DNA from: a virus | Virus record (IMG/VR): IMGVR_UViG_2786546475_000019 | Span: 974-64,973 of that record | Length of the DNA: 64,000 nucleotides | Direction: 5' to 3' (one strand) | Shown: positions 1 to 64,000 of the stretch, in pieces | Layout: every line of letters begins with the position of its first letter | Position numbering within the stretch: position 1 is the stretch's first letter | Notes under the pieces: generated by a model | Told to the model about the DNA's origin: nothing | What the model saw: the letters and a program-made list of their open reading frames with translations, nothing else | Database searches by the model: none | Translations under genes and position numbers: made by a program

Positions 1-100
1 AAGGACCATGGACCAAGGACAAAATGATAAATCTGGAACTGGACCCCGGACCCGGACAGGCCGACCAAGGACCGTGGACCGTGGACCATGTTGACAGCAC
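1..100. repeat. Tandem GGACC heptad arrays (ggaccat ggaccaa; ggacccc ggacccg; ggaccgt ggaccgt ggaccat)
   Basis: Direct reading shows GGACCNN repeated in three short arrays at 3-20, 41-57 and 69-90. Confidence 0.7.
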
Positions 101-219
101 CTAACATGTTCGCCATCTTTGGTCGGCCTGTCCGCCCCAGCAAAAAGCCGGTTGATGTTTTGCCGCCCCAGGTGAAGGCCGGTTGTTGGGAGGTCGATCC
201 AGGTTATCATGTGGGTGTT

Positions 220-257
220 CAATTTTGCAACACCGACAAAAAAGTGTTGCAAAATTG
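220..257. repeat. Perfect 14-bp inverted repeat (caattttgcaacac / gtgttgcaaaattg) with a 10-nt spacer
   Basis: Seen directly in the sequence. Confidence 0.8.
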
Positions 258-360
258 AACACCCCCCTGAAAGTGGGGTGTGCGGTATCGCACACCCCCT
301 GAAAGTGGGGTGTGCGATACCGCACGTGCGGAACCGCACAGTGAGCGGTATCGCTCAGCT
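258..360. repeat. Two tandem ~33-bp units (acacccc-ctgaaagt-ggggtgt-gcggtatcgc), each forming a hairpin, followed by two short palindromes (gtgcggaaccgcac, gagcggtatcgctc)
   Basis: Direct repeat with internal stems. GCGGTATCGC occurs three times, once inverted. Confidence 0.7.
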
Positions 361-387
361 CAACTGCCCTATATTAGATACTTCGGT

Positions 388-404
388 GTAGTCAATTTGA
401 CTAC
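388..404. repeat. 17-bp palindrome gtagtcaatttgactac
   Basis: Seen directly. Confidence 0.7.
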
Positions 405-739
405 ATGATAGATCGGCGATTTTGCCTAAATCCAAGGCATCGCTGCCCACGGTATAGGCACAAGGATATTAGACGGTAAAAACCGACATATTGTGAGCTT
501 TCCAGATCGCTTTCCCGAAAACTAAGTGTCCAGTAACTATTTCAAAGTATTTTCACGCGGGGAAAACCGATGAATGGGAGCCGCAGACAGCGTGCCTAAA
601 ATTCAGGCAGGTATAATTGGGGCGTTCCAAGCGAACACGGGCAAGCCAAGCCAAATTCGGCACGCTTGTCAAGTTCCACGGGACTCGCTACACTGTATGC
701 TGTAGCGTTTGATCTTTGACAATTTGGTTTCTAGTTGGC

Positions 740-792
740 GGTTAAACTCGCTACGCGGTCCAAATATCGCGGACCACGTAGCGAGTTTAACC
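740..792 (+). promoter_or_regulatory. Long hairpin with a 16-bp outer stem (ggttaaactcgctacg / cgtagcgagtttaacc) and an inner GGTCC/GGACC stem, in the 5' region of ORF 856
   Basis: Perfect 16-bp inverted repeat seen directly. Confidence 0.6.
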
Positions 793-793
793 G

Positions 794-826
794 GGCTTGA
801 ACGGTGACAGGTTCAAGCCTATTTCA
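794..826 (+). terminator. GC-rich stem-loop (ggcttgaac-ggtgacag-gttcaagcc) followed by tatttcatt. This is a terminator-like or attenuator-like structure 30 bp upstream of ORF 856
   Basis: 9-bp perfect stem with a T-rich tail. Confidence 0.45.
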
Positions 827-855
827 TTAAATCCTTATTTGGAAGGAATACCACT

Positions 856-2217
856 ATGTCACAAGAATCTAAACTTACCTCTGTTTTGTCGCTGCATTTC
901 GATTTTGACGCGAAGTCTTTACTTTGCGGCATGAATCCCGGTTCAGATCGATACTTGACGCCAAACCCGGTTCAATCGCTAGTAGATAGCTTATTTGCTG
1001 GTTGGAATAGCCAGGAAAGCTTGAAAGCCATCACTAATGGCAATCTCGCTAAAATCGATCCGCGATTCACTAAAGCGGACGACGTAGCTAGTTTCGCTGC
1101 TAAACAGCGTCAAACTTTCCGTTCTGAATTCAGACCGGGGACAGACTTGTGGGCAGCTCTTTGCGGCAAGTCTGACAAGTTCATCGCCATTGGACCAGCA
1201 CCTGCAAAGGGGCAGCCTGATGAACGTTTAAAGATTCCCGTTGAATCGATCTACGCGGTCCTTAATCTTTGGTGCGGTACCAAAGCGAATGGCATGACCG
1301 TATCGGGCAACAGGCGTATGCTTGCGCTACTGTTTGTTCTGGCCCTTGAATATGCGGAAGCATTCGCGGAAGCATTAGGGGCAGGGAAAACGAACGAAGA
1401 CGCGGAAGCTGTTGCTAAAAAGACAGTGAAAGCTCATCGGATTCCCGTAGTATTCAAATCGTGGGACACGTTCCAAGATTTGACTAGCGAGCAAATTGCG
1501 GACAATGAACGGGTTCACCAGTCCAACTATACGGAATTGGATCAGGTACGTTTGGCCGTTAAGATCAAACGCGAAGACTGGGGACTGTCCAAGCGGGATA
1601 TCGCTCGACAGATTCCGGGTTTGCGGACCGTAGCCAAAAAGACTGGCGAACTACGCATTAACCAGCGTAGGGCGTCCAATGCAACGGATCGTGCCGATCT
1701 TGTCATCTATGCCGATGACGGGCTGGATATGAACGTCATGGACCGGTTGACCACGGACAACGTAGAAAGCTACGTTGAAGGTGGACCGATTCCAGTGAAA
1801 CGGATCGCTTTCGAACACGTTCCCTTCCTCATCGACGCTACCAAAGAGTACAGCAGTACCCACGCTGCTATTCTTAAAGCGGTTTACCCTGATGCTGTTT
1901 TCAGTGAAGGGGAGGCTATTGGCATCGATGCCGATTCTAAAGCTTTGGAACGCTATTTTCGGTATATTATCGAACATAGCGGTTCAGCGAAACAAGCTTT
2001 GACGATCAAGCAATTACGCGATGCGATCACAAAAATTCCGTCGTCCAAAGACGTGGAAGTATCGCTACGCAAGCTGTACGAAGTGATTGCCGCTGGCGAT
2101 CCAAACGCACTAGCGTTACCAGCTTTGAAAGCTTCAGCGTGGGCCACAATTGTGGATCGCGAAGCGGAAGCGGAAGCGGAAGCGGAAGCGGAAGCGGAAG
2201 CGGAATCCGCCAACTAG
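856..2217 (+). CDS. Hypothetical protein, 453 aa, C-terminal (EA)7 repeat
   Basis: Long ORF with an RBS (aaggaatacc) 8 nt upstream. No recognisable motifs. It is isolated between repeat-rich non-coding regions. Confidence 0.55.
   Translation: MSQESKLTSVLSLHFDFDAKSLLCGMNPGSDRYLTPNPVQSLVDSLFAGWNSQESLKAITNGNLAKIDPRFTKADDVASFAAKQRQTFRSEFRPGTDLWAALCGKSDKFIAIGPAPAKGQPDERLKIPVESIYAVLNLWCGTKANGMTVSGNRRMLALLFVLALEYAEAFAEALGAGKTNEDAEAVAKKTVKAHRIPVVFKSWDTFQDLTSEQIADNERVHQSNYTELDQVRLAVKIKREDWGLSKRDIARQIPGLRTVAKKTGELRINQRRASNATDRADLVIYADDGLDMNVMDRLTTDNVESYVEGGPIPVKRIAFEHVPFLIDATKEYSSTHAAILKAVYPDAVFSEGEAIGIDADSKALERYFRYIIEHSGSAKQALTIKQLRDAITKIPSSKDVEVSLRKLYEVIAAGDPNALALPALKASAWATIVDREAEAEAEAEAEAEAESAN
2150..2198 (+). 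repeat. (GAAGCG)x7 hexanucleotide tandem repeat encoding (EA)n at the C-terminus of ORF 856..2217
   Basis: Seen directly. Confidence 0.9.
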
Positions 2218-2267
2218 AAACCCTTAGCCGCGGACCGGTCCAATTTGGACCGGTCTATTTTTATGCC

Positions 2268-2334
2268 CTTGGAATATCAACTAGCTGCACGCAATATCAA
2301 ATAGCTGCACGCAATATCAACTAGCTGCACGCAA
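2268..2334. repeat. About 3.3 tandem copies of a 20-bp unit, (c/a)tagctgcacgcaatatcaa, i.e. iteron-like
   Basis: Direct reading. Copies start at 2281, 2301 and 2321, with a partial copy before. Confidence 0.8.
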
Positions 2335-2436
2335 ACCCGGTAGGGGTTTATCACAAGTCGTTGCACCCAGGAACAATACCGGGGTCCGTCGCCCTTAACG
2401 CGACGACACAAGCATGATATTTTGTGCCACGGTCCC

Positions 2437-2521
2437 CGGACCTAGCTACTCGGACCTAGCTACTCGGACCATGCACCCTGATCCACGGACCATGATCCAC
2501 GGACCACGGACCAAGCTACTT
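2437..2521. repeat. GGACC-rich repeat block: ggacctagctactc x2 and tccacggacc(a) x3
   Basis: Direct reading. Confidence 0.75.
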
Positions 2522-2565
2522 AGGCCAAAACACAATGATACTGGGGTAGGGGTTCAGAATCCGCC

Positions 2566-2577
2566 GGTCCGTGGACC
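2566..2577. promoter_or_regulatory. GGTCCGTGGACC 12-mer, identical to 50177-50188. Candidate protein-binding site
   Basis: Exact 12-mer recurrence. Related ggaccgtggacc occurs twice at 69-86. Confidence 0.5.
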
Positions 2578-2687
2578 AAAGAACTTCATTAACGTTTCCT
2601 CTGAAAATTATTTTCTGAATTTTTTCAGAATTAGGGGCAATCCGTCCTGCCCTCATTCGTATCTATAGGGAAGTCCACCTACTGATA

Positions 2688-3257
2688 ATGATAATGACAA
2701 GAAAACTTTATCCAGCATTACCTGATCACCCTGAGTACCGTTGCAAGTCCACGGCTCAAAACAAACATTGTACGTTTCTATCATGTGACGGACTTCGCAA
2801 ACTGAATCTGTACGACGATCCAAGGCAATCTGATAAATGTCCCAAGCACGCCGGACGACCACCAAGTAAACAAACAGCTTTGGCAAAGTACATGGACACC
2901 CATCCTCATGAGGTGGGTTATCATTTGCCGGACCAAGCACCAAAGGTGCATTCCCAATCCCGAAGTGTCGCCGAAGAACTTCACATTCTCCGCACACTTC
3001 TTCAAAACACCCTGAACCAATGCAATACGTCGCTCGACTTACTCGCTAACACTGAGCGAATGACAGTCTTAAGTGATAAGATTGCTAACTTGATAAAAAC
3101 TGACGTATTCCTCGAAGAAAAAACAAAGAACTCCTTGACGCGGGACCAAATCATGGCCGTGCTCTCGGAGATACAACAAGTGATAACTCGGCATTGTTCG
3201 CCGGAGCAGGTCGCACTGATCCGTCAAGACTTCCAAGAACTAACCATTCCTGACTAA
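2688..3257 (+). CDS. Hypothetical Cys/His-rich protein, possibly zinc-binding. First gene of the long + strand operon
   Basis: ORF of 189 aa. N-terminal CxxxxxxxxCxxxxC...CPKH pattern. Confidence 0.4.
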   Translation: MIMTRKLYPALPDHPEYRCKSTAQNKHCTFLSCDGLRKLNLYDDPRQSDKCPKHAGRPPSKQTALAKYMDTHPHEVGYHLPDQAPKVHSQSRSVAEELHILRTLLQNTLNQCNTSLDLLANTERMTVLSDKIANLIKTDVFLEEKTKNSLTRDQIMAVLSEIQQVITRHCSPEQVALIRQDFQELTIPD

Positions 3258-3268
3258 CCTCAGTTACT

Positions 3269-3574
3269 ATGCCAAGTCACATAAATCCAAATCGCATCAA
3301 ATCAGAGACGATGTTCGCCGGAGCACAGAACATCAACATTATCACTACGGAATCCAGCGTCACGCTCCGTGCTCCAGATGATACAACTCAATCGCTCACG
3401 CCAACCGGAACCCATCCAAATAAAGTAATCTCAGCAACCCTCGATCAAGCAGGTTTCTACACCGTAGACGGTCACATTGGAAAAGTCCTTGTGCTTGTTT
3501 CCACTTATGATGAAACCTACGGAGCTGCTTACAGAGGAACGGGACTCACCCCAGTAGTAGGCCAAGACGCCTAA
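3269..3574 (+). CDS. Hypothetical protein
   Basis: ORF of 101 aa in the operon context. Confidence 0.35.
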   Translation: MPSHINPNRIKSETMFAGAQNINIITTESSVTLRAPDDTTQSLTPTGTHPNKVISATLDQAGFYTVDGHIGKVLVLVSTYDETYGAAYRGTGLTPVVGQDA

Positions 3575-3585
3575 CCAAACAAACC

Positions 3586-5217
3586 ATGTCATACGCAGAC
3601 GAAACAACAGCAAAAGCAGCCGTAGCAAATGCCATTGGCAACGCAACAAGCGTCGATCCAGTGAGCAATACGGAACATGCTGACGTTCTTGATAATTTGA
3701 TCGAGAACATCTTCGCCGCTGATGGTATCACTGTGTATTTCGCCGAACCTCTGTCGGGACTTGGCGATGACGGCGACGTCACAATCTACGAAAACAAAAT
3801 CTACTCGAAAGCTGCCGGAACATGGTCCGAGGAACTTGAATTAACAAGCTGGACTTTCAATACTGCTGATCCTCCCACGTCCACGTCTCACACTTATGCA
3901 ATCTCGACAACCGGCCAATTATACGTAAACGTCGCCGGAACATGGACCTTGCAGCAGTTATCATTAGGCAAATACAAAGGTGCTCACTCAACCACCACAA
4001 AGTATTACGCCAATGATATTATCCTCTACTCAGGGGAATTGCAGTACGCTAACAGCACGCACAATCCTAAGACATATGACGCCGCAGACTGGACTTCGCT
4101 ACCTACTGCGTCATCAACCCACGTACTCCACGATGATATCTCAACACTTCCTTCCTCCCCGGACGGTTACACGCTTGAACTATATGACGGGATCGGCGAG
4201 GGGATGCTCTTTGAGCGGGTATCAAGTGCGTGGGTTTACCGAACACAGACAACAACTCCAGTTGTTGACCTAACCTCTGGCAACGCTTCAACGATTGCAG
4301 CATATTTGTCCGCTGGTCAAATATATCGGTACAATTTAACGACAGGCGAACCATACTACGTTGATAACGCCGGAGCACGGACCTCGCTTCCTCCAATCCA
4401 AACCGCCGTAACAGCCCTACCGTCAATTGTAGACGGTCCCGATCTATTGGTTTGGACCACGGACCCTGACGGGCATCGAGCGTACTTTAAAGGAGCTTCC
4501 GCGTACCAGAAGCTCCCACTTGTCCCAAGTATCCAAGAGTCCGATCAATCACTTTCGGAGAATCGGGAACTAGCGTACAACGCCCGAACACTATCATTCG
4601 ACGGTGACGGCACATTCCGCTTCGGAGACTTAAGCGACAACACCGACGGATATTATGCGGCCTTCAACTCCGGTGCGTTACAGTGGGCCAATGCTACACC
4701 GGAAACGAACCTCACGTCCATCACCCCTACCATTGTCAATTCGCAAAACCTAGCTCTGGTAAACGACGGCACTAGCAACAGTTTCACGTTGAAATACGCA
4801 GGAAGCCAAGATCAAGACTTTACGTTTCCAGCAGATCTTCCAGCTTTAGGTAATATTCTGGAAGTCACGGGCCTTGCAACAAGTTCCATTGTAGTAGGCT
4901 GGCGTAAGCCCGTAAAAGACTGGTTCACGCTAACCTCAGCCACCCCAACTGTGACAGTTGACGGCAATGATAGCAAACGCTTTAAACTTGACCCTGGGCA
5001 CACTCCAATTACAATTGCTTTCACTAATTGTGAGCAACATGATTTTGTTCTCCTCAAGATACGAGGTCACGCTACAAACTCAGTGTCAATGCCTGCCGGA
5101 GCAGACGGTGACGTTTTCTCTCTTAGTACGGATGATACAAAAGCAACTTTAGTCACAGCTATCATTGATGGTTCCGCCATCCATCTTGGCGTAATGAGGG
5201 ACGTATCATGGGCTTAG
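3586..5217 (+). CDS. Putative tail fibre or structural protein (543 aa, Thr/Ser/Asn-rich)
   Basis: Large ORF. The composition is typical of fibre proteins. It lies adjacent to a beta-helix protein. Confidence 0.4.
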   Translation: MSYADETTAKAAVANAIGNATSVDPVSNTEHADVLDNLIENIFAADGITVYFAEPLSGLGDDGDVTIYENKIYSKAAGTWSEELELTSWTFNTADPPTSTSHTYAISTTGQLYVNVAGTWTLQQLSLGKYKGAHSTTTKYYANDIILYSGELQYANSTHNPKTYDAADWTSLPTASSTHVLHDDISTLPSSPDGYTLELYDGIGEGMLFERVSSAWVYRTQTTTPVVDLTSGNASTIAAYLSAGQIYRYNLTTGEPYYVDNAGARTSLPPIQTAVTALPSIVDGPDLLVWTTDPDGHRAYFKGASAYQKLPLVPSIQESDQSLSENRELAYNARTLSFDGDGTFRFGDLSDNTDGYYAAFNSGALQWANATPETNLTSITPTIVNSQNLALVNDGTSNSFTLKYAGSQDQDFTFPADLPALGNILEVTGLATSSIVVGWRKPVKDWFTLTSATPTVTVDGNDSKRFKLDPGHTPITIAFTNCEQHDFVLLKIRGHATNSVSMPAGADGDVFSLSTDDTKATLVTAIIDGSAIHLGVMRDVSWA

Positions 5218-7058
5218 GATTAGGATTAAACATGGGCTTGTTTCCTTTACCATCGGTTAAAGCAACATTGGACAACCGTCCTTTGTTCACGTCGCTTGCA
5301 TTTTTGCAATGGCGTCGCGATATAGTAACTGCAAAAGAACGCCCCACGTATTGGATCCCTCAAACAGAGTATTACGTCAGTGAATCGACCGGTAACGACG
5401 CTAACGCTGGAACAGAAGTCGCCCCTTGGCAAACACTTGAAAAAGCTCAACAAGTTCTTGACGCTTTGTCTGATGAATCGTATACCGTTATACGGCTCAA
5501 ACGTGGTGATACTTGGGAAGAAGAAGGAACTGTTTTAGCGGTAGACGGAAACTCGTGCTTACTGCGACTGACAAAGACGTTCAGCGGGATCAGTTCTTAC
5601 GGGTCCGGTGACCTGCCGTTTATCAATCAATTTGCTACCAAATACACGTCGGGTTGGACTGTTCACAGTGGGAACGTCTACGTCCGATCGGAAGCCAATG
5701 ATATTGTTAGCGTTCGGCTAACAACTGATCGCCTTGTACCTTTTTACGACGCCACAGACGCTACAGATTGTGCTACCGATATTGCTGACACAAACGGCTC
5801 ATATTTTTATGATGCGACTGGCAACAACTTATATGTCAACCTTGGCGGTACTGATCCGAATACAGTAACGATTGAAGCTGCAATTTCTAATGATGACACA
5901 GTTGAAGCGGTAGCACATGGTTGTTTCATCGAGAACATTCGGCTCGACGGCACGTTAAAAAGAACAACAAGGGACGAGCAGGCGGGTATCCGTTTAAATA
6001 TCAATGGCAGTGAAGTCGCAAGAATCGAGAACTGTGAAGCGTATTATGGTTCGTCTCACCTGATACACCAGAACGGTTTAACCGGGACTGGCGGCATCGG
6101 TATTATCAAGAATTGCAAAGCTGGCTATTCGCTCTGGAATACTGGCGGAAACACGATTTTCAATTCATACACATTAGGCGGCGATCAAGAGACTTATGTC
6201 CAAGACTGCGAGGTTCCTTATGGAACATTACCAGGTCACGAGTGGACGTCGACTAACTCAGCACACGATGCTTTAGATGGTTCAGCGTTTTATTGTCATG
6301 CTGGTGGCGGGGCAAACACTGGGTTTATCCTCGTCGATGGGATGAAGTGCGACCATGATAACGCTTGGGGTCCGCAAGAAGGGTCTTACAATGGTAGTGC
6401 TCCAGCAGCAGCAACAATCGAAGACGCCAAGGTAGTTGTCTTCGGAGAGGTCGTAGATAACAGCCGACTTGGGTTGCGATGTTTCCGATTATCACCTGCG
6501 AACGGAGTTGGAATTTGCAACACGTACACAGGAGGCTACGGCACCGATAGAAATTACCGAGCACTTTCAGCAACAAACCAAAGCGGCTTTATGTTTAATT
6601 GTCGCTTCGACGTTTCTCTCCCTGCTGGACTATTTAACGCTCACGGATTCTGGAACGGTTCTGGAACGTCAAATGTAAGCTGGTTCTTTAACCGTTTTAT
6701 CCAACGAGCTTCTCACGGATCGCATGATCTTGCGTTTAATTATGACTCCGTTTCTACATGGCCTGACAGCACGCTTTACAACAACGTTATCGCTCGCGTT
6801 GGAACCTATGATAACTCGGTCGCTATGTATAACGGCACTCCCGATTCCAACAACAATGCTCTGTATCAATTCAAAGGGGCGAACGCAGGAGCAAACTCAA
6901 TTGACATTACAACCGAGGCCGAAGCGGTTCAAGACACAGCAAATGTTGATACTTACGGTACATGGGAAGCTGCAAATACAGCAATCGGAGTTGTGCCTGA
7001 GTACGACAGGCTTCTGAACCCGCGAACAGCAACAACAAGCATTGGAGATTTGGCGTAA
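5208..7058 (+). CDS. Putative right-handed beta-helix (pectate-lyase-fold) tailspike/depolymerase-like protein
   Basis: 616 aa. The N-terminal ESTGNDANAGT...PWQTLEKA region, many G-x-N/D/T repeats and low-complexity Asn/Gly-rich segments suggest beta-helix. Confidence 0.45.
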   Translation: MGLGLGLNMGLFPLPSVKATLDNRPLFTSLAFLQWRRDIVTAKERPTYWIPQTEYYVSESTGNDANAGTEVAPWQTLEKAQQVLDALSDESYTVIRLKRGDTWEEEGTVLAVDGNSCLLRLTKTFSGISSYGSGDLPFINQFATKYTSGWTVHSGNVYVRSEANDIVSVRLTTDRLVPFYDATDATDCATDIADTNGSYFYDATGNNLYVNLGGTDPNTVTIEAAISNDDTVEAVAHGCFIENIRLDGTLKRTTRDEQAGIRLNINGSEVARIENCEAYYGSSHLIHQNGLTGTGGIGIIKNCKAGYSLWNTGGNTIFNSYTLGGDQETYVQDCEVPYGTLPGHEWTSTNSAHDALDGSAFYCHAGGGANTGFILVDGMKCDHDNAWGPQEGSYNGSAPAAATIEDAKVVVFGEVVDNSRLGLRCFRLSPANGVGICNTYTGGYGTDRNYRALSATNQSGFMFNCRFDVSLPAGLFNAHGFWNGSGTSNVSWFFNRFIQRASHGSHDLAFNYDSVSTWPDSTLYNNVIARVGTYDNSVAMYNGTPDSNNNALYQFKGANAGANSIDITTEAEAVQDTANVDTYGTWEAANTAIGVVPEYDRLLNPRTATTSIGDLA

Positions 7059-7309
7059 TGCTACTAAACATAACTGATAAACACGGTGTCACTGTGGGTG
7101 TTGTTGAAGCAGACACCTTGGAGAAAGCTTCCAAGCTCGCAAGAGATCACGTCACCAAGTTGGTAGATCCTCCTGCTCCTGACGGCACTCCAGGCATGAA
7201 GTACCCTAAGACTGAAAGCTCTGATTTGTTCATCGCATTCTTCCGAGAAGAAACTGATAAGCGACCAATATTGAAATTCAAATTCAAGCCACTTGATGTG
7301 ATCAAGTAG
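7058..7309 (+). CDS. Hypothetical protein
   Basis: ORF of 83 aa, start coupled to the upstream stop. Confidence 0.35.
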   Translation: MLLNITDKHGVTVGVVEADTLEKASKLARDHVTKLVDPPAPDGTPGMKYPKTESSDLFIAFFREETDKRPILKFKFKPLDVIK

Positions 7310-7320
7310 TTAATAGACCA

Positions 7321-8034
7321 ATGAAAGAAATTTTAGATTCACTATCACTAATCGGGCTGTTTGTGCTATCCATCGTAACGATCATGCATTTCGTACAGCT
7401 TGACAATCGAGGCGAGTGGATGCGACAAGTGCAAGAAAATTTTGACTACGGACAGCGATGCAGCTTGCACGATTTGAAGCAAACCATCAAAGCAAACAAT
7501 TTAATAGAGCCTGATTTTGCACCGCGTCCTCCAGTCCCTGAACCGTTTTGGCGAGAAACTACAACGTCTGCAAAATCAGACACCTGCCCACATTGTAATG
7601 TACCAATGAGATTTTTTGATTGTGTTGGAACCGTTCGGGCGTGGCGTATTATCATCGCACATTCTCTGATCAGTGCGATGTATCTGGGTATTGCGTTTTT
7701 CCGTTTTCTTCCGGCTGGAATGGAAGCACGAACGCAAACGGAACGAGTTGTTTGGTATTCGCTCGCGTTTATCTTCCCGTTTTGCTGGGCTGCGGGATAC
7801 GGGACGACGATACTCGCCGGCTGGTTTCCTGCTTTGGCGTACTTTTTGAAAGAATCAGCGTGCTACGTTGACGCTGCATTTTGTGTTACTTTTCTATGGT
7901 CGACGCGAAATCAAAATTTGGTTTCGGTTACTGTTGATAGTTTTCGAGACGAAATTGAAGACATTGTCAACAACGAAGACTCTGACTTATCTCACGGCGA
8001 CCGCATTCAGCAGATTCGAGACTCTTTGCAATGA
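7321..8034 (+). CDS. Multi-pass membrane protein with a CPHC...C zinc-ribbon-like loop
   Basis: 4-5 hydrophobic helices visible (LSLIGLFVLSIVTIM, IIIAHSLISAMYLGIAFF, VVWYSLAFIFPFCWAAGYGTTILAGWF, etc.). Confidence 0.5.
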   Translation: MKEILDSLSLIGLFVLSIVTIMHFVQLDNRGEWMRQVQENFDYGQRCSLHDLKQTIKANNLIEPDFAPRPPVPEPFWRETTTSAKSDTCPHCNVPMRFFDCVGTVRAWRIIIAHSLISAMYLGIAFFRFLPAGMEARTQTERVVWYSLAFIFPFCWAAGYGTTILAGWFPALAYFLKESACYVDAAFCVTFLWSTRNQNLVSVTVDSFRDEIEDIVNNEDSDLSHGDRIQQIRDSLQ

Positions 8035-8408
8035 ATATCTGGCTCTTGATGCAAGAATCGACAGCCCCTGGAATGCCTGCATGGGTGGGGTTCGTCACTG
8101 GTACGGGAGGTGGTCTAGTGATGGCAATTTTCGGACTGATTGCGTTGTGGAAGCGAATGATCTTCAAGGAAACACAGTACGAAAAACGGCTCGAAACGAA
8201 AGACAAAGAAGTCAATCAAATCGGGCGAGAGTTCGTTGAACTATCGATAAAGATGTTGGAACGGGACGAAAAAAACCGGGAAAACGATAAGGCAATCCGC
8301 GATGGTTTCGACAGACTAATTGAGCACGTTAAAACCGACTCACTTAAAATGGAGAATTGGCGGAAAGAGGTGGATCGAATATTGGCACAGCTGGTACCCC
8401 GTAAGTAA
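8031..8408 (+). CDS. N-terminally membrane-anchored coiled-coil protein (i-spanin-like architecture)
   Basis: TM segment WVGFVTGTGGGLVMAIFGLIALW, then a charged heptad-like region. Confidence 0.4.
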   Translation: MNIWLLMQESTAPGMPAWVGFVTGTGGGLVMAIFGLIALWKRMIFKETQYEKRLETKDKEVNQIGREFVELSIKMLERDEKNRENDKAIRDGFDRLIEHVKTDSLKMENWRKEVDRILAQLVPRK

Positions 8409-8430
8409 AACGCAAAACAAAAGAGAACAA

Positions 8431-9531
8431 ATGACGAATTTAAGAACCCTGCTGCTGCTTCTAACAATTGTTGTTTTTCCGTCCATTTGTATCGGACAAG
8501 AGGGTCCAGATATCACTCAATGGCTGAAAGACAAGATCGCGAACCACGAACCTATCAAGTTGGAGCGTGGCGATTACTTCATTACAGAAACGATCAAGCT
8601 TCCAGGCAAGTACGGATCTTCGATTGAGGGTGTCGGTGTGGCTGCTGCTCACTTGTCTTCTGCAAACCCATACAATTGGCAGTCGACACGCATCTTCTGG
8701 CGTGGTGAACCGAATGAAGCCATGTTTCGGGCAGATGGATCGAATCAAACATTTAAAAACCTCACTCTTGTCGGCAAGCCAAGCTACAACGGCTCGACAG
8801 TTGAGGGCGTCGTCGGCGTGAAAGTCTTAAAAGCTCGCGGGCTTGGAACAGGCAAGCATCGATTCGAAAGTGTTTGGTTCCAGAACTTACACTACGGAAC
8901 ACAATGGGGTGAGTCTGCTACAGGGGCAGGTGCAAATTGCGACGAATCGTATTTTGACTCTTGTACATTCATGCAATGCCATTCAGCGACACGGTACGAG
9001 CACAGCCAAGCACTCGGCTTTACGTACATGAATTGTGTCTATAAGCAAGTTGAACGGTGTCATGATATTCAAGCCGGTGGGCATATCACAGCGTACAAGT
9101 GTTTCGTATCACAACCACCAAGCGGCAAGAAAGTTAACTTCTTTCACTTCACCGATGAAGCACAACGACGATATCGTATTGGAACATCGGCTGGAATGAT
9201 CACAGCTTACAATCTTAAGGTGGATTATCAATCAAAAGAAAACTTCCGAGCAGTCTGGATGGACAGCGACGTGAACGGTGTAACGATCACGTTCCGAGAT
9301 TGCCAAGTATCATTCACGGACTACGGCAAGGAACTATTCATCAAGGCAGGTGGTCCTGCAAAGATCGTCATTGATAACTGTCGCTTTCCCGGATATACAA
9401 CCTCACGCTACCAATTGAATACAGATGATCGTGGATTGACGCCAACGATGCAACGACCAACGATGGAATATATTCCACGAGCGATCGATACGGACCCTGT
9501 TCCTTCACCTACACCTATCGGACAAGGCTAA
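8431..9531 (+). CDS. Secreted protein with a signal peptide and beta-helix-like repeats
   Basis: Start refined to MTNLRTLLLLLTIVVFPSICIG (the ORF-track start at 8320 lies inside the upstream gene). Shows a GDYFITETIKL pattern. Confidence 0.45.
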   Translation: MTNLRTLLLLLTIVVFPSICIGQEGPDITQWLKDKIANHEPIKLERGDYFITETIKLPGKYGSSIEGVGVAAAHLSSANPYNWQSTRIFWRGEPNEAMFRADGSNQTFKNLTLVGKPSYNGSTVEGVVGVKVLKARGLGTGKHRFESVWFQNLHYGTQWGESATGAGANCDESYFDSCTFMQCHSATRYEHSQALGFTYMNCVYKQVERCHDIQAGGHITAYKCFVSQPPSGKKVNFFHFTDEAQRRYRIGTSAGMITAYNLKVDYQSKENFRAVWMDSDVNGVTITFRDCQVSFTDYGKELFIKAGGPAKIVIDNCRFPGYTTSRYQLNTDDRGLTPTMQRPTMEYIPRAIDTDPVPSPTPIGQG

Positions 9532-10265
9532 TGGATTGGACTGTAGCTGTAACTGCTTTAATTGCTTCTTTGCTTGGTTCCGGGGCTACTGGTGGTGCGA
9601 TTGCTGCGTACTTCAAATTTCGTACAAACCAGCAAGCTGTAAAATATGAACAGCAAGAAGTGTTATTCAAACAGATAATGGAGAACGCGAACCGAGCAAC
9701 GGCAAGAGTTGATATCTTGCTCAACGAACTTGCGAAACGCGACGAAGCCATCACTGAACGCAACACTAAAATTGGACAGCTCCAAAACGAAGTTCACGCC
9801 CTATCCGAAAAGGTCGATCGGCTCCGCAAGCAGATTAAACAAATGGAGTCTAACCGAATAGCCTACGACACCATGCACGTAGTCGAAGGTATGATGGACA
9901 CGTTCCCGTTCCCAGCTTGGCTACACTCAGTTGGCGAGAATAAATGGTACGTCAACGACGCATATTGCAAAGCATTTGGAATACACCGCGACACGTTCTG
10001 GCAAGGGGTAAACATCTTGGCGATGTACCCCGCTGAAATTGCGGCAAAGTACGTTCAACATGATATGAAAGTGGTAGAGTCCAATATGGGTTCGCTGTTT
10101 ACCGAGCAAGTCAGCAAAAACGTGATGCAACACGATCCACAATCTGAATTTGAGTGTGACATTTACAAGATGCCAATTGTAGCAGGCGGGAAAAGATACA
10201 TTTTCGGGCTGGCAAAGCTTGGGCATGACGTATGGGGCAACAAACTAGCAACTATTTCAGACTAA
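9531..10265 (+). CDS. Membrane-anchored protein with a coiled coil plus a PAS-like C-terminal domain
   Basis: N-terminal TM (VAVTALIASLLGSGATGGAIAAYF), heptad region, then a C-terminal region with PAS-like features. Confidence 0.4.
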   Translation: MDWTVAVTALIASLLGSGATGGAIAAYFKFRTNQQAVKYEQQEVLFKQIMENANRATARVDILLNELAKRDEAITERNTKIGQLQNEVHALSEKVDRLRKQIKQMESNRIAYDTMHVVEGMMDTFPFPAWLHSVGENKWYVNDAYCKAFGIHRDTFWQGVNILAMYPAEIAAKYVQHDMKVVESNMGSLFTEQVSKNVMQHDPQSEFECDIYKMPIVAGGKRYIFGLAKLGHDVWGNKLATISD

Positions 10266-10274
10266 GGTGATAAA

Positions 10275-10526
10275 ATGAATACCGTTATTATGGGGGTAAC
10301 AGTTAGTTGGAAAACTACTGTTGCTGCAATTCTTTCCTCTCTGGCTGCTATTTTTATGGTGCTAGCTGCTTATTTTGATGGCGACCCAGCCACGATCCCT
10401 AATTGGGAAACTGCAGCAATTGCCGTGTTGGCAATCGGCCAAATGATTATTGGGGTTTTTACTAAGGACAATGATAAGTCCACTGAAGACCATAAACTTC
10501 CTCGTAAACGATTGAGGACAAAATAA
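10275..10526 (+). CDS. Holin-like small membrane protein (2 TM, charged C-terminus)
   Basis: 83 aa, two hydrophobic helices, KLPRKRLRTK tail. Confidence 0.4.
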   Translation: MNTVIMGVTVSWKTTVAAILSSLAAIFMVLAAYFDGDPATIPNWETAAIAVLAIGQMIIGVFTKDNDKSTEDHKLPRKRLRTK

Positions 10527-11554
10527 TGGCTACTACCAAAACATTACTTCAAGGCTTTGACGGGCGGGAAGACTTTCGTGATATGCTTCGCGAAATGCGA
10601 ACGGCTGCCCTTCGGTCTTGGGACATTACTCTTGCAATACGTATTCGCAAAGTTCTTCGAAACAATAAACTGTTTGAAAAAGTCTACGACCATGCAACTG
10701 TAACTTCGGCTCAAGCTCTACTTGATAGTCCACGGCTCTCGGAATTTGGCGATGGGGAGTTTGGCAAATGGTTCCTCGATTGGTTCAAGAACGGTGGGGC
10801 TCAAGCTATCATTGAGTTCATTCGAGCATTGCTCCCGTTGTTTGGAGCTTTTATGAGCGTTCTGTTACCGCTTCTTATCACTTTGTCTTTGTGTGCCACG
10901 GCCCAAGGTCAAAGTATCAAAGGAGCCGAAACTGCTAAACCGGGATCGCTCGTTGTCTTAACGCCGGTGGATGCTGACGATGTTCGAACAGTTTGGAACT
11001 TGAATTACCCCGAACAATTCGAGGAGTATGCAGAAGAAAACGGCAAGCTTTTCATTGCAATGCCGTCAAAAACAATTTCGTTTTCACTTCTGGTGATTCC
11101 AAACGATACAACACTCCCAATTCGTAACCTACGTCATACAGTTTCTCCGTCTGACGCTCCAGTGGTTCCGGGCCCCGGTCCTGATCCAGTAGTGCCGAAA
11201 CCTCCAGAGATTGACGTAACTCAATCTCCAATTTATCAATTTGTCAAGAACAGTTTTGAGAGTATCCCGGACCCTAATAAGCGAGAAAGGGCCGGTAAGC
11301 TTGCAAAATCCTTTGGCATCATTTGTGCTCAAATCAAGAATAAAGAAATTACAACAGTCAACGACCTCTTGACTGATATTCGAGAGGCTAACCTGAAAGA
11401 TTGGCCCGAAGACTCTAGGCAACTGTGGACCTCTTTCCGTAACGGTATGGCTCGCCAGTTTGATACTTTGGAAGACGCTGGGGAGTTGGAGACCGTTGAC
11501 GATTTCTACCTTCATTTGAAAGCAATTCAAGTCGCTCTTGAGGAGTCAGTTTAA
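10526..11554 (+). CDS. Hypothetical protein with a central TM segment and a Pro-rich linker
   Basis: ORF of 342 aa. LLPLFGAFMSVLLPLLITLSLCATAQG looks like an internal signal or anchor. Confidence 0.4.
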   Translation: MATTKTLLQGFDGREDFRDMLREMRTAALRSWDITLAIRIRKVLRNNKLFEKVYDHATVTSAQALLDSPRLSEFGDGEFGKWFLDWFKNGGAQAIIEFIRALLPLFGAFMSVLLPLLITLSLCATAQGQSIKGAETAKPGSLVVLTPVDADDVRTVWNLNYPEQFEEYAEENGKLFIAMPSKTISFSLLVIPNDTTLPIRNLRHTVSPSDAPVVPGPGPDPVVPKPPEIDVTQSPIYQFVKNSFESIPDPNKRERAGKLAKSFGIICAQIKNKEITTVNDLLTDIREANLKDWPEDSRQLWTSFRNGMARQFDTLEDAGELETVDDFYLHLKAIQVALEESV

Positions 11555-12492
11555 TGTACCCAATTCGTAGATTACCCGACGACCTTATCGTCAGTGAAGG
11601 GTTAACAGCTAAACAAATCAAAAGACAAGACGTTGGCTGGGATGAAATTGATCTCCAGCTTGATAAAGCTTTTGGCCGAGAAAATGAAAACCGATGCCCG
11701 ATTTTTATTGCAGACACCGGTCTTCCTGAACATCCAGATATTCCTAAAGCCCAAGAAGCTTGGAATTTTACCGACGACCCTTCTGTTGTGGATTTGAACT
11801 TCCACAGCACTTGGATCAATGGTAAGATGACGGCGTACAACAATGATATTGGGTACGAAGGTATTTGCCCTGAGGATACTCCAGTATTCATACTTAAAGT
11901 CTTGAACAATCAGGGTTCTGGTTGGCGTATGCTTCAAGCAATGCGTAAAGCGTTAGATTTCTGGGTCAACCATCCTAAACGTCGCTCAGGGGAGTGGGTT
12001 GCGGCAGTTTATAATATGAGTTACGGGGGTGGCGGCTATTCACAAGATGAACAAATTTTGTTTAAGGATATGATAAAAGAGAACATTCTTCCGTTTGCTG
12101 CCAGCGGCAATGAAGGACGTTCGGCTCCCTCATTCCCTGCGAAATATGAAGGAGTTCTATCAGTTGGAGCTTATGACCCTCAACGAGAGAAAGCAAGCTT
12201 TACTAATTACGGCCCGTGGACTGATTTTGTTGCTCCCGGCGTCAACGTCCCTTCCACAATCGGCAAAAACAAGTACGGCCCATATAGTGGGACGTCAATG
12301 GCTTGCCCAATTAAAGCAGCGTGTGCCGCTAATTTTATCAGCTCTCGCCCTAATGATAAATGGATGCATGATGTTCCAGGTTATCAAGAAGCTGTACAAC
12401 CGTATATGGAGAATCTGCCCGGCACTTGGGATGGAGACGGAGTATTCCTTCCCGCAAAAGGAACAGTTCGCAACAAATACTTTTTCTGGTAA
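11554..12492 (+). CDS. Subtilisin-like serine peptidase (S8 family), no signal peptide
   Basis: Motifs: IADTGL (Asp), HST...KVLNNQGSG (His region), ASGNEG (Asn oxyanion), GTSMACP (Ser). Confidence 0.65.
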   Translation: MYPIRRLPDDLIVSEGLTAKQIKRQDVGWDEIDLQLDKAFGRENENRCPIFIADTGLPEHPDIPKAQEAWNFTDDPSVVDLNFHSTWINGKMTAYNNDIGYEGICPEDTPVFILKVLNNQGSGWRMLQAMRKALDFWVNHPKRRSGEWVAAVYNMSYGGGGYSQDEQILFKDMIKENILPFAASGNEGRSAPSFPAKYEGVLSVGAYDPQREKASFTNYGPWTDFVAPGVNVPSTIGKNKYGPYSGTSMACPIKAACAANFISSRPNDKWMHDVPGYQEAVQPYMENLPGTWDGDGVFLPAKGTVRNKYFFW

Positions 12493-12503
12493 AGGAGATC
12501 CCA

Positions 12504-12961
12504 TGAGATCACTACTATTATCAATGCTGACTTTGTCACTTGTTTGTTTTATTTCGTCTATTGGAACAGCAAGCACTCCGCTTACGTTTCAAGACGCTTT
12601 CAACCCCTGCCCTAACGGAGTGTGTCCAACTCCAGTACAAGGCGTCACGGTTCGCAAACCTTTGCTTCGCCCACAAACCACGATCTATGAAGCTTGGGAC
12701 GCGACACAAGGAGTTGTTCAATATTCCCAACCAGTGATAATTTCACAAGGAGTTGTTGAACAATTCACCGCCCCAGTCCAAGAGGTTATGACTACGGAAG
12801 TCGTTTACGAGTACACAACTTTATCAAACGCCATGTACTCGCAATGTGCGACTGCCAATATGGCAGTCGATATTCAACGACGGCGACGTAACTTGGTAAC
12901 GGCGTGGCGACAAAGACCTGGACTATTTGGATGGCGTAAACGACGAGGGCTATGTCAATGA
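12504..12961 (+). CDS. Small secreted protein (signal peptide, basic C-terminus)
   Basis: Start refined to MRSLLLSMLTLSLVCFISSIGTAS. The ORF-track frame 12095.. overlaps the protease gene. Confidence 0.45.
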
Positions 12962-13218
12962 ATCCAGTAGCTCACACCCTTCGATTGATATCAGTGACAG
13001 CAACAGCCGAAACTCTTAAGAGCCAAAACGATTTGTTCCACGGAGCTTCGGAAATTCGAGTGACCCCTGCTGCTGATATTACAATGAAGGATTTGCAGAC
13101 GGGAGCTTCTGTTACATTAACTTCCGGCCAAACACATTCCCTACCTGCCGCTAACGTTGCGACAGAATTTCAATTCACCACAAGTGGAGCCGAAGTGTTC
13201 CAAGTTTACTCCGCATGA
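12952..13218 (+). CDS. Hypothetical protein immediately upstream of the terminase. Not an obvious small terminase subunit
   Basis: 88 aa, start/stop coupled (atga) with the next gene. Confidence 0.3.
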   Translation: MSMNPVAHTLRLISVTATAETLKSQNDLFHGASEIRVTPAADITMKDLQTGASVTLTSGQTHSLPAANVATEFQFTTSGAEVFQVYSA

Positions 13219-14894
13219 TAACTGAACTGTTTGACCATTTAGCCGAAAGCTTAACCCACAGCACAATCACAAATTGTGCTCAGTGGGCGTTAGAGCGTAG
13301 GGTTATGGGACGACCGTTCGAGGGCCCATGGAATTTTAAATTATTTCCGTGGTTATACACTCCGCACGTTTCCAACCATCCATTTCGGTTGGCATTGAAA
13401 GGTGCTCAATTAGGGTTTACAGAGTGGGCAATTAACGAAGCTTTTTACGCTATTGATCATAAGCGTTCAAATGTTTTATATTGTCTGCCTACAAAGGGCA
13501 ACGCGGGTGACTTTTCAACCACCCGCTTCAACCCTGCCCTAGCCCTTAGCCCCTATATCGCGAACTTGTTCTCTGGTGCAGATAATGTATCATTGAAGAC
13601 GGCAGGTTCTCGGTCACTGTATATTAGGGGTTCAAAGGCTAGAGCAGACTTGAAGTCTTTGCCAATTACTGTTTTGATACTTGACGAAATTGATGAAATG
13701 CCTAAAGAGTCAATCTCTCTAGCTCATCATCGTCTTGATGGACAAGCCGTAGGTTCAACTTCATTGCTTGAATTATCAACTCCTACTCTACCTGATATGG
13801 GGATTGACGCTGAGTACAAATTATCAAACCAGATGATTTACGTATTCCAGTGCCCAGGATGTAGCAAGTATATTGACTTGCAATACCCTAGGAATTTTAA
13901 GCTAACTGCTACGCGAATGAACGATCCTGACATTGAAAAGAGTTATTTCTTTTGTCACGAGTGTGATTACGTAATAGACCACGAAGCCAAACCAGAGATT
14001 TTTAAATGCAAGGAAATGGGCGGCACGGGTCACTACAGACCGCAAGTAAAATATGCTGACCGAGAAGGGTACTATGTAAATCAAATGTACTCCTCGGCCA
14101 AAGGCGGAACGCCAATTGAGTGGGCTAAAGCCGTAATACTTGCAGAAACAAATCCGTCAAAAGAACAAGAGCTTTGGAACTCTAAAGTTGGTAAAGGCCA
14201 TGCAACAGAGAACGCAAAGCTAGAAGAAGGAGTCTTAGAGCAGCATAAGCGAAACTACACTATTGCCGACTACGAACTCCATGATAATCGTATTAGAACA
14301 ATTGGGTGTGATGTTGGAGCAGTTTGCGATTTAGTGTGCTTAGAGTGGACGTGGGAGTCTGATCTTGGCCTGCCTAATGATAGATACCGTCCTCGACTGG
14401 TAGGTGAATTATCATTGCCCCGATCTTCGGAAGATGCCCGAGCCATTTTGGACTACTTCCGAAAGATGAACGCTCATATGTTTGTTATGGATTCCGAACC
14501 TGAAAGTCGTTTTGCTCGACAAGTCATCAATTTGCTAGGCGACTATGGGTTCATGTGTGATTATGGGAAAGGATACAAAGCAGGACAAGTTAATGTTAAA
14601 GAAGAAGATGGCTTTATCACTGTAAATCGAACTACATGGTTGGATATAACTATGTCTCGATTCACAGCTGCTAACAAAGACGGAACAGATTTACCTAGCG
14701 ACATAAGCGAACGATTCCTTCAACATATGACAGCCCCTGCTAGATATTACAAAGATGATGCAAATGGCGACCCCATAGCTATTTACAAAAATGAAAAAGC
14801 GGATCACTTGTTTCATGCGTGGACCTACGCTGAGATAGGATTGCCTCTTTACTTCCTAACAGCCGAAGGCGAAGATATCGATGTTATCTTTTAG
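13215..14894 (+). CDS. Terminase large subunit (GpA-like family)
   Basis: ALKGAQLGFTEW Walker-A-like, VLILDEIDEMP Walker B, CPGC...CHEC zinc motif. It sits before the portal gene. Confidence 0.6.
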   Translation: MITELFDHLAESLTHSTITNCAQWALERRVMGRPFEGPWNFKLFPWLYTPHVSNHPFRLALKGAQLGFTEWAINEAFYAIDHKRSNVLYCLPTKGNAGDFSTTRFNPALALSPYIANLFSGADNVSLKTAGSRSLYIRGSKARADLKSLPITVLILDEIDEMPKESISLAHHRLDGQAVGSTSLLELSTPTLPDMGIDAEYKLSNQMIYVFQCPGCSKYIDLQYPRNFKLTATRMNDPDIEKSYFFCHECDYVIDHEAKPEIFKCKEMGGTGHYRPQVKYADREGYYVNQMYSSAKGGTPIEWAKAVILAETNPSKEQELWNSKVGKGHATENAKLEEGVLEQHKRNYTIADYELHDNRIRTIGCDVGAVCDLVCLEWTWESDLGLPNDRYRPRLVGELSLPRSSEDARAILDYFRKMNAHMFVMDSEPESRFARQVINLLGDYGFMCDYGKGYKAGQVNVKEEDGFITVNRTTWLDITMSRFTAANKDGTDLPSDISERFLQHMTAPARYYKDDANGDPIAIYKNEKADHLFHAWTYAEIGLPLYFLTAEGEDIDVIF

Positions 14895-16407
14895 AAACAC
14901 TTCCGACTCGTTCAACTTTGATTTGAATATTACCAAATGGTATGAAGCTTATTATGGCGGGTATCAATTCATTGATAAATATCTGTACCAACAATCAAGC
15001 GAAAAGACAACTGAATTTGAGATACGTAAAAAGATTGCGTACAACCCTCCAGTATTGCAAAACGAGGTAGATCGTATTTTAAGAGCCGTCCAAGAACGTT
15101 TGCACTTGGTCAAACGGCGTAACGGCTCTCGAACCTATCAACAAATGGTAGCAGGAGAGAACGGCGGAGTAGATTATTTTGAGACCAACATGAATTTGTT
15201 TATGGCGGATCAAGTTCTACTTCACTTACTGATAGGCGGCGGGTGTGGAATCTTTATTGATAATTACGGCCCCGAAGATTTAACGTTTGAAGGGAACACT
15301 CACCCGTTCCTTCGAGTAGTTCCTCGTTACAAAATCACGCAAATGGAATACGGAGCTAATCGACAATTTGATAAAGTTTGTTTTGAAAATTTCAAATTTG
15401 AACGAGATTCAGACGGTCAACTTTGGTACACAGTTTACGACACGGACCCCGAAAAAGAGAAAGAGATCGATACACAAGGCCAATTGGAACTAAGCCGTAT
15501 TCCTTTTGTGTGGATTGAAATGCCACGACCCTTGTTGCGAGATGCAGCTGATATGCAAATTGCTTTGTTGAACCAACACTCAACTGAGCTTGAGTTCGCT
15601 ACCAAGTACAACTTTCCAATTTATTACGAGTACACGTCTCCTCGCGGTGGCGGAGACGTGCGTGATAAAAATCGAGAAATTGAACTTACCAAAACAAAAG
15701 GACGTAAAGTTAAACAAGGTTCTGGCCCTCCAGGTTATGTTACCCCGCCAACTGAAAATTTGGACGCGTCCATGCGTAAGAGTGAGCAGATCACTCAATT
15801 GATAAAAGACACTATCAATTCGAACATGGAAGAAAATAAAGAGGATGGTCAAAGCGGCTTGTCCTCATTGGGTCGCTTAATGGAGCGAGCGGAAAATGAA
15901 GTAGCCACGCTTCTAGAAGAATATATCAATGAAGGCGGACAAGCAAGAGTTTGTTACCCAAAAGTGTTCACCCTTCAAACGGTTGAAGAACGAACAGCTG
16001 AAGCTGAACTGTTTGAAAAAATGAGCAATTGCGTACCATCCAAAACGTTTCGAATGGTAACGCATAAGCAAAAAGCAGAAACGCTACTTGGCCCTGTTCT
16101 AACTACCGAAGAACTTGATGTTATATTCAAAGAGATCGAAGAAGCTCCGGCTTCGTGTGTAAACCCTGAAATGCTTTTAAAGCTTCTAGAAAAAGGAGCT
16201 TTGACTACTCATTTAGTTAATGAAATTCTTGGGTATCCTGCTGACGAAGCAGATAAAGCTTTGGAGCAACTTGCTGACCGAATGGCCGTCACTGTGGTAG
16301 CTCAAAGCAAAGCTAAAGAAGTTCAAAGTGATAGTTTACCAGACGACGCTCGACAAGCTCAACGCGGCGAGCAAGATGTTCCTAATGATATTGGAGAGCC
16401 TACCTAA
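14881..16407 (+). CDS. Portal protein
   Basis: 508 aa immediately after the terminase, acidic C-terminal region, canonical position. Confidence 0.55.
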   Translation: MLSFRNTSDSFNFDLNITKWYEAYYGGYQFIDKYLYQQSSEKTTEFEIRKKIAYNPPVLQNEVDRILRAVQERLHLVKRRNGSRTYQQMVAGENGGVDYFETNMNLFMADQVLLHLLIGGGCGIFIDNYGPEDLTFEGNTHPFLRVVPRYKITQMEYGANRQFDKVCFENFKFERDSDGQLWYTVYDTDPEKEKEIDTQGQLELSRIPFVWIEMPRPLLRDAADMQIALLNQHSTELEFATKYNFPIYYEYTSPRGGGDVRDKNREIELTKTKGRKVKQGSGPPGYVTPPTENLDASMRKSEQITQLIKDTINSNMEENKEDGQSGLSSLGRLMERAENEVATLLEEYINEGGQARVCYPKVFTLQTVEERTAEAELFEKMSNCVPSKTFRMVTHKQKAETLLGPVLTTEELDVIFKEIEEAPASCVNPEMLLKLLEKGALTTHLVNEILGYPADEADKALEQLADRMAVTVVAQSKAKEVQSDSLPDDARQAQRGEQDVPNDIGEPT

Positions 16408-16859
16408 TGTACGGAACAATTGCAGAAGCTGATATTTATTTCACAACAAAACAATTTGATAACTTGAACGTCTGGCGAGACGCTCTAGACACTGATAAAA
16501 CAATCGCGTTAACTCAAGCCGCTCTACAGATTGATGGTTTGAAATACGCAACGGATACTCCATCTGGCCAAGAACATAAGTTTCCCTTGACGGGCCAAGA
16601 TGCAGTACCTACTAACGTAAAATATGCAGCGTATGAGATTGCTCGTGCGTTGCTATTTGGTGCGGACCCCAATCAAGATGATGAACTTCTTGACGCATCG
16701 GGAATTACTTTAGGAGAAATGCAAGTTTCCAAAGACCTAAAGTATATCTCAAGGGCGAAAGACAATGGAATTTCTTCTGCTGTCGCTTTTAAGTTTTTAT
16801 TACCGTACCTTATCAGTGACGATTACATTGATATTGTACGAGACCAACCCTCTGTTTAG
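16407..16859 (+). CDS. Hypothetical head-morphogenesis protein
   Basis: ORF of 150 aa between portal and scaffold. Confidence 0.35.
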   Translation: MYGTIAEADIYFTTKQFDNLNVWRDALDTDKTIALTQAALQIDGLKYATDTPSGQEHKFPLTGQDAVPTNVKYAAYEIARALLFGADPNQDDELLDASGITLGEMQVSKDLKYISRAKDNGISSAVAFKFLLPYLISDDYIDIVRDQPSV

Positions 16860-16871
16860 AAAGAGAGATTT

Positions 16872-17738
16872 ATGTTTGTTCCATTTTATCAACGCTTTCA
16901 ACTACCATTTTTGAATGTTGACGACGGTGCTGGCGGTTCTGGTGGCAGCAGCGAAGGTGATACTGGAGAAGGTGATACTGGAGAAGGAGGCTCTTTTGAA
17001 CCTATCACTTCTCAAGATCAACTAAACCGTGTCATCGGTTCGCGAATTGCTAAAGTCAAAACGCAAGCTGAGAAGCTACAGAGTCAACTGGAAGCTGTAA
17101 AGCAAGAGAAGCGTGCAACTCTTGAACACTTGAAAGAGCTTGAACAAAATCATTCGTTAAGTGAAGAACAACGAGAGAAGAATCGGTCAAAAATCCAAGA
17201 ACTCGAAAACTCTCTAATGACAGAGAAAGAACGAGCTGAAAAAAGGGCCAAAGAACTCTCTACAAAACATCAAAAAGAGTTGAAAGCTCTGGAAGATGAA
17301 AAAGACACTTGGCGGTCTCGTTATGAAAATTCAAGCATTGAACGTGCTATCAAAGACGCGGCTCTTGAACATGGAGCTAAAGTTCCAAACCAGATTTTTA
17401 GTATGCTTCGCGGCAACACGAAACTGGAAGAAATTGTTGAAGATGGGCAAGCAACTGGCAGGTTCCAATCTGTGACTACTATCATGGGTTACGGAGAAGA
17501 TGGAGAAAATGTTACAGATTTCACTTTGCCAACCGCAGAAGCAATTGCTAAGATGCGGGAAGATGGCTTGAATGATAATCTGTTCGACTCCAAACAAAAA
17601 GCTGGAACTGGTCGAGGCGGACGAACCGGGACTCAACGATACACCGCAGATCGTCCACCTGTTCCTGCCGATTTCGGCGGAGATATGGACGCTTTCAAAG
17701 ACGCTTACGACGACTGGCGTAAGAAATTTTTAACTTAA
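16872..17738 (+). CDS. Scaffolding protein (coiled-coil, charged), with an EGDTG x2 tandem repeat near the N-terminus
   Basis: Heptad-rich EK-rich sequence directly upstream of the capsid gene. 15-bp tandem repeat at 16957-16986. Confidence 0.5.
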   Translation: MFVPFYQRFQLPFLNVDDGAGGSGGSSEGDTGEGDTGEGGSFEPITSQDQLNRVIGSRIAKVKTQAEKLQSQLEAVKQEKRATLEHLKELEQNHSLSEEQREKNRSKIQELENSLMTEKERAEKRAKELSTKHQKELKALEDEKDTWRSRYENSSIERAIKDAALEHGAKVPNQIFSMLRGNTKLEEIVEDGQATGRFQSVTTIMGYGEDGENVTDFTLPTAEAIAKMREDGLNDNLFDSKQKAGTGRGGRTGTQRYTADRPPVPADFGGDMDAFKDAYDDWRKKFLT

Positions 17739-17757
17739 ACACTACAGGAGATGAAGT

Positions 17758-19122
17758 ATGGCTTCGCCTAACGATGCGTTGATTCCTGAGCTATGGGCCC
17801 AGGAAGCTATTAACTTGATGTGGGAAAATTTCCTTTTCGGGCAATTGTTCCACACCGAATTCAAAAACCAAATTGCTGTTGCTGGCGACGTGGTTAACAC
17901 CTCTCGACCTGTTCGGATGCGTGCTCACCGTAAGAACAGCGACATTCAAACTATCAATGACCAAACCGCACGTTCAACTAATATCAAAGTTGAACTGAAC
18001 CAGCAAATTTACGTTTCGTTCTTGCTGGGTTCACGGGACCGGTCTTTGAGTTTTGTTGACTTGACAAGCAAGTATCTTGTCGAAGCGATGCAAGCTCAAA
18101 TCCGAATGATCGATCGCTCGATTGCTGGACACATTGCATTGTTCTTGGCCAACGCAGTTGGTACTTCAGGAACTATCAGTGCGTCTAACGCTTACAACCA
18201 ACTCACGTTGGCTCGTAAGAAACTGAACGATTACAATGTTCCTGAGCCAAACCGTCGGTTTGTCTTTGGCAATCGTTCGGATATCGCGTTCTTGCAAGAT
18301 GATCGCTTTATCAATAGCGATTACAACGGCATGGGCGGTACAGCGGTTCGCGAAGCGTATCTTGGTCGAACTCTCGGCTTTGATATGTTCCGTTCGCCAA
18401 ACTTGCCTATGGCTGAGAACTGCCCTCAACAGTCGCCAACGACTGTTGACGGAGCGGCAGCAGCAGGAGCTACGACTATTGACGTAGCAACTGGTACAGC
18501 CCCAGCTGTGAACTCGTACATCGAGATCGCAGGGGAAGGTTCTCCAAACTTGGTCACGGGAGTTTCAACTGATACTCTCACCTTGAAGCGTCCTCTGCGT
18601 AACGCCGTTGCTGACGGTGCCGCAGTCAAGATTTTCTCTCAAGGTGCTGTGAATAACGCAGCAGGCCACGATGCTGGTGATAACTTTGACGCCAAGGCAA
18701 ACGGTTACGCTGCTAACTGGGCCGAGGACATTGCTGTTGACGGTAACGTCCCAGCAGTTGGTCAAATTATCTCGTTTGCTTCGCATGACGCCGAGTACGT
18801 TGTTGTGAATCTCGAAGGTAGCAACATTCTTTTGGATCGCCCATTGGAAGCTGCAATCGATGACAATGACACTGTTGCTTTGGCTGGTGACTTCGAATTG
18901 AACTTCGCGTTTAACCCGAAAGCTATCGGTATCATTTCCCGTCCATTGGCTGTGGAGATGGAAGGAACTGGCGTCCGTTCAGCAATCGCCGAAGGTTATG
19001 GCTTTGGTGTTCGCGTGGATATCGGTTTTGACGGGACCAAGCAAGCACAACGTGTGACCATCAGCTCGTTGCTCGGTCTCAAGCAGTTGGATGAAGAACG
19101 CGGAGTACCTCTCCTTGCGTAA
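17758..19122 (+). CDS. Major capsid protein (with a probable insertion domain)
   Basis: 454 aa, strong RBS (ggagatgaagt ATG), position after the scaffold, Ala/Gly-rich insertion. Confidence 0.55.
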   Translation: MASPNDALIPELWAQEAINLMWENFLFGQLFHTEFKNQIAVAGDVVNTSRPVRMRAHRKNSDIQTINDQTARSTNIKVELNQQIYVSFLLGSRDRSLSFVDLTSKYLVEAMQAQIRMIDRSIAGHIALFLANAVGTSGTISASNAYNQLTLARKKLNDYNVPEPNRRFVFGNRSDIAFLQDDRFINSDYNGMGGTAVREAYLGRTLGFDMFRSPNLPMAENCPQQSPTTVDGAAAAGATTIDVATGTAPAVNSYIEIAGEGSPNLVTGVSTDTLTLKRPLRNAVADGAAVKIFSQGAVNNAAGHDAGDNFDAKANGYAANWAEDIAVDGNVPAVGQIISFASHDAEYVVVNLEGSNILLDRPLEAAIDDNDTVALAGDFELNFAFNPKAIGIISRPLAVEMEGTGVRSAIAEGYGFGVRVDIGFDGTKQAQRVTISSLLGLKQLDEERGVPLLA

Positions 19123-19546
19123 TCAACGGCAAAGAATTGATAGGCTGCTGTATGCTCTGCAAAGGGCGTACAGTCAGCCCTGTCATTACGTGACAGTTAC
19201 TGGGGTGTCAACTGATTATGATACTGGAGCTATCTCCACTTCACAATCTGTGACACTTCATCCGCAGACTATCACGTTCCGTTCTAAATACGCACAGGAG
19301 CGACTTGCTAGCATTGGCCAATTATCATCTGGAGTTGAAGTCGCAGAACGAATGTTCGTTTTTCGAGGAAGCTCTTGGGAAGTAAACGAAAATGACTTTA
19401 TTGTGTATAACGGTAAAGCATTTGAGATTATTTCACATGATAACTTGGACGGAGCTGGCATGAGCTTTGCAACTAAATCCACTCAAAATGCGACTTTTAG
19501 CTTGTCTAAAACACACAGAGTGAGTGTTTATGTCTACGCAACTTAA
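19091..19546 (+). CDS. Head-tail connector/completion protein (putative)
   Basis: Position and size. Confidence 0.3.
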   Translation: MKNAEYLSLRNQRQRIDRLLYALQRAYSQPCHYVTVTGVSTDYDTGAISTSQSVTLHPQTITFRSKYAQERLASIGQLSSGVEVAERMFVFRGSSWEVNENDFIVYNGKAFEIISHDNLDGAGMSFATKSTQNATFSLSKTHRVSVYVYAT

Positions 19547-19976
19547 CGAAGTCTGGACCAAAGCTATCAAGCGGCGAGTCAATTTAGTTTGGCAGCCGAA
19601 ATTGGTAAATGTTTTAGTCCCAGAAGAACAACGACACTCCAAGGACTATAGTTCTTGGTTTGAAGTTAGAGTAGTCAATTTGCGATTTCGTGAACTCACT
19701 CACGGTTGTTGGAGAGCGAGTTTTGAAATCAGCATTTTAGTTATCTCTCCTGAGAGTGATAACATTTACACCCACGACGAAAGATCAGGTAAGGCAGCTT
19801 CCACAATGGTGGGCTGTTTTACCTTTTCGTCGGCGGGACTCGTACACTTTCAAAGAGTGCGAGAAGACGACGTGCAGATTCGAAACTTAGCTCGAAGGAG
19901 CCAAGGGTCGATTATTTTTGATTACGAAGTGATAGCCAAATACCAAGGAGATTTTGAGCATGGCCAGATCACCTAA
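19524..19976 (+). CDS. Head-tail joining protein (putative)
   Basis: Position and size. Confidence 0.3.
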   Translation: MFMSTQLNEVWTKAIKRRVNLVWQPKLVNVLVPEEQRHSKDYSSWFEVRVVNLRFRELTHGCWRASFEISILVISPESDNIYTHDERSGKAASTMVGCFTFSSAGLVHFQRVREDDVQIRNLARRSQGSIIFDYEVIAKYQGDFEHGQIT

Positions 19977-20463
19977 GATCGATTTGAAAAATGCTACCAT
20001 CAAGTTTCTTGACGGTACTGCTGTGACTCCACAAGAGTTGGAGTTGAAAGTTGATGATGGAAACATTACGTTCCAAAGTCAACGTGAAATTGAATACGTC
20101 CTTAATCGAGGCAAACTTGATTCAACGCGAGAAGGGGACGAAGTCCCAATGTCCGTAAGTATCAACTTGCGATGGGACGAAATTCGAGCCTCAACCGCTG
20201 ATTCTCATATGTCACCATATGAGTTTATCACTGGAGAGAATAAAGGATCAGCTGTTGTTTCAACAGGAGCTGATTGTGAACCGCTTGCCATTGATATCCA
20301 AGTTGTCTTGGGCCTCGACGCTTGTAGCGGTTCAAATGTTGAAGACGAAACAATCGTCTTTACTCAATTCCGTTACGAGTCTATTGACGGCGATGCATCT
20401 AACGGCACGTTGTCCGTGCAAGGACGATGCAATGCTAAACACCCAACTTCAACACGAGGGTAA
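19954..20463 (+). CDS. Putative major tail protein
   Basis: 169 aa, beta-rich, position three genes upstream of the TMP. Confidence 0.3.
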   Translation: MSMARSPKIDLKNATIKFLDGTAVTPQELELKVDDGNITFQSQREIEYVLNRGKLDSTREGDEVPMSVSINLRWDEIRASTADSHMSPYEFITGENKGSAVVSTGADCEPLAIDIQVVLGLDACSGSNVEDETIVFTQFRYESIDGDASNGTLSVQGRCNAKHPTSTRG

Positions 20464-21054
20464 TTGATGAAAATCAAGGGAACCAAACTTGGACCAGTGG
20501 GACGTCACCCTATCACTTTGTTTTTTACGGATAAAAAACTTGTGGTATGGGTGAAGCCCATTTCTGATGAAAGTGAACTACACGCAGTCTATCCAGCTCC
20601 TCAACCTCCAACTGTTACAAAACGAGGGCAGGAGCCAGTTCAGGATTTCAAAGATCCACGCTACTTGGAAGCTGCGAAAAAATATAATGAAATTCATACT
20701 ACTTGGATGCTTTGGCATTCTTTGGTAAATGCCACTTTGGACGAAGCCGGAGAGCAGCCAGCAGGTATTGAATTTGAAACTATCAAGTTGGAAGAACCTG
20801 AAACTCTTCTCAACATTGATAAAGAATTGCACGAAGTAATGACTAGCTTGACGGTCATGAAAGTGTTCAATGATATTATGCGAGCTAATGCACCTTCTGA
20901 AAAGACTTTTGATGAATCTCTTGAAGCTTTTCAACTAGCTCGTCAAGCGGGCGGACAGTCTTCATTCCTGAAGGACGAACCGGAGACTACGGAGCTTGGC
21001 GAGCGTGCGAGCGAGCGGGAATCGGATTCCCCGGAATTGGCGGAAAGTCAGTAA
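20464..21054 (+). CDS. Tail assembly chaperone-like protein (acidic C-terminus)
   Basis: Position before the TMP. C-terminus is Glu/Ser-rich. Confidence 0.35.
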   Translation: MMKIKGTKLGPVGRHPITLFFTDKKLVVWVKPISDESELHAVYPAPQPPTVTKRGQEPVQDFKDPRYLEAAKKYNEIHTTWMLWHSLVNATLDEAGEQPAGIEFETIKLEEPETLLNIDKELHEVMTSLTVMKVFNDIMRANAPSEKTFDESLEAFQLARQAGGQSSFLKDEPETTELGERASERESDSPELAESQ

Positions 21055-21135
21055 ATTGGGACGATCTTACTTGCTGGGAGCAGGAAAGATTATTAGCTTA
21101 CGATTTAGTCCGAGCAAAAGACGAGCAATTGAAAG

Positions 21136-21633
21136 ATGCTGAATTTCTCAAAAAACTTGCCCAGCTTACGATTAGATCGAAGTTTAGCTAATAAGACTTT
21201 TCGACGAGTTGCCGCCCAAGTTTGGAGAGAGTCTGCACGGGAATGGTTAAGGAGTATCATTGAAAACGTTCCAGTGGAGACTGGAATGGCCCGTGCGACT
21301 CTCATCCCTTTGGGTGAGTATTTGAATAATGTTGGAGGATTATCATTTTCAGCTACGCGACGACCTTACTACTCTAAACTAGAAGGTGGCGTTCAAAGCA
21401 TTGACTTAGGTATTGACTACACTGAATTTGAAATAGATGATGACGCATTAGACGGAACATTAAAGTTAATTTGGAACCCTCACACAATTCACTATTGGGT
21501 CGCGGGCTACTACAAAGGTAACGCAACTCCAGGTCCAGAGCTTCTTGATAACGCTGAATCTGTTTTCGAAGAAGCGTTTCAGACAAGAATGGACAAACGA
21601 CTTCCTGCTGCTCTTGACGAACTCATTAAGTAA
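21136..21633 (+). CDS. Tail assembly protein (putative)
   Basis: Directly upstream of the TMP. Confidence 0.3.
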   Translation: MLNFSKNLPSLRLDRSLANKTFRRVAAQVWRESAREWLRSIIENVPVETGMARATLIPLGEYLNNVGGLSFSATRRPYYSKLEGGVQSIDLGIDYTEFEIDDDALDGTLKLIWNPHTIHYWVAGYYKGNATPGPELLDNAESVFEEAFQTRMDKRLPAALDELIK

Positions 21634-21641
21634 GGATTGCA

Positions 21642-24600
21642 ATGGCCAAGCAATACGATATTGATACCCAACCTGCGATTAAAAGTCTCGCTGATTTAAC
21701 ATCAATGGTAGGGAAGCTGACTAAAAAGTCAGAAACTTATAATGATAGGCAACGTACCGCGAACCGAGCACTTAAAACTGCTGGGGATCGCCTTGTTACG
21801 TTTAAAGATAATGTCAAGCACGCTGCTTCCGGTGTTCGATCTTTGAACACGGCTCTTGACAAAATGGACACAACCAATGATAATTTCAACAAATTAAATA
21901 CGGCTGCTGGTGTTTTAGGCCGAAGACTAGATAGCTTAGAGACTAAAGCCGGAACTACTATCATTCGGTTGGGGGAATTACGCACAGCCGCAGGTCGAGC
22001 AGCAGGGGCTTTGGAGCGTGAAAAGAAAATCATTGGAGAGTTAAACAGCTCTCTAAGTCAAATGAACCAACGCTTCAAGCGTATGGTTCAAATCTTTGAT
22101 GATAAGAACCAAAAGTTGAATCTGCAACAAAGGGCAATGCTGGCAGACGCTAGAGCCATGGGCCAAGGTACTAAGTCTGCTAACCTGCTCTCTCGTACTT
22201 TGCGACGATTGAGAGATATTGTCGGAACGTTCGCAGGATATGGAGCTTTGTTCCTTATCACTAACGAGCTACGTCAATCCATTGGTTCCGCAAAAGAATA
22301 CGCTAAAGCCATTTCCGAGATTAGAACAATCTCGGACCGAGCTGCAGTCTCCAGTCAAGAGTGGACCAATAAGCTTTTAGAACAGTCTAATGCGTATGGC
22401 TTTACGTTTCTGGATCAAGCCGAAGCTGCGTATCAATCTCTTTCGAATCAGGTCACCAACGCTGGTGATACTTTTGCTTTCTTGCGGTCAGAAGCTGCTT
22501 TGTCTATGGTAGCAGTTTCTTCGTTGGAAGCTGCAACTAACTCAACAACTGCTACATTGAACGCGTTTGGAGACTCGGCAGGAGCTGCTAGTCGCGTGAA
22601 CGCAATTCTGTTTAAGACGGTTGAAGAAGGTCGTATCCGCTTGGAAGACATGGCGAATACAATTGGTCGTGTTTCGATTCTATCATCCCAACTTAACATT
22701 AGCTTTACGGAACAACAAGCTGCTTTGACTCAACTAACAAAGCTTGGTGTACGGACCGAAGAAGCTATGACATTGTTGCGTAACGTCGAACTTAAATTGT
22801 TGAAGCCGTCGGAACGAATGTCTGAGCTGTTCAAAGAGTGGGGCTTTACCTCAGGTCAAGCAGCAGTTGAGACGTTAGGATTGGCTGGCGTCATGGAGAA
22901 GTTTGTCGAAACTGCTAAACAAAATGGCGACGTAGCCGCAGAGCTGGGTGATATTTTCAATCGCTTGAGGGCTATTGTCGGTGTCGCTGGTTTGACTCAA
23001 GCCTCATTAACTGAGGAAATGGAGAAGTTTGAGAACGCGTCGGAAAGTGCTTTAGGTGCTTTCTTGGAGCGAATTAACTCAATTGATACTAGAGCTAATC
23101 GCCAAATTCAACAGTTTAAGAATACGTTTGTTTCGGAGTTTGGGGCTCCTATTCTTAAAGTTCTTGTTGAGACCGCCGAAGGTATGGGCGGCATGGAAGC
23201 TGCAACAATTCAATTGATTCGCAACTTGAAACAGCTAGTGACAATTGGCGGAACTGTAGCCACGGCCCTTGGCGTCTTGGCCACAGGTCGTGGAGTTTAC
23301 GCCCAAGTTACGTACTGGACTAACCAGTACCGGATTGCCACTCTAGCAAATACAGCGGCTTTGTCGGCGGAACAAGTGGCATTAGTTCAAGCGTCAAGGG
23401 CTCGGATTGCCTACGCTTTGACTTCGCTAGGTGTGGCGGGGGGCGTAGCGTTAATTGCATATCAAATATATCAAGCCACTCAAGCTCACGAAGACTACGC
23501 GTCAAGTGTAAGACAAGCTGCTGCTGAGTTCCGTAACAACTTTGGACCGGACGGGCTTAAAGCTTATGAAACGCTTAATGTCGAAATCAACAACACTACC
23601 GAAGCAGCTCTAAAGCAAACACGAGCAATGCGTAGGGCCTTTGGAGAAAGTGCCGCCGCTATTACTCGCAACTTGAACGCGTTAGAAGCGGCAAATGATA
23701 GTACCATTAACGCACTAGACGAATCTATCTCCGCCTACGTTGATAAGATGGAGTCTAAGTTCCAGAAGATTCTTCGGGAAAGTGCCAAGATTTCAGCCAA
23801 GCTAGCTAATAATATTGCTCAAGGTACAGCGGCCACACAACAAGTTGATCTTAGCTTACGTGTGCGTCGACAAGTATCTAATATCAACCAAGGTGCTGAC
23901 CCTTTAATGGGGTACAAAAAGCTGTTCAAGCAGCTTGAGGCTGAGGCTTTTGCAGCTCTTGATAAAGGAGATAAACAACGAGCAGATAATCTGTTTGCAG
24001 AAGTTGACAAGCTAGTTTCTGAGTATCGCAAACGATACACTAATATTAAAGCTCCGACGCTCCCTATTCCAACTATTCCTGCGAACGCTACGCCGATGAT
24101 GCGTAGGCGATATCGAGGATACATTGAAAACATCAAAAAGCAAAATGCTGAGATTAAGAAAGCAACTGCTGATGATAAAGCGGAACTTAACCGAAAATTT
24201 GAAGAAGGTCAAATTAAGTTTTATCAACGACGTAATGATAAAATCAAAGAATACATTGAACTTCTTAAGAAACAAAAAGCTGCCGAGGATAAAGCTCGTG
24301 AAGTAATGACTCAAAAGTTTAAAACTTTTGAAAATATTTTCGAACAAGTTGATGAAGCTAAGACGGGAGACGAAGTTCGATCTCTTACTAATAAATTCAA
24401 AACAGCTTCCGCTGGTGTTCTGGACCCAACGGAACGTCTTAAGTTTATTCGGGACTTGAACCAGAAAGCCCTCGCTTTAGACGAGAAAGCAGAGATTGAG
24501 CGTAAACGAGTTCTGGTTGCACGGGCCAAAGAAACCCAAGAGGCGTACTTAAAGACTCGCGACGAATTGATAAAACGTCAAGAAGAAGCTCGACGTAAGC

Positions 24601-25241
24601 TCAATGAGTCCTTGACTATTAACTTAACAGACGGGGAGTTTGCAGATCGGTTTGCTAATAAAGATAAAGCGTTACAAACCATAATTAAAGACGCCCAAAA
24701 ACAAATTAGGCGATCCAAAGCTAGGTTAACTCCGGGTTGGCTTGTAAAGGAAGACAGCATTAGAGCGGAGAAGTTGACTCTGCGAGAAGCTGAACAGACT
24801 TTAAAAAGGGCTATGGCTCAACAAAAAACTCTTAAAGATCTTTATCGCCAAGTTAAGGACTTTAACCTCAAGCCTACTGATAAAAAAGCCGAAGCTTTGA
24901 TGGATACTTTAGGTAACCTTCCAGGTTTCGAAAAGTTTACTAATAAGATTGGGCAAGCAGCTGATGAAGTGAACCGGTTACGTAACCTTTCGCTCCAACC
25001 ATTTGATTTGAAAATTGACGCTGACGCCAGTTTGGAAACAATTCGAAAATTGCAGAAAAATATAGACATGTTGCGAGAAGGGTTGGAGTTGACACCAATT
25101 AATTTTGCTCCGCTTCAACAACCTACTACTCAAAACAACATTACGTTCAACGTATCTCCGGGCCAAGGACCAGATGCTTTGGTGGCGGACGTTACTGATA
25201 AAATTTACGATGCCTTTAGACGAGGATTGATAAACGTATGA
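21642..25241 (+). CDS. Tail tape measure protein (1199 aa)
   Basis: Very long, alpha-helical/coiled-coil, Ala/Leu/Lys/Glu-rich. Has a central hydrophobic stretch. Canonical position. Confidence 0.75.
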   Translation: MAKQYDIDTQPAIKSLADLTSMVGKLTKKSETYNDRQRTANRALKTAGDRLVTFKDNVKHAASGVRSLNTALDKMDTTNDNFNKLNTAAGVLGRRLDSLETKAGTTIIRLGELRTAAGRAAGALEREKKIIGELNSSLSQMNQRFKRMVQIFDDKNQKLNLQQRAMLADARAMGQGTKSANLLSRTLRRLRDIVGTFAGYGALFLITNELRQSIGSAKEYAKAISEIRTISDRAAVSSQEWTNKLLEQSNAYGFTFLDQAEAAYQSLSNQVTNAGDTFAFLRSEAALSMVAVSSLEAATNSTTATLNAFGDSAGAASRVNAILFKTVEEGRIRLEDMANTIGRVSILSSQLNISFTEQQAALTQLTKLGVRTEEAMTLLRNVELKLLKPSERMSELFKEWGFTSGQAAVETLGLAGVMEKFVETAKQNGDVAAELGDIFNRLRAIVGVAGLTQASLTEEMEKFENASESALGAFLERINSIDTRANRQIQQFKNTFVSEFGAPILKVLVETAEGMGGMEAATIQLIRNLKQLVTIGGTVATALGVLATGRGVYAQVTYWTNQYRIATLANTAALSAEQVALVQASRARIAYALTSLGVAGGVALIAYQIYQATQAHEDYASSVRQAAAEFRNNFGPDGLKAYETLNVEINNTTEAALKQTRAMRRAFGESAAAITRNLNALEAANDSTINALDESISAYVDKMESKFQKILRESAKISAKLANNIAQGTAATQQVDLSLRVRRQVSNINQGADPLMGYKKLFKQLEAEAFAALDKGDKQRADNLFAEVDKLVSEYRKRYTNIKAPTLPIPTIPANATPMMRRRYRGYIENIKKQNAEIKKATADDKAELNRKFEEGQIKFYQRRNDKIKEYIELLKKQKAAEDKAREVMTQKFKTFENIFEQVDEAKTGDEVRSLTNKFKTASAGVLDPTERLKFIRDLNQKALALDEKAEIERKRVLVARAKETQEAYLKTRDELIKRQEEARRKLNESLTINLTDGEFADRFANKDKALQTIIKDAQKQIRRSKARLTPGWLVKEDSIRAEKLTLREAEQTLKRAMAQQKTLKDLYRQVKDFNLKPTDKKAEALMDTLGNLPGFEKFTNKIGQAADEVNRLRNLSLQPFDLKIDADASLETIRKLQKNIDMLREGLELTPINFAPLQQPTTQNNITFNVSPGQGPDALVADVTDKIYDAFRRGLINV

Positions 25242-25564
25242 TATTTGCCTTGGAAACTATCACGGATCTTTATGGTCACTTGTTGTCCGCCCCAATGTTG
25301 TGCGGATTGATTACAGAGGAATTACCGACCTCATCAGATTCATGGGCCCTGAAGCCTTGGACTGCATCACAAGAGAAATCAATAGACGGTTCAGTCGTAG
25401 ACGATAAAATTATTTTTGATGATGTGTCGTTTACCTTGGAGTCTAACATCAAGGGCTTCTATATTCGTCATGCGTCTCGTTTGATATTTACAGACACTTT
25501 GGACCTTGGTTCAGAAACTGAATTTACCGTGTCGCCCCAATTCTCAATTATCAACGTGAGCTAA
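25238..25564 (+). CDS. Minor tail protein (M-like position)
   Basis: Position after the TMP. Confidence 0.35.
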   Translation: MIFALETITDLYGHLLSAPMLCGLITEELPTSSDSWALKPWTASQEKSIDGSVVDDKIIFDDVSFTLESNIKGFYIRHASRLIFTDTLDLGSETEFTVSPQFSIINVS

Positions 25565-25567
25565 CTC

Positions 25568-25921
25568 ATGTCTTGCCTAACTGAACGAGCAAACGATGTA
25601 TTGTTTGGAGCAACATCTGTTCGCAAACCTGAGTTTAATAATCAAAATCAATATGATAAAATGGTGGACGAGTACCGTACTCCAAACGGTCCCACCATTT
25701 TTATTGACCAAGATTGTTTAGAAGATAAACACGATCTTAGATTCCACCAACAAGATTGGACCACGATCTTTGAATTTTGGCTAGCAAACAAAGGCATCAT
25801 TTTTACGTACACTGACCATCACGATATTGAACACAATGCTTTGTTTCGGCGAGGTCCCCGTATCGTAGAGAAGCACGACGATTGTACGTACAACGTTCAA
25901 GTGGAGTTGCAGTATGTTTAG
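25568..25921 (+). CDS. Minor tail protein (L-like position)
   Basis: Position. Confidence 0.35.
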   Translation: MSCLTERANDVLFGATSVRKPEFNNQNQYDKMVDEYRTPNGPTIFIDQDCLEDKHDLRFHQQDWTTIFEFWLANKGIIFTYTDHHDIEHNALFRRGPRIVEKHDDCTYNVQVELQYV

Positions 25922-26231
25922 TATTGATGGAATTGACGTTCCGATGCCAAAACGAGGGAACTCGTTTGAAGATACAACGCAAATTATCATCCAGCAAACT
26001 GAGGATGATAGTGTCCACACGCAAATCAAAGATGGTGAAATTATTCGCCAGATGCAGTGTGAAGTTCCAAATGATGTTTACGACCAAATAAAAACTAAGA
26101 GAGGCACAGAAGTAGCTTTAATCTTTGACGACTATTCGGAAAATGTCACAATGATGTTTGACGCATCCCCTAACTTCCAACGCACTCTTTGGAATGTGAG
26201 TTTTACTTTCTATGAGAAATATAGCAGTTAA
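25914..26231 (+). CDS. Minor tail protein
   Basis: Position. Confidence 0.35.
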   Translation: MFSIDGIDVPMPKRGNSFEDTTQIIIQQTEDDSVHTQIKDGEIIRQMQCEVPNDVYDQIKTKRGTEVALIFDDYSENVTMMFDASPNFQRTLWNVSFTFYEKYSS

Positions 26232-28899
26232 CCAATACGGCCATTCTTCAAAGATTGAAATTGATTTGAATGGCATGTTATACGAACCTCTTAAAATTGG
26301 TACACTGTCTCAAACCAGTGTAAACGCCACCCGTGATGTTGCAACTATTGAAGTTGTACTTCACGGTACTATTGATATTGCTTTTGAAGCTCCGTGTGCT
26401 GTAAAGTATAACGGAGAAATTTTATTTAAGGGCATTGTTGATACTCCGATTCGGCAAGAACGAGGCGTAACCAAATTCCGAGTTATTCAACAAGTGGAAG
26501 CAGAGGAAGTTGGCTTTGCTCCAGAAGAAAGTGAACTTGACTTGATAAATGAGTTCACTCCGTGGCCTATGGGTTTCGGAAGTCCGGTATACGCTAAGAC
26601 CGTCAAGGTCCGTAAACAACCTACAACCAGCACTGAGACTAACATCTGTTTGATAAATCTTGAGCTAGTTGAACGACGCGACCAGCTTCTAGACGCAATA
26701 AATCGTGGGTTATTTATCATTAACTATTGGCGAACTGCTGCGGATAAGCAAGTCAATCCTAATGCTGAAACAACATTAAACCAATACATTGCAGTTCTCA
26801 CTACAGGAGAAGCTCAAAATATCCTCTGGGCTGAAGCTCGTAATTTGCTTCAACAACGTCAAGATGATCTGAACAAACATCCAAACGACATTGATACGCT
26901 AACTGAATTTTACAATCAGCAAGATGAAGTAGCTTCTTTAAGTGATACTATTAACGCTTTGCTTCAAAGCAAAGTAACGCTAGAGGACCATATACAGTTC
27001 CTACGCTTCATGGCTCGTATGAAGCGATATGCAGTTGATAACATGCTTAAGATTTGGAAGCAGCTTCGCATATGGACTTACGAGTATTTTGAGCTTGCGT
27101 TACAAATCTGTGAACAAGAACGGTGTGCTCAACCTGTTCATTACGTTGAAGACTCTAGGGACTTTCCTCAGAACACTGATGTTGATGTTCGGATCAATGA
27201 CTTCATTTTTACTGTCCAGTTCGACGGTAAAAAGATGACAGGTATCAGTGGCCCGAACCCTGAACAAGAGAACCTAACAGTTAGCCCACATCGAGAGGAC
27301 GATGCTCCGTGTTCCGAGTACGAGTTTTTCAACGGTGTCAACGTATTTTACACTCCCGCTATCGGCCTAGAAAATACTTGGTGTTTGGTCAAAGACACCA
27401 GCGACAATTATCACGTTATCTACGTCGAGAAGCAAGAAGATGATAAGTGCACGTTTCGAGTTGTTCCATGGTCCGGGGAGCGTTTTAAACAAGCACAGTC
27501 TCAATCTCTTGAAGCGGCAACTTTACAGTTAGCCGACGCTCCAATTTATGATATTTTAAGAGACGGAGTAAACTCGTCTCTTTACCAAAGTCAAGCGTTT
27601 AATCCTAATACATGGCTTGACCGTAAATCAGCTGACTACATTCAAGCTATCGCTCCGTTGTCAAATCCCGGACCAGACGTTCGTCGAAACATTGCTATGC
27701 TGGTCCACTTAAAGAAGTTTGATAACCTTAACGGTTTAGTGATTCCGGACCCTCAGCCTAGGGACATTTACACTATCATTGGGGAAGATATTGCTAGCAT
27801 TGAGCAAGTAGCCTCCCGTCCGTTACCTTCTTGGTATGACTATAATTTGATACCAGAAGAACTTCCTGAATTAGAAAACTGGGAAGCTCCTCCCGGCACC
27901 GAAGTCACAATGGACACTTGTGAAATTTACGCCATTAACACAATTCAATCTCAAGTTCATGGAGTTTATGCTTATTTCACGGATCGAGATAAGAAAAGTT
28001 TACGGGCCCTTCCTGAAAGTTATTATGAGATTGAGACAGAGGACTTAGGCACGTTACGTCCAACTCTTTTAAAGCTTCGGCGACCTTTGCCAAGTAATTG
28101 GGATAAAGAGATTTACGCCACCTACACGTCCAAAGTTGGACCAAACGTGGCAGATATCTTACGATACATTATCAATAAGTACACTGATAAAACACCAAAT
28201 TCGTCTTTTGATACTGTCAAAGAGTACCTCGTAAACTACCCTGCTAACTTTGTAGTGTATGATCGTCCTGACGCTCTTTCGCTGATAAATCGTATTTGTC
28301 GCGAAGCTCGCTGTGCGGTCACGTTAAGAGACGACCAGTTCCACTTGACTTACCTTTCCCGAGTTCCAGGCTCTGACGGCATTGGATTCACTTCTAGCAC
28401 TGTGTTGAAGAAATCACGCTCAGTAAGAGTTTCTAAAGTTGAAGATATTATCACTCGGTACAATGTTACGTGGACGCCGAACGGACTGCCCATTGAACCT
28501 GAGAAGCTTGTCTTGCGACATAATGTTGGCAAGTACGGGTTAAAAGATAATGACTACGATTTCCTGATTTATGACCAGTATGACTTGGTGCATAAAACAA
28601 TTAACTTCTGGTTGATTCGCAACTCAGAAATTTATCAATTTTGGAAAGGCAATTTAACAATTGGTGGCATCAACTATCAATTGCTTGATGAGCTGTCTAA
28701 TGGCGTTGGAACGGGTAGAGTACAGTCTTGGGAATACGCTCATGATACTCGGACCGTTACTGTTGAAGTAAACACTGGAATTCCTTACAACGAAGACGCG
28801 GTAAATCAATATTACTGGCCGTCTCAAATTGATGCTGAACTTATCTGGCCAAATGAAGCTGACACCACTGGAGTAACAGGAACAATCGAATGCCCGTAG
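26212..28899 (+). CDS. Tail tip / host-specificity (J-like) protein, 895 aa
   Basis: Large ORF after the small tail genes. Confidence 0.5.
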   Translation: MRNIAVNQYGHSSKIEIDLNGMLYEPLKIGTLSQTSVNATRDVATIEVVLHGTIDIAFEAPCAVKYNGEILFKGIVDTPIRQERGVTKFRVIQQVEAEEVGFAPEESELDLINEFTPWPMGFGSPVYAKTVKVRKQPTTSTETNICLINLELVERRDQLLDAINRGLFIINYWRTAADKQVNPNAETTLNQYIAVLTTGEAQNILWAEARNLLQQRQDDLNKHPNDIDTLTEFYNQQDEVASLSDTINALLQSKVTLEDHIQFLRFMARMKRYAVDNMLKIWKQLRIWTYEYFELALQICEQERCAQPVHYVEDSRDFPQNTDVDVRINDFIFTVQFDGKKMTGISGPNPEQENLTVSPHREDDAPCSEYEFFNGVNVFYTPAIGLENTWCLVKDTSDNYHVIYVEKQEDDKCTFRVVPWSGERFKQAQSQSLEAATLQLADAPIYDILRDGVNSSLYQSQAFNPNTWLDRKSADYIQAIAPLSNPGPDVRRNIAMLVHLKKFDNLNGLVIPDPQPRDIYTIIGEDIASIEQVASRPLPSWYDYNLIPEELPELENWEAPPGTEVTMDTCEIYAINTIQSQVHGVYAYFTDRDKKSLRALPESYYEIETEDLGTLRPTLLKLRRPLPSNWDKEIYATYTSKVGPNVADILRYIINKYTDKTPNSSFDTVKEYLVNYPANFVVYDRPDALSLINRICREARCAVTLRDDQFHLTYLSRVPGSDGIGFTSSTVLKKSRSVRVSKVEDIITRYNVTWTPNGLPIEPEKLVLRHNVGKYGLKDNDYDFLIYDQYDLVHKTINFWLIRNSEIYQFWKGNLTIGGINYQLLDELSNGVGTGRVQSWEYAHDTRTVTVEVNTGIPYNEDAVNQYYWPSQIDAELIWPNEADTTGVTGTIECP

Positions 28900-29705
28900 A
28901 AGACCGTAAACCTAGTGACCTGTCTGATGAATTTCCTGAACGAATTTTTCCAAATTTAAAACCGCCTGGAACTATTCGAACTGAACGAATAGGTCTCCCA
29001 AAACAAGACGCGTTCTACAACGACACTACCGAAGATCCGTACACAGATGATAGGTTGTTGTCGGAAGTTGGGGTCGTTGTTAAAAAGAACAGTAATGCCG
29101 TTTACGTAGTCCATACTCAAAATGGCGTTCAACGTACTTCGTTAGCTTTGGACCCAAATCGAGAATATCAAATTGGACGGGAAGTAGTTTTACAGCCGCC
29201 CCGATTAGAAGGGGATGACTGGCTTATCATTGGTGAGACTCGTCAACGAGAGAGTGAGTATGTAATTTGGAAAGCTCGCCATAATGGAACGTCCTATGCT
29301 TTCCAAGCTGACCCAATGAAAGAATCCCATTTGGAGCTAGACGGAGCTGACTGGAAACGATTTGCTACGGTCCTTGGCTCAACAATGACGCTACCTCCAG
29401 GTTGGTATGATATTTCAATCAACGTTAAGAGCCTAGGCAGCTCTCTGCTAGTTGTTGATATGACGCAAGTTGGTGGAGATCAAGGAAGCGACTCAGCCCC
29501 AGCTTCATGGACATATGACGTGGAACACAATGGCACGGAGCTTGCTACAGATTACGACCCTGTGAGCGGTAACATTTATAAACGTCCATCTATTGGCCAA
29601 CTAAGTGTAGCAACCAAGGGTATCTGGGCAGCAGGAGCTATTGTTTGGTGTAACGAAGCTTTGGTTGGTGGCGACTGTGACGATCTTGTAGGATGGGAAG
29701 GGTAA
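28890..29705 (+). CDS. Tail-associated hypothetical protein
   Basis: 271 aa, coupled to the J-like gene. Confidence 0.35.
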   Translation: MPVEDRKPSDLSDEFPERIFPNLKPPGTIRTERIGLPKQDAFYNDTTEDPYTDDRLLSEVGVVVKKNSNAVYVVHTQNGVQRTSLALDPNREYQIGREVVLQPPRLEGDDWLIIGETRQRESEYVIWKARHNGTSYAFQADPMKESHLELDGADWKRFATVLGSTMTLPPGWYDISINVKSLGSSLLVVDMTQVGGDQGSDSAPASWTYDVEHNGTELATDYDPVSGNIYKRPSIGQLSVATKGIWAAGAIVWCNEALVGGDCDDLVGWEG

Positions 29706-30379
29706 TGAAGAAGTCAATCGTATTGGTAGCAGTTGGCCCCATGTTCCAATTCTATCAACAGTATACTAAACGCCGCTTTGAAGCTTACGCTGATAAAATA
29801 GGAGCTGAGTTAATAGTCCTAACTGGCATCACTCAAAAGTGGTGGGGTTTAGAGAAATACCGAGTGTCTAAACTTGAACTAACTGGCCCAACAGTTTACA
29901 TTGATGTAGACGTTTTGATTCAAAGTTGGGCTAGAGACATTTTTGAACTTTATCAACCGGGGAAAGTTGGGATTTATGACGACTACCCCGAAGCTAGAGA
30001 AGCTCAACCGGGAAACGACTGGGCTCCCCGTGAATGGTCGGAAATGATGCAGTACCAACACATCGATGACCCTTTTAGGGAGCGACTTTTAAATAGCGGG
30101 GTAGTGCTTTTTGATAAAGAGACCCAACATATTTGGAACCCGCCGCCTTTTCGATTTAAGCCTAGGCATTGTGCGGAACAGTTCTGGATTGATTATCAAG
30201 TCGGTGACAACTGGTTCCCGTTGCCTAGGGAATTCAACCATCAACATTGGACTAAAAGCTTTGCTACCTCGTTTCATAAAAGCGATTTTGTGCACTTGTC
30301 CGCCTGCAAGAATCGAGAATATTGGATCGCTAAATACGAGCACCTTTTAGATAGGAGCCAACCTTATGACAACAATTGA
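29693..30379 (+). CDS. Putative nucleotide-sugar glycosyltransferase (GT-A fold, DXD motif)
   Basis: IVLVAVGPMFQ ... TVYIDVDVLI (DXD) pattern. Confidence 0.4.
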   Translation: MGRVMKKSIVLVAVGPMFQFYQQYTKRRFEAYADKIGAELIVLTGITQKWWGLEKYRVSKLELTGPTVYIDVDVLIQSWARDIFELYQPGKVGIYDDYPEAREAQPGNDWAPREWSEMMQYQHIDDPFRERLLNSGVVLFDKETQHIWNPPPFRFKPRHCAEQFWIDYQVGDNWFPLPREFNHQHWTKSFATSFHKSDFVHLSACKNREYWIAKYEHLLDRSQPYDNN

Positions 30380-30528
30380 TATTTCAGATATGACGTTTGA
30401 AATTAACTCGGATGGAAGCATCTCAATTCGATTCTTTAGCTCTACGACGTTTTCTATCAATTTGCTTGATGGAGTAGACGGCGATGAAGCAGTTGTATCT
30501 GTCACTCGAAAGAAACAAATGGATTAGA
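30366..30528 (+). CDS. Small ORF (54 aa), unlisted in the ORF track
   Basis: ATG at 30366 fills the gap between the GT and the next gene. Weak support. Confidence 0.2.
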
Positions 30529-30530
30529 AA

Positions 30531-31748
30531 ATGCCTAAATTTACGCTTCTTGATTTTGCGGAAACAGAGACTCAAAGAAAATACGTAAAAGAGTATTTAG
30601 CTGTAAGGTCAATGCAAAAAGTAGCTGATACTTTTTCAGTCAGTAGGCCCGCAGTTTCCAAGTGTTTGAAAAGAGTTCGAGCGTTAGCTATTGTTCAAGG
30701 ATGGGACCCGGACCGTGGGTTTGATAAACCTGTAGCTACTAATCAAATAGCTCACGGAATTAGTAGCTATTACAATTCCGAAGGAGTTAAAACTCAAGAA
30801 TGGGTCAAGTCTTCTCTGAATCTTGATAAACTCAAAGATTTGATGAACGCCCTAGTGGGAGAGTTTAAGAAAGATATTAAACCGATTCGTCCTACAAAGA
30901 TCCTGAAACGAGCTAAATTTTCAGAAGACGCTATTACGTTTTATTTAAAAGGAGATGCTCACTTAGGACTACTTTCCTCCAAAGAGCTTACAGGAGTAGA
31001 AAACCACACTCTGGATTTAGGGATTCAGGTTAATAAAGCAGCTACCGCCAATTTGATAGATCGAGCAGCTCCAACTAAAATTGGAGTTTTAGTGAATTTA
31101 GGAGACGTCCTACACGCTAATGATAGCTCTGGCTTGACTCCTCGGAACCGCCATAAGCTGGACACTCATCTTAATTTTACAGAAGTTGCTCGCGGTCTTA
31201 GAAAATTGCTCTTGTGGGAAGTGGCTCAAGCTTTAAGTAAACACAAAGAAGTTTGGGTAGTTAACGTGAAAGGCAATCATGACCCGGACCCTGCAATCTG
31301 GATCAACGAAATTCTTGAAACAAAATATGAGAATGAACCAAGAGTTAAAATTATTCCCAACGCTCAACCTATCATTCCTTTAGCTTTTGGGGACTCTGCT
31401 GTTTTCTTAAGGCACGGAGACAAAGCCCCTCACTCTAGGGCGTATGAAGTTATTACGTCACATGAGGAGTATTCAGAAGTTTTCTGTAACGCTCGCCCTG
31501 CAAACACCTACGTGTGGTCCGGACATATACATCATGAAACCAAGAAAGAAATTGGTAAAACTAAGATTGAAACGTTCCCAAGCTTAGCTCCAATTGATTT
31601 ACACCACGCTCAATCGTTGTACGGAGCTTCCCGTTCAATGGTAAGTATTGAGATACATGAAGAATACGGAGAGATTGCTAGACGAACTTGTAACCATCGT
31701 ATGGCTAAAGAGTTAATTCGAACTTACGCAATTACTTCGGGTATTTAA
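30531..31748 (+). CDS. HTH domain fused to a calcineurin-like metallophosphoesterase with Mre11/SbcD-like motifs
   Basis: N-terminal HTH-like (SRPAVSKCLKRVRA). GDAHLG (motif I), GDVLHAND (II), KGNHDPD (III), GHIHHE (V). Confidence 0.6.
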   Translation: MPKFTLLDFAETETQRKYVKEYLAVRSMQKVADTFSVSRPAVSKCLKRVRALAIVQGWDPDRGFDKPVATNQIAHGISSYYNSEGVKTQEWVKSSLNLDKLKDLMNALVGEFKKDIKPIRPTKILKRAKFSEDAITFYLKGDAHLGLLSSKELTGVENHTLDLGIQVNKAATANLIDRAAPTKIGVLVNLGDVLHANDSSGLTPRNRHKLDTHLNFTEVARGLRKLLLWEVAQALSKHKEVWVVNVKGNHDPDPAIWINEILETKYENEPRVKIIPNAQPIIPLAFGDSAVFLRHGDKAPHSRAYEVITSHEEYSEVFCNARPANTYVWSGHIHHETKKEIGKTKIETFPSLAPIDLHHAQSLYGASRSMVSIEIHEEYGEIARRTCNHRMAKELIRTYAITSGI

Positions 31749-32255
31749 ATGATACTTCAATGGCTTTCTGATCTGCTTCAAATGTTCACGGACCTCGTTC
31801 CTCGGCCTTTGATTGTGCGGGCTGACGAGGAGCTAGTATCATTTGTCTTTGGTAAATACACTAGGAAGCTTGGGCCAGGTTGGTACATTTCTTGGCCAGC
31901 TTTTGAAGAATTAGAAGTAGTTCAAGTCAAAAGAGATTTTGTTTCTCGCCAACAGAAATTTTGTAAAAACGGCATCACTTATGCTTATTCTTGGCAAGTG
32001 CCTTACGAAATTACTGATGCCTTAAAGATGGTAGTTAACACGTACGACTACCAAGAGACAATTGCTGATTTTGTAGAAGTGTCTTTAGCGGAGTGTTGGC
32101 AAAACTTTGGACCTGCCGAAATTTGTAACCTTGAAACACAAGATAAAGTGTTTGATAAAGTTCGCGGTATTTTGGAAGAGTACGGGGTTGAAATTAAAGC
32201 GTTTCGTATCACCTCGCACTCCGAAGTAATTGCTTTATCCATTTGGGAGAAATAA
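31749..32255 (+). CDS. SPFH/band-7-like domain protein (short, no obvious TM)
   Basis: VRADEELVSFVFGKYTRKLGPGWYISWPAFEELEVVQVK matches the SPFH N-terminal core pattern (V.RFGK...L.PGLHF.IPF...V). Confidence 0.45.
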   Translation: MILQWLSDLLQMFTDLVPRPLIVRADEELVSFVFGKYTRKLGPGWYISWPAFEELEVVQVKRDFVSRQQKFCKNGITYAYSWQVPYEITDALKMVVNTYDYQETIADFVEVSLAECWQNFGPAEICNLETQDKVFDKVRGILEEYGVEIKAFRITSHSEVIALSIWEK

Positions 32256-33403
32256 TGCCTTTTCTATTTCGTAACGGCCGCTTAGTTTATCAAGACGGCA
32301 AAGCAGTAGTTAGCGACGATACTACAGAGTGCGTCTGTTGTGATCAAATTGGAGAAGATCCTTGTACGTGTGCCGGGCTCCCTGATGCTATTTACGTCTA
32401 CGCTTACGACCGTTGGGCTTTGCAATATGATAGCTTTAGACCCATGTGGACGTGGGATGAATTCTTGTTTGAGAGGCAAACTGATACAACGTGGGAGAGC
32501 GTGGAGCTTGAAACTCTTAGGTGTGACGGAAGTAACTACTTAACGTGGGACGGCGTTGGATTGTTGCAAGGCCCGGGAAATAGTAATCTTGTTTGTGGGT
32601 GTGATCTTTTTGCAAGTCGTCAACCTTATTATGGGTATTATCGAATAGAGGAGTGCCACCCTGATTTCCAATCTTTTAACGCAACAAATCCTACTAGACC
32701 AATTCCTTGTCCTATTGAGAATCAAAATGATTTCGGGTATTCTATCAGTCGCACACTTAGCGGCTTATTCTTGGGATTTGAAGAATCGTATCTAGGGGGA
32801 GGGACTGGATACGATGGCGGCGAGAGCGGAGCCGGTAAACAATACGGCTACGGTCCATGGCAACGAACCTTGGGAAATGTTCAACGACCTGCGTTCCGGG
32901 ACCCATGTTTAGATTATCCTCCGTGGTTAGGAGCTACAGCTTACGGACCTTCGGCCTATGGAGCAGGGAGCATTGATTTTGACGAGTGTTACTCTCTTGA
33001 GTATTTAGAAGGTCCTTCTGAGACGTACCCTCAAGATTGGCAATATACTTGGGCTTTTGGTTGGAGTCAAGCGGAAGCTCCTAACATTGCCAAGTTTCTA
33101 AATTTGATAATTAAAGGCGATGGTACGCTATCTGTTATCTTCCACCGAGGCGTGCCTAATACAACTCACGCGTACGGCAAACCAATTATGTCGCCCCTGA
33201 ATCCTTTAGAAATTTGGGGAGGTACTGCTACAGGATACGACTTCAATGATAGCTCTCCACAAACTTTTGATATTGAAGTAAAGCGACATGGAATATATGT
33301 CACGCCTTTACCGATGACATACACTTTTACGATTCTTCAACAGAATCCGACAATTGATACTCCAGGCCCAACATCGATTTACACAGGGAGTTTTGAAGCA
33401 TGA
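32255..33403 (+). CDS. Hypothetical protein (Gly/Tyr/Trp-rich). ATG start at 32255 preferred over the TTG at 32243
   Basis: gggaga RBS upstream of the ATG. Confidence 0.4.
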   Translation: MPFLFRNGRLVYQDGKAVVSDDTTECVCCDQIGEDPCTCAGLPDAIYVYAYDRWALQYDSFRPMWTWDEFLFERQTDTTWESVELETLRCDGSNYLTWDGVGLLQGPGNSNLVCGCDLFASRQPYYGYYRIEECHPDFQSFNATNPTRPIPCPIENQNDFGYSISRTLSGLFLGFEESYLGGGTGYDGGESGAGKQYGYGPWQRTLGNVQRPAFRDPCLDYPPWLGATAYGPSAYGAGSIDFDECYSLEYLEGPSETYPQDWQYTWAFGWSQAEAPNIAKFLNLIIKGDGTLSVIFHRGVPNTTHAYGKPIMSPLNPLEIWGGTATGYDFNDSSPQTFDIEVKRHGIYVTPLPMTYTFTILQQNPTIDTPGPTSIYTGSFEA

Positions 33404-33612
33404 GCCAAAGCCAACTTGAAGCTTACGCCAGACAACGTAAGTTTAGGCCCAAGATGGAAAATGTTCAAATTTGTGAACAGTGCGACCACTTAATACGTGA
33501 TCGCTACTGTTCCAAATTTGGCAAGTGTCCTGACGCTCAAAAAGATTTCTTTAAAGCCCTTGAACGAAGTAAATGTCCTTTAGAGAAATTTCCGTCGCAG
33601 CTCAGCGAATAG
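33400..33612 (+). CDS. Small Cys-rich protein (CEQCDH...CSKFGKCPD)
   Basis: ORF of 70 aa, last gene of the + strand block. Confidence 0.3.
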   Translation: MSQSQLEAYARQRKFRPKMENVQICEQCDHLIRDRYCSKFGKCPDAQKDFFKALERSKCPLEKFPSQLSE

Positions 33613-33996
33613 AATTCTAACTTGCTTAGGAGTTAACTCTAACAAACGCCCGATTTCCGAATACGTATAGTATTGAAGTCGTAAACTTACAGCCCATCGC
33701 TCCTCGACAGTTAGCCTATCTAGGTCAAACTGATCGAGGAATTCTTCTGCACTTCTTGATAATTCTTCAATATCGCCTAACGCTTCGGTATCATTGTTTG
33801 TTTGCATTTTCTTTCGACGACGGTAAGCGTCAATACCTCTCGACCGTAGTAAGGTTCTTAAGTGTGAGATGAATTTCTTTTCCTCAACTAGCTCATGATA
33901 ATTCTCCCACGCTTGTAAAAATTCCAAAGATAGCGAGCAGTCAAATTTAGTTTCAAACTCTCGCAACAAGTAAACATAATCGTCGATCCTTCGCAT
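33580..33996 (-). CDS. Sigma-factor region-4-like HTH protein (possible ECF-type sigma or anti-sigma-related)
   Basis: C-terminal YSEIGRLLELTPKQVRILFAELRRKF resembles a sigma-70 region 4 HTH. Confidence 0.35.
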   Translation of the reverse strand: MRRIDDYVYLLREFETKFDCSLSLEFLQAWENYHELVEEKKFISHLRTLLRSRGIDAYRRRKKMQTNNDTEALGDIEELSRSAEEFLDQFDLDRLTVEERWAVSLRLQYYTYSEIGRLLELTPKQVRILFAELRRKFL

Positions 33997-34005
33997 GATA
34001 GTCTC

Positions 34006-34593
34006 CTACACTGCTGTTAAGTCTAGCCAACACAATTTTTTGTAAATTTTAGCAGTCAACAACGTATCATAAAGAGCGTCATGCAAACTAGCTTGATCGT
34101 AAGGAATGTCCAAAGCTTTGGCTAATGAGCTAAGCTTCACATCTGGGAACAATGGCTTATGGCCCCGAAGCTCACATCTATCATTGATAAAGTGAGCATA
34201 ATCCATGGTGTCTCTACAGAACCCGTGGAAGTGGAGTCCATAAGTTGCCGACCCATATAGTTTCTCCAACATAGGCCTATCAAAATCTTTGTAGTTGTGT
34301 CCAACTGGCAAGATTCTAGACCATTCCGCTGAGAAGTTTAACCGTTCAACCCAGTCTTCAAACGCATCCATTGCTTGGTCCTGAGTCAATCCATGGATGC
34401 TGGCTTTAGCTGCGTAGGGCGAAGTGATATTTACTTCTGGTTTTATCAACCACTGAACCGCTAGATGTTCAACAGGATCAAGATTATCATTAAGAGGAAT
34501 CATAGCAACTTGCCAGACCTCATCTAGCTCTACATCCGTTCCTGTCGTCTCAGTATCAATGCAGACTAACAAACTTCCTTTATGGTTTAACAT
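34006..34593 (-). CDS. DEDD-family 3'-5' exonuclease (DnaQ-like)
   Basis: Exo I motif LLVCIDTETTG. YDTL in the C-terminal region is consistent with Exo III. Confidence 0.6.
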   Translation of the reverse strand: MLNHKGSLLVCIDTETTGTDVELDEVWQVAMIPLNDNLDPVEHLAVQWLIKPEVNITSPYAAKASIHGLTQDQAMDAFEDWVERLNFSAEWSRILPVGHNYKDFDRPMLEKLYGSATYGLHFHGFCRDTMDYAHFINDRCELRGHKPLFPDVKLSSLAKALDIPYDQASLHDALYDTLLTAKIYKKLCWLDLTAV

Positions 34594-35230
34594 TTTCTAG
34601 GCCCCCAGAATTAAGACCTTTGATAGACTTAGCCAGTTTTAGGGTCTTCGCAATCAAATCCTGAATGCTTCCATCATTTTCCAAAATGAAAGTTGCACGC
34701 TCCTTGAACCGTCCAACATCTTCGGAGACGTGCTCAGGTTTAGGAGGAATCTTGCCCGGACGTTCAAGATAAATTGTAACATCGAACAAATCAAACTCGT
34801 TATCAAACCTAACGTCGTCAGCCAAGAATGAATTTGACCCCATGAAATTTAAAACGCCTCGGACGTGAGCGTCCTTATTAAGCGTTCGAACAATCCCCGT
34901 CCCAAAATATTGCATCAACATTCGAGGAGTCTGCATGATAGGATGGTCCCAATGAGCCACTCGTTCAATTCCTCGAAGCGAAACTCCGCTACGTGTTTGG
35001 AAATGGAGACAAAACTTACGAATAACTCTGGGCCCGATTACTCGTTCATTGATGCGAATGCCTTTGAAGAAACTTTCAAGCCAGAAACATCGCTCCAAAC
35101 CAAAAGTCAAAGACAACGCACTTTTCAAATGTTTAGCCAACGGATGATAGTAAAGCTCTAGCTCTTGGGTAAGAACTTGAGCCACGAGACTTTTTCCACT
35201 TCCTTTGTAGCCAATGATACCTACTCTCAT
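34580..35230 (-). CDS. P-loop nucleotide/nucleoside-monophosphate kinase
   Basis: Walker A GIIGYKGSGKS at the N-terminus. Confidence 0.5.
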   Translation of the reverse strand: MRVGIIGYKGSGKSLVAQVLTQELELYYHPLAKHLKSALSLTFGLERCFWLESFFKGIRINERVIGPRVIRKFCLHFQTRSGVSLRGIERVAHWDHPIMQTPRMLMQYFGTGIVRTLNKDAHVRGVLNFMGSNSFLADDVRFDNEFDLFDVTIYLERPGKIPPKPEHVSEDVGRFKERATFILENDGSIQDLIAKTLKLAKSIKGLNSGGLENVKP

Positions 35231-35655
35231 TCTTTTTCTCCTTTTTCTGGATTACCGAAACAGTTGTAACAAATACCTTCTACTAAGCAATAAGCTTCAC
35301 AATCCCCGCAATGTTCGCCAAGGTCTGTAGGAATACCATGATATTCGATAGGCTTATTGTGCTCTGTTGCGTAGTCCAACTCAGCTTGAACGCCGATTGA
35401 TTGTCTCCAACCCCACTGAGTTAGAACTATCAAAGATTCACAAAAGCTCAAATACTCTAAGTCAATCTTTTCCCAAAAGTCCCAAGTGGTGGCCACGTTG
35501 GACATATGTTTCTGAAGCTCATGACTGTGAGTAATAGGGCTGTAAACGTTGGTCCCATTCTGAACCAAACGGGCCGCGTACCTTGTGACTACTCCAAACC
35601 GATGGTCTATCATTCGAGAATCAGAGTGAGTGTAAGGGGTAGCTAAATATATCAT
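35227..35655 (-). CDS. Nucleoside 2-deoxyribosyltransferase-like fold protein with a C-terminal Cys cluster
   Basis: IYLATPYTH ... VYSPITHSH ... pattern, then CGDCEAYC...CYNC. Confidence 0.35.
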   Translation of the reverse strand: MIYLATPYTHSDSRMIDHRFGVVTRYAARLVQNGTNVYSPITHSHELQKHMSNVATTWDFWEKIDLEYLSFCESLIVLTQWGWRQSIGVQAELDYATEHNKPIEYHGIPTDLGEHCGDCEAYCLVEGICYNCFGNPEKGEKE

Positions 35656-36347
35656 TTGCTTCTCCGGTTAGCTTGATAATTTGCGATTGAAAACCCACGA
35701 GGAGTCATACTACGAATCTCTTTTACGTTAGGGTGTGATCCTCCAATTTTACCATATTGCCGGGAGTATCCATCTTCTGGTATCACTTTCTTTTTAGGCG
35801 GCATCTTAAACCCGCCACCTGTCCACAGGTATGTTTCCTTCGGGTACGCGTCCCGTGGAGCAATATATTGTGGCCAAGTAGGGTGTTCATCATCTTCTGG
35901 TAAGTACCCACCGTATTCGTACGGGTGAAACTTGTAATCTGGTTTACGCCACAAAGATGATAGTCTCGATTTAGGATTCTCAATGAACCACGGACATTGC
36001 AACTCTGTGAAAACGCGACGACACCAGATAGCGTAACGTGCAGCTTTGTATTGGAAGTCTGGATCGTGGCCTTCTTTCGAGGGCCAGTGAATAATTCCAG
36101 AGACTGCCAAGTCGGTACAAACAGGGAACGCCGCCCCAAATACCACTTCCTTTCCTTGAAAAGTATCAATGATACGCCTAACTTGTTCCAGGTCGTGAAG
36201 GTCAGCCTTGTGGAAATGAATCACGTTGTCCCCGATCCGTTGTCGATGATCTACGTGCTTTATATCGTAAGCATGACATTCGTAACCTGCTCTGGCCCAA
36301 GGATGAAGTAACACCCCGGAGTGATCGTACAAGCTTAAAACTATCAT
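35652..36347 (-). CDS. Short cytosine-C5-methyltransferase-like protein (divergent, 231 aa)
   Basis: LSLYDHSGVLLHPWARAGYECHAYDI (motif I-like), FPVC (PC-motif-like), FIENP (ENV-like). Too short for a canonical DNA C5-MTase. Confidence 0.3.
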   Translation of the reverse strand: MIVLSLYDHSGVLLHPWARAGYECHAYDIKHVDHRQRIGDNVIHFHKADLHDLEQVRRIIDTFQGKEVVFGAAFPVCTDLAVSGIIHWPSKEGHDPDFQYKAARYAIWCRRVFTELQCPWFIENPKSRLSSLWRKPDYKFHPYEYGGYLPEDDEHPTWPQYIAPRDAYPKETYLWTGGGFKMPPKKKVIPEDGYSRQYGKIGGSHPNVKEIRSMTPRGFSIANYQANRRSK

Positions 36348-37168
36348 ACGGCCACGTCACCTTTGATAGCCGGATGGGGATTGTAACCTTCAAGAATAAT
36401 ATCTTCCCACCGAAGTGATAAAATATTCTCCAAAGGAGATAACACCGGATCAGCTTGCCTTGCAAAACGAAGCTTTGGAGCTTCTTTAGCTGGGCGTCTC
36501 AACTGTAGGTTGACTTGATCTACGTGGTTGTTGTAGATATGAGCGTCGCCAAACGTATGGTAATACGTCTTGGGTTTAAGGTCCGTGGCCCACGCCAAAA
36601 TGTACATAAGCAACACGTAGGATGCAATGTTAAACGGAACGCCAAGAAACATATCAGCAGAGCGTTGATACATTTTCAAGGACAGTTCTCCATTTGATAC
36701 GTAGCATTGGAAAAACATATGGCACGGCGGTAAGGCCGCATCTCCACCTGGAAGGTGATGTTTTGGGTGCCAAGCAGAGCAAATAACTCGTCGGCTGTTT
36801 GGAGACTCAGTTAGGCAATCAAGCACGTACTGAATCTGATCTACGCCGTTGAAGTCTCTCCACATCTTCCCATACACCGGACCAAGCTCTCCGGCAGCGT
36901 CTGCCCATTCGTCCCAGATATGAACATTCAGGTCTTGTAACGATTTGATATTTGTCTCTCCTCGAAGAAACCACATCAGTTCCTCAAATACCAACCGCAA
37001 AGGTACAAACTTTGTAGTGAGCAATGGGAAGTGACTACTGATTGTTCCGTAAATTTGAGGGCCGAATAGACGAATTGTTCCGGTCCCTGTTCTATCATCA
37101 TGTGTTTCTCCGTGGAGCAAAACACTTTTAAGTAATGACAGATACTGTTGTTCTAACGCTGAATACAT
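36344..37168 (-). CDS. thyA: Thymidylate synthase (ThyA family)
   Basis: DRTGTGT, ALPPCHMFFQCYV catalytic Cys motif, FLGVPFNIASY (Asn for dUMP), DAHIY. Aligns along its length with E. coli ThyA by eye. Confidence 0.85.
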   Translation of the reverse strand: MYSALEQQYLSLLKSVLLHGETHDDRTGTGTIRLFGPQIYGTISSHFPLLTTKFVPLRLVFEELMWFLRGETNIKSLQDLNVHIWDEWADAAGELGPVYGKMWRDFNGVDQIQYVLDCLTESPNSRRVICSAWHPKHHLPGGDAALPPCHMFFQCYVSNGELSLKMYQRSADMFLGVPFNIASYVLLMYILAWATDLKPKTYYHTFGDAHIYNNHVDQVNLQLRRPAKEAPKLRFARQADPVLSPLENILSLRWEDIILEGYNPHPAIKGDVAV

Positions 37169-37294
37169 TAAGTGCTCCTTTGTTTTAGGTACGTGTCTAA
37201 GGTAATTACTGCTGCTTCAATAGTAGACTTCTCCTGTTCAAATTCTTTCAATAGGATCTCCTGATGATCTTTGGAAAGAATTATCAATGAATTT

Positions 37295-37573
37295 CTAGTT
37301 CTGATTTTTTTTTTTTTGACCTATTTTAACTGCCAGTATTAAATCTTCAACGTTCCAGGCGTCAGTTTCAATACCAGTAAATGATAGTTTTCGATTCTCA
37401 GGACCGGTATAAATTACTCCGCCCAAGTCATAGATCATATTAGATCTGAATGTTGCACTGTCTGGTGTAACATTGTAGACTCGCTCGCAATGAAGAATCC
37501 GTTCACAAGCCGTAGCCCAATCCGAACACCATTGGTTAACAACTACTTCATCTTGGAAATTGATAAATACCAT
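37295..37573 (-). CDS. Hypothetical protein ending in KKKNQN encoded by an A13 tract
   Basis: ORF of 92 aa. T13 on the + strand at 37305-37317. Confidence 0.35.
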   Translation of the reverse strand: MVFINFQDEVVVNQWCSDWATACERILHCERVYNVTPDSATFRSNMIYDLGGVIYTGPENRKLSFTGIETDAWNVEDLILAVKIGQKKKNQN

Positions 37574-37585
37574 AAACAGCCTTTC

Positions 37586-38236
37586 TTAAACCATATTCAA
37601 AGTAATTGGAGGTTTGTCGCTTTTTAAAAGTTTAGCTAGCTTTTCTAACGCTCGCTTTTCAAGTTGACGAACTCTTTCTCGCGAGATATTAAGAGTTTCC
37701 CCAATAGTCTTAAGAGGAATCCCTTGGGCTCGTAGCCTCAAAACTAAAGCATCTCGACTATTTAACTCAAGAAAAGCTTTTTCTAGAGCAATAAGCTCCT
37801 CTTGCCATTCTATCAAATCCCTATCAAGACATTCTAAAGGTGTAACAGGGTTATTAAATAGCCCGTGTAAGGTTTGAAACATTGGAGCACGAGCTATAGC
37901 AGCTTTAGCTCTGTCAAGATGAGCTGGATTTGGAGATACTTTAATTAACTCCACCTTGGTTTTCATGTAAGTTATCATTCGTTGTTTCACCCACGGAGTG
38001 GCGTAAGTTGAAAACTGATAACCTTTACTAGGGTCAAATTTTTTGACCGCCTGACATAACCCACTCATTCCTTCTTGAATTAAATCGTCTAAATCAAGCT
38101 TAGAATTTTTCTTGGCAAAAGACACCGCTATCTTGATAACCAATCCTTGATTATCTAACACTAACCGATTGAGTGCTTCATCAGCTTCCTTTCTAGCAGA
38201 ATGATATTTTTGTAATAACTCGTCATTAGTATCCAC
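37586..38236 (-). CDS. Sigma-70 family RNA polymerase sigma factor (group 3/4-like, SigF/FliA-sized)
   Basis: Region 2: DLIQEGMSGLCQAVKKFDPSKGYQFSTYATPWVKQRM. Region 4: TIGETLNISRERVRQLEKRALEKL. Confidence 0.65.
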   Translation of the reverse strand: MDTNDELLQKYHSARKEADEALNRLVLDNQGLVIKIAVSFAKKNSKLDLDDLIQEGMSGLCQAVKKFDPSKGYQFSTYATPWVKQRMITYMKTKVELIKVSPNPAHLDRAKAAIARAPMFQTLHGLFNNPVTPLECLDRDLIEWQEELIALEKAFLELNSRDALVLRLRAQGIPLKTIGETLNISRERVRQLEKRALEKLAKLLKSDKPPITLNMV

Positions 38237-38239
38237 AGT

Positions 38240-38425
38240 TCACTCACAATCTAAAGGGAATTGTTCATGTATTTCCAAACTCACAACCAACTTCCCACAC
38301 TTAGGACAACGAACCGACTGTTTTCTTTTCTTGAGCCGATGCTCAAGCTCCTGTTTTGTTGACCGTTGTTCAGCGGGAAAAGTTGTTTTGACTACCACAG
38401 GCTCCGGGGTTTCATTTACGTCCAT
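38240..38425 (-). CDS. Small zinc-ribbon protein (CPKCGK)
   Basis: ORF of 61 aa. Confidence 0.3.
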   Translation of the reverse strand: MDVNETPEPVVVKTTFPAEQRSTKQELEHRLKKRKQSVRCPKCGKLVVSLEIHEQFPLDCE

Positions 38426-38805
38426 AAGTCAACCAAATGTTCAGGAACAGGTTGTAGCTCTCCGTTACGTTCAATCAAAACGCTTCCAGGGCAAACTGTG
38501 TAAACTCTATCACCATAGTCAAGTATAGCATGTTCACTAACGGAACAGTGACAAACCGGACAGAGCCACTCGCCATCAATGTTAGGGTGACGAAAATGTC
38601 TCAACGAGCTGTCGTCCTTCAACGTGTTAAAATGTTTCACGAACCCGCCAAGCTTGATCTCTGCTACGGCTTTCGGGTAATTGAGTTCGAGTAGCTCATC
38701 TTGTGTCAGTGTCACGACCTGACCACGTTTAAATGGTCCACGGTCCGCGAAGCGACCATTGAAATAATGAGCACCTGCCGCTGATAGTTTTACTTTGAAA
38801 TTCAT
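38416..38805 (-). CDS. Hypothetical protein (CPVCHC...C cluster)
   Basis: ORF of 129 aa. Confidence 0.35.
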   Translation of the reverse strand: MNFKVKLSAAGAHYFNGRFADRGPFKRGQVVTLTQDELLELNYPKAVAEIKLGGFVKHFNTLKDDSSLRHFRHPNIDGEWLCPVCHCSVSEHAILDYGDRVYTVCPGSVLIERNGELQPVPEHLVDLWT

Positions 38806-39149
38806 TTCAAAACCTCGTTACACCACTCTTCCAAATCATTCACCCAACGTCCAGCTAAGTTGAACACAAACCATAAATGATACCACTTATGGTCTTTACC
38901 TAACTGCGTTTCGAAAGCTTCCTTCCACCACTCACTTGGTATCTGAAAATTACCCCATCGAGGCGTTTCGTCTCTTGCCCAGCGTTCAAGAACTGTTTGC
39001 ACGGTCCGTGCTACTTGCTTCAAGGAGTCTTCTTCGAATCCTTTCACACTTGCGACAAGTAAATCACGAAGTGATAATCCGTTGTCTTTTGCAAGCTCCT
39101 GAATCTTTTTGCGAGCTACTTCAGACATTTCAATTTTTAATGTTGGCAT
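38802..39149 (-). CDS. Hypothetical protein
   Basis: ORF of 115 aa. Confidence 0.35.
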   Translation of the reverse strand: MPTLKIEMSEVARKKIQELAKDNGLSLRDLLVASVKGFEEDSLKQVARTVQTVLERWARDETPRWGNFQIPSEWWKEAFETQLGKDHKWYHLWFVFNLAGRWVNDLEEWCNEVLK

Positions 39150-39327
39150 TCATTTTCTCCGATACGAAAATATAGATTGTACGAAACGTTAGACTAACAG
39201 TCACAAACCAAAGCACAATGAACGTAGGAAATGAGTGCCAAGCTTTCATATCACAGTGATGTAAGAAATATGCCAACAAATACCCCGAAGCAATTGTTAA
39301 TAGGCTAAATAATATCACTTTTACCAT
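39130..39327 (-). CDS. Small membrane protein
   Basis: 65 aa, two hydrophobic stretches. Confidence 0.3.
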   Translation of the reverse strand: MVKVILFSLLTIASGYLLAYFLHHCDMKAWHSFPTFIVLWFVTVSLTFRTIYIFVSEKMNANIKN

Positions 39328-39682
39328 CCGGTTTCTCCGTATTTGATAACAATATTGCAGTCCGCGTAACGCCGCCTATGGTCCACGTATTAGGGAGTAG
39401 CTCAATAAGCTCCTCTGCAATCTCTTGCATCTCCTCTTTATCAATGCTATTTGAAGTTACAAGAATATCAACGCCATGGTCGTAGACCATGTTTCGCCCG
39501 CAGAATGAACAGTTTTCGGCCATATAAGCGTAGACTATTTGGAAAGGAGAAAGATCTTCAACAGTGATATAAACGTTGTAGGTGTCAATACTGATACTCA
39601 AAGATTGAGCATCTTCAATATCAGACAATGCTTCACGTAACTTGCCTGCCGTTAAAGTCTTATCTTCTAGTTTCATCTTCAT
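39305..39682 (-). CDS. Hypothetical protein
   Basis: ORF of 125 aa. Confidence 0.35.
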   Translation of the reverse strand: MKMKLEDKTLTAGKLREALSDIEDAQSLSISIDTYNVYITVEDLSPFQIVYAYMAENCSFCGRNMVYDHGVDILVTSNSIDKEEMQEIAEELIELLPNTWTIGGVTRTAILLSNTEKPDGKSDII

Positions 39683-40206
39683 AGGTCCCCGTCCTTTCGG
39701 TTGTTTGATTCTTCGACGGTAAAACCTTTCTTGTACCGTCCTTCAAGTTTGTTTCGATTCATTTGTAGCACTTCTTCAAGTGTTGAGCCAATTGTTTGAG
39801 CGGCTTCCCGTATGTAGCCTATTAAAAGGCCATGACACCGTTTCACAAGTTCTCGGTCAAAAGGCAGACCTTGATAAAAGACTTTCTTTTTATGTTCTGC
39901 CAATGTTTCGAGGGTTTCTAAAATGCTGTCCCCACTATCTACCCATATCTCGAACGGCTCAATATCAATTGACGCCGCAAGCAGCAAAACGTAGAACAAC
40001 ATATCGCCAAGCTCAAGTTTAATATGTCGAGCGTCGTCCGTGTTCCTCGTTTCAAAGAACTCAGCCACGATCCCATCAACAGCAGTCGCGAATCGCGGAA
40101 CGTCGACCTCTTTATGAAGGTTCCTTTGAGCTTCAAAATACTCGTGAAGATCGCTTGATTGAGGTGATAATTTTTCGTTAATAAAGTTAAGATGTTCTTT
40201 AAACAT
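39679..40206 (-). CDS. MazG-like nucleoside triphosphate pyrophosphohydrolase
   Basis: IKLELGDMLFYVLLLAASIDIEP matches the EExx(E/D) MazG helix. Confidence 0.55.
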   Translation of the reverse strand: MFKEHLNFINEKLSPQSSDLHEYFEAQRNLHKEVDVPRFATAVDGIVAEFFETRNTDDARHIKLELGDMLFYVLLLAASIDIEPFEIWVDSGDSILETLETLAEHKKKVFYQGLPFDRELVKRCHGLLIGYIREAAQTIGSTLEEVLQMNRNKLEGRYKKGFTVEESNNRKDGDL

Positions 40207-40216
40207 TGTTTCTCCT

Positions 40217-40426
40217 TTAGGCAGAACCTAAACCTTTCCCACAAATGGCACACTCAATAGTATCATACAACCAGCCCGGAATGATAATTACAAGCCGTTT
40301 CTTGTACTTAGGGCCGCAGCATTCCTTTCTTGATTTAATTTGTTTAACTTCCTTGTTGGTAGCCTCTCGAACTTTCGATGATAGGACGTGTCCTGCGAAA
40401 CGTTCCGTAACTATTTCGACTTTCAT
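40217..40426 (-). CDS. Small Zn-finger protein (CAICGKG)
   Basis: ORF of 69 aa. Confidence 0.3.
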   Translation of the reverse strand: MKVEIVTERFAGHVLSSKVREATNKEVKQIKSRKECCGPKYKKRLVIIIPGWLYDTIECAICGKGLGSA

Positions 40427-40710
40427 TCTTGCTCCCCGAGTGCGAAGCCAAGCTCTTGGTACCGGCTAACACGTTCTTCTGCGGATCCACCACTGAAAAC
40501 TACTCTATTTTCTGTCTTGAAAATACTGCCGGTCCAAGTAAGATTTTCAATCTTAACTGTTACTTCTTCGTCTAACTCAAGCAACAAACCTTCAAAAGGT
40601 TGAAACGGTAGCTCATACAGCAAACTTAAACTCCCATGATACTTACTCACATACCTTCCGTTAAGGTCCTTATTCTCTTGTAAGTGAACTTTAATTAGAA
40701 TATGATACAT
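40423..40710 (-). CDS. Hypothetical protein
   Basis: ORF of 95 aa. Confidence 0.3.
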   Translation of the reverse strand: MYHILIKVHLQENKDLNGRYVSKYHGSLSLLYELPFQPFEGLLLELDEEVTVKIENLTWTGSIFKTENRVVFSGGSAEERVSRYQELGFALGEQE

Positions 40711-41024
40711 TACTTCTGCTCCTCGAAATGCTTAGATGGAAAACGATGCCAGCCAAATAATAACCGCTCCATGTTCCGTGGTTCGTCGATCTCAGCAACC
40801 GGACGAGCACCACCGACCGTGGTGAACTGGACGTACATACACTTCTTACGCTTATACCCAATACACAGATGGCCTTTCAACCGTTTGATAGGTCCACGGT
40901 ACATGTAGTATTTGGTGCGACTGAGCCGCCGGAACCGTTTCGTTAACCTTTCCATGACTGTTCCCAAGCGTGCAACGCTTTGAGCAAGTTCCTCAGTTGA
41001 ACAACTTAAAAGGTTATTTATCAT
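40710..41024 (-). CDS. Hypothetical protein
   Basis: ORF of 104 aa. Confidence 0.3.
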   Translation of the reverse strand: MINNLLSCSTEELAQSVARLGTVMERLTKRFRRLSRTKYYMYRGPIKRLKGHLCIGYKRKKCMYVQFTTVGGARPVAEIDEPRNMERLLFGWHRFPSKHFEEQK

Positions 41025-41377
41025 TTGTTAAACTCCTCAATATATTTTATCAACTCAGGTGTCGGTTCTGCAACAATAATCGGTAACATTAGTCCGATCT
41101 CACTGATACTTCGAGCCAACGTTTCAACATAATCTTGAGGTGCGACCCGTATAGGGTTTGGTGTTAGCTCGATATCTTCAATTTTCAAAACTTTTTGAGT
41201 CCGATTATCCGGCCCACGAACCACGTAACATTTGATAGAGTCGTACCCTACCAACTTACACGCTTCCAATCTTGCGTTGCCGCCAAGGACCACGTACTTT
41301 TTCTTAAGTTTGAAGCCTGGAGTCGAAAGCACACAAGCCGCAGCTCCGAGGGCCGCCATAAATTCTCTACGTTCCAT
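41021..41377 (-). CDS. ParB/Srx-like N-terminal domain protein (short)
   Basis: VLGGNARLEACKLVGYDSIKCYVV resembles the ParB GxxRxxA box. Confidence 0.4.
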   Translation of the reverse strand: MERREFMAALGAAACVLSTPGFKLKKKYVVLGGNARLEACKLVGYDSIKCYVVRGPDNRTQKVLKIEDIELTPNPIRVAPQDYVETLARSISEIGLMLPIIVAEPTPELIKYIEEFNK

Positions 41378-41567
41378 TTTTCTTCCAAATAAATACTGTA
41401 TATTTGTCCGGGTCCGTCACGTACGAAGCGAACCCTTTCTCAATCGCCTCTTTCTCTCGCTTTTTCTTCCCAGCATACTCGCCGAAAGCGTAACAAATGA
41501 ATCCGACTGCGGAAACAAGGCAAACGGCTGACGCAATCAACGGTGGAATAATCCTAGGGTCTATCAT
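41367..41567 (-). CDS. Small membrane protein
   Basis: 66 aa, one TM. Confidence 0.3.
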   Translation of the reverse strand: MIDPRIIPPLIASAVCLVSAVGFICYAFGEYAGKKKREKEAIEKGFASYVTDPDKYTVFIWKKNGT

Positions 41568-42001
41568 TTGTTAACCTCACAAGTGAACCGGATACCGTTT
41601 GGAGCACAAAGATCTCGCAACTCAGCGAGGGTTGTATCCTCCCTAATAGATAATCCATTCCCACCCGCATCGTGAACCGCCTTCGTGAGCGAGTCCATGA
41701 ACTCTCGCTCGGGGTCCGGCTTGACTCGGAGGATGTAGAAATCCTCTGGTGAAAAAGGAGCACGCGAAATCATATCGCTCCAGTTTCGCCAACCATGTGG
41801 TTTGATTTTGACTTCAAGATTACCTTGAAGGTACGCTGCCCACAACTCTTTTTGTTCAGGCGGTATCACTCGGTAACGATTTGCTGACCAATCAGGGGGA
41901 CAAACGAGGGTCCAATCTTGCCCATCGAGTGATGACCATACCTTAACATCTTGATGGTCGGCCCACATCTTTATGTAGTCAGCGTGTCTGTGTCTAGCCA
42001 T
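41564..42001 (-). CDS. Hypothetical protein, paralog of 45794..46369 (shared N-terminal M.KH.HAD.I..WA ... PE.KE.W..YL.G.LE)
   Basis: Similarity between the two translated ORFs judged by eye. Confidence 0.4.
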   Translation of the reverse strand: MARHRHADYIKMWADHQDVKVWSSLDGQDWTLVCPPDWSANRYRVIPPEQKELWAAYLQGNLEVKIKPHGWRNWSDMISRAPFSPEDFYILRVKPDPEREFMDSLTKAVHDAGGNGLSIREDTTLAELRDLCAPNGIRFTCEVNK

Positions 42002-42082
42002 TTTTCCAATTCTCCCACTCTTGATAACATTTGGTCATGAACGGTTGGAACTGTTCCAACGCTCTTTGTTCTTCAATGGATA

Positions 42083-42991
42083 TCATAACATCAACTCCCG
42101 CTCGAAACCAGCTGCATTTTCGTGCCCGCCACCATTGTAGAACTCGGCCACGGTTCTTGCTTTAATGTAACACTCTGCCGTAGACCGGATGCTGTACCGG
42201 TATTTCTTGGCAACGCCATCGTAGAACCAAGACATTGCTGGTTTACCAGTAAGGTTGCAAATCTCATGAAGCAAGTCACTGATAATATCTCCGTGAGTGT
42301 TGTTAAGACACGGAAGGAATCCAAATGGAGTCACGACTCCTGTGAGAATAGCCCCGTCCTCACCTACTGTTCTTTTTAGAATCCCTTTGATTTTATGGGC
42401 CAAATACTCATTGATAACTTTACCTTTATCGATAAGCTCAGAAATATCAAGCTCGGCCCATACTCCAAAATTCCAGTCCGTGGCCCGAAGGGCACGGTCC
42501 ACGTTAATGGTTGCGGGGTATTTCCAATTCCAAAGATCACGATCTTCGGTATATTGAACGAGAGCTTCAACATTCCCGCTCCCCATGGAACAGTTCATAA
42601 ACTCCCAAGTAAGTCTAGCCCCGGACTTCTCCATATTCAACTTGATAAACAACTTATGTTTCTGGATGATAGTTTCTTGCCCACTCTCTTGGATATCGTA
42701 ACCTGTCGCTTCTTTAGCTTGAGTTATCAATTTCTCAACCGCAGATTTATGGTGATCTAAGACCACAACCTGATCAAAATTCCGAGCGTATTGTTCCAGC
42801 ACTTCCAAGTCATAGCTGAAATCAACAATATACAGCTGGTTGCCTTGTGCTTCTGGAGCAGGTTGCCCGTAATGCACTGGAAGGTATTCAGTGAAATCTT
42901 CCCCATGTTTCATCCAAAGAACATAGGCTGAGCAGAATCCATCCAAACAACTGGCATGGTAAATGATAGTTACGTCTTGAGTGTTAGGCAT
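42083..42991 (-). CDS. DHH-DHHA1 family phosphoesterase (NrnA/RecJ-like)
   Basis: VVVLDHHKS (DHH motif), C-terminal GGGHENAAG (DHHA1). Confidence 0.65.
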   Translation of the reverse strand: MPNTQDVTIIYHASCLDGFCSAYVLWMKHGEDFTEYLPVHYGQPAPEAQGNQLYIVDFSYDLEVLEQYARNFDQVVVLDHHKSAVEKLITQAKEATGYDIQESGQETIIQKHKLFIKLNMEKSGARLTWEFMNCSMGSGNVEALVQYTEDRDLWNWKYPATINVDRALRATDWNFGVWAELDISELIDKGKVINEYLAHKIKGILKRTVGEDGAILTGVVTPFGFLPCLNNTHGDIISDLLHEICNLTGKPAMSWFYDGVAKKYRYSIRSTAECYIKARTVAEFYNGGGHENAAGFERELML

Positions 42992-43442
42992 TTGTTACTA
43001 CTTTCACGTTAGGTTTAAGAATATTTCTCCAAGCTTCGGGAACACGTCCCGCGTGCCAAACATTGTTACAAATGTAACAAATATCATCTCCTTCGAAACG
43101 AAGGACTCGGCCTCCGAAACCAAGAAAGTGGTCCGTGCCCCACTCCATTGGTACATAGTAAGCGTGATAATTTTGATCGACTATCACTTGGGCCATTCGG
43201 TCGTACCAAAAGTTACAACTGAAACAGAGCTTACGGGTCCTCATATCATCTTTGCAACTGTACGTCAAAGAGATGCACTTGCCGCACTTACAACAAGGCT
43301 CTTCTAAGATATTTTGGTTCCCCCGAAGCTTTTCCTCAGTATCAAAGCCGCCAACTCGTGAACTTTGGAAAGAGGGCGGCTCAATGGATTCAACAATTTT
43401 ACCGTCGACTAGCCAGAATGTAGCCACTTTAAGAGAGTTCAT
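42984..43442 (-). CDS. Cys-rich hypothetical protein
   Basis: ORF of 152 aa with CCKCGKC...CFSC. Confidence 0.35.
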   Translation of the reverse strand: MNSLKVATFWLVDGKIVESIEPPSFQSSRVGGFDTEEKLRGNQNILEEPCCKCGKCISLTYSCKDDMRTRKLCFSCNFWYDRMAQVIVDQNYHAYYVPMEWGTDHFLGFGGRVLRFEGDDICYICNNVWHAGRVPEAWRNILKPNVKVVTNA

Positions 43443-43693
43443 CGCTTTTTCTTTCTTTTTGGAGGTTTAGTAGCTTTCTTTGCTTCCGTTACTAAAACGA
43501 AAGCATAAATTTGCACCACTTCATCTGGAGTATGGGGACCTGTAGTGCTTTTATCAGGGTGACGTAACCTGTAATCTGGAAGCAGTTTGTACTTCCGCTT
43601 ACGCAACCCTTTCAAAGCTTTGTGCAACGGTGAATTTTTGATAGTTCCGGTTACTTTTCCAGGGTCTCCGACGTAGTTTACTTTAACTTTCAT
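43439..43693 (-). CDS. Small basic protein (C-terminal KKATKPPKRKKKR)
   Basis: ORF of 84 aa. Confidence 0.3.
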   Translation of the reverse strand: MKVKVNYVGDPGKVTGTIKNSPLHKALKGLRKRKYKLLPDYRLRHPDKSTTGPHTPDEVVQIYAFVLVTEAKKATKPPKRKKKR

Positions 43694-43911
43694 CGTATTT
43701 CAATCTCTCCCATCATAAGAAGTTCTTCTAGCCCAAACACTTCATCTTCCCCACAACTGGTACAGTGATAGTTTCGAGCGTCTGGCTCACAATAATCATC
43801 CGCAGGCTCCTCGCACTTGCGACAGAAACCGTGTCCGCCTTCCATAGACATCTCAGTGTATTCAGTTTCAGTTAATTCAATCATAGCTTTCCTTTCAAAT
43901 GAAGTAGCCAT
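43690..43911 (-). CDS. Small Zn-ribbon protein (CRKCEEP...CTSCGED)
   Basis: ORF of 73 aa. Confidence 0.3.
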   Translation of the reverse strand: MATSFERKAMIELTETEYTEMSMEGGHGFCRKCEEPADDYCEPDARNYHCTSCGEDEVFGLEELLMMGEIEIR

Positions 43912-44387
43912 TCCGGCTCAGTAGTTCCAACGTATCCCATACCTTTGCCAAGAATCTTGTCTTGATAATAATACCATCGGTATGAGAAGATACAGTCTTC
44001 GAAATCTCCGGCCAAGCCTTTATAATATCCAGGCATAGCCAAGTTTGGAGGAGTAAGAGGGCCACGTCGTATGTAACACGGAGATTGATAAAGATACCCA
44101 ACCCGGTTCCATACTTCATGTAAAGCTAACCCTCTCTTATCCCGCTCCTTCAACAACGCTATCATATGCTTCAAAGTCCATTGATAATTTGAATCAGTGG
44201 AACGAACCCATTGAGTTGACGGGTGATTTGCGAAGCATGGTTTACACATTCCTTGACGCCAAAGTCCAACTTCGTCATGTGCCGTTGATAACATTTGGGC
44301 ACACTCAATCGGCATTTTTGTTAAATGGTCCGTGGCCATGTAGCTAGCTGCAAGGACCGGGTCCATATCAAGGAAGAAAACATTCAC
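43881..44387 (-). CDS. Conserved phage protein of unknown function (N-terminal FFLDMDPVLAASYMATDHLTKMPIECAQMLSTAH)
   Basis: ORF of 168 aa. The N-terminal motif looks familiar from phage/viral proteins but I cannot assign a family. Confidence 0.35.
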   Translation of the reverse strand: MNVFFLDMDPVLAASYMATDHLTKMPIECAQMLSTAHDEVGLWRQGMCKPCFANHPSTQWVRSTDSNYQWTLKHMIALLKERDKRGLALHEVWNRVGYLYQSPCYIRRGPLTPPNLAMPGYYKGLAGDFEDCIFSYRWYYYQDKILGKGMGYVGTTEPEWLLHLKGKL

Positions 44388-44770
44388 GCCCCAAGTCCAA
44401 GCGATTTGATGGAAGCCCTTTTGAGTGCTGTCAAGGTAACAACACGTCCAAGTAGCTTGGAAAGTGTTTCTTCGAAGTTATCAAGTTGCTCCGATAATTT
44501 GTATTCGAAGCCGTTCAAAAGTATCACTTCTTCCAAGTTCTCAGAAACCCAAGAATTTAAGTCTTGGTCTTTCACAAGATACTTACCGTCTTGAATCGTT
44601 AACTTGCCATTGATAGTTGGGCCTTTCAATTCGTCTCGCCAAATTTTCACGTTTTCAGGAGCGGTTATGTTAATTGAAGCAGCTCCTGATCCTGCATCAA
44701 AGATTGTTACCCGAACGTCGTTCCCAATTGTAAATGATTGCGACGCCCAGCGTTTAAGAGTTAACGCCAT
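44384..44770 (-). CDS. Hypothetical protein
   Basis: ORF of 128 aa. Confidence 0.35.
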   Translation of the reverse strand: MALTLKRWASQSFTIGNDVRVTIFDAGSGAASINITAPENVKIWRDELKGPTINGKLTIQDGKYLVKDQDLNSWVSENLEEVILLNGFEYKLSEQLDNFEETLSKLLGRVVTLTALKRASIKSLGLGA

Positions 44771-44790
44771 GATAAGCTCCTAGTATTTCC

Positions 44791-45816
44791 TTAAAGTGTG
44801 ACTGTGAATGTTTCCGAAGCCCGTGTGACTGCCGTATATCGCCAACGGACCGGGCTCCAAAGGTCGCATTGTTCATCTACAATATGAACGTGCTCCCACT
44901 CAGAACCTTGTGATTTGTGTGTTGTAATAGCGTAAGCGTGATCAATTGCAAGCAGCCCTTTTGGAAAGGCATCATACAAATCACGCTGGTTCATGGACCG
45001 TCCAATCGAATCCAAGCCTACGTCGCTAATTGTATCATCTTCAAAAGTGACGTTAGCTACCATATCGTCATGCCATTTGTTCACTTTTCGAATGACCTTA
45101 ACCATTCCGTTGTAGAATGGTGGGTCATTTTTCAAAATGATAATTGGCCGCCCTGGAATCAAAGGGTTTGAAGGGTTGTCGTGGAGTTCCCGATTCAAAG
45201 AGTGACGAGTTTTATTAAACCCGCACAAAATGATCTTATCACCGGGCGTGGACCTGTACCATGATACAGGGTCCGTGTCCGCTACGAAACGATCTGAATA
45301 TTTGCCCGACGCTCGAACATACATGGACTCCTGAATGATAGGGTTGTCTGCTGCTTGCCGATGAATCGTGGACAACTCTACATCAAGGTCAAGCATCAAA
45401 TTTGGATTCTTACCGACTGGCTCCAACTGTCCATGATCTCCGGTGAGTATCACTTTCATGTTGTAACTCAGAAGGTCTTCCCAAAGCCGTTGATTCACGG
45501 TGCTTGCTTCGTCAATGTAGAAGTAAGTCCCAAGAATATCTTTCTTTGGCTTCTTGAAGAATCTCATACTCTTTCTATCAAATCGATAGATTGTGCTATG
45601 AATTGTTTGAGCTTTCTTTACTCCTTTCTTACGCAACTGCTCAACGGCCTTACCCATAAAAGCACAAGGGACTCCTCCGGGTTTACGTCGCAATATCTCT
45701 TGGGCAATCGTAGTCTTCCCAGTACCGGCGTACCCGCCAATACGGAAGACTTGCTGACTGGAACTAAGAGCTGTGTTGATTACAGACTCTTGTTCAGGCG
45801 TTAGAATTATCATCAT
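44791..45816 (-). CDS. SF1B helicase, Dda/RecD-like
   Basis: Walker A GYAGTGKTT, Walker B YFYIDEAS, ILTGDHGQLEPV, AITTHKSQGSEW. Confidence 0.65.
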   Translation of the reverse strand: MMIILTPEQESVINTALSSSQQVFRIGGYAGTGKTTIAQEILRRKPGGVPCAFMGKAVEQLRKKGVKKAQTIHSTIYRFDRKSMRFFKKPKKDILGTYFYIDEASTVNQRLWEDLLSYNMKVILTGDHGQLEPVGKNPNLMLDLDVELSTIHRQAADNPIIQESMYVRASGKYSDRFVADTDPVSWYRSTPGDKIILCGFNKTRHSLNRELHDNPSNPLIPGRPIIILKNDPPFYNGMVKVIRKVNKWHDDMVANVTFEDDTISDVGLDSIGRSMNQRDLYDAFPKGLLAIDHAYAITTHKSQGSEWEHVHIVDEQCDLWSPVRWRYTAVTRASETFTVTL

Positions 45817-46369
45817 TGAACCTTTCTAGAAACTCAGGGGCACAGACCGTGGGTCGTGTGTCTTCGAAATCCGTAACACTCAGTGGGAGGCCGAAACCAA
45901 TTGCCCCGTCGAAAGGGTAGTATGCTGCAATGTAACTTTTAAGATAGCCGAACGTCTGTATCGGCTCCGACTTTCCCGCGTATCGATACCCATGTTTCAC
46001 GAAGCAATTGATAACATCAATGGCTTCTTGCGACGTGTTGCACTCGACTTGGAATCCTGACAACCAAACGTTCGCCTTACGTGCACGTCGGAAGTGTTCA
46101 GGTTTAGTCACTGAAAAGATCGGCGGCTCTTTGTCCGTCCACGGCCTCCACTGGTTGTCCAAGATTGAATAATACTCAAGCTCGCCGTCGAGGTACACCG
46201 ACCACGCCTCTTTATACTCAGGTAAGATGGTGCGGTATTCTTGGTCGAGAGCCCAGTTCGGGTTAACAGGAATAAAAGCCCAAGGGCTAGTAGACGTCCT
46301 AGTCCAAACTTCTGCTTCTTGGTTCAGGGCCCATTTGATAATTTCGTCTGCATGTTTGTGTTTCATCAC
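45794..46369 (-). CDS. Hypothetical protein, paralog of 41564..42001
   Basis: Shared N-terminal domain. Confidence 0.4.
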   Translation of the reverse strand: MMKHKHADEIIKWALNQEAEVWTRTSTSPWAFIPVNPNWALDQEYRTILPEYKEAWSVYLDGELEYYSILDNQWRPWTDKEPPIFSVTKPEHFRRARKANVWLSGFQVECNTSQEAIDVINCFVKHGYRYAGKSEPIQTFGYLKSYIAAYYPFDGAIGFGLPLSVTDFEDTRPTVCAPEFLERFNDDNSNA

Positions 46370-46998
46370 TCAACTCCTCCAAATAAATTGTCTTGACACG
46401 TTTGACACAAGCCACTGATTTGATATTCGCGGATACTGGCTTCGTCTTCGAAATTGTCAGCAATGTTCCCACACCCAATGGGGCTTGGCACACATTGAGC
46501 TTGTTTGATACAACGCCTACGGTCCTTGCCCAACTGTTTAGTTAAAGCTGCTTCAATTGCTTCGTCTTTAACGGTAGGCGTATACCGTTTGATAAACTTT
46601 TCGACTTTCTCCAAGTTATCACGCCATTCAAAATTTCCTAAATACCAAAACGTATTTTTAGGGCAATCTTCTGTCCCGTAAAATGCCCACAATCCTTCTA
46701 GTCGCCCGGAACGACATTGATCAATAGCGTTTTCAAAAGCGTTCAAATCATCAAAGTCAAAGTCCAAGAACTTAGCCCTTGACTCACAGTCCCAAATTAC
46801 GGAAGTGGTTAACCGCTTCTCCGCTATTTTTTGGATAGTACAGGTCGCGGCACAGCCTATACAAATGCCTTCTCGTTGAGCACCCCAAGACCCCATATAC
46901 ACTTCAAAGTCCGGGGCTTTATCAAATTCTTTTAGCGAGTCAACCATGACTTGCAACGCGTCGATTGGAGTGGGGACTATTTCTTTGATACTTTTCAT
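46366..46998 (-). CDS. Cys-rich hypothetical protein
   Basis: ORF of 210 aa. Confidence 0.35.
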   Translation of the reverse strand: MKSIKEIVPTPIDALQVMVDSLKEFDKAPDFEVYMGSWGAQREGICIGCAATCTIQKIAEKRLTTSVIWDCESRAKFLDFDFDDLNAFENAIDQCRSGRLEGLWAFYGTEDCPKNTFWYLGNFEWRDNLEKVEKFIKRYTPTVKDEAIEAALTKQLGKDRRRCIKQAQCVPSPIGCGNIADNFEDEASIREYQISGLCQTCQDNLFGGVE

Positions 46999-47606
46999 AA
47001 TGATAATGCCTTAATGATAAGGGACGCTCGGATAGTTTCTGCTTCAATTTGAGCTTTTTTAAGCTCTTTCTCGTAGGTTCGCTTGGTCCGGGACCCTAGC
47101 CCCTGTTCCAAGTCCCAATAACGAGGGGTTACGTACTCCATTACAGACGTGGCAAATTGGCTTTCAGCTTCACACTCTAAAGCAATTTGTGCTTGGTCGC
47201 CTTGAGCCGAGTAGCCTAAGTATAAAAAGTCTTCTTTAGCCGCCCGGAAAGCAGCGACTCGTATGCACATTTTCATCGCATTGATAATATGAGACTGTTC
47301 CATATCCTCAATGTTAATGCTTTTGCCTCCTTTCATAATCCAGGTCGGTTTACGTAAATACTTGGAAGCGTGAGCACTTTTCACTGTGGAGCGTACTCGA
47401 CTGTTCCAAATCTCTAAATACGTCTTTTGAAGGTAACCCGCTTTTCGAAGTTTTTCCTCAAGCTGGCGAAGCTTTTTATCAATGTGACGATGTTTTGTAG
47501 CTCGTCTGGAGTCATCACTATGTTCGTAAGTTACGTCAAAAGTGTTGAGTAACTCTTTGTACTCCTCTAAACTCATGATATCTCCTTTTGGTTGTACCTG
47601 GCCCAT
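46995..47606 (-). CDS. Hypothetical protein
   Basis: ORF of 203 aa. Confidence 0.35.
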   Translation of the reverse strand: MGQVQPKGDIMSLEEYKELLNTFDVTYEHSDDSRRATKHRHIDKKLRQLEEKLRKAGYLQKTYLEIWNSRVRSTVKSAHASKYLRKPTWIMKGGKSINIEDMEQSHIINAMKMCIRVAAFRAAKEDFLYLGYSAQGDQAQIALECEAESQFATSVMEYVTPRYWDLEQGLGSRTKRTYEKELKKAQIEAETIRASLIIKALSL

Positions 47607-47848
47607 ATTTTTTTCATTTTATCAACTGGAACATCTCCAATGAAAAGAAAACGAATGCTGAGAGATAATTGAATCATGTCCCACGAAACTTTCTCTCCAT
47701 CGTCGAACTCAATCATAGGCTCTAAAGACCCATGATCGTTAAGAAAAATACCGACATATGTGGCCCTCGTAACTTTATCAATGTCTCCATATTGATTGAA
47801 CCATGTGAACTTTTTATCACGTACCGCATCCACTTGGTGCGTGGCCAA
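47573..47848 (-). CDS. Hypothetical protein
   Basis: ORF of 91 aa. Confidence 0.3.
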   Translation of the reverse strand: MATHQVDAVRDKKFTWFNQYGDIDKVTRATYVGIFLNDHGSLEPMIEFDDGEKVSWDMIQLSLSIRFLFIGDVPVDKMKKIWARYNQKEIS

Positions 47849-47992
47849 GAACTCGACTTCGGGTACTGTTTTAAGGTTCTTGAAAGGTACACCTGCGTGA
47901 CAAAGGGCTTTCTTCCCGTCAACAATGATAAAATCTCCTGTAAATGGAAGGTTACGAAAAATCCGTGATTTCAGTTATTGCGTATTTTTTCA

Positions 47993-48277
47993 TTACGAGT
48001 CTCCTAAAAAGAATTTATGGCTTATTTTATCATCAAGAATGTTTTCGACTTCTTCCCAAGTTGTAATTCCTTGGTATCCTCGTCCGTCGTACTCAAGAAC
48101 AACGTCTCCAAAGGTTAAGTCCCACGTGAACTCAAGCACGGCCCACACTCCATCTGCGTACTGGCACAGAAAAGAGCCTTGTTGCAAAGGACATTTTCCA
48201 TCAAGGAAAGAAGCGGCTTGCTCTGTAAAATCGGAGTCTTGGTTTTTAACAAAGTCAAGTAATGTATCAAAGTTCAT
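47993..48277 (-). CDS. Hypothetical protein
   Basis: ORF of 94 aa. Confidence 0.3.
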   Translation of the reverse strand: MNFDTLLDFVKNQDSDFTEQAASFLDGKCPLQQGSFLCQYADGVWAVLEFTWDLTFGDVVLEYDGRGYQGITTWEEVENILDDKISHKFFLGDS

Positions 48278-48281
48278 TTTT

Positions 48282-48650
48282 TTATCCTTGTGGAAAATAA
48301 TGATTTAAAAAAGGTTCCAAGGCCCGGGCACAACGAGCACATGAGTGTTCCCAGTCCCCGTTATCACTTAACTCCCCGTGGCCTACTTGATACGTGCCGT
48401 TAGTATGGAGCGTCACTTGGCAACGTCCGCCACACTCAATACCGATACTCTTGTTGTGAGATTTGATAATCTCATCAGCGATCTCGTAACACGGAGCTTC
48501 AACAACAATGTACGTATCAGGGGCGTTGACCATTACTACTACTACTGCGTAAGATTTACGCCCCATTCCCCGCTCATTAACACCTAGCCGCCACTCCAGA
48601 GAGCAGGCTTTTTCTTGAAGAAAACGTAATCGTTTCAAAGCTCCATTCAT
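48282..48650 (-). CDS. Hypothetical protein
   Basis: ORF of 122 aa. Confidence 0.3.
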   Translation of the reverse strand: MNGALKRLRFLQEKACSLEWRLGVNERGMGRKSYAVVVVMVNAPDTYIVVEAPCYEIADEIIKSHNKSIGIECGGRCQVTLHTNGTYQVGHGELSDNGDWEHSCARCARALEPFLNHYFPQG

Positions 48651-48850
48651 ACCACGCTCCTTGTTGCTTTAGTTTCATCTCCAAGGCCCACGACAGGAAC
48701 TATCAATTCCCCGTTTGGGACAGGGACCGTGACTTCTTCTGGCAATTCAAACCAGTAGTTATAGTGTCGTCCACAAGGGAATTCCACTTTGATAGCTACC
48801 TTAGCTACTGAATCCCTTGTACTTTCTTTGATTCCTTCTTGGGTAATCAT
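48647..48850 (-). CDS. Hypothetical protein
   Basis: ORF of 67 aa. Confidence 0.3.
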   Translation of the reverse strand: MITQEGIKESTRDSVAKVAIKVEFPCGRHYNYWFELPEEVTVPVPNGELIVPVVGLGDETKATRSVV

Positions 48851-48910
48851 TGTTAAACTTTCTGTAAAGTGAGTATAGTCCGTAAATAAACACTAATAAG
48901 TAAAGCATCC

Positions 48911-48940
48911 TGCTCCCCTTTGCTCCCCTTTGCTCCCCTT
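48911..48940. repeat. tgctcccctt x3 tandem 10-bp repeat (minus strand aaggggagca x3), intergenic
   Basis: Seen directly. Confidence 0.85.
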
Positions 48941-48951
48941 TGCTTCATTCG

Positions 48952-49341
48952 CTAGTTAAGACCTGGAAATGTACCCATGATACTTCCAAAGTGTTCCAAA
49001 CCCCCTAGCCCCAAGTAGTACCGCTCCACATCGATATCTAATAAATGATAGTGTGCGTTGTACAGCTCTAAATAATCTAAATATCGTTTGATAATTTCAG
49101 CTTGTGTCTCTCCTTTACAAAGAGACTCACGACTTATTGCATATACGTAACGATATATTCCCTTATTCTTAGGGACTGGGTTCTCCCATAAATGTTGTTG
49201 CACGTAATCTACGCCTAGAAGCACTAGGCTGTCAACGTACGTGCAAGTATCAGCGTCCATCTTATGTCCAATGATACTGAGATGTAGCTTTAGGTCCATC
49301 TCCAAAGCCCATGGACCTACTTGCTTTTGCCATTCGGTCAT
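48952..49341 (-). CDS. Hypothetical protein
   Basis: ORF of 129 aa. Confidence 0.35.
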   Translation of the reverse strand: MTEWQKQVGPWALEMDLKLHLSIIGHKMDADTCTYVDSLVLLGVDYVQQHLWENPVPKNKGIYRYVYAISRESLCKGETQAEIIKRYLDYLELYNAHYHLLDIDVERYYLGLGGLEHFGSIMGTFPGLN

Positions 49342-49508
49342 TTGTCTCTCCGTACAGGTAGATGGTAATATTGGCCGTGTTCTTCAAACAAACATCTGAT
49401 AAAAATGTTCACTTTTGACATTTCTGTCCACGGCCCTTTAGAGGCCATCCAAATTACAAAAAGTCCGGCCCCCAATATTAAAGCCATTGATAAAGCTTTG
49501 TGTTTCAT
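49338..49508 (-). CDS. Small membrane protein (start refined to MKHKALSMALILG...)
   Basis: Conserved RBS gaaaggaatatcATG. The ORF-track start at 49550 lies inside the upstream element. Confidence 0.35.
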   Translation of the reverse strand: MKHKALSMALILGAGLFVIWMASKGPWTEMSKVNIFIRCLFEEHGQYYHLPVRRDK

Positions 49509-49520
49509 GATATTCCTTTC

Positions 49521-49578
49521 TAAACAAGTAAACAACGGTCCACGCTCCATGATACTTGGAGCGTGGTACGTTGGCTAC
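49521..49578 (-). promoter_or_regulatory. Conserved palindromic element copy A: GTAGCCAACGTACC-hairpin-GGACCGTTGTTTAC (minus-strand sense), immediately 5' of the RBS
   Basis: Four copies share conserved 14-bp arms with variable, self-complementary inner stems. Confidence 0.6.
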
Positions 49579-49586
49579 TCTTACCG

Positions 49587-50147
49587 TTAGGTAGACTCAA
49601 ACGTTACGATATCCGGGTCTTGTAGCCCTCCGCCTAAGTCGGAAGCTTTCAACTCAAATTCGTAATTAACTCCACGGAACCCCGTGAAGTTATCACCGAC
49701 CCAGCCGTCGAAAGTGAACTCAACCCGCACCGTGACAGTAGGAGCGGGAATAGCTACTTCCTCAATGAATACGTCGGTCCAGCCTTGACCGCCAGAACCT
49801 CCATTAAGCGGGTTAGTGTTGTTTCCCCAATTCATAGGAAATTTTATAGTTTCCGTCACGCTCACGGGACCATTTGGGCCTTCTACCACGACAGTGTGGT
49901 CAACCATTTGATAAGTTCTCACGTGAACTGCAAGCCACTCCAAACGATTGTCAACCCACCAAGTTGCAGTTAAGTTAACTTTTGTAACGTCCCCGGCTGA
50001 GACTTCCGTGACTCCCATTGAGGCGGAGCTGTAGTAGTCTCCGGAAGTGCCGTGCACCGGGTTGTTGCCGCCTCCGCCTACTTGACCGTAAGCAGTTGTT
50101 GCTACGAGCAACAGAATAGTAAACAACACAAGTGATAAAATACGCAT
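49587..50147 (-). CDS. Secreted protein (signal peptide MRILSLVLFTILLLVATTAYGQ)
   Basis: ORF of 186 aa. Confidence 0.45.
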   Translation of the reverse strand: MRILSLVLFTILLLVATTAYGQVGGGGNNPVHGTSGDYYSSASMGVTEVSAGDVTKVNLTATWWVDNRLEWLAVHVRTYQMVDHTVVVEGPNGPVSVTETIKFPMNWGNNTNPLNGGSGGQGWTDVFIEEVAIPAPTVTVRVEFTFDGWVGDNFTGFRGVNYEFELKASDLGGGLQDPDIVTFEST

Positions 50148-50176
50148 AGTCTCTCCTTAAAAGAGTAAAGATTTGT

Positions 50177-50188
50177 GGTCCGTGGACC
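50177..50188. promoter_or_regulatory. GGTCCGTGGACC 12-mer (second exact copy), intergenic
   Basis: Exact match to 2566-2577. Confidence 0.5.
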
Positions 50189-50189
50189 A

Positions 50190-51014
50190 TCATTTAGTAG
50201 GACGACACAATGCTCGTGTCTTCCAGTAGTTGAAGCTACGTTCCAACTCTTTGACGAACGCTTCCGCATCCATCTGAGTATCAGTGCCGCCGTCGCTGCC
50301 GAAGTGGTTGTGCAGCAACGTTTCAGGTTTCATCGGAGCATTCAGGTCTTCTAAGTCCACCCCAGCGTTGACTGAGATGATATTCCACCGCCCGTAGGCT
50401 TGTTCTCCGCTCTCATAGAGCACGTCTCGATGATAAAGGACGACTTCGACGTGGCAGGCGGCGGCCTTATTTACGCCGTCCAAGTATTCATGCCGACGTG
50501 GCGACTCGCCGTCACGTCGTGGCTTATACTCCACGATCAAAGTATCATTGTTCCGAAGCTTACGAATAGGGCAATAAACCCCGTTCGCGTCAATCGGAAC
50601 GATGATAACTCCGTCTCTATAGCCGGGACGCTGCTCGTGAAATCGGGCTTGTACCTGTTCAACGAGCACTTCGTCTGAGAACTTCCAGTGGGAGAACTCA
50701 CTATTGGCTGTCTGCCGACTAACGAAGTCGTGGACCGCTACGTCTGGAGCTGGGTTGCTCCAGTTCTGTTGCGTAACCTGCAACACGGTGGGTTCTCCAT
50801 TAGGGTGGATCGCCGCTTTGTCCCTTGGCTCGTAGTCATAAATGAAGGTATCTCCGTCCGAGGATTGAAGGGCATTACGCCCCGATCCATCTTCTTCTGC
50901 GTCGCCGTAGGGGACGTAGCCGTTTTTAAGAAGTATGATAAATTCGTCGTTACTTAACATTTGTTGGTTGTCAGTTTTCATCTCGCTCTCCTGTTTATTT
51001 AACAAGCTTTCCAT
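50190..51014 (-). CDS. Hypothetical protein
   Basis: ORF of 274 aa. Confidence 0.4.
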   Translation of the reverse strand: MESLLNKQESEMKTDNQQMLSNDEFIILLKNGYVPYGDAEEDGSGRNALQSSDGDTFIYDYEPRDKAAIHPNGEPTVLQVTQQNWSNPAPDVAVHDFVSRQTANSEFSHWKFSDEVLVEQVQARFHEQRPGYRDGVIIVPIDANGVYCPIRKLRNNDTLIVEYKPRRDGESPRRHEYLDGVNKAAACHVEVVLYHRDVLYESGEQAYGRWNIISVNAGVDLEDLNAPMKPETLLHNHFGSDGGTDTQMDAEAFVKELERSFNYWKTRALCRPTK

Positions 51015-51283
51015 TCAGCAATAAGTTTAGCAGCTTCGGGTGAGACTTTCACCCACTGTTTCACTGAAATGTCCTCATGGGTTTCAACAGCTGCCGTGAT
51101 ACGTGTGTTGGTCTTCGGACCATTAGCCGCTAAGCCAAAGAGTCCACCGCACTCAGAACTCCAGTAAAGGACCATTCGAGCGTTTCGCAATTTGATAGGC
51201 TTTCCAGCTTCGGGGTCTTTGTCCGCCATACCGATTATAACGGCTCGTCCGTTTTCCCCGCAACAAACTAGATACATCGACAT
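50999..51283 (-). CDS. Hypothetical protein
   Basis: ORF of 94 aa. Confidence 0.35.
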   Translation of the reverse strand: MSMYLVCCGENGRAVIIGMADKDPEAGKPIKLRNARMVLYWSSECGGLFGLAANGPKTNTRITAAVETHEDISVKQWVKVSPEAAKLIAEWKAC

Positions 51284-51284
51284 T

Positions 51285-51629
51285 TCAGTCTCCTCTTATC
51301 AATTGATAAATTTCTTTGTAAGTATGTACTGGCATATTATACTTGTCCGCTATATCCTGCCAGTTCTCTTCCCACCAGCTAAAAGAATGACACTGACCCC
51401 CAACTTTCAACACTCCAAAGTCTTGGTTGACTTCTACTTTGCGGCCGTGTAAAATTCCGAGTGTTATCAGTTTGCCGTAGCCGTAGCCGTAGCCGTAGCC
51501 GTAGCCGTCGCCGTCGCCGTAGCCGTCGCCGTAGCCGTAGCCGTAGCCGTAGCCGTCGCCGTAGCCGTAGCCGGTCCCGTAGCCGGTCCCGTAGCCGGTC
51601 CCGTAGCCGTCGCCGTGGTTACTTAACAT
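51285..51629 (-). CDS. Gly-Tyr repeat protein: N-terminal (GYG/DGYG)n low-complexity region (~50 aa) plus a ~60-aa C-terminal domain
   Basis: RBS taaggaactatcaATG. Encoded by a (GCCGTA/GCCGTC)n hexanucleotide array at ~51470-51610. Confidence 0.45.
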   Translation of the reverse strand: MLSNHGDGYGTGYGTGYGTGYGYGDGYGYGYGYGDGYGDGDGYGYGYGYGYGKLITLGILHGRKVEVNQDFGVLKVGGQCHSFSWWEENWQDIADKYNMPVHTYKEIYQLIRGD

Positions 51630-51726
51630 TTGATAGTTCCTTATAAATGATCAACTTTGGTCTTTGCTTCACGCGGACCGATGTACGGTTCCAACGTAAA
51701 TAAGTCATTGATATTTTCACATAGTT

Positions 51727-51933
51727 TCATCTTGCTCTCCTGTTTGCTCGCTTAGCGAGTCGTTGAGTTTCAGGATCGTCCGGAAGTATCACTAGCGATC
51801 CTGCGGTCTTATGGCCGTACACCATGTACCCTGTAGCACGCTCCGTGGTGCTACAGGTTGCACACGTCATTGTGTGCGGAAGTACCTCTAAGCGTTCACT
51901 ATCAATTTGTGTTTTGCAGTTTATGCAGTTCAC
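51727..51933 (-). CDS. TraR/DksA-like C4 zinc-finger protein
   Basis: CINC...15 aa...CATC in a 68-aa protein, typical of the phage TraR-like family. Confidence 0.4.
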   Translation of the reverse strand: MNCINCKTQIDSERLEVLPHTMTCATCSTTERATGYMVYGHKTAGSLVILPDDPETQRLAKRANRRAR

Positions 51934-52178
51934 TCTTGCTCCTTCCAGAACTTGATATTTTTGACAACCCCTTCGGCGAGGTCAGCGATAGAATCTATCA
52001 CTTCTCGCTCACAACCGGGAATGGTGTAGAAGTAATTAAACTCCCCACCCTCGGTGAAGGTAACAAGTTGCGTGAAGCGACCCTTGTTTATCTTGGACAA
52101 GTGCCAGTAGACTTCGCGAACGCCTTCGTTAAGAAAAATGTAACAGGGAGTTTCGCCAATGACTTTAGTTTCGTACAT
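51930..52178 (-). CDS. Hypothetical protein (start refined to MYETKVIGE...)
   Basis: The internal ATG is preceded by the conserved tgaaaggattatcATG start context. Confidence 0.35.
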   Translation of the reverse strand: MYETKVIGETPCYIFLNEGVREVYWHLSKINKGRFTQLVTFTEGGEFNYFYTIPGCEREVIDSIADLAEGVVKNIKFWKEQE

Positions 52179-52188
52179 GATAATCCTT

Positions 52189-52518
52189 TCAGATTGAGTA
52201 AGTGCGAGATTGAAGTGCTTGTTTCGGTTCACGGCCCTTGTACTTAGTTCCAGGCTGCTCGAACCACGTTCCACGTGAGATGTGAATATCCAAGTCAAGA
52301 TATTCATACTTCGGGACGTTATAATAGTCTGCTAAGTCGTAAACGTCCAGATTATCAAGATCTGGAATTGGTCGCAACGTAATATGCGACAGTACGTAAG
52401 CCGCCACATTACGTTGCTTACGCTTGAGCGTTGGGTTAGCCGCTTGGACCGTGGCCCACAGCCGCTCAAAAGACTCTAGAGTTGGACACAACTCAATGAT
52501 AGATACTCTCTTAGACAT
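52189..52518 (-). CDS. Hypothetical protein (start refined to MSKRVSIIEL...)
   Basis: Avoids the 185-bp overlap with the upstream gene. gggag RBS. Confidence 0.3.
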   Translation of the reverse strand: MSKRVSIIELCPTLESFERLWATVQAANPTLKRKQRNVAAYVLSHITLRPIPDLDNLDVYDLADYYNVPKYEYLDLDIHISRGTWFEQPGTKYKGREPKQALQSRTYSI

Positions 52519-53062
52519 TGGCCACGGCTCCCATCTTAAGAACCTTGGCACACATTGCCAACAATTTGGCGTGGTGTCGGGGAGCTTCAACATGGTTCTC
52601 GAACCATGAATCATCCGCCCCACATGGTAGCTTGACTCCCCCGGCTCGGAAGTATTGATAATTGTGCCGTGCGACACGGGCATTGTCCCGTGCATTGAGC
52701 AAGCACTCCCGTCTCGTGGCCCGTGGCGGACGAAGATGGTCGAATTTCATCAAAAGAACGCTATCAATGGAAGATTTCCCGCATCCTGCGTCTCGCAGCG
52801 TGCGAATATCATCCGCTGCGGCTTTGCGAGCGGTTCGAACCCACTCAATATGGGCCAGAGCTTCCCGATAAAGGTCGATCTGTTCGCTGATCCAGTAGCC
52901 AAGGGTGGCCTCAAAATCATGGAGAGTTACTTGATAGTCCAGAGTTCCGACCCAACGTAGCGGGGTGCCTGGAATGTAAGCTTTGTAGTCGTGGCCGGAA
53001 GCCTCGACCTCGACAGGCAAATCGTTGACGTAGAACATTCCAAGAGGTTGCATAGCTTTCAT
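52511..53062 (-). CDS. Hypothetical protein (start refined to MKAMQPL...)
   Basis: Conserved start context. The ORF-track extension to 53152 runs through element copy B. Confidence 0.4.
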   Translation of the reverse strand: MKAMQPLGMFYVNDLPVEVEASGHDYKAYIPGTPLRWVGTLDYQVTLHDFEATLGYWISEQIDLYREALAHIEWVRTARKAAADDIRTLRDAGCGKSSIDSVLLMKFDHLRPPRATRRECLLNARDNARVARHNYQYFRAGGVKLPCGADDSWFENHVEAPRHHAKLLAMCAKVLKMGAVANV

Positions 53063-53087
53063 GATAATCCTTTCAAGTGAGAAAAAA

Positions 53088-53134
53088 GTAAACAACGGTC
53101 CCTGCACCTCACGAGTGCATGGTACGTTGGCTAC
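53088..53134 (-). promoter_or_regulatory. Conserved palindromic element copy B
   Basis: gtaaacaacggtcc ... ggtacgttggctac on the + strand. Confidence 0.6.
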
Positions 53135-53144
53135 TGGCTTGCTA

Positions 53145-53570
53145 CTAAACAATTGCCCTCTGATTCAGTTCAGGAACAACAGTGTGAGCTATCAATATCC
53201 CAAGCTTGACGCCCCAGTTGACGAGTCTTTGATAAGCTTCGTCCAGCTCCGCCAACGTCTTATATTTAAGGGTCAGCCCGCTGATTAGCAAAGGCTCACC
53301 GTCGCGAGTCGCTCGCAACACGCATTTCCCGTCCCCGGTTGTGATAGAAAAGCTGCATTTATCAGCTAGTCGTAGCTGCGGTATGCCAACCATGTTCAAT
53401 TTTCGTCGAACGTATTGGCGAGCCGCCTGGGAGTCCGTAGCATACGTGACCTTGAGGTGCTCAATAATTTGTTGAGTGTCGGACGTGCCATACAGCTCCT
53501 GAAGTCGCTGATCGGTCTCAAACATCAGAAGTTGCTCGATGAAATTCCAAGTCGTGTGATTGTTAATCAT
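53145..53570 (-). CDS. Hypothetical protein
   Basis: ORF of 141 aa with the conserved start context. Confidence 0.4.
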   Translation of the reverse strand: MINNHTTWNFIEQLLMFETDQRLQELYGTSDTQQIIEHLKVTYATDSQAARQYVRRKLNMVGIPQLRLADKCSFSITTGDGKCVLRATRDGEPLLISGLTLKYKTLAELDEAYQRLVNWGVKLGILIAHTVVPELNQRAIV

Positions 53571-53591
53571 GATAATCCTTTCAAGAAATTA

Positions 53592-53638
53592 GTAAACAAC
53601 GGTCCATGCACCTCATGGGTGCACGGTACGTCAGCTAC
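53592..53638 (-). promoter_or_regulatory. Conserved palindromic element copy C
   Basis: gtaaacaacggtcc ... ggtacgtcagctac. Confidence 0.6.
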
Positions 53639-53645
53639 CAACTAC

Positions 53646-54014
53646 TTATACTTCAGTCCGCCACTTAAGCCAGAATTCCAACATAGCGTTAAAGTTGTGG
53701 TAAGTCCCGTCGTCTTCGACGTTATGATAATCTTCAAGGTCCAACGGGGCGAACTCCTCAAGTGTCTCACGCAACGGTCTGACGGTGTGTGAACCATTCG
53801 TTGAGTAAGAATATGAAACTTCCGTTAACGCCTCACATCGCACAATAAAGGTTTCGAAAGTTTTCTCAAGCCGAGATTGGAGCCTGCGATCTTTGATTTC
53901 TCGAACTATCAGTACCGGGGTTCCTGGTCCTTTGACCAATAACCCTTTCTTGATTTCGATTCGGTTCTCTTTGACTTCTCGACAGATTTTGAACAACATA
54001 GACTTAGCTTTCAT
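53646..54014 (-). CDS. Hypothetical protein
   Basis: ORF of 122 aa with the conserved start context. Confidence 0.4.
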   Translation of the reverse strand: MKAKSMLFKICREVKENRIEIKKGLLVKGPGTPVLIVREIKDRRLQSRLEKTFETFIVRCEALTEVSYSYSTNGSHTVRPLRETLEEFAPLDLEDYHNVEDDGTYHNFNAMLEFWLKWRTEV

Positions 54015-54038
54015 GATAATCCTTTCAAGTGAGAAACA

Positions 54039-54086
54039 GTAAACAACGGTCCGGGCTACCCGTGGGCAGCACGGTACGTTGGCTAT
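54039..54086 (-). promoter_or_regulatory. Conserved palindromic element copy D
   Basis: gtaaacaacggtcc ... ggtacgttggctat. Confidence 0.6.
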
Positions 54087-54142
54087 TGATAGACCTAGGC
54101 CCGAAGGCCCAGGATTAAATCCAGATTGTCAAAGATCAAAAT

Positions 54143-54285
54143 TATCATTTGTGTCCCGCCACTGGCGGAAATGATATGATAGCTTACAGACCTACGGTCA
54201 ATCTATTCTATACTTAATATCGGCAATTGGGAAGTAAGAAAATAGATTATTTTTGAAAATAATCAAAACTTTATCATATCATTTT
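54143..54285. promoter_or_regulatory. Operator-like region. It has the palindrome TATCATTT-gtgtcccgccactggcgg-AAATGATA. It also has the inverted pair AAATGATATGATA (54169-81) and TATCATATCATTT (54273-85)
   Basis: Seen directly. The same architecture recurs at 59145-59359. Confidence 0.55.
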
Positions 54286-54627
54286 TTACACTGTTTCCTT
54301 CTCAATGATAATCCCATTGATTTCGAATTGGTTCGTGACCATATGCCAATGCATATCATTATACAGGAACCGATAGCAAGTTCTCCGATACCTGAACTCG
54401 TGACTAGGCCCATGGGCCGTGTACTCGGGTGTAGGCCATTTATCAATGTACCCTGTTAGAGACACGGACCTTTCATCTGGAAAAAAGAATTCAGGCTCTT
54501 GGACCTTGATCAATTCATCGTTGGACAAGTTACGGAGCCAAAGCCTATCTTCATCAAGATGATAATTTGCCTGCCACTCAAACCAAGCTTCAAACTCAGT
54601 CATGAAACAGTATGGGTTTCTGTTCAT
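54286..54627 (-). CDS. Hypothetical protein (start refined to MNRNPYCF...)
   Basis: gggagttaacATG RBS. Avoids the 175-bp overlap with the Dam gene. Confidence 0.35.
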   Translation of the reverse strand: MNRNPYCFMTEFEAWFEWQANYHLDEDRLWLRNLSNDELIKVQEPEFFFPDERSVSLTGYIDKWPTPEYTAHGPSHEFRYRRTCYRFLYNDMHWHMVTNQFEINGIIIEKETV

Positions 54628-54628
54628 G

Positions 54629-55396
54629 TTAACTCCCAAGAATATAAAGTGCTTCAACCACGGAAGATCGAATCTCGCCAGCAGATTGATAGATTCGATA
54701 CTCGTACTTTTCAGTCCATTCCTGAGCTTCCAAGTATGTGTTCTTGTAGTGATTGATAACAACAGTGCCTTGTCGGTCCTTGGCCCACGAAACAATTTCC
54801 TCAAGCGAGATCAGATCGAACCCTTGTGTCTCATCGTAAGGCGGGTCCAAGTAGAATAACGCATCGACACTATCATATGAAGCTAGCTTCTTCCAGTCCC
54901 AATTCTCGATTTGCCACTTGCTAATACGAGCACGAAGCAGGGGCCAGATTCTCATTTTACTGGCTACATTCGGCTGCTTCTGTGAGAAGTTGCGAGCGTA
55001 GTTAAGCCTCCGCCCCAAGTAAGACATAACCGCTGTCACGTACCACTTTGCTGCACGCTTCACGGGGTTACTTGATAGCTGCCAAGTCTTTTTGCAATGC
55101 AACCATTCTTCTTCGGAAGAAGGATGATACTTTTTAAGTTCTTCGACAAGCTCCTCGTAGTGGTTACGGAACGCTCGATAGAAGTCAATGATCCCGGAGT
55201 CTTTATCATTAAACACCATGTACGGGAACTGAGCCACGTTCAATGATACCATTCCTGTCCCGCCAAACACGTCAATAAATTTCTTGTGCGTGTCTCGCAT
55301 GTGGTTCAGAATAGGAAGAATATGTTGCAAGGCCCGTGCCTTAGACCCTATCATTCGAAACGGAGCTTCACGTTTCTTGAAGTCTTTATCAGTCAT
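54629..55396 (-). CDS. DNA N6-adenine methyltransferase, Dam family
   Basis: DVFGGTGMVSLNV (motif I, FxGxG) and YLDPPY (motif IV DPPY). Confidence 0.7.
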   Translation of the reverse strand: MTDKDFKKREAPFRMIGSKARALQHILPILNHMRDTHKKFIDVFGGTGMVSLNVAQFPYMVFNDKDSGIIDFYRAFRNHYEELVEELKKYHPSSEEEWLHCKKTWQLSSNPVKRAAKWYVTAVMSYLGRRLNYARNFSQKQPNVASKMRIWPLLRARISKWQIENWDWKKLASYDSVDALFYLDPPYDETQGFDLISLEEIVSWAKDRQGTVVINHYKNTYLEAQEWTEKYEYRIYQSAGEIRSSVVEALYILGS

Positions 55397-55581
55397 CCTA
55401 GTATCTCCAAGAGAACATTTAATTGGTCAGCACACGTCCGATACCCTTGTCGCTCGGCTTCGCGACGGTTTTCAAACTCCTGACCTTCTGGAGACCCATC
55501 AACTATTTCAGGTCGAGCCCCTTTCTCTCGCCACTTCTCAATCAACGCTTCTAAAACTTCTCGCTTGATACTTTTAGTCAT
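55393..55581 (-). CDS. Small hypothetical protein (ATG start at 55581 with a gggagg RBS; the ORF track uses GTG at 55641)
   Basis: RBS spacing. Confidence 0.3.
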   Translation of the reverse strand: MTKSIKREVLEALIEKWREKGARPEIVDGSPEGQEFENRREAERQGYRTCADQLNVLLEILG

Positions 55582-55976
55582 ACGACTTTCCTCCCGTGTG
55601 TTAATGTAATTGTTTCGCCAGTTTGGGTAGTCTCTGTCCACGTCTTAGACCACGGACCTCGAATTGATAGCATCCACCCTTTGCCCTCGACCTTATGGTT
55701 CAGCTCGTGAGGTGTGTACTTTACTCGGAACTTTTTATACTCCCGTGGCCAGCCGTAAATACAGTCAAAGTCGTCCGGTTTCCGAACAAACTCCGTGGCC
55801 CATCCCATTAGGAGCATGGTCCATGCATTGAACGCATGGGTGTGGAAGTTCCGTTCAGCAGCACCGCCCTTCACTCGAAGCAGAACGATTGAGAACAAAC
55901 ATTTGATTTCAATGATAAAGAACCCTGTTACGTTGGACTTTGGTCCACCATCTTTACGCCATGATAATAACCTCAT
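55578..55976 (-). CDS. Hypothetical protein
   Basis: ORF of 132 aa, atga-coupled to the downstream gene. Confidence 0.35.
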   Translation of the reverse strand: MRLLSWRKDGGPKSNVTGFFIIEIKCLFSIVLLRVKGGAAERNFHTHAFNAWTMLLMGWATEFVRKPDDFDCIYGWPREYKKFRVKYTPHELNHKVEGKGWMLSIRGPWSKTWTETTQTGETITLTHGRKVV

Positions 55977-55979
55977 AGT

Positions 55980-58586
55980 TTAAGTTGCCCTTTCTCCCTT
56001 AATCGTTTCCCTTTTAACACCGTCTGGAGTTTCAACAAAACGAAACCCGTTGTCTTTCGGAGCTTCATACGAGAAGCGAACATTGTAGATACATGTCTTT
56101 TGCATCTCGTCAATAGCTATCAAATACATTTCCGCTAGGTTCTGTTCGAACTTCTTACGATTTGCTCGCCCCCCGTCGTCCATGTAGTTCTTATACAGAA
56201 GTTGAAGCTCCACTTTTGATCCAGGCTGTTCTTGGAGCACGGACCGTGCAAAGAGTTCAACGTCGGTTCGGTTCAAGTCCGCAGCTTGCTCTTTATCAAC
56301 CGTATCCACAACAGGAACATTCAAACGCCCCTGAGTTGGCGGTATTTGATACGCTAACAAGGCATACAGAAACGCGGGAGCTTGAGCTTCCAGTTGTTCC
56401 AAAAGAAGTTTCTTTGGAATAACTTTATCTGGCTTCTTGGGTACATTGATAACCGTGATTCGGGTGTCTCCGGGAAGTATCGGACAGAACTCACGATTGT
56501 TCGCGGTGTGAATCCAATGCGACGTATTAGGTATCATGTAAGCGGGCTTGCCTTTTGTGTTGACTGAGATTACTTTGGACGTAACATAGTCTTTAACTTT
56601 TTGATAAACAGTGGAGTCCGAGTTCAAGTTAATCTCCTCAAGAACGCAAAGCACCGCCCCAGCAAGTTCACTGTTGAACGAGCTGACTAACGCGTTCTCC
56701 GCTCGAACGACACCGGGACTAAACAACAATGATAATGCTTCATGCAAAATCGACTTCCCGGTGTCTTGCTCCGTGGAATACAAAAACAGAAACGGCAAAG
56801 GTTCAAACGGTTGTTGTATCAATGACGCGACCCACGCAAACAGATAGTCGTGTCCTTTGCAAATACCGTTCTCCGTGAACCAATTATCCTTACGAACGTA
56901 TTGATCTAGAGAGTGTCCGATATGGTCCAGAATCTTCATCCAAAGATCAAAGTTTCCTTCTTCTGGAGTGTGTCGCAGTTGAGCAGCTCCCCGATTCCAT
57001 AAACGATTACCCGGATATTCAGACTCAAAGGGTCGTGAAACAATGTTCCAGGGCTTCATGATAGCTTCACCCTGCATCTGCTGAATCTCTTTAGTGTTCA
57101 TTCCTTGGCTTTTGAGACCGAGCGTCAGGTTGGCGATCGGTTCTTCGATCCAACCGTTATCATGCGTCTCAATAGCCCAACCGGCGTCCACGCTACCCAT
57201 AATCATGTGACGAATCTGCGTATTCGTGTCCACGTCATACGGGCTACCAGTACGAGACTCTTTTATCACTTTCAACCAACGTGTTCCTTTTGCGATCCAA
57301 CCTTCAATGCCGCCTGGGTCGCCTTTGATTTTCGGAATCTCAATTTTAAGCTTGTTTTCCTTTAGCTGAGTGACAGTTGCTTGACGAGCTATCAATACTT
57401 CGTCAATGGCTTGCATTTCATGTTGCTGGAAAAGCTTAGTCAATTTATGAGCAGGAAGCACCATTCCTTTTTTATCATCTTCTAACGCTCCTGAATCTTT
57501 CACCAAGGTCCAAAGCGGTGGAACATAATTCAAATACGTGCGAGTCCATCCGTTCTTCGTGGTCCACGATTCATGTTCCTTGGCTTCGTTGCCATATCGG
57601 TACACGGCCCATGCTCCGTGTGGAAGCGGATACGCGAAGCAGTTCTGTTTGTGGAGATCAGTTCCGTCACTGATAGTCTGGAAATCGCCTTTAAACCCGA
57701 GTTCTTTGGAAGCTTGCTCCAATAGTTTAGTGTGCGTGATAAACATCTTTCCTTCCGCGTTCCAGTAACCAAACGCGGAGTTGTTATTCATCCACTCAAG
57801 CAAACGCTCATGTTCTTCTTCAAGCGTCACGGACTGTTTGTGCTTGATAATTTCTTCCATACGGTCATCAGCATAAGAGTGTTTCTTCTTACCGCTCACG
57901 ACGCCAATATGATCTCGCCATCCCAGCGGCTCTTTGATATGGGCCTCAGCTTCCTTAATAATTTGAAAGCCGTTCTCTCCCGTTTTCCGTGACCATACCC
58001 ACATATTACAACCGAAAACATCAACTGCAAGGTCAAAGTCGAAACCAGTCTCAAGACATAGTTGACTCAGAACGCCGCGAGCAAGAGCAGCGTGTTCTGC
58101 CCGACTTGTCGTAGTGATAAGGTCTTCAAAGAAAACATATAAGTGGTAGCCAGCTCCACTTTTAGATCGTTGTACTCGCACCCAAGGTACGTTACACGCT
58201 CGTTGTTGAATATCAAGTAGATCAGTCTGCGTTAGCTTGTGCTTGTGCCGAGCTGAGTGGCCCACGATACCGTCAAAGTCGAAAGCAACATATCGCGAGA
58301 TGCATTGCCCAAAGTCCCACCCCGATAAACCAACCATTGAGGCGTGATCTTCCAGGCTGAACTTGATATTTCCTTCATCGTATTTGCCATCAATTCGAAA
58401 ATTCTTCCAGACTTGAACACCGTCAGTCCACTCCCGGTAGGTCCGACCTTTGTATTCCTTATCAACAGGCTCGCCGCCATCAGCGGCTACGTTTACTTGA
58501 ACTTCCATTGTAGGCGAGTATAACGCCGCCATGTGGGGTTCTGCGTTATCACGCAAGAATCGTTCTAAAGCTTCACTTTTACGCAT
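55980..58586 (-). CDS. Bifunctional primase-helicase: AEP/PrimPol-type primase N-terminal domain plus a D5/P4-alpha-like SF3 helicase C-terminal domain
   Basis: VAFDFDG ... SGAGYHLYVFF (AEP motifs). LYSTEQDTGKS Walker A. ATG at 58586 with a gagg RBS preferred over the TTG at 58592. Confidence 0.75.
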   Translation of the reverse strand: MRKSEALERFLRDNAEPHMAALYSPTMEVQVNVAADGGEPVDKEYKGRTYREWTDGVQVWKNFRIDGKYDEGNIKFSLEDHASMVGLSGWDFGQCISRYVAFDFDGIVGHSARHKHKLTQTDLLDIQQRACNVPWVRVQRSKSGAGYHLYVFFEDLITTTSRAEHAALARGVLSQLCLETGFDFDLAVDVFGCNMWVWSRKTGENGFQIIKEAEAHIKEPLGWRDHIGVVSGKKKHSYADDRMEEIIKHKQSVTLEEEHERLLEWMNNNSAFGYWNAEGKMFITHTKLLEQASKELGFKGDFQTISDGTDLHKQNCFAYPLPHGAWAVYRYGNEAKEHESWTTKNGWTRTYLNYVPPLWTLVKDSGALEDDKKGMVLPAHKLTKLFQQHEMQAIDEVLIARQATVTQLKENKLKIEIPKIKGDPGGIEGWIAKGTRWLKVIKESRTGSPYDVDTNTQIRHMIMGSVDAGWAIETHDNGWIEEPIANLTLGLKSQGMNTKEIQQMQGEAIMKPWNIVSRPFESEYPGNRLWNRGAAQLRHTPEEGNFDLWMKILDHIGHSLDQYVRKDNWFTENGICKGHDYLFAWVASLIQQPFEPLPFLFLYSTEQDTGKSILHEALSLLFSPGVVRAENALVSSFNSELAGAVLCVLEEINLNSDSTVYQKVKDYVTSKVISVNTKGKPAYMIPNTSHWIHTANNREFCPILPGDTRITVINVPKKPDKVIPKKLLLEQLEAQAPAFLYALLAYQIPPTQGRLNVPVVDTVDKEQAADLNRTDVELFARSVLQEQPGSKVELQLLYKNYMDDGGRANRKKFEQNLAEMYLIAIDEMQKTCIYNVRFSYEAPKDNGFRFVETPDGVKRETIKGERAT

Positions 58587-59017
58587 TAACAAACCTCATT
58601 AACAAATTGATATCATTTTCGATAACAGATTCGAGAAAGCCCGAAACAACCAGACTTCACCCTATAGCTACGAGTGGCGGGATATCGGATTGCCCCACAA
58701 AATGAAAATAAATCGAGTTAATGGAAATTGATACGAAACTTTAATGACGTTTCCAGTGCAGCGTTATCATTATTCTCTCACGTACGCGAAGCCATTAACG
58801 TTTTTGATACTCAAACCTTTAATTTAAGCTTCTACTTCTTATGGGTACGAGGTGAAAGTAAAATATAGTAGTAGTGTAAATATTATAAGGATTTCAGCCG
58901 CTCAGGCGAGCTTCTGATAAGAAAACGTTAATGAGCCAAATTTTACGTTAAATTGGTATGTTTCGACGGGAATTGATACCGTCTCACTGCTCTCCTCCCG
59001 AACCTTGCATCTTGGCT

Positions 59018-59059
59018 CACGCTACACGTATCACGCTACACGTATCACGCTACACGTAC
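59018..59059. repeat. cacgctacacgtat x3 tandem 14-bp repeats (iteron-like), followed by the ACGT-rich palindrome tacgcgta
   Basis: Seen directly. Confidence 0.85.
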
Positions 59060-59144
59060 GCGTAGCACGTGGGTACGTGCCAGGGCCAAAGACCTTGAGT
59101 TCTCTTTTAAGTCTCGGAACTGACGTGTAAATTAGTAAGCGGTT

Positions 59145-59359
59145 ATCATTTTGCGTGAGCAAATGATAATTCTCGCGTGCTCCCGCGTGTCCCGCACGTG
59201 CGACTATTTAAATACGCGACGTGCGTAAATGATATGATACATGGTTTTCAAAATACTTGAAAATATTTTCAAAATACGGGGCAATCCTGCCCGGTTTTAT
59301 TCGTAGCTATAGGGGGAAAGTAGACTGTTTTACTTTCCAAAACGACTATCATATCATTT
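59145..59359. promoter_or_regulatory. Operator-like region. It has the palindrome TTATCATTTtgcgtgagcAAATGATAA (59144-69). It also has the inverted pair AAATGATATGATA (59227-39) and TATCATATCATTT (59347-59). Inside it are the 16-bp palindrome ttgaaaatattttcaa and two copies of ttttcaaaatac
   Basis: Seen directly. Same architecture as 54143-54285. Confidence 0.55.
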
Positions 59360-60403
59360 GTGGAGAAGTCCAACATGGCAGAAGAAACTCAAGCTACCGA
59401 AACTATCATTTCAGAAGGATTGACTCAAGAGCAGTTCGAATCCGTGGGTAGCGACATTCAGGCGATTTCTATCAATGAGATCACCGTCCCTGAAGTTAAG
59501 CTTCGTGGCGTGAACACCGAAGGGGAAGAATACTTGGAACTCAAGGATTCTATCAAATCGCAAGGACTGTTGCAGAACATTACTGTACGTCCCGTCGAAA
59601 TCGCTGGCAAGCAAGGCTACGAACTTATCACTGGGCTCCAGCGATATACTGCTTGCAAGGAACTCGGACATGAGACTATCGACGCTCGTGTGAAAGAAAT
59701 GTCCGAGCAAGAAGCTTGGTTGTGGATGATCCACGAAAACACTCAACGTGTTACGCAAAAAGCGTCAGATATCACCAAGCTCTTGAAGCGTCTGATCGCC
59801 AAAGATCCAACGATGTCTATTCCACGACTCGCGAAGCTTTTGTCGAAGTCCGTGCCCCAAGTACAGAACTATCTGGCACTTGATAAACTGACCGACGAGG
59901 CAAAGGAATTGGTCGATGATGAAACCATCGGTTTGACCAACGCAGTTGCTCTCGCCAAGCTCCCACCTGAGGAGCAGGAAGACTTGCTTGCTGACGCGTC
60001 AACAATGACCGTTGCTGAATTTGTTCCACTTGTAAACGAACGAAAAGAAAAGGTTGATCAAGCCAATCGTGAAGCTCGTGAACAGGAAAAGAACACGTTT
60101 TCTCCGAAACCAAAAGCTCGCAAGAAAGACGATCTCGTCACCGAGCTTGGAATTATCATGGGCACGGAGACTGGCACTTCGCTTCTTATGGAGTGCTTGA
60201 ACGGTCAGGATGTTGATACTTCCAACCAGAATGTCAAGGCAGTTATCACTCAGACAATGGAGTGGGTCCTGAACCTTGATCCAGCGTCCGTCGACGCTCA
60301 ACGAGCGAAATGGGAAGACGCCAAAAAGAAGCGGGAAGAACGAGAAAAAGCGAAAGCTGCCGCTCGTGCCGAACGTGAAAAGGCGAAAGCCCTGGAAATC
60401 TAA
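59360..60403 (+). CDS. ParB-like N-terminal domain protein with a highly charged KE-rich C-terminal tail
   Basis: YELITGLQRYTACKELG matches the ParB GxxRxxA box. RBS ggagaag. Confidence 0.55.
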   Translation: MEKSNMAEETQATETIISEGLTQEQFESVGSDIQAISINEITVPEVKLRGVNTEGEEYLELKDSIKSQGLLQNITVRPVEIAGKQGYELITGLQRYTACKELGHETIDARVKEMSEQEAWLWMIHENTQRVTQKASDITKLLKRLIAKDPTMSIPRLAKLLSKSVPQVQNYLALDKLTDEAKELVDDETIGLTNAVALAKLPPEEQEDLLADASTMTVAEFVPLVNERKEKVDQANREAREQEKNTFSPKPKARKKDDLVTELGIIMGTETGTSLLMECLNGQDVDTSNQNVKAVITQTMEWVLNLDPASVDAQRAKWEDAKKKREEREKAKAAARAEREKAKALEI

Positions 60404-60487
60404 ATTGATAGTTTCAATTTAGTTTCAATTTAGATTCCATCTGATACTTCAATTTTAAACTTCAACTTCAATTTAAAAGGACATTTT

Positions 60488-61156
60488 ATGTCTCAACTTG
60501 CACAGCTCAAGAAAAAAGTTTCCAACAAACCTGATCCTCAAGAACGTAACTTGATAACATCCGGCTCTAACATGCCGTACGTCAAGTTGTGTGGCTCAAG
60601 CACCACGCTTGTGAAGCAGGGTATCATTCCAATGGGGCATCACTCCCTAACGGAAGGTCAGAATCACATTGACCTTGGAAACGAGTTTCTTGCTGCGTTT
60701 ATTTCAAATCGTCCAAAAGCCGTTCACTACGGCGAAGATTTGACTATCAGTTATGATCCGACGAAACCTGAGTTTCAGGAGATTATGAAGAAAGCTGATT
60801 TGGGTGGACAAGCCGCTCGTGGGTATTCCTACGGTTACGAGTTTCTTCTATACTTGCCAGAGCAAAACAAAATGGCAACGTATCATTTTGGAAATCCCAC
60901 GGCTCGCCAGTCAACTGATGCGATCCTTGCATTGTTTGACGACCACAACTTCTTCATGGCGACGGTCAGCTCCACACTGATCGAGCGGAAAGGCAATTCA
61001 TGGCACGGTCCTGTAGTCAAATACTACGAGAACCCTGTTGAAATGCCAAAGTTTGATGCTGAAACTGTTCAAGCTTCCATTGAGAAGTTTGATAATCCTG
61101 TCCCATTGATCGGTACCGAAGTGGCTACTGACGAAGTGGCAAACGATCTTGAGTAA
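60488..61156 (+). CDS. Hypothetical protein
   Basis: ORF of 222 aa. AT-rich direct repeats upstream. Confidence 0.4.
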   Translation: MSQLAQLKKKVSNKPDPQERNLITSGSNMPYVKLCGSSTTLVKQGIIPMGHHSLTEGQNHIDLGNEFLAAFISNRPKAVHYGEDLTISYDPTKPEFQEIMKKADLGGQAARGYSYGYEFLLYLPEQNKMATYHFGNPTARQSTDAILALFDDHNFFMATVSSTLIERKGNSWHGPVVKYYENPVEMPKFDAETVQASIEKFDNPVPLIGTEVATDEVANDLE

Positions 61157-61442
61157 GCGACCAAAGTGGGAGTTCTTTGAACCTCAAAAATTCAAAAAGC
61201 TTCTATACGAAGCAGACCAGACTGATTTGTCTGGTCTGCATTCGCTTACTGATATTTCACAACATTACGGCGAGCGTAATAGACACCACTATTACGCTCT
61301 CGTTTTCGTTTGTGACATTGAGGAAATAACTCGTATTGCCCCACACGTCAACGTAACAATCTGTACGGTCGTTGATAAAAAGTATTATTGTTTGGCCTCA
61401 GGAAGTAAAGAATCATGGATCAAGCTCGGTTACATGAAATAA
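61149..61442 (+). CDS. Hypothetical protein
   Basis: ORF of 97 aa. Confidence 0.3.
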   Translation: MSKRPKWEFFEPQKFKKLLYEADQTDLSGLHSLTDISQHYGERNRHHYYALVFVCDIEEITRIAPHVNVTICTVVDKKYYCLASGSKESWIKLGYMK

Positions 61443-63412
61443 GAAATTCACACAAAGGGATAAACGTCATCCGCCCCAGCTTAATGAGTAAGCTGGCAGA
61501 AGGTCCAGTACGTCTAAAGCTCACGTACCAAGGCCGACGTTATCCTATGACGTTCAACATCAACAGCGATGCCACTGAAATATCAATTAAGTTCCCCTTC
61601 TCAAGAAAAGGGCTTGAGCTGGTCAAGACTCGCTTCGGGGGACGTAAATGGGACAAAACCAATGAGCGTTGGACCATGCCGCTCACAATGCGTAACTTGT
61701 TCCTAATGGACCTACTCTCAGGAGGCAAACCTCATTTAAATTGGCGTCGTGAGGAAGACTACACCGACTTTATCAAAGAGTTCTGGGCTCAACGAGATAA
61801 ACCTTTCGAGTGTGAATTGTTTCAACATCAGATTGAAATGATAAATCTTGCTCTCAACTCTCGACACGTAATCCTGGCCGCAGATATGGGCCTTGGCAAA
61901 ACGTTAACGGCAATCGTTGTTATGGAGATTCTAGGAATTCCCAAGTGTACTTGGGTGGCTCCTAATGCTCCGTTAGCTCAAGCAAAGAACGAGTTTCGAG
62001 ATTGGCGAACACTGACTCAGGCTCGGTGGCTCACGTATCGTGGAGCCGTAAAATGGCAAAACGAATACACTGGTAAAGCTCCGAAAGCTTTTATCATTGA
62101 CGAATCTGCCTACATTAAAAACAAATCACAACGAACAGATGCTTGTTTGTACATTGCCGACTGCGTACGAGAGGAGCATGGCCTGGACTCATTAATCCTG
62201 CTCCTGTCGGGTAAACCAGCTCCTAAGTCCCCACCTGATTGGTTTAACCAAGTGGAAGCAATTTGTCCCGGAGCTATCAACGAGAATTCAAAATATACTC
62301 TTGAACGTCGCTTAGGTCTTTGGAAACAATCTGAATACGGCGAGTTCCAAGAACTTGTTACTTGGTATGATAACGAAGATAAGTGTGCCCATTGCGGGGA
62401 GATTAAACTTCACCCTAACCATCAAGAGCTTGACTTCGAAGAATTTATTCGTCACGGCTCTACTGGCGAACTAGCCACGTATGAGCGTCACGAATTCCAA
62501 CCGTCGGTAAACGAAGTTATCAAGTTCGGTCAACGGCTTAATGGCTTTTGTGGTGTGTGGCAAAAAGAAGATTGCACTGACTTGCCGCCAAAGCAATTCC
62601 ACGTGGAACAACTCGTTGTTACTCCTGAAATGTTGAACTTAGCTAAGTCTTACATGGCGAAAGCAACATCAGGTTCCGAGTCTTTGATATTTTTACGAAC
62701 ATTATCTGATGGTTTTGTTTACCAGAAGATACCAACCGATCAACTTGCTGTATGCCAAGGGTGTCATGGCGAAAAGCAAGTCGAAATGATAGACCCTGAC
62801 ACTAACGAAACGTTTTGGGCTGATTGTCACACGTGCCACGGTGAAGGATCAGTGCCGCTTATTGAACGAGTCTATCAAACGTACCCAACACCTAAGTTGG
62901 ATTACTTACACAAGTTACTTGAACTTCATAAGGAGACTGGACGATTTGTGACATTTGCAGCTTTCCAAGCATCAGTAGACATCATTACCAACTTTGCATT
63001 GCAAAAGAATTGGCAAGTGATACAAGCTGATGGGCGAGGCTGGATGTTCCACAAAGGTATTGATAACGTTGCTAAGATGAAGAAAGGGGAAATGCTAGAT
63101 TACTTCCAGAAAGGCCCGGACGACCGCGTATTATTCGTAGGTCAACCCGGAGCTGCTGGTAGTGGATTGACATTGCATCGCTCACCCGGAGTCTTCTTTT
63201 ACTCCAATGATAACGTACCGAATAACCGGTTTCAAGCTATTGATCGAGTTCATCGTATTGGTATGCGTGACGATGGTGGTCACGTCTACGATTGTTTGTG
63301 TTTACCGTCGGATAAACGTATTTTGTCCACGTTAAATAATTCAGAACGATTATCATCTATTACTCTTGACCAGTTGAAGAAGGATTATGAGCACTACCAC
63401 CCCACAAATTGA
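61415..63412 (+). CDS. SNF2-family helicase with an inserted CxxC...CxxC zinc finger
   Basis: ILAADMGLGKT (motif I), IIDESAYIKN (II), LFVGQPGAAGSGLTLH, QAIDRVHRIGM (VI). Confidence 0.7.
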   Translation: MDQARLHEIRNSHKGINVIRPSLMSKLAEGPVRLKLTYQGRRYPMTFNINSDATEISIKFPFSRKGLELVKTRFGGRKWDKTNERWTMPLTMRNLFLMDLLSGGKPHLNWRREEDYTDFIKEFWAQRDKPFECELFQHQIEMINLALNSRHVILAADMGLGKTLTAIVVMEILGIPKCTWVAPNAPLAQAKNEFRDWRTLTQARWLTYRGAVKWQNEYTGKAPKAFIIDESAYIKNKSQRTDACLYIADCVREEHGLDSLILLLSGKPAPKSPPDWFNQVEAICPGAINENSKYTLERRLGLWKQSEYGEFQELVTWYDNEDKCAHCGEIKLHPNHQELDFEEFIRHGSTGELATYERHEFQPSVNEVIKFGQRLNGFCGVWQKEDCTDLPPKQFHVEQLVVTPEMLNLAKSYMAKATSGSESLIFLRTLSDGFVYQKIPTDQLAVCQGCHGEKQVEMIDPDTNETFWADCHTCHGEGSVPLIERVYQTYPTPKLDYLHKLLELHKETGRFVTFAAFQASVDIITNFALQKNWQVIQADGRGWMFHKGIDNVAKMKKGEMLDYFQKGPDDRVLFVGQPGAAGSGLTLHRSPGVFFYSNDNVPNNRFQAIDRVHRIGMRDDGGHVYDCLCLPSDKRILSTLNNSERLSSITLDQLKKDYEHYHPTN

Positions 63413-64000
63413 AATGATTCCGTTAAGCGACATCTATTCAGATGATTCGTTTAACTGTCGTCAAAAATTTAAAGATCGCGAAGTCAGAGGACTTTCCCGA
63501 AGTATCAAAGCTAAGGGATTGTTTACTCCGATTATCGTTCGACCAAAGCCCGGACCTAATGGTGAGAAATACACTATTGTCGCGGGACACCGTCGTAAAC
63601 GAGCCACGGAGCTTGCAGGCCAAACCCATATTCAAGCTATCGTTAAGAACCTTACGGACGACGAAGCTCGAAATATCAATTTGAAAGAGAACTTGGAACG
63701 CCAAGATTTGACACTTTGGCAAGAAGTGAAAGCTCTTGAGTGGTATCGAGATCAACAACTGAACGTCTTTCAAATTATGGACCGTATCAATCAAACAGAA
63801 GCGTGGATTGAGAACCGGCTTCTCGTTCTTCGGATGCCTGCGGGGGTTCAAGAAATGGTTGAAATGGGTCACTTAACTTTAGGCCATATTCGAAGCTTGA
63901 AAAAGTTTATGAATCGTCCTGACTTGCTTGGAAAGTATGCAGCCAAGCTATCAGAGCGGTACGCTTTGGGCAACAAAAACGTCACTCTTGCCCACATTCT
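63387..64000 (+). CDS. ParB-like N-terminal domain protein (3' partial at the window end)
   Basis: TIVAGHRRKRATELAG ParB box. The ORF runs off the window. Confidence 0.5.
   Translation, partial: MSTTTPQIEMIPLSDIYSDDSFNCRQKFKDREVRGLSRSIKAKGLFTPIIVRPKPGPNGEKYTIVAGHRRKRATELAGQTHIQAIVKNLTDDEARNINLKENLERQDLTLWQEVKALEWYRDQQLNVFQIMDRINQTEAWIENRLLVLRMPAGVQEMVEMGHLTLGHIRSLKKFMNRPDLLGKYAAKLSERYALGNKNVTLAHI

Follow-up and report, generated by a model that had tools for sequence, protein, structure and literature searches.

Tandem GGWCC heptads around an orphan phage gene as candidate protein-binding sites

The closest described counterpart of the repeats reported here is the parS/operator of plasmid pSM19035, where contiguous 7-bp repeats (WATCACW) are arranged in both orientations, are bound by the ribbon-helix-helix protein omega and are needed in at least four contiguous units (PMC9499535). 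The present repeats lie in a window of 64,000 nt (positions 974 to 64,973 of IMG/VR record IMGVR_UViG_2786546475_000019) from an uncultured marine phage, and resemble the plasmid arrangement in their gapless 7-bp units, mixed orientations, several arrays per replicon and minimal site of two to four units; each of the two arrays holds at least four contiguous gapless units. They differ in core (GGWCC rather than WATCACW), in being carried by a phage rather than a plasmid and in lying clear of the promoter-like element. In further contrast to pSM19035, the Pfam families RHH, Arc, MetJ, ParG, omega and helix-turn-helix were not found among the 56 ORFs of at most 150 aa (E ≤ 0.05, a threshold that divergent members could escape), and no ParA/CbiA ATPase occurs among the 25 most-matched of 42 Pfam families (96 proteins). 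The phage lineage has no cultured relative, and almost none of its early or accessory proteins is recognisable.

Type Ia partition loci, such as P1 parB-parS and F sopB-sopC, offer a second parallel, P1 parS being built with heptamer box A units. As in these loci, a repeat-built site lies directly downstream of a gene that is here a candidate for a ParB-like protein, with more sites upstream. Unlike them, the phage has contiguous heptads in place of ~16-bp palindromes or of box A and box B around an IHF site, has no adjacent ParA, and encodes a protein whose ParB-like nature is weakly indicated. The phage T7 sequence carries CCTAAAG units at about 175-340, beside the terminal repeat, and so shares a 7-base motif reiterated in a non-coding region, in T7 next to a genome landmark; its units are irregular (about 12-13 bp) and flank a known physical end, whereas those described here are contiguous. 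To our knowledge the function of the T7 repeats is still unclear. The stoperators of cluster A mycobacteriophages are short sites in genes and intergenic regions, mostly in the sense orientation. The scattered genic and intergenic sites of this phage are likewise sense-biased (10 to 3), but both orientations exceed the codon null (synonymous-codon shuffles of all genes), the sites are few (13-16), tandem arrays dominate and no repressor was identified.

Two heptad arrays around a 453-aa orphan gene

Arrays 1 and 2 bracket a 453-aa orphan gene at the junction of the replication module and a long rightward operon, in one of only two sizeable non-coding regions of the phage (Table 1). Independent assemblies (ENA, Logan, JGI and NCBI) contain both. 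The original prediction had placed GGACC heptads near the window start, and they are present there, with starts at 3 and 10 and at the five further positions of the second part. The window in fact begins within array 1, which the source contig carries 54 nt further upstream. The upstream continuation adds ten in-register heptads (904-977 in the coordinates of contig L001), and the main run as a whole has 11 heptads at 904-980, with an extra in-register GGACC at 876; ten GGWCC starts from 876 to 967 share one register (position mod 7 = 1). In the second part the five GGACC starts keep a different single register (mod 7 = 4, same coordinates) and include three GGACCGT units at 69-89; the variant GGACCGTGGACC occurs twice as claimed, starting at 69 and 76. 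The array has 11 plus about 7 in-register units, and at least 21 units in all. An inverted repeat surrounds the GGACCGT triplet, and in a sister strain its arms themselves bear GGACC and GGTCC, the right arm with GGTCCGCGGTCC, which gives a longer palindrome with opposed heptads. The hairpin that had been noted further downstream for its GGTCC inner stem was also found, with GGTCC at 757 and GGACC at 771, and recurs in the sister strain with substitutions.

The second array is wider than the 2437-2521 first reported for it. Its GGWCC units start in one register at 2431 (GGTCC) and at 2438, 2452, 2466, 2487, 2501 and 2508 (GGACC), and the degenerate units between them (GCTACTC, GCACCCT, GATCCAC) keep that register. 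Array 1 stands ~770-910 nt before the start of the 453-aa gene and array 2 begins 207 nt past its stop codon, beyond a terminator-like hairpin that in the sister strain is replaced by a different one, likewise made of GGACCATG/CATGGTCC. A promoter-like 37-mer, present in three copies of identical spacing in the window, follows array 2 without overlap: the array occupies the stretch about 105-210 nt upstream of it and ends 105 nt short of it. A 12-mer, TCTATAGGGAAG, was rejected as a repeated T7-like promoter (31 matches, 43 expected) and was later recovered as part of this longer 37-mer. Rfam and tRNA scans gave no match; a comparison with 50,697 phage records, by megablast for positions 1-6000 and by tblastn for DNA polymerase A and the 543-aa protein, gave none either.

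Table 1. Positions of the repeats and neighbouring features in the window
Feature	Position	Strand	Details
Array 1, main run, 3' end	1-23	+	AAGGACC ATGGACC AAGGACAAA
Array 1, second part, shifted register	41-89	+	GGACC at 41, 48, 69, 76, 83
Inverted repeat around GGACCGT triplet	53-134		19-nt arms 53-71/116-134, 95% complementary
Hairpin upstream of 453-aa gene	739-793		23-bp arms 739-761/771-793
453-aa orphan gene between arrays	856-2217	+	weak ParB-like signal
Terminator-like hairpin of 453-aa gene	2232-2265	+	GGACCGGTCC / GGACCGGTC, then T-run
Array 2, 15 contiguous heptads	2424-2528	+	GGWCC units alternate with degenerate units
12-mer GGTCCGTGGACC, two opposed cores	2566-2577		in gap 2218-2687
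Promoter-like 37-mer GGGGCAATCC-N11-ATTCGTATCTATAGGG	2634-2670	+	precedes 189-aa gene
189-aa orphan gene following array 2	2688-3257	+	syntenic with 197-aa L097 homologue
Loose cluster of four two-unit sites	3817-4465	+	starts 3817, 3937, 4372, 4454, inside 543-aa gene
Exact two-unit site GGTCCACGGTCC, dispersed	38735-38746		in coding sequence
13-nt palindrome GCACGGACCGTGC then AAACAGTTC, copy 1	38990-39011	-	inside gene
12-mer GGTCCGTGGACC, second exact copy	50177-50188		42-nt gap, ORFs 49587-50147/50190-51014
13-nt palindrome GCACGGACCGTGC then AAAGAGTTC, copy 2	56237-56258	+	antisense in primase-helicase gene

Some 500 nt before array 1 the sequence is A+T-rich (L001 240-420), and other iterons, three copies of CCGCCCCAAGTTRGAACAGGTGATTTGTC, stand just upstream of the array. 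These features, and the DUF5906 primase-helicase (phrog 'DNA primase') that the phage encodes, would suit a replication origin in which the heptads are iterons bound by the primase-helicase, with the two clusters acting together across a distance in the manner of ori and crr of satellite phage P4. We consider an origin of this kind improbable, as some 13 kb separate the primase-helicase gene from the arrays, as that gene has its own repeat-rich divergent-promoter region at 58593-59359 (perfect 14-bp repeat, three copies), a more conventional candidate, and as contiguous 7-bp units are unlike typical iterons of 17-22 bp.

Enrichment and dispersal of the GGWCC family

The GGWCC repeat family is genuine and well above chance. 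Genome-wide Markov counts, the check proposed with the original prediction, give 154 GGWCC sites against 81 (order-1) or 105 (order-3) expected. The word CACGGACC and its complement total 17 where 1.2-1.9 are expected, and still 13 against 1.7 without positions 1-2600; GGWCCRYGGWCC, allowing at most one mismatch, is found 27 times against 0.92, with 16 copies outside the arrays, a ~17-fold excess. The codon null is exceeded as well: 1.6-fold by GGWCC, 1.7-fold by GGACC in sense (85 against 50, z 5.8), 1.5-fold by GGACC in antisense (41 against 28) and ~9-fold by the 8-mer CACGGACC on the sense strand (9 against 1.0). Enrichment that is alike on both strands is expected for a dyad-symmetric DNA site and not for a coding or RNA signal, and since none of the three relatives tested shows an excess of GGWCC, it is not a family-wide composition effect. 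A separate enrichment, of CCGTAGCC, was rejected as a DNA signal, being a coding Gly-Tyr repeat.

GGWCC is a known type II target, and it had been put forward as a site for an AvaII/SinI-type restriction-modification or methylation system. Such a system would tolerate the central A/T flips seen in the core and would fit an enrichment that is strand-symmetric. The site is over-represented on both strands without any avoidance, however, while other sites are strongly avoided (GCGC 1 against 120 expected, CTCTTC 5 against 39, GACATC 3 against 27, ATTAAT 2 against 20, CCTGG, of the CCWGG type, 16 against 47); the only DNA methyltransferase detected, among the best 25 of 42 Pfam families, is a D12-class N6-adenine enzyme rather than a cytosine methyltransferase. 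Between strains, moreover, GGWCC sites are not clearly better kept than background, and the 12-mer at 2566 is altered in the sister strain. The restriction-target reading is therefore not supported; it would also leave the strict 7-bp register of the tandem arrays unexplained, and we regard it as very unlikely.

Beyond the arrays the family is scattered as pairs of units. The 12-mer GGTCCGTGGACC occurs exactly twice, in both cases in the intergenic positions predicted. The copy at 2566 lies 57 nt upstream of the promoter-like 37-mer and reads GGGCCGTGAACC, with both cores lost, in seven sister-strain contigs; that at 50177, about 30 nt upstream of the start of a 186-aa minus-strand gene, is identical, flanks included, in six strain contigs. 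Recurrence of the 9-mer was a sound observation, though its count is nine rather than six and some of its coordinates were off by one: CCACGGACC is found at 2483, 2497, 2504, 4457 and 55650 and GGTCCGTGG at 2566, 36580, 44327 and 50177, against 0.2-0.4 expected in all. Paired units are direct (GGACCNNGGACC) in seven instances and opposed in three (GGTCCNNGGACC), with none in the other opposed form (GGACCNNGGTCC); the only palindrome-like forms among the repeats are the 12-mer and the 13-nt GCACGGWCCGTGC. A literature search on these sequences and on phage heptamer repeats found nothing relevant. The single literature match to GGACCGTGGACC is a CRISPR protospacer in a Vibrio prophage.

Read in the orientation of the flanking genes, nearly all array cores are GGACC, the in-gene scattered copies of CACGGACC number 10 sense to 3 antisense, and a CsrA-family protein is encoded at 44384-44770. 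Transcribed arrays might thus bind or titrate this CsrA homologue through their GGA motifs (ANGGA in CAUGGAC, CACGGAC and CAAGGAC). A role in RNA nevertheless seems extremely improbable, for the antisense orientation is enriched as well, array 2 stands between a terminator and a promoter-like element with no evident sRNA promoter/terminator pair, and the related heptad arrays of other phages have no GGA. Predicted folding points the same way, most GGA of array 1 falling in stems (z -4.6) and array 2 having no significant fold.

Strain variation, a distant relative and a possible binding protein

Close strains differ by ~10% in the array region, and the arrays keep the same two positions. Their lengths differ only by multiples of seven: array 1 by 14 nt and array 2, which has 16 units in the sister strain, by 7 nt. 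Copy number and unit sequence vary, the units within one strain have become uniform (all GGACCAT in L002), and three of the changes between strains are central A/T flips that preserve GGWCC. As a point against protein binding, tandem repeats also shift by whole units through replication slippage, without function. One distant relative was found, contig L097, with 28-36% protein identity and the same order of 454-aa gene, repeat array, 197-aa gene and 543-aa homologue; its array, upstream of the 197-aa gene as array 2 is of the 189-aa gene, has five CCAAGAGCC units in the same intergenic slot, and GGWCC is not enriched. A different unit in the same slot indicates that the place is kept and that the sequence co-varies with the lineage.

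These observations bear on the simplest account, that the arrays are slippage-prone, microsatellite-like repeats without function in fast-evolving non-coding DNA, and that the surplus of GGWCC comes from compositional or mutational bias. Variation in copy number and unit sequence among close strains, homogenisation within them and loss of the 12-mer at 2566 would all be expected of neutral repeats, and GGWCC sites (28 of 35 conserved between strains; 80-86% in the diverged 5 kb) are not significantly better kept than all 5-mers (73%). Heptads with several cores are, moreover, common in viral contigs, and GGACCRY repeats occur in bacterial genomes. Neutrality does not readily explain why arrays hold the same two positions despite flank divergence and the same slot in L097, why degenerate units stay in register, or why two-unit sites and the 8-mer are so far in excess outside the arrays and over the codon null, in a phage whose three tested relatives show no GGWCC enrichment. 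We therefore think it unlikely; were it correct, the arrays would be an ordinary finding.

The reading we prefer, tentatively, is that the GGWCC heptads may be iterated sites for a sequence-specific, probably dimeric, phage-encoded DNA-binding protein. It takes up the earlier suggestion of a regulator half-site, which fits the anatomy in its 7-bp phasing, two-unit minimal copies and kept position; the binder is one that we infer. Each GGWCC core, a 5-bp pseudo-palindrome, would be occupied by one dimer. If neighbouring dimers touch at the 7-bp spacing, as we propose, both arrays could nucleate a cooperative protein-DNA filament, which would then form on both sides of the 453-aa gene at the replication module/rightward operon junction, and the scattered 12-mers would be minimal two-unit sites. 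The most likely binder would be the weakly ParB-like product of the 453-aa gene itself, making the locus a putative centromere/operator pair whose sites lie ahead of the binder gene and directly after it.

The 453-aa protein belongs to no family and has one distant homologue among 1.8 billion representatives in an exhaustive HMMER search, while a word-indexed search returned the strain variant only. No Pfam match was obtained even at E = 1, no match in PDB, and none in a metagenome scan with the two-member alignment; in IMG/VR neither the 453-aa nor the 543-aa protein had a relative. Residues 196-253 align to a 21-sequence ParB profile in the register IPxxV-ENxQR-HTH, a weak match in hhalign (P 0.0011, probability 21%), and an SxxRR motif conserved in both family members lies 40 residues upstream of this segment. 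BLASTP against the two ParB proteins of the phage was not significant, and two AlphaFold runs gave poor models (pLDDT 35-37). A search with the 189-aa protein returned only itself. Should a protein bind the arrays, they would provide a compact, easily testable handle on an orphan gene module, with bait DNA and a few candidate genes, and would extend to marine phages the heptad-type cooperative sites so far known from a Gram-positive plasmid.

Heptads near terminase genes in other phages

A packaging role has also to be weighed, in which the arrays would be a pac- or cosB-like site bound by the small terminase subunit to start packaging and the non-coding region would hold the genome end. In IMG/VR, 90 loci have at least three GGACCRY units, and 53 of these encode a single TerS/TerL family, phrog_51/phrog_38, which is related to Pelagibacter phage HTVC027P and phage DSL-LC04, the array typically lying 170-800 bp upstream of terS on the same strand; control heptads show the same association in 1 of 21, 1 of 15 and 13 of 60 loci, and cultured members of the family have heptads of other cores at the corresponding place. 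We know of no earlier description of GGACC-type heptads upstream of terS. In the present phage the array region is one of the two sizeable non-coding regions, and the large terminase gene (13215-14894; GpA_ATPase, phrog_675) has no repeat-bearing non-coding stretch beside it. That gene, however, lies 10.6 kb downstream of array 2 and is of a different family from the IMG/VR loci, although not every phage strictly requires such adjacency, and the 189-aa protein beside array 2 is unrelated to the IMG/VR TerS family (hhalign probability 1%). Independent contigs of 71-72 kb break at a 30-bp coding repeat or near 35.5 kb and give a circular map, with no genome end indicated at the arrays, and a packaging signal needs no scattered two-unit sites. 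For this phage we judge a packaging site rather unlikely. An earlier assignment of 3586-5217 as the large terminase, from size and position, was rejected in favour of 13215-14894.

The HTVC023P/DSL-LC04-like marine and freshwater phages share with this locus the GGACC core, the 7-bp tandem form and a position at the non-coding head of a late or packaging module. Their arrays have 3-5 units adjacent to terS, against 15-21 units 10.6 kb from the terminase here, and they belong to an unrelated lineage with an unrelated terminase family. Short palindromic cores repeated in tandem every 7 bp might be a general, undescribed type of recognition site in marine phages, convergent in unrelated lineages, which here would load a very divergent, orphan ParB-like protein, the product of the flanked gene, on a new form of parS made of contiguous GGWCC heptads, and in HTVC023P-like phages would indicate where the packaging module begins; as a whole this remains doubtful. 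In an abundant pelagiphage-related family, the link between these heptads and terS suggests that they act as a signal for packaging or late control, from which the genome ends of metagenomic phage contigs could be predicted. Among viral contigs with heptad repeats, the GGACC core accounts for 90 loci and three control cores for 15-61, and bacteria of many phyla also have four contiguous GGACCRY units, in over 120 genome stretches.

GGWCC heptads on both sides of an orphan gene

The GGWCC repeats lie in two arrays, upstream (array 1) and downstream (array 2) of an orphan gene for a 453-aa protein (856-2217), and on both sides they are strictly phased in heptads, an architecture that is clearer than the original prediction could show. 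Every element named there was found in the sequence with coordinates within one base. The window start falls within array 1, whose run begins 54 nt upstream in the source contig (L001) and reads AGACCAT GGACCGT GGACCAT GGACCAT GGACCGT GGACCGT GGTCCAT GGACCAA GGACCAT GGACCAA GGACAAA, with one register common to ten GGWCC starts; after a 31-nt spacer, five more starts follow in a second register (window 41-87). The run is flanked on both sides by the direct repeat ACAAAATGATAAATCT, and an inverted repeat (53-71/116-134) encloses the last three units of the array. GGWCC units in array 2 start at 2431, 2438, 2452, 2466, 2487, 2501 and 2508, all intervals being multiples of 7, and alternate with degenerate ones, for instance GCTACTC and GATCCAC. 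Beyond array 2 come the recurring 12-mer (2566), a CATTAACGTTT box, an A+T-rich palindrome, a 37-nt promoter-like element and a gene for a 189-aa protein (2688-3257). GGTCC had also been placed in the inner stem of a hairpin, and in the hairpin at 739-793, upstream of the orphan gene, GGACC/GGTCC indeed forms that part of the stem.

Principal features of the window, with their positions
Feature	Position	Strand	Remarks
Terminator-like hairpin of the 453-aa gene	2232-2256, with T-run		Built from GGACC/GGTCC
Array 2	2424-2528		15 contiguous heptads
Promoter-like 37-mer GGGGCAATCC-N11-AYTCGTAKCTATAGGG	2634-2670	+	Before the 189-aa operon
Same 37-mer	58660-58696	-	Before the primase operon
Same 37-mer	59278-59314	+	Before the ParB-helicase-polymerase operon
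Large terminase, lambda gpA-type	13215-14894
Coat protein, P22-type	17758-19122
Primase-helicase	55980-58592	-

The repeat feature is genuine and its statistics are solid. GGWCC occurs 154 times in the window, against 81 expected from an order-1 and 105 from an order-3 Markov background, and the reported excess of the 9-mer CCACGGACC/GGTCCGTGG holds (9 observed, 0.2-0.4 expected). The 8-mer CACGGACC or its complement is found 17 times in the whole window (1.2-1.9 expected) and 13 times outside 1-2600 (1.7 expected), while the two-unit site GGWCCRYGGWCC, with at most one mismatch, is found 27 times, 16 of these outside the arrays, against 0.92 expected. When synonymous codons were shuffled across all genes, keeping protein sequences and codon usage, GGACC stood at 85 against 50 in sense and 41 against 28 in antisense orientation, and CACGGACC at 9 against 1.0 and 3 against 0.6. 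As this null absorbs most of the strand difference, the raw 2:1 sense-strand preference is mostly a codon effect; the true GGACC excess is ~1.5- to 1.7-fold on either strand, and the enrichment points to a DNA-level, strand-symmetric signal. A CsrA-binding RNA made from the arrays is unlikely, given that the antisense orientation is enriched as well, that no transcription unit is visible and that the GGA motifs are buried in predicted folds. The emphasis originally placed on GGWCC as a restriction target is not sustained either: the idea fails on its main prediction, since GGWCC is enriched while GCGC, CTCTTC, GACATC, ATTAAT and CCWGG are avoided, and the sole methyltransferase detected among the matches listed is an adenine enzyme.

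Strain variation and distant relatives

The window covers most of a phage-like genome of ~72 kb assembled from Tara Oceans metagenomes (source assembly ERZ2782922 scaffold_85, 72,259 bp). A second scaffold, from a sister strain (L002, L098, L108, L113), links the two ends of the window, and independent contigs break at different places, so that the map is circular or permuted. Besides the genes in the table, tape-measure, ParB-domain and helicase proteins and DNA polymerase A are recognisable, as are a sigma-70-family protein, a CsrA homologue, a thymidylate-synthase-family enzyme and a D12 adenine methyltransferase. Neither IMG/VR nor a set of 50,697 deposited phage genomes contained a relative at the level tested.

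The two Tara strains are 99-100% identical over structural and replication genes. Over window 3-5084, however, the sister strain is only ~90% identical, and over 5084-8413 it does not align (L098, L108), which places the arrays in a fast-evolving part of the genome. The interval 3-8413 is a hypervariable cassette beginning at the repeat region, possibly with host-range genes; between the strains, genes of 616, 83, 237 and 125 aa in 5084-8413 are replaced by genes of 415, 241, 98 and 114 aa. In the sister strain array 1 is two units (14 nt) shorter and homogenised to GGACCAT, array 2 is one unit (7 nt) longer, the centres of two cores are flipped (GGTCC to GGACC at 2431, GGACC to GGTCC at 2487), and opposed GGTCC units lengthen the inverted repeat in array 1. 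Array register and position are therefore maintained. Constraint on individual sites, the 12-mer included, is not demonstrable: the ~90%-identity stretch has 35 GGWCC sites, of which 28 kept their sequence and 30 kept a fit to GGWCC, against a background of 73% for all 5-mers. The emphasis originally placed on the exact 12-mer is not sustained. Its copy at 2566 is GGGCCGTGAACC in 7 of 7 variant contigs; the copy at 50177, the same in six contigs, is uninformative because its flanks are equally identical.

Searched exhaustively with a profile, 1.8 billion representative proteins yielded one distant homologue of the 453-aa protein, with 28% identity over its full length. The 4.4-kb contig that encodes it (L097) preserves the gene order: a 454-aa gene, two small genes, a non-coding stretch, and then genes homologous to those for the 189-aa protein (197 aa in L097) and the 543-aa protein. 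The non-coding stretch holds an array of five CCAAGAGCC units, and L097 has no GGWCC enrichment (8 observed, 7.2 expected). With an array of another unit in this slot, array position is conserved and its sequence lineage-specific, a pattern that would be expected of binding sites co-evolving with a nearby specificity protein. Two more distant contigs found through ParB (L334, L335) share the replication-module layout without a GGWCC excess. Neutral slippage accounts for the copy-number changes, but leaves unexplained the maintained positions, the L097 array in the equivalent slot, the register kept across degenerate units and, outside the arrays, the ~17-fold over-representation of two-unit sites.

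Other repeats also vary between the strains. The 20-bp sequence AATATCAAMTAGCTGCACGC is directly repeated in the gap that separates array 2 from the terminator of the 453-aa gene (2273-2334), with TATCA in each unit and three copies in the window against four in the sister strain. The coding repeat (GAAGCG)7.5 at 2161-2205 gives the 453-aa protein an EAEAEA tail that is missing in a 439-aa variant, and a (GCCGTA)n Gly-Tyr/Gly-Asp repeat protein at 51474-51616 explains an excess of the 8-mer CCGTAGCC; both repeats differ in length between strains. The source contig ends (L001 1-700) in a 30-bp coding tandem repeat, CGCCCCAAGCGGAAGCAGGTGATGCCGAGC, with at least 4 copies (2.5 in the sister strain), at which two independent 72-kb assemblies break. 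Three non-coding CCGCCCCAAGTTRGAACAGGTGATTTGTC units ~400 nt downstream resemble the coding unit, and two more CCGCCCCAG units lie at window 132-193.

Possible roles in protein binding or packaging

We favour, and infer as the function of the arrays, a putative set of cooperative protein-binding repeats. The simplest binder would be the product of the flanked 453-aa gene, in what would be a centromere/operator-like arrangement. The nearest documented mechanism is that of the parS/operator repeats of pSM19035 (PMC9499535), where 7-bp units are contiguous as the heptads are here; membership of that family is unsupported, because neither a ribbon-helix-helix protein (56 small ORFs) nor ParA (best 25 of 42 Pfam families) was found. 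Known DNA-binding families were not recognised among the 56 small ORFs, nor was an integrase among the same 25 families; the phage encodes three to four ParB-domain proteins. Pfam, PHROG and PDB gave no match for the 453-aa protein, and two structure predictions were unusable (pLDDT 35-37). Residues 196-253 of the protein align to IPxxV, ENxQR and the beginning of the helix-turn-helix in a profile of 21 ParB proteins (P 0.0011, probability 21%), a single local match in the expected register, and an SxxRR motif upstream is kept in both family members. That the protein may be ParB-like is a lead, not a result.

Heptads of this kind are not peculiar to the window. IMG/VR has 90 loci with at least three GGACCRY units, all of them unrelated to this phage, and 53 of these carry one terminase family (TerS phrog_51, TerL phrog_38; TerS pairwise identity down to 27%), whose nearest cultured phages are DSL-LC04 and the Pelagibacter phages HTVC027P and HTVC023P. 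Three control heptads of equal base composition gave 1 of 21 loci (GGCACRY), 1 of 15 (GCGACRY) and 13 of the 60 tested out of 61 (GAGCCRY) with this family, and once it is removed GGACC heptads are roughly as frequent as the controls. Of the 27 loci with a complete terS, 23 have the array 170-800 bp upstream of that gene, mostly on the same strand. More than 120 stretches of bacterial genomes, spread over many phyla, contain four contiguous units, and this terminase is in none of them. Tandem heptads are therefore a common form, and at least one other phage family has the GGACC heptads linked to the head of its packaging module.

In cultured members the heptads of the corresponding region are built on other cores: DSL-LC04 (L095, 3333-3671) has GGCCCGT and TGGGCCG, and HTVC027P (L096, 813-1156) has AAGCTTG. 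Across this diverse family, in the cultured phages as in the IMG/VR loci (L006-L094), the short arrays lie directly upstream of terS with a GGACC, GGCCC, GAGCC or AAGCTT core by lineage, in many cases with a G-rich stretch before them and CTATAG and a T-rich tract after them; we know of no earlier description of them. By analogy with this family, and with little other non-coding DNA in the genome, the arrays of the window might be a packaging site, a reading weakened by the 10.6-kb distance to the terminase, by the different family to which that terminase belongs, and by the lack of any sign of a genome end at the arrays. Directly ahead of the large terminase gene is an 88-aa ORF. The 189-aa protein is unrelated to the TerS family of these loci.

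A candidate control region and other words

An origin of replication at the arrays is less likely than one in the divergent intergenic region adjoining the primase and ParB genes (58593-59359), a repeat-rich, divergent-promoter region and a candidate replication origin or control region. It contains a perfect 14-bp repeat, TCACGCTACACGTA, in three copies at 59017-59058 with a unit of two heptads, CGCGTGCTCC-type repeats, A+T-rich palindromes (TTTTCAAAATA) and CATTAACGTTT boxes, one more of which is at 2589. Spacing within the promoter-like 37-mer is identical in all three copies, and its AAT-N16-CGTA arrangement resembles ECF-type sigma factor promoters; the phage encodes a sigma-70 region 2/region 4 protein, to which we infer that the element is linked.

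Two other words give stronger signals than GGWCC: TGATA, which is in excess, and GCGC, which is nearly absent. TGATA/TATCA is by far the most over-represented short word of the window (496 against 151 expected, order-2 Markov; 444 against 152 in synonymous-codon shuffles, z 26), on both strands and in every possible frame, without an extended consensus. It is also better conserved than GGWCC: 28 of 28 sites are unchanged in the ~90%-identity 5-kb region, against a 73% background (~1e-4 by chance). No enrichment was seen in L097, L334 or L335. ATGATA units flank both GGACC arrays. One might speculate that TGATA is a Chi-like protective site, a modification target or a primase target.

GCGC occurs once in 64 kb (at 1324), against 120 expected in coding sequence, and is absent from L097 (13.8 expected). 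CTCTTC/GAAGAG (5 against 39), GACATC (3 against 27), ATTAAT (2 against 20), CTGAAG (12 against 40) and CCTGG (16 against 47) are likewise depleted. The pattern suggests that the phage avoids restriction sites of its host, and it could be a clue to the host's identity. The minus-strand genes at 33.5-55.4 kb include the thymidylate-synthase-family enzyme (E 2.6e-97), a dNMP kinase, MazG, the D12 adenine methyltransferase and DUF1937/nucleoside deoxyribosyltransferase-like proteins, a set that suggests nucleotide or DNA modification as its theme. Finally, a 13-nt palindrome, GCACGGACCGTGC, followed by AAA[C/G]AGTTC, occurs at 38990-39011 (-) and 56237-56258 (+) with 21 of 22 positions identical; both copies are intragenic, one sense and one antisense. 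The element includes the 8-mer and may be a parS-like site or a palindromic operator.

Follow-up and report, generated by a model that had tools for sequence, protein, structure and literature searches.

A conserved tandem array of 20-bp two-block repeats, a putative protein-binding element, in an uncultured siphovirus-like marine phage

The short repeated sites of phage packaging signals, such as the R sites of lambda cosB and the pac boxes of SPP1, lie near the terminase genes or at mapped genome ends, and in T7 short repeat arrays adjoin the terminal repeat. Members of the Herelleviridae package genomes with long direct terminal repeats, and their ends are far from the terminase gene. In several satellites and phages the origin of replication follows the gene of its initiator, and the centromere parC of pSK41 consists of four 20-bp repeats. 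Iteron origins are defined by their iterons together with a DUE, often with DnaA boxes as well, and examples are P1 oriR (five repeats of 19 bp), pPS10 (four of 22 bp) and RK2 oriV (PMC4980987). Direct-repeat centromeres that are bound by RHH proteins show cooperative binding of contiguous head-to-tail repeats (PMC3074162), and the centromeres F sopC and P1 parS lie immediately downstream of a gene of the ParB family (PMC2910045). We describe here a tandem array of 20-bp repeats in the genome of a marine phage, and compare it with each of these systems.

The DNA analysed (the window) comprises 64,000 nucleotides of an IMG/VR virus record, and belongs to a genome present as contigs of about 72 kb in Tara Oceans metagenomes, which encode a 453-aa protein adjacent to the array. 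Joining the window with the sequences L002 and L001 gave a circular map of about 72.1 kb. Individual assemblies break at different places, at a 30-bp coding repeat and near 35 kb of the window, and the genome therefore assembles as a circle. Its gene content is that of a tailed phage, and the genome is that of an uncultured siphovirus-like marine phage. In addition to the genes listed in Table 1, it encodes an SNF2-type helicase, a family A DNA polymerase, a ligase, CsrA, a thymidylate synthase and a Dam-type methyltransferase. No integrase, repressor or ParA-type ATPase was seen among precomputed Pfam hits across the genome or in a motif search of the ORFs, and the gene content looks lytic. 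The three ParB-like proteins reported in the first-pass annotation were all found, two of them with ParB_N and HTH domains and the third as a ParB_N match that falls below the Pfam cut-off. No cultured relative was found: a DNA search of 50,697 phage records gave no match, and a tblastn search with the DNA polymerase returned no hit. The coat protein showed at best about 30% identity over half its length, and the terminase was nearest, with about 23% identity, to those of Herelleviridae of the SPO1, Twort and Bastille types. There are three large co-oriented gene blocks, which run from 2688 to 33403 (+), from 58592 to 33580 (-) and from 59360 onward (+).

Table 1. Positions in the window of the array, its neighbours and the genes and elements discussed in the text.
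Feature	Position	Strand	Remarks
453-aa gene, orphan	856..2217	+	upstream of the array
Intrinsic terminator of the 453-aa gene	2232..2264	+	11-bp stem, then T-tract; hairpin 2232..2256, fold z = -3.8
Tandem array	2273..2334	.	three full 20-bp units (2273-2292, 2293-2312, 2313-2332) plus AA
Block A, AATATCAA	2273..2280, 2293-2300, 2313-2320	+	invariant in all units of both lineages
Block B, GCTGCAC	2284..2290, 2304-2310, 2324-2330	+	invariant in both lineages
Possible degenerate extra site, TTTATCAC-AAGTC-GTTGCAC	2347..2366	+	weak call; GTTGCAC at 2360
GGACC short-motif block	2431..2577	.	between the array and promoter-like element P1, about 100 bp past the array
Promoter-like element P1, GGGGCAATCC-N11-ATTCGTATCTATAGGG	2634..2672	+	16 bp upstream of the 189-aa gene
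189-aa gene	2688..3257	+	first gene of the + block 2688..33403
Large terminase (GpA_ATPase)	13215..14894
P22-type coat protein	17758..19122
Tape measure protein	21642..25241
Sigma factor, 216 aa	37586..38236	-	Sigma70_r2 and r4 domains
Weak ParB_N match	41021..41377		below Pfam cut-off
DUF5906 primase-helicase, 870 aa	55980..58592	-
Promoter-like element, second copy	58658..58696	-
Promoter-like element, third copy	59278..59316	+
ParB-like protein (ParB_N+HTH)	59360..60403
ParB-like protein (ParB_N+HTH)	63387 onwards		280 aa in L002

Variable or repetitive stretches were also seen elsewhere in the genome. At 5208..8408, the genes that follow the 543-aa gene encode proteins of 616, 83, 237 and 125 aa, and L006 and L013 carry at the same place genes for 415 (with a faint Laminin_G_3 hit), 241, 98 and 114 aa; this difference looks like that of an exchangeable host-recognition cassette. 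The hexamer GCCGTA is repeated 23.8 times at 51474..51616, within an ORF of 114 aa on the minus strand (51285..51629), and the 10-bp repeat TGCTCCCCTT occurs 3.4 times at 48911..48944, in the intergenic gap 48651..48951.

Analysis of the array with Tandem Repeats Finder gave a period of exactly 20, with 3.1 copies, 95% matches and no indels. The array reads AATATCAACTAGCTGCACGC / AATATCAAATAGCTGCACGC / AATATCAACTAGCTGCACGC / AA, and its unit can be written as AATATCAA-NNN-GCTGCAC-NN, in which two blocks are separated by linkers of 3 and 2 nt. The centre of block B is 10.5 bp from that of the preceding block A and 9.5 bp from that of the next one, a spacing of about one helical turn that places the blocks on almost the same face of the helix. 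No inverted repeat or dyad symmetry is present in the unit, AATATCAANNNGCTGCACNN. Two exact matches to the 19-mer core of the repeat were obtained where chance would give 0.01, and allowing up to three mismatches revealed none elsewhere in the 64 kb; the two-block pattern was likewise confined to the array locus in a search of the 64-kb window. A possible degenerate site just past the array has a spacer that is 2 nt longer, and one mismatch in each block.

The first-pass annotation had described 3.3 copies of the repeat at 2268-2334. The repeat itself was confirmed, but the start had been placed 5 nt too early and the copy number was a slight overcount: the CTTGG that begins at 2268 lies outside the repeat, and the register used was 8 + 20 + 20 + 14 nt. 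The exact 20-bp spacing of the units, reported in the same description, holds, as does the position of the array between the 453-aa gene and the GGACC block, past both the ORF and its terminator hairpin. The array had also been taken to be non-coding on both strands, and this is supported, because the array is longer by one 20-bp unit in some near-identical genomes than in others, and a change of this length, not being divisible by three, would shift a reading frame; the ORFs that overlap the array are short (61 and 44 aa). We considered an RNA element as well. This was rejected for the lack of any match to the array in Rfam and tRNA searches, and for the lack of excess folding on either strand (z = +0.96 and +0.05).

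Look-ups of neighbouring proteins allowed us to retrieve ten assemblies covering the array, and these fall into two lineages. Lineage A consists of the window, with three units, and of L001 and L005, with four; linker 1 reads CTA, ATA, (ATA), CTA along the array and linker 2 is GC throughout. Apart from the additional 20-bp unit and one additional 14-bp GGACC unit, L001 and L005 are nearly identical to the window. Lineage B (L006, L011, L012, L013, L016, L017 and L018) has four units, with ACC, ACC, ATA and GTA as linker 1 and CT, GC, GC and CT as linker 2. The first-pass annotation had proposed an iteron-like array of putative protein-binding sites, had suggested that the repeat be sought in related genomes, and had made its proposal depend on presence and conservation of the repeats in close relatives. 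The proposal stands in this general form, since all 10 related assemblies that were found carry the array, and the manner in which it varies indicates selection on the two blocks.

Differences between the lineages were restricted to 5 of the 20 positions of the unit, the other 15 being constant. None of the 60 block positions differed, compared to 10 of the 20 linker positions (Fisher p = 1.1e-7). The 150 bp upstream of the array, which include the 3' end of the gene and the terminator, showed 26 mismatches and 22 gap columns between the lineages, while in the 370 bp downstream 17 aligned positions (about 5%) differed. At the site of the terminator lineage B has a different hairpin, and the array was kept although the adjoining hairpin had been replaced.

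A functionless minisatellite that arose by replication slippage could account for a copy number that varies by one unit between near-identical genomes, as it does in the adjacent 14-bp repeat, and for a repeat that is restricted to one phage species. However, such an array should not vary so unevenly over its unit, homogenisation by unequal exchange would have wiped out the linker variants too, and the array was retained despite the replacement of the neighbouring terminator. We therefore regard neutral origin as very unlikely. The array is located at the border of a diverged and a conserved segment, and recent shared ancestry could explain a part of the block conservation; it would not explain the 50% divergence of the linkers. 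The contrast between blocks and linkers fits the signature of selection on an asymmetric two-block, putative protein-binding site, and not that of a neutral minisatellite. Searches with the repeat pattern in IMG/VR, JGI metagenome contigs and GTDB genomes gave no match, and on these alignments conservation of the 20-mer is demonstrated within one phage species only. In all, we consider it highly probable that the array is a functional cis element under selection, and that it serves as a putative protein-binding site.

The array begins 9 bp past the T-tract of the terminator of the 453-aa gene. This gene has a match to a sigma-70-like promoter (666..694), a long 5' hairpin and a terminator of its own, and lacks the promoter-like element that is shared by the gene blocks; from this layout, it is probably an independently transcribed, early gene. 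The hairpin in its 5' leader (739..793, 23-bp stem) is very stable (z = -7.5), and the substitutions found in its stem in lineage B give G-U pairs, which suggests that it acts in the RNA. At the other end of the gene, 7.5 copies of GAAGCG (2161..2205) encode a tail of Glu-Ala repeats whose length varies by assembly, giving proteins of 457, 453, 441 or 439 aa. A perfect 16-bp inverted repeat, GGTTTCTAGTTGGCGG / CCGCCAACTAGAAACC at 726..741 and 2207..2222, brackets the gene, and its downstream arm includes the stop codon.

The first-pass annotation had named the 453-aa protein as one possible binder of the repeats. No homology of this protein to DNA-binding proteins was detected. It matched nothing in Pfam, PHROGs, NCBIfam, PADLOC or the PDB, nor in the phage records, and its AlphaFold models were unusable (pLDDT 38 and 41). 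An exhaustive HMMER search of 1.8 billion representatives recovered its own cluster and one distant member, P0002, which is 31% identical to it over about 140 residues (E = 1e-6). Protein-based searches for further relatives of the locus in IMG/VR and in genomes gave nothing, and in JGI there were only three short contigs with little upstream DNA. P0002 is encoded on L007, a sequence of 4.4 kb of which L009 is a variant. There, the P0002 gene is followed by two small genes, a non-coding region of 336 bp and a 197-aa gene, the product of which is a homologue (33% identity) of the 189-aa protein encoded downstream of the array; the genes downstream of the array encode 189, 101 and 543 aa. Proteins of the 189-aa family have a Cys-rich N-terminus with the motif CP[KR]HAGRPP, followed by a helical C-terminus. 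The 453-aa and 189-aa families are thus syntenic in two very distant phages. The non-coding region of L007 contains an 18-mer repeat with dyad character and five irregularly spaced copies of CCCAAGAGCC, with no clear counterpart of the 20-mer. It has stayed upstream of the 189-aa-family gene, and the two extra genes part it from the 453-aa-family gene. Judged from these two layouts, what is conserved in position is a repeat-laden region upstream of the 189-aa-family gene, while the 20-mer itself is species-specific.

A number of other repeats surround the array. GGACC occurs 154 times in the whole window, compared to 81 expected, and in addition to the block that follows the array there is a second one at window 1..90, which continues upstream as L001:841-1054. 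Within these blocks, which flank the region of the 453-aa gene, the motifs are spaced at 7, 14 and 21 bp; the unit that differs by one copy between assemblies is CGGACCTAGCTACT. Arrays of CCCAAGAGCC take the equivalent place in L007 and L009. At window 263..360, we found two copies of a 32-bp repeat and a family of near-palindromes of 16-17 bp, GTGTGCGGTATCGCACA; this array is longer in lineage B, and several assemblies end there or have an N-gap. A motif family, CCGCCCCAAG..AGGTGAT, is present at L001:1-150, 251-410 and 497-655 and at window 132..193, as a 30-bp coding repeat at the 3' end of a 185-aa gene and as non-coding copies of 29 bp. It adjoins a stretch of about 160 bp with 75-80% AT, the only one so strongly AT-rich, and together the two have an origin-like layout. 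The divergent region between the primase and ParB genes (58593..59359) is 100% identical between the lineages and lies near the minimum of the cumulative GC skew. It holds three copies of TCACGCTACACGTA at 59017..59058, repeats of the CGCGTGCTCC type, an AT-rich stretch and the palindrome TTATCATTT-N9-AAATGATAA. An orphan gene surrounded by at least six repeat families, in a novel phage with a sigma factor of its own, makes the wider locus more interesting than the array taken by itself.

The geometry of the array resembles that of plasmid and phage iterons, which are short direct repeats, 17-22 bp long, that occur as a few phased copies at a single locus. The array has three to four contiguous 20-bp units, compared to the minimum of three direct repeats of 17-22 bp in helical phase by which iterons are recognised, and its asymmetric two-block unit would suit binding by a monomer in two successive major grooves. 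The units could therefore be iterons of a replication origin or of an accessory site, at which an initiator, possibly the 453-aa protein or the 870-aa primase-helicase, binds each unit and nucleates replication, an arrangement that would resemble P1 oriR, pPS10 or the ori/crr pair of P4. The location of the array directly downstream of a stand-alone gene with its own promoter and terminator agrees with this, and so do the primase (DUF5906), helicase and family A DNA polymerase of the phage. However, unlike iteron origins, the period is 20 bp and not 21-23 bp, and there is no adjacent AT-rich unwinding element, DnaA box or recognisable Rep gene. The flanks are GC-rich, and in the 4.7-kb region 60-bp windows with at least 72% AT occur only at L001:251-410, 2.8 kb away. 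Neither a match to TTATCCACA with up to one mismatch nor a relaxed DnaA box was found in the 4.7 kb, although the box consensus of the host may differ, and the 453-aa protein matches no Rep family. Of the earlier suggestion that the array is an origin, the iteron geometry thus holds, and the unwinding element and DnaA boxes are missing within about 250 bp. Better candidates are L001:251-655, which is AT-rich and lies by the CCGCCCCAAG family, and 58593..59359, with the GC-skew minimum nearby. That the array is itself part of an origin appears doubtful to us.

Sites for host DNA-binding proteins were looked for in the array. The full IHF consensus was absent and there was no match for CtrA. An IHF-like WATCAA-N4-CTG is present in each unit, but with one mismatch to a consensus that is itself weak; it also fails to account for the GCTGCAC block, and was rejected.

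The first-pass annotation had also suggested a centromere-like site for one of the ParB-like proteins. Centromeres of types Ib, II and III typically consist of contiguous direct repeats, as does the array, and the phage has ParB-domain proteins; a binding protein that coats the repeats, as in pSK41 parC or F sopC, could stabilise a plasmid prophage. The likeness extends to the head-to-tail order of the repeats in the RHH-bound centromeres of pSK41 (parC), R1 (parC), pSM19035 (omega heptads) and pCXC100. These, however, lie just upstream of a parA or parM-parR operon, and the phage has neither such an NTPase nor such an operon. The array is not upstream of any par operon, and the three genes downstream of it and the gene upstream are without NTPase or centromere-binding families. 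No deviant Walker A ParA was found, and no KGGxxK[ST] motif in any ORF of at least 80 aa; actin-like, tubulin-like, integrase and repressor families were all absent from the precomputed Pfam hits for the whole genome. The suggestion of a ParB centromere thus found no support: searches revealed no partner of the ParA, ParM or TubZ type, the unit lacks the dyad that an HTH-ParB dimer would need, and the ParB genes are far from the array, at 41, 59 and 63 kb of the window in a circular map of about 72 kb.

F sopC is found just downstream of sopB, and the array likewise immediately follows a gene at its 3' end, as do sopC and P1 parS. The units of sopC are 43 bp long and include an inverted repeat of 16 bp to which an HTH dimer binds, while the array is without a dyad, and the gene upstream of the array is, unlike theirs, not detectably ParB-like. 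By eye, the 453-aa protein offers GNRR, DNER...E and HTH-like stretches that could be read as those of a ParB, and profile tests reject this reading. In the test of the 453-aa protein the ParB HMM scored 0.5 and -1.9 bits, which is about zero; hhalign against an alignment of 24 ParB sequences gave the 453-aa protein a local hit of 14 columns with a probability of 1.8%, and P0002 a probability of 0.1%; BLASTP of the 453-aa protein against both ParB proteins of the window found nothing. The palindromes of 16-17 bp at 277..360 are a better parS candidate than the 20-mer, and are a putative site for the HTH-ParB proteins. A role of the array in partition is, in our opinion, highly improbable.

The array lies in the only large region of the genome that is non-coding and dense in repeats, which covers about 1.7 kb before the 453-aa gene and 470 bp after it. 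It could therefore be a recognition site for packaging or for genome ends, bound by a small terminase or by an end-processing factor, if the termini are in this region. The affinity of the large terminase to those of the Herelleviridae is in keeping with this, and the GGACC heptad arrays on both sides of the 453-aa gene region recall the repeat arrays by the terminal repeat of T7. Like lambda cosB R sites, SPP1 pac boxes and the T7 repeats, the array combines a number of short repeats, and lies in non-coding DNA where the late region begins. In contrast to lambda cosB and SPP1 pac, it is 10.9 kb from the terminase gene. No small terminase was recognised, with proteins of 189 and 86 aa matching nothing, and the assemblies are circularly permuted and break at different places, such that no end is visible. 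SPAdes coverages in one sample were 4.09 for the region of the 453-aa gene and 2.11 and 3.07 elsewhere, values too noisy to reveal a two-fold repeat. Packaging seems an unlikely function.

The 20-mer array and the 453-aa protein might also form a new pair of iteron and initiator (or end-processing factor), as one module of a control hub with multiple arrays (origin, parS-like palindromes, GGACC heptads and 20-mers) in a marine siphovirus lineage, as yet undescribed, that relies on a sigma factor of its own. We hold this to be quite unlikely.

A different role is suggested by what lies downstream of the array. A 39-bp element, GGGGCAATCC-N11-AYTCGTAKCTATAGGG, also written GGGGCAATCC-N11-A(T/C)TCGTA(T/G)CTATAGGG, occurs exactly three times in the genome. 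Each of the three gene blocks has one copy immediately before its first gene, and an AT-rich stretch comes before every copy. From their conservation and position, these elements are probably promoters read by the phage sigma factor. The array is 300-361 bp upstream of P1. The other two elements face away from each other and have in common the three copies of TCACGCTACACGTA at 59017..59058, which are 220-261 and 321-362 bp upstream of them.

We tentatively favour a role of the array in transcription, as a promoter-specific upstream control element or as an insulator of the block that starts at 2688, because the three blocks share a core promoter and yet should differ in timing, and each has a private repeat at a similar distance. 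With its asymmetric two-block recognition sequence present head to tail in three to four copies, the array would form a docking site, and one protomer, or one protein with two domains, could occupy each 20 bp along nearly one face of the helix, allowing cooperative binding; that a protein binds the array is inferred from the pattern of its conservation. The phage sigma factor would read the same core promoter at all three gene blocks, and at a distance of 220-360 bp upstream each promoter region would have a tandem repeat of its own. For the block that extends from 2688 through the terminase, capsid and tail genes, this private site would be the 20-mer array, which could either time the expression of the block or insulate the block from the 453-aa gene, an early-type gene whose end lies just ahead of the array. 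In L007 the repeat-rich region precedes the 189-aa-family gene without adjoining the 453-aa-family gene, and this is in favour of upstream control. Against it, 300-360 bp is a long distance for operators or activator sites of the bacterial type, with the GGACC block in between, and the parallel with the repeat at 59017..59058 would be just as compatible with a function of both in replication or packaging.

Two other links between the repeat and transcription were considered and dismissed. A sigma-70-like promoter on the minus strand, TTGATA-16-GATATT, is created by the repeat itself and uses block A only, and the region as a whole contained 3 promoter-like matches compared to 3.7 expected in shuffled sequence. 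AATATCAA could have been a member of a motif family enriched in control regions, but TTGATA is not enriched there (1.1-fold); ATGATA is enriched 3-fold.

A short phased repeat in the non-coding DNA of a phage is in itself a familiar feature, and the array is a new instance of it. If bound by a protein, it would define a new recognition sequence, and would provide an entry into the control circuitry of an abundant lineage of uncultured ocean phages in which almost no protein is annotated. Along with the three promoter-like elements and the sigma factor, the array offers a testable model, in which a single core promoter may be timed differently at each gene block by private upstream arrays.

What the first reader, a model, noticed from the sequence alone, without database searches (positions are those of the whole stretch)
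7321..12961. Envelope-targeted gene cluster upstream of the terminase with no recognisable endolysin
Eight consecutive genes encode a multi-pass membrane protein with a Zn ribbon, two N-terminally anchored coiled-coil proteins (spanin-like architecture) and a Sec-signal beta-helix protein. The second coiled-coil protein ends in a PAS-like domain. Then come a 2-TM holin-like protein, a protein with an internal anchor, a cytoplasmic S8 subtilase and a small secreted basic protein. The position between tail fibres and terminase is where lysis cassettes often sit. I could not find any lysozyme, amidase or CHAP motif anywhere in the window. Either lysis uses a non-canonical secreted enzyme (the signal-peptide beta-helix protein is a candidate glycan-degrading lysin), or the cluster is a surface-modification or superinfection-exclusion module. 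A PAS domain on a membrane-anchored coiled coil suggests regulated triggering.
Basis: inference. Interest (0 to 1): 0.6.

Follow-up and report, generated by a model that had tools for sequence, protein, structure and literature searches.

The report
Recurrent phage protease–envelope gene module
A marine phage with no recognisable cell-wall-cutting enzyme carries a run of membrane and exported proteins beside its DNA-packaging gene; the core of that run (two partner proteins plus a protease with no export signal) recurs in at least ten otherwise unrelated phage contigs and may be an undescribed way of breaching or remodelling the host envelope.

Summary
The eight genes exist as described (7321-12961). 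They form one tightly packed + strand run that ends in the large terminase. Membrane or exported proteins are enriched there: 6-7 of 8, against 12 of 82 elsewhere (p <= 6e-4).

Confirmed:
- an S8 subtilase with an intact catalytic triad and no signal peptide;
- a Sec-signal beta-helix protein (AF2 pLDDT 89, tailspike-depolymerase-like).

The PAS call is sub-threshold, but similar calls recur at two other loci. The Zn-ribbon and spanin analogies are not supported.

Pfam and PHROGs detect no lysozyme, amidase or peptidase lysin in the window. The remaining ~8 kb of the ~72-kb genome, read in a sister contig, has none either.

The cluster is not one unit:
- g1-g2 are exchanged together with the receptor-binding genes in a sister genome.
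- g3-g5 have no homologues at the other loci.
- g6-g8 belong to an apparently undescribed module found in ten distinct phage contigs. It consists of a small cytoplasmic protein, an exported Ig-like/Pro-rich/helical protein (the two are fused here) and a signal-less protease. The protease is S8 in seven contigs and papain-like in three. 2-TM holin-like, TM-PAS-like or class-3 lipase genes often precede it.

Best reading (about 0.4): a non-canonical late envelope-breaching (lysis) set. The function is untested.

The parts
5078..8413 (+). Exchangeable cassette: the 3' end of the 543-aa fibre-like gene, the 616-aa beta-helix protein, an 83-aa ORF, g1 and g2. A sister genome (L002) replaces it with non-homologous genes.
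   Evidence: blastn of window against L002: 92% identity for 978-5078, no match for 5078-8413, match again from 8413. The L002 replacement encodes 415-aa (faint Laminin_G_3), 241-aa, 98-aa and 114-aa proteins. The last two again have an N-terminal hydrophobic segment followed by a charged helical region.
7321..8034 (+). g1: 237-aa multi-pass membrane protein with an acidic C-terminal tail. It belongs to the exchangeable cassette.
   Evidence: Hydrophobic segments. No Pfam, PHROG, NCBIfam or PADLOC hit. Only one CxxC knuckle, so no Zn ribbon.
8031..8408 (+). g2: 125-aa protein with an N-terminal Gly-rich TM segment and a charged helical region. It belongs to the exchangeable cassette.
   Evidence: TM segment at residues 21-39. 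K/R residues lie only after the TM. No significant family hit.
8431..9531 (+). g3: Sec-signal, 366-aa right-handed beta-helix protein of the pectate-lyase/tailspike-depolymerase superfamily.
   Evidence: Signal-like N-terminus, MTNLRTLLLLLTIVVFPSICIG followed by QEG. AF2 pLDDT 89.1, pTM 0.86. Foldseek PDB best hits: tailspike gp49 6c72 at 5e-5, GH87, inulin lyase. 159 remote homologues. 9 of 66 of them hit PF12708. In the first 125 codons, 37 synonymous against 14 non-synonymous codon differences from the sister genome.
9531..10265 (+). g4: 244-aa protein with a weakly hydrophobic Gly/Ala-rich N-terminal anchor, a coiled coil (about residues 35-110) and a PAS-like C-terminal domain (about 119-227).
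   Evidence: Pfam PAS E 0.0059, below threshold, covering profile positions 4-109 of 113, plus many coiled-coil hits. TM proteins with sub-threshold PAS hits sit upstream of the module in L021 (E 0.0079) and L017 (PAS_9 E 0.002). There is no pairwise sequence similarity between them.
10275..10526 (+). g5: 83-aa protein with two TM segments and a charged, basic C-terminus (class-II-holin-like architecture).
   Evidence: TM segments at 16-34 and 45-63. Only non-significant holin hits (phrog_297, E 0.063). Non-homologous 2-TM proteins of 79-80 aa occupy the same position in L010 and L012.
10526..10852 (+). g6N portion of g6: about 109 aa, helical, cytoplasmic, ending in a hydrophobic or amphipathic helix. 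It is a separate gene in every other locus.
   Evidence: phmmer hits to separate ORFs of 101-169 aa directly upstream of g6C homologues. A family HMM also detects L013 (E 6e-6) and L014 (1e-3); L015 is weak (2e-3 in a three-sequence search).
10853..11554 (+). g6C portion of g6, from internal Met110: signal or anchor segment, Ig-like beta-sandwich, Pro-rich linker and a C-terminal helical bundle.
11554..12492 (+). g7: 312-aa S8 subtilase with no signal peptide and no I9 propeptide. It has a short N-terminal extension with the motif RLPDD.
   Evidence: Pfam Peptidase_S8 2.7e-28. PDB subtilisins 3.5e-30 with D/H/S aligned. It belongs to a phage clade, P0004-P0016, at 44-69% identity; cellular S8 proteins reach at most 36%. 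No clade member has a signal peptide. The RLP motif falls in the alignment columns where an intracellular serine protease homologue has LIPY.
12503..12961 (+). g8: 152-aa protein with a signal peptide, a CPNGVCP motif, a V/Q/T-rich region and an Arg-rich C-terminal tail.
   Evidence: The ORF immediately downstream of S8 in the six other S8-type loci is in each case a protein with a signal-like N-terminus, a CxGxC motif and an Arg-rich C-terminus. Pairwise phmmer E-values range from 2e-9 to non-significant.
12952..13218 (+). 88-aa ORF of unknown function between g8 and TerL. It overlaps both neighbours.
   Evidence: No family hit.
13215..14894 (+). Large terminase (context; downstream end of the run).
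   Evidence: Pfam GpA_ATPase 7e-28. The best cultured-phage relatives reach only about 23% identity.

Best explanation
The region is a late-operon string of three juxtaposed envelope-directed units, not one cassette.

(A) g1-g2 are inner-membrane proteins that travel with the receptor-binding genes.

(B) g3 is a tailspike-derived beta-helix glycanase-like protein that has gained a Sec signal and so acts outside the cytoplasm. g4 is a membrane-anchored coiled-coil/PAS-like protein. g5 is a 2-TM holin-like protein.

(C) g6-g7-g8 are one copy of a recurrent, previously unannotated phage module. It has a small cytoplasmic protein (g6N), an exported Ig-like/Pro-rich/helical protein (g6C, fused to g6N in this phage), a protease made without any export signal (S8 here, papain-like in other phages) and, in the S8 versions, an exported Cys-motif protein with an Arg-rich tail.

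Proposed mechanism (inferred, not shown):
1. Late in infection g6C, g8 and g3 are exported by Sec and wait in the periplasm or on the surface.
2. The protease accumulates in the cytoplasm, possibly auto-inhibited by its short N-terminal extension as in intracellular subtilisins.
3. The holin-like g5 permeabilises the inner membrane, possibly timed by the PAS-like g4.
4. The protease then reaches the periplasm and cleaves envelope proteins, or the pre-positioned g6C and g8, which breaches the wall and outer membrane.
5. The peptidoglycan-cutting activity would be an unrecognised fold, either in this set or elsewhere in the genome.

The genes, folds, signals, mosaic structure, recurrence of the module and absence of a recognisable lysin are shown. 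The timing, the topology, the substrates and the link to lysis are inferred.
For: 1. Enrichment of membrane or exported proteins in one overlapping late run that ends in TerL.
2. No muralytic or lysis-category family was found in the window ORFs scanned (Pfam; PHROGs on the unannotated ones). Outside the window, five unannotated ORFs were scanned with PHROGs and the precomputed Pfam column shows no lysin.
3. A second, unrelated module-bearing phage also shows none by Pfam. This is IMGVR_UViG_3300029145_000007: 38.3 of its 43.3 kb were assembled, and all ORFs were scanned except two large ones (744 and 1148 aa) and the module genes. There the module sits right after the tail genes, at the end of the late operon.
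4. The g6N and g6C genes are followed by a signal-less protease in all ten distinct loci. It is S8 in seven. It is Peptidase_C1-like in three: L021 with Pfam 2.4e-6 and PDB Der f 1 1e-6; L020 46% identical to L021; L017 31% identical to L021, E 6e-27. Non-orthologous displacement indicates that the selected activity is proteolysis coupled to g6N/g6C.
5. The mix of signal-less hydrolases with Sec-exported partners is the logic of holin-dependent lysis cassettes. Immediate upstream neighbours are 2-TM proteins of about 80 aa in three loci. They are signal-less class-3 lipases in L013 (3e-13) and L017 (1.2e-7), and a GYSWG hydrolase-like protein in L011. They are TM plus coiled-coil or PAS-like proteins in L020, L021 and L017.
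6. The g6N-g6C fusion in this phage implies that the two act at the same membrane site on opposite faces.
7. g8-like proteins end in Arg-rich tails. g6C has a Glu/Pro-rich linker reminiscent of periplasm-spanning spacers.
Against: - There is no experimental or expression evidence of any kind.
- No peptidoglycan hydrolase is identified, and subtilases and papain-like enzymes are not known to cut peptidoglycan.
- g5 and the other 2-TM proteins match no holin family significantly. They are absent from most of the other loci.
- The module also occurs among replication genes (L010) and after head genes (L011). That pattern fits a mobile accessory gene set equally well.
- Lack of a recognisable lysin is common in very divergent environmental phages. 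Cryptic lysozyme folds exist (PMC8943055, found).
- Only two module-bearing genomes could be checked for lysins.
- The positive-inside rule gives inconsistent orientations for the three PAS-like proteins.
Confidence: 0.4

Rival explanations
1. The cluster is a surface-remodelling or superinfection-exclusion set. g3 strips or modifies the surface polysaccharide that serves as receptor, which also prevents progeny from re-adsorbing to debris. g1-g2 block entry of phages that use the same receptor. g6C and g8 occupy periplasmic targets. Lysis itself is done by an unrecognised enzyme elsewhere.
For: - g1-g2 are exchanged together with the receptor-binding genes. This matches the known adjacency of exclusion genes to receptor-binding genes in T5 (llp) and T1/phi80 (cor), recalled from established knowledge.
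- g3 has the fold of receptor-destroying tailspike depolymerases but is Sec-exported and lacks a virion-attachment domain.
- A signal-less remote relative sits in a virion structural module.
- The sequence differences between the two sister genomes in this stretch all fall in the first 125 codons of g3, next to the swapped cassette.
Against: - A protease and lipases without export signals cannot reach the surface before the membrane is breached.
- The module recurs without any g3, g1 or g2 homologue.
- Exclusion genes are usually expressed early or from prophages, but no prophage copy was found in 185,579 species-representative genomes.
Confidence: 0.25
2. g6N, g6C and the protease form a self-contained proteolytic regulatory or processing device. 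Examples would be a membrane-tethered zymogen with its inhibitor or activator, used for host takeover, anti-defence or maturation of an exported effector. On this reading its position beside other envelope genes is incidental.
For: - The S8 clade has the architecture of intracellular subtilisins: no signal peptide, no I9 propeptide, and a short N-terminal extension whose RLP motif falls in the columns where an intracellular serine protease homologue has LIPY.
- The module moves as a unit into different genomic contexts, including next to replication genes and a Cpn10 gene.
- The gene fusion argues for a physical g6N-g6C complex.
Against: - Two of the four module proteins are Sec-exported, so at least part of the action is extracytoplasmic.
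- There is no hit to any PADLOC defence model beyond a generic subtilase match.
- Recurrent neighbours are membrane proteins and lipases, not nucleic-acid or signalling enzymes.
Confidence: 0.2
3. The run is a chance accumulation of unrelated accessory genes (morons) with no shared role. Lysis is canonical but uses proteins too divergent to recognise.
For: - The region is demonstrably mosaic.
- Most proteins of this phage have no Pfam or PHROG hit at all.
- TerL is only about 23% identical to any cultured phage.
Against: - The enrichment of TM or signal-bearing proteins is statistically strong.
- The genes overlap as one tightly packed run.
- The same kinds of neighbour (2-TM, TM-PAS-like, lipase) recur around the module in independent phages.
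Confidence: 0.15

Closest known systems
Canonical holin-endolysin-spanin lysis cassette of phages of Gram-negative bacteria (lambda S, R, Rz/Rz1)
   Same: Small 2-TM protein with a charged C-terminus. Signal-less hydrolytic enzyme encoded next to it. Exported partners in the periplasm. Late-operon position next to structural and packaging genes.
   Different: No peptidoglycan hydrolase. No lipoprotein o-spanin or u-spanin. The enzyme is a protease. g5 matches no holin family significantly.
Mycobacteriophage LysA/LysB/holin cassettes
   Same: A second, non-muralytic hydrolase is part of the lysis cassette and attacks the outer envelope layer: LysB is an esterase (established knowledge; review PMC6116114 listed, not read). 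Here, class-3 lipases sit directly upstream of the module in L013 and L017.
   Different: No LysA equivalent. The lipases belong to a different family from LysB cutinase-like esterases. This window has a protease and no lipase. The host is probably a diderm marine bacterium, not a mycobacterium.
Disruptin gp28 of phage phiKT (cationic peptide that replaces spanins; bioRxiv 10.1101/515445, abstract seen)
   Same: A phage without spanins that may use a cationic segment to disrupt the outer membrane. g8-like proteins end in Arg-rich tails.
   Different: By the abstract, gp28 is a phage-encoded cationic antimicrobial peptide; from my own recollection it is about 56 residues and carries no signal peptide. 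g8 is 134-220 aa, Sec-exported and carries a CxGxC motif. No sequence similarity was tested or expected.
Intracellular subtilisin proteases (ISPs) of Bacillus and relatives
   Same: S8 fold with an intact triad, no signal peptide and no I9 propeptide. The short N-terminal extension has an RLP motif in the columns where an intracellular serine protease homologue has LIPY.
   Different: At most 31% identity to ISP-annotated proteins. The catalytic domain scores higher against secreted subtilisins (3.5e-30) than against ISP structures (about 1e-20). There is a conserved, clade-specific C-terminus (LPG.WDGDGVFLPA...F). Auto-inhibition is untested.
Phage tailspike/depolymerase beta-helix enzymes (e.g. 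Acinetobacter phage Fri1 gp49, Sf6 and CBA120 tailspikes)
   Same: Right-handed parallel beta-helix. These are the best structural matches. Remote homologues hit PF12708. One relative lies in a virion structural module.
   Different: g3 has a cleavable-type Sec signal and no N-terminal particle-binding domain, and is only 366 aa. It therefore cannot be assembled into cytoplasmic virions. Catalytic residues and substrate are unknown.
Sec-exported or SAR endolysins (Oenococcus phage fOg44 Lys44; P1 Lyz, phage 21 R21)
   Same: A lytic enzyme is exported ahead of time and activated at holin triggering. That is the logic proposed here for g3 or g6C.
   Different: Those enzymes have recognisable muramidase or lysozyme domains. 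Neither g3 nor g6C does.

Membership tests
Holin-endolysin-spanin lysis cassette | A peptidoglycan hydrolase (lysozyme, transglycosylase, amidase or endopeptidase) | tested here: not met
   No such Pfam, PHROG or NCBIfam family in the eight cluster proteins, in the other window ORFs or in the five unannotated ORFs scanned outside the window; no lysin in the precomputed Pfam column for that stretch. Sequence profiles only; most ORFs were not tested by structure.
Holin-endolysin-spanin lysis cassette | A holin: a small membrane protein with one to three or more TM segments and a charged cytoplasmic C-terminus, with demonstrated hole-forming activity | tested here: inconclusive
   g5 has the architecture: 83 aa, TM segments at 16-34 and 45-63, basic C-terminus. 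Holin hits are not significant (phrog_297, E 0.063). Activity cannot be tested here.
Two-component or unimolecular spanin | An outer-membrane lipoprotein component with a lipobox (o-spanin, or the N-terminus of a u-spanin) | tested here: not met
   An all-frame, all-start scan of the window for a signal plus lipobox gave only two spurious hits: one antisense to g4 and one inside the tape-measure gene.
Two-component spanin | An i-spanin: N-in/C-out single TM with a periplasmic coiled coil | tested here: inconclusive
   g2 and g4 have an N-terminal TM plus a coiled coil, with Rz-like phrog_312 only at E 0.00097 for g4. They have no K/R before the TM and several after it, which favours C-in. g4 also carries a globular PAS-like domain that is atypical of spanins.
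Peptidase S8 (subtilase) | Asp-His-Ser triad in subtilisin order, plus the oxyanion Asn and the S8 fold | tested here: met
   Pfam PF00082 2.7e-28, above the cut-off. Alignment to subtilisin BL shows DTG, H(S/G)T, N(E/S)G and GTSMA. D54, H84, N186 and S248 are invariant in the clade alignment.
Intracellular subtilisin protease (ISP) subgroup | No signal peptide or I9 prodomain; a short N-terminal LIPY/F extension that blocks the active site | tested here: inconclusive
   No signal peptide or prodomain in any clade member. The RLP(D/G) motif falls in the columns where P0027, a homologue annotated as intracellular serine protease, has LIPY. An inhibitory role cannot be tested with these tools.
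Pectate-lyase-like right-handed beta-helix superfamily (PF12708 / PF13229) | Parallel beta-helix fold and profile membership | tested here: met
   The fold criterion is met: AF2 pLDDT 89, and Foldseek hits to tailspikes, GH87, GH28 and AlgE4. The protein itself gives no Pfam hit. Membership is transitive, through 9 of 66 homologues hitting PF12708, best 6e-12.
PAS domain | A score above the family threshold, or a PAS fold | tested here: inconclusive
   g4: PF00989 E 0.0059, 17.0 bits against a cut-off of 22.6, covering profile positions 4-109 of 113. Similar sub-threshold PAS hits occur in two analogous TM proteins.
Zinc ribbon (g1) | Two CxxC (or CxxH) knuckles | tested here: not met
   Only C89-x-x-C92 plus an isolated C101. 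No family hit.
Known anti-phage defence systems (PADLOC) | A match to a defence-system protein model set | tested here: not met
   Only a generic subtilase model (1.9e-11) and coiled-coil noise.

The most novel reading that the evidence does not exclude
The g6N/g6C/protease module is a new, protease-centred lysis pathway. On this reading, a zymogen protease (serine or cysteine type, interchangeable) is held in the cytoplasm. It is released through a holin-type lesion that a membrane-anchored PAS sensor may gate. In the periplasm it processes pre-exported partners (g6C, g8) or envelope tethers. In these phages this would replace the canonical endolysin, the spanins, or both.
Probability: 0.2. 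Interest if true: 0.85.

Novelty: new variant of a known kind. Interest (0 to 1): 0.6.

Why it matters
Lysis by tailed phages of diderm bacteria is currently explained by three protein classes: holin, muralytic endolysin and spanin or disruptin. A recurrent module built around a signal-less protease and two dedicated partners would point to a fourth kind of player, especially since the genomes checked show no recognisable endolysin or spanin. That player could be an executioner, an activator of pre-exported pro-lysins, or an outer-membrane disruptor.

Even if the module turns out not to be lytic, three features define a coherent new protein system that is now directly testable:
- the non-orthologous exchange of S8 for a papain-like protease;
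- the gene fusion of g6N with g6C;
- the repeated association with TM-PAS-like proteins and class-3 lipases.

The analysis also shows that part of the 'cluster' (g1-g2) is really cargo of the host-range cassette. That matters for interpreting host-range mosaicism in uncultured marine phages.

Tried and rejected
RELATIVES AND HOST.
- TerL against cultured phages gave only about 23% identity, and TerL against IMG/VR gave nothing. There is no close reference genome.
- A prophage search with the g6C profile in 185,579 species-representative genomes found nothing. The host could therefore not be read from a prophage.
- Host inference is contradictory and left unresolved.
  - For Bacteroidota: by my reading of the N-termini, Gln would follow the likely signal-peptide cleavage site in g3, g6C, the secreted 186-aa early protein and most g6C homologues whose N-termini I could read (sequences). 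This is the Bacteroidetes Q-rule (PMC5837995).
  - Against Bacteroidota: 32 of 60 genes have a strict Shine-Dalgarno core, against 4.5 expected. From my own knowledge that is atypical of Bacteroidota.
  - NCBI files the identical g6 protein under an Acidobacteria MAG. That reflects binning only.

FAMILY AND FOLD SEARCHES.
- NCBIfam and PADLOC gave nothing specific.
- Fold searches of the g6 model returned only generic Ig-like domains. The helical C-terminal domain found no PDB counterpart, so the idea that it is a cryptic lysozyme-like domain could be neither supported nor excluded.
- g4 against PDB sequences gave only coiled-coil noise.

IDEAS REJECTED.
- g6 as an anti-sigma factor (cytoplasmic domain, TM, periplasmic domain, in a phage that encodes a sigma factor). 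Rejected because g6N and g6C are separate genes with their own signal-like N-termini in all other loci.
- g3 as a virion fibre. Rejected because of its conserved Sec signal and the lack of an attachment domain.
- The g1 Zn ribbon and the spanin analogy.

LITERATURE. Full-text searches for phage S8 proteases, proteases or lipases in lysis cassettes found no description of this module. The library is incomplete, so this is not proof of novelty.

The Logan and JGI contigs of the other loci could not be extended, so only two module-bearing genomes were checked for lysins.

Full report
SOURCE AND CONTEXT.
The window is part of a marine (Tara Oceans) metagenomic phage genome of about 72 kb. The S8 protein is encoded identically on contigs of 72,328 and 71,449 bp. 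A sister contig shows that the sequence beyond position 64000 runs through a ParB-like gene, DNA polymerase A and a ligase back to the first ORF of the window.

The + strand from 856 to about 33,600 carries the late genes. They comprise fibre-like proteins, the cluster, TerL (GpA_ATPase), portal, a P22-coat-like capsid protein, a tape-measure protein and others. The - strand from 33,580 to 58,592 carries early and replication genes. No tRNA gene was found. TerL is only about 23% identical to any cultured phage and had no relative in IMG/VR.

THE OBSERVATION.
Neighbouring genes overlap by 1-10 nt or lie at most 22 nt apart, and the overlaps continue through an 88-aa ORF into TerL. The consensus scan shows no convincing terminator inside the run.

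By a uniform hydropathy criterion, 6 of 8 proteins have a TM-like or signal segment (7 of 8 counting the weaker Gly/Ala-rich N-terminus of g4). Elsewhere in the window the count is 12 of 82, and several of those are obvious false positives. Fisher p = 6e-4, or 5e-5 with g4 included. The enrichment is real.

THE INDIVIDUAL PROTEINS.
- g7 is a bona fide S8 subtilase (Pfam 2.7e-28; PDB subtilisins 3.5e-30). Asp, His, Ser and the oxyanion Asn are all aligned. It has no hydrophobic N-terminus and no I9 propeptide.
- g3 has a Leu-rich Sec-type signal. Only two close relatives exist among 5.8 billion proteins. An exhaustive HMMER search found 159 remote relatives, and 9 of 66 sampled hit PF12708. With that alignment AF2 gives a confident right-handed beta-helix (pLDDT 89.1). 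Its best PDB matches are phage tailspike depolymerases, GH87 glucanases and inulin lyases, at modest scores (E about 5e-5, TM about 0.45-0.5). About 40% of the remote relatives have hydrophobic, signal-like N-termini. A relative without one lies in a virion structural module.
- g4 gives a sub-threshold but nearly full-length PAS hit (E 0.0059).
- g5 has two TM segments and a basic C-terminus. Its only holin hit is not significant.
- g1 has a single CxxC knuckle, so the Zn ribbon is not supported.
- NCBIfam and PADLOC add nothing.

NO RECOGNISABLE ENDOLYSIN.
I concatenated all other called ORFs of the window and scanned them with Pfam. I scanned the ORFs lacking a Pfam hit with PHROGs, together with five of the unannotated ORFs of the ~8 kb outside the window. 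No lysozyme, transglycosylase, amidase, CHAP, M15/M23 or any lysis-category family appeared; the precomputed Pfam column for the stretch outside the window lists only ParB_N, DNA_pol_A and ligase hits. An all-frame search for lipoprotein signals found no o-spanin or u-spanin candidate.

The caveat is that cryptic lysozyme folds are known (PMC8943055, seen).

THE CLUSTER IS A MOSAIC.
Against the sister genome L002, the window is 92% identical up to 5078. It has no match from 5078 to 8413, and matches again from 8413. All 64 remaining substitutions lie in g3; the amino-acid changes all fall in its first 125 codons (37 synonymous against 14 non-synonymous codon changes), which indicates purifying selection. 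g4 through the capsid gene are 100% identical.

The replaced block contains the end of the fibre-like gene, the 616-aa beta-helix protein, an 83-aa ORF, g1 and g2. In L002 it is replaced by a 415-aa protein with a faint Laminin_G_3 hit, a 241-aa protein and two small proteins. Each of those two again has a hydrophobic segment followed by a charged helical region. g1 and g2 therefore travel with the host-range cassette.

A RECURRENT MODULE.
The S8 protein has a tight clade of relatives (P0004-P0016, 44-69% identity), far from cellular S8 proteins (at most 36%). I fetched six of their contigs. Profile-guided scans of IMG/VR and JGI metagenomes with the g6C alignment added four more distinct places.

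In every one of the ten distinct loci, a g6N homologue is followed by a g6C homologue with a signal-like N-terminus, and then by a protease:
- g6N homologues are 101-169 aa (phmmer and HMM).
- g6C homologues are 222-276 aa.

Only in the window phage are g6N and g6C fused into one ORF. The internal Met110 corresponds to the start of the g6C signal.

The protease is S8 in seven loci. In three it is a papain-family enzyme of similar size, also without a signal:
- L021: Pfam Peptidase_C1 2.4e-6, above the cut-off; PDB Der f 1 1e-6.
- L020: 46% identical to L021.
- L017: 31% identical to L021, E 6e-27.

In all seven S8 loci the next gene encodes a protein with a signal-like N-terminus, a CxGxC motif (CPNGVCP, CPGGICP, CYNGVCY and variants), a low-complexity middle and an Arg-rich C-terminus. 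g8 is the window's copy.

The contexts differ: beside primase and polymerase genes (L010), after a Mu-F-like head gene (L011), upstream of TerL (L014 and the window), and right after the tail genes (L017).

RECURRENT NEIGHBOURS.
Directly upstream of g6N lie the following:
- non-homologous 2-TM proteins of 79-83 aa in the window, L010 and L012;
- signal-less class-3 lipases in L013 (3e-13) and L017 (1.2e-7), and a GYSWG hydrolase-like protein in L011;
- a TM plus coiled-coil protein in L020;
- TM proteins with sub-threshold PAS hits in L021 (E 0.0079) and, two ORFs further upstream of g6N, in L017 (PAS_9 E 0.002).

Together with g4 (E 0.0059), that makes three independent membrane-anchored PAS-like proteins next to the module. 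They are not detectably similar to each other pairwise.

STRUCTURE OF g6.

A SECOND GENOME.
I assembled 38.3 of the 43.3 kb of the IMG/VR contig that carries the C1-type module. Its module is TM-PAS-like protein, TM protein, lipase, g6N, g6C, then C1. It lies at the end of the structural operon, before the replication genes. Pfam again finds no lysin in the ORFs scanned; two large ORFs (744 and 1148 aa) and the module genes themselves were left out of that scan.

INTERPRETATION.
The following are shown: the genes, signals and folds; the mosaic; the recurrence of the trio; the exchange of protease type; the g6N-g6C fusion; and the absence of recognisable lysins and spanins.

The following are inferred. 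Signal-less hydrolases encoded beside small membrane proteins and Sec-exported partners follow the logic of holin-dependent lysis cassettes. Mycobacteriophage LysB and phiKT disruptin show that non-muralytic effectors can belong to such cassettes.

I therefore favour a late envelope-breaching role in which the protease gains access to the periplasm only when the membrane is permeabilised. I put this at about 0.4.

The rivals are:
- a surface-remodelling or exclusion set (0.25), which best fits g1-g3;
- a self-contained proteolytic device unrelated to lysis (0.2);
- unrelated accessory genes (0.15).

The positive-inside rule suggests that the coiled coils of g2 and g4 face the cytoplasm. The three PAS-like proteins give inconsistent predictions, so I do not rely on topology.

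HOST.
The host is unresolved. By my reading of the N-termini, Gln would follow the likely signal cleavage site in three of the four signal-bearing proteins of this phage and in most g6C homologues I could read. That matches the Bacteroidetes Q-rule (PMC5837995).

Against that, 53% of genes have a strict Shine-Dalgarno core, where 4.5 of 60 are expected by chance. From my own knowledge this is atypical of Bacteroidota. GenBank files the identical g6 protein under an Acidobacteria MAG.

NOVELTY.
I found no family annotation for g6N, g6C or g8 in Pfam, PHROGs, NCBIfam or PADLOC. Full-text searches found no paper describing a phage module of this kind.

The family is rare. Among 5.8 billion proteins there are 8 g6C clusters besides the window's own and 13 S8-clade clusters (P0004-P0016). 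IMG/VR holds two loci and JGI metagenomes four. No prophage copy was found.

I classify the finding as a new variant of a known kind (an envelope or lysis gene set). The more radical reading, a protease-centred lysis pathway, remains open at about 0.2.

Noticed in passing
window 10831-10856: A GC-rich stem-loop followed by TTTT lies inside g6, immediately before the internal ATG (10853) that corresponds to the start of the separate g6C gene in all other phages. It might allow independent translation of g6C, or mark the former intergenic junction.
   Followed up: partly
window 49587-50147 (-), 49338-49550 (-), 41367-41567 (-), 39130-39327 (-): A second group of envelope-directed proteins lies in the early region. 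It includes a 186-aa secreted protein (signal ending ...TTAYG, followed by Q) and three small proteins of 65-70 aa with strong TM segments. They could be early exclusion proteins or alternative holin or antiholin candidates.
   Followed up: no
window 51285-51629 (-): A 114-aa protein whose N-terminal half is a Gly-Tyr/Gly-Asp dipeptide repeat (GYGTGYGTGYGYGDGYGYGYG...).
   Followed up: no
window 856-2256 (+): The 453-aa ORF ends in an (Glu-Ala)7 repeat. It is followed by the strongest terminator-like hairpin of the scanned 2000-14000 stretch (2232-2256: 11-bp stem, 7 GC pairs, T-run).
   Followed up: no
window 29693-32255 (+): The late operon also encodes three further notable proteins: a protein with a DVDV motif that resembles a nucleotide-sugar glycosyltransferase (29693-30379; my reading only, no family hit), an SbcD-like metallophosphatase (30531-31748; PHROG DNA repair exonuclease, 2.9e-58) and an SPFH/Band 7 membrane-scaffold protein (31749-32255; Pfam 2.4e-12).
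   Followed up: no
window 33580-55976 (-): The early region holds host-like regulators and metabolic genes: CsrA (44384-44770), a sigma-70-family factor (37586-38236), thymidylate synthase (36344-37168), a MazG-like protein (39679-40206), a pyrimidine-dimer glycosylase (43881-44387) and a cysteine-dioxygenase-like protein (55578-55976; PHROG 1.5e-17).
   Followed up: no
whole window; proteins at 8431, 10853 and 49587 (-): Host signals conflict. Gln after the likely signal-peptide cleavage site (my reading of the N-termini) fits the Bacteroidetes Q-rule. Against that, 53% of genes have a strict Shine-Dalgarno core. GenBank places the identical g6 protein in an Acidobacteria MAG (CL489_06090).
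   Followed up: partly
L010 11724-12041: In one module-bearing phage a Cpn10/GroES gene (Pfam 6.8e-18) follows the g8-like gene. A DUF4417 protein comes next.
   Followed up: no
L002 6244-6881: In the sister genome, two small proteins (98 and 114 aa) take the place of g1 and g2 beside a different receptor-binding set. Each has a hydrophobic segment followed by a charged helical region. This suggests a conserved role for small membrane proteins linked to the host-range cassette.
   Followed up: partly
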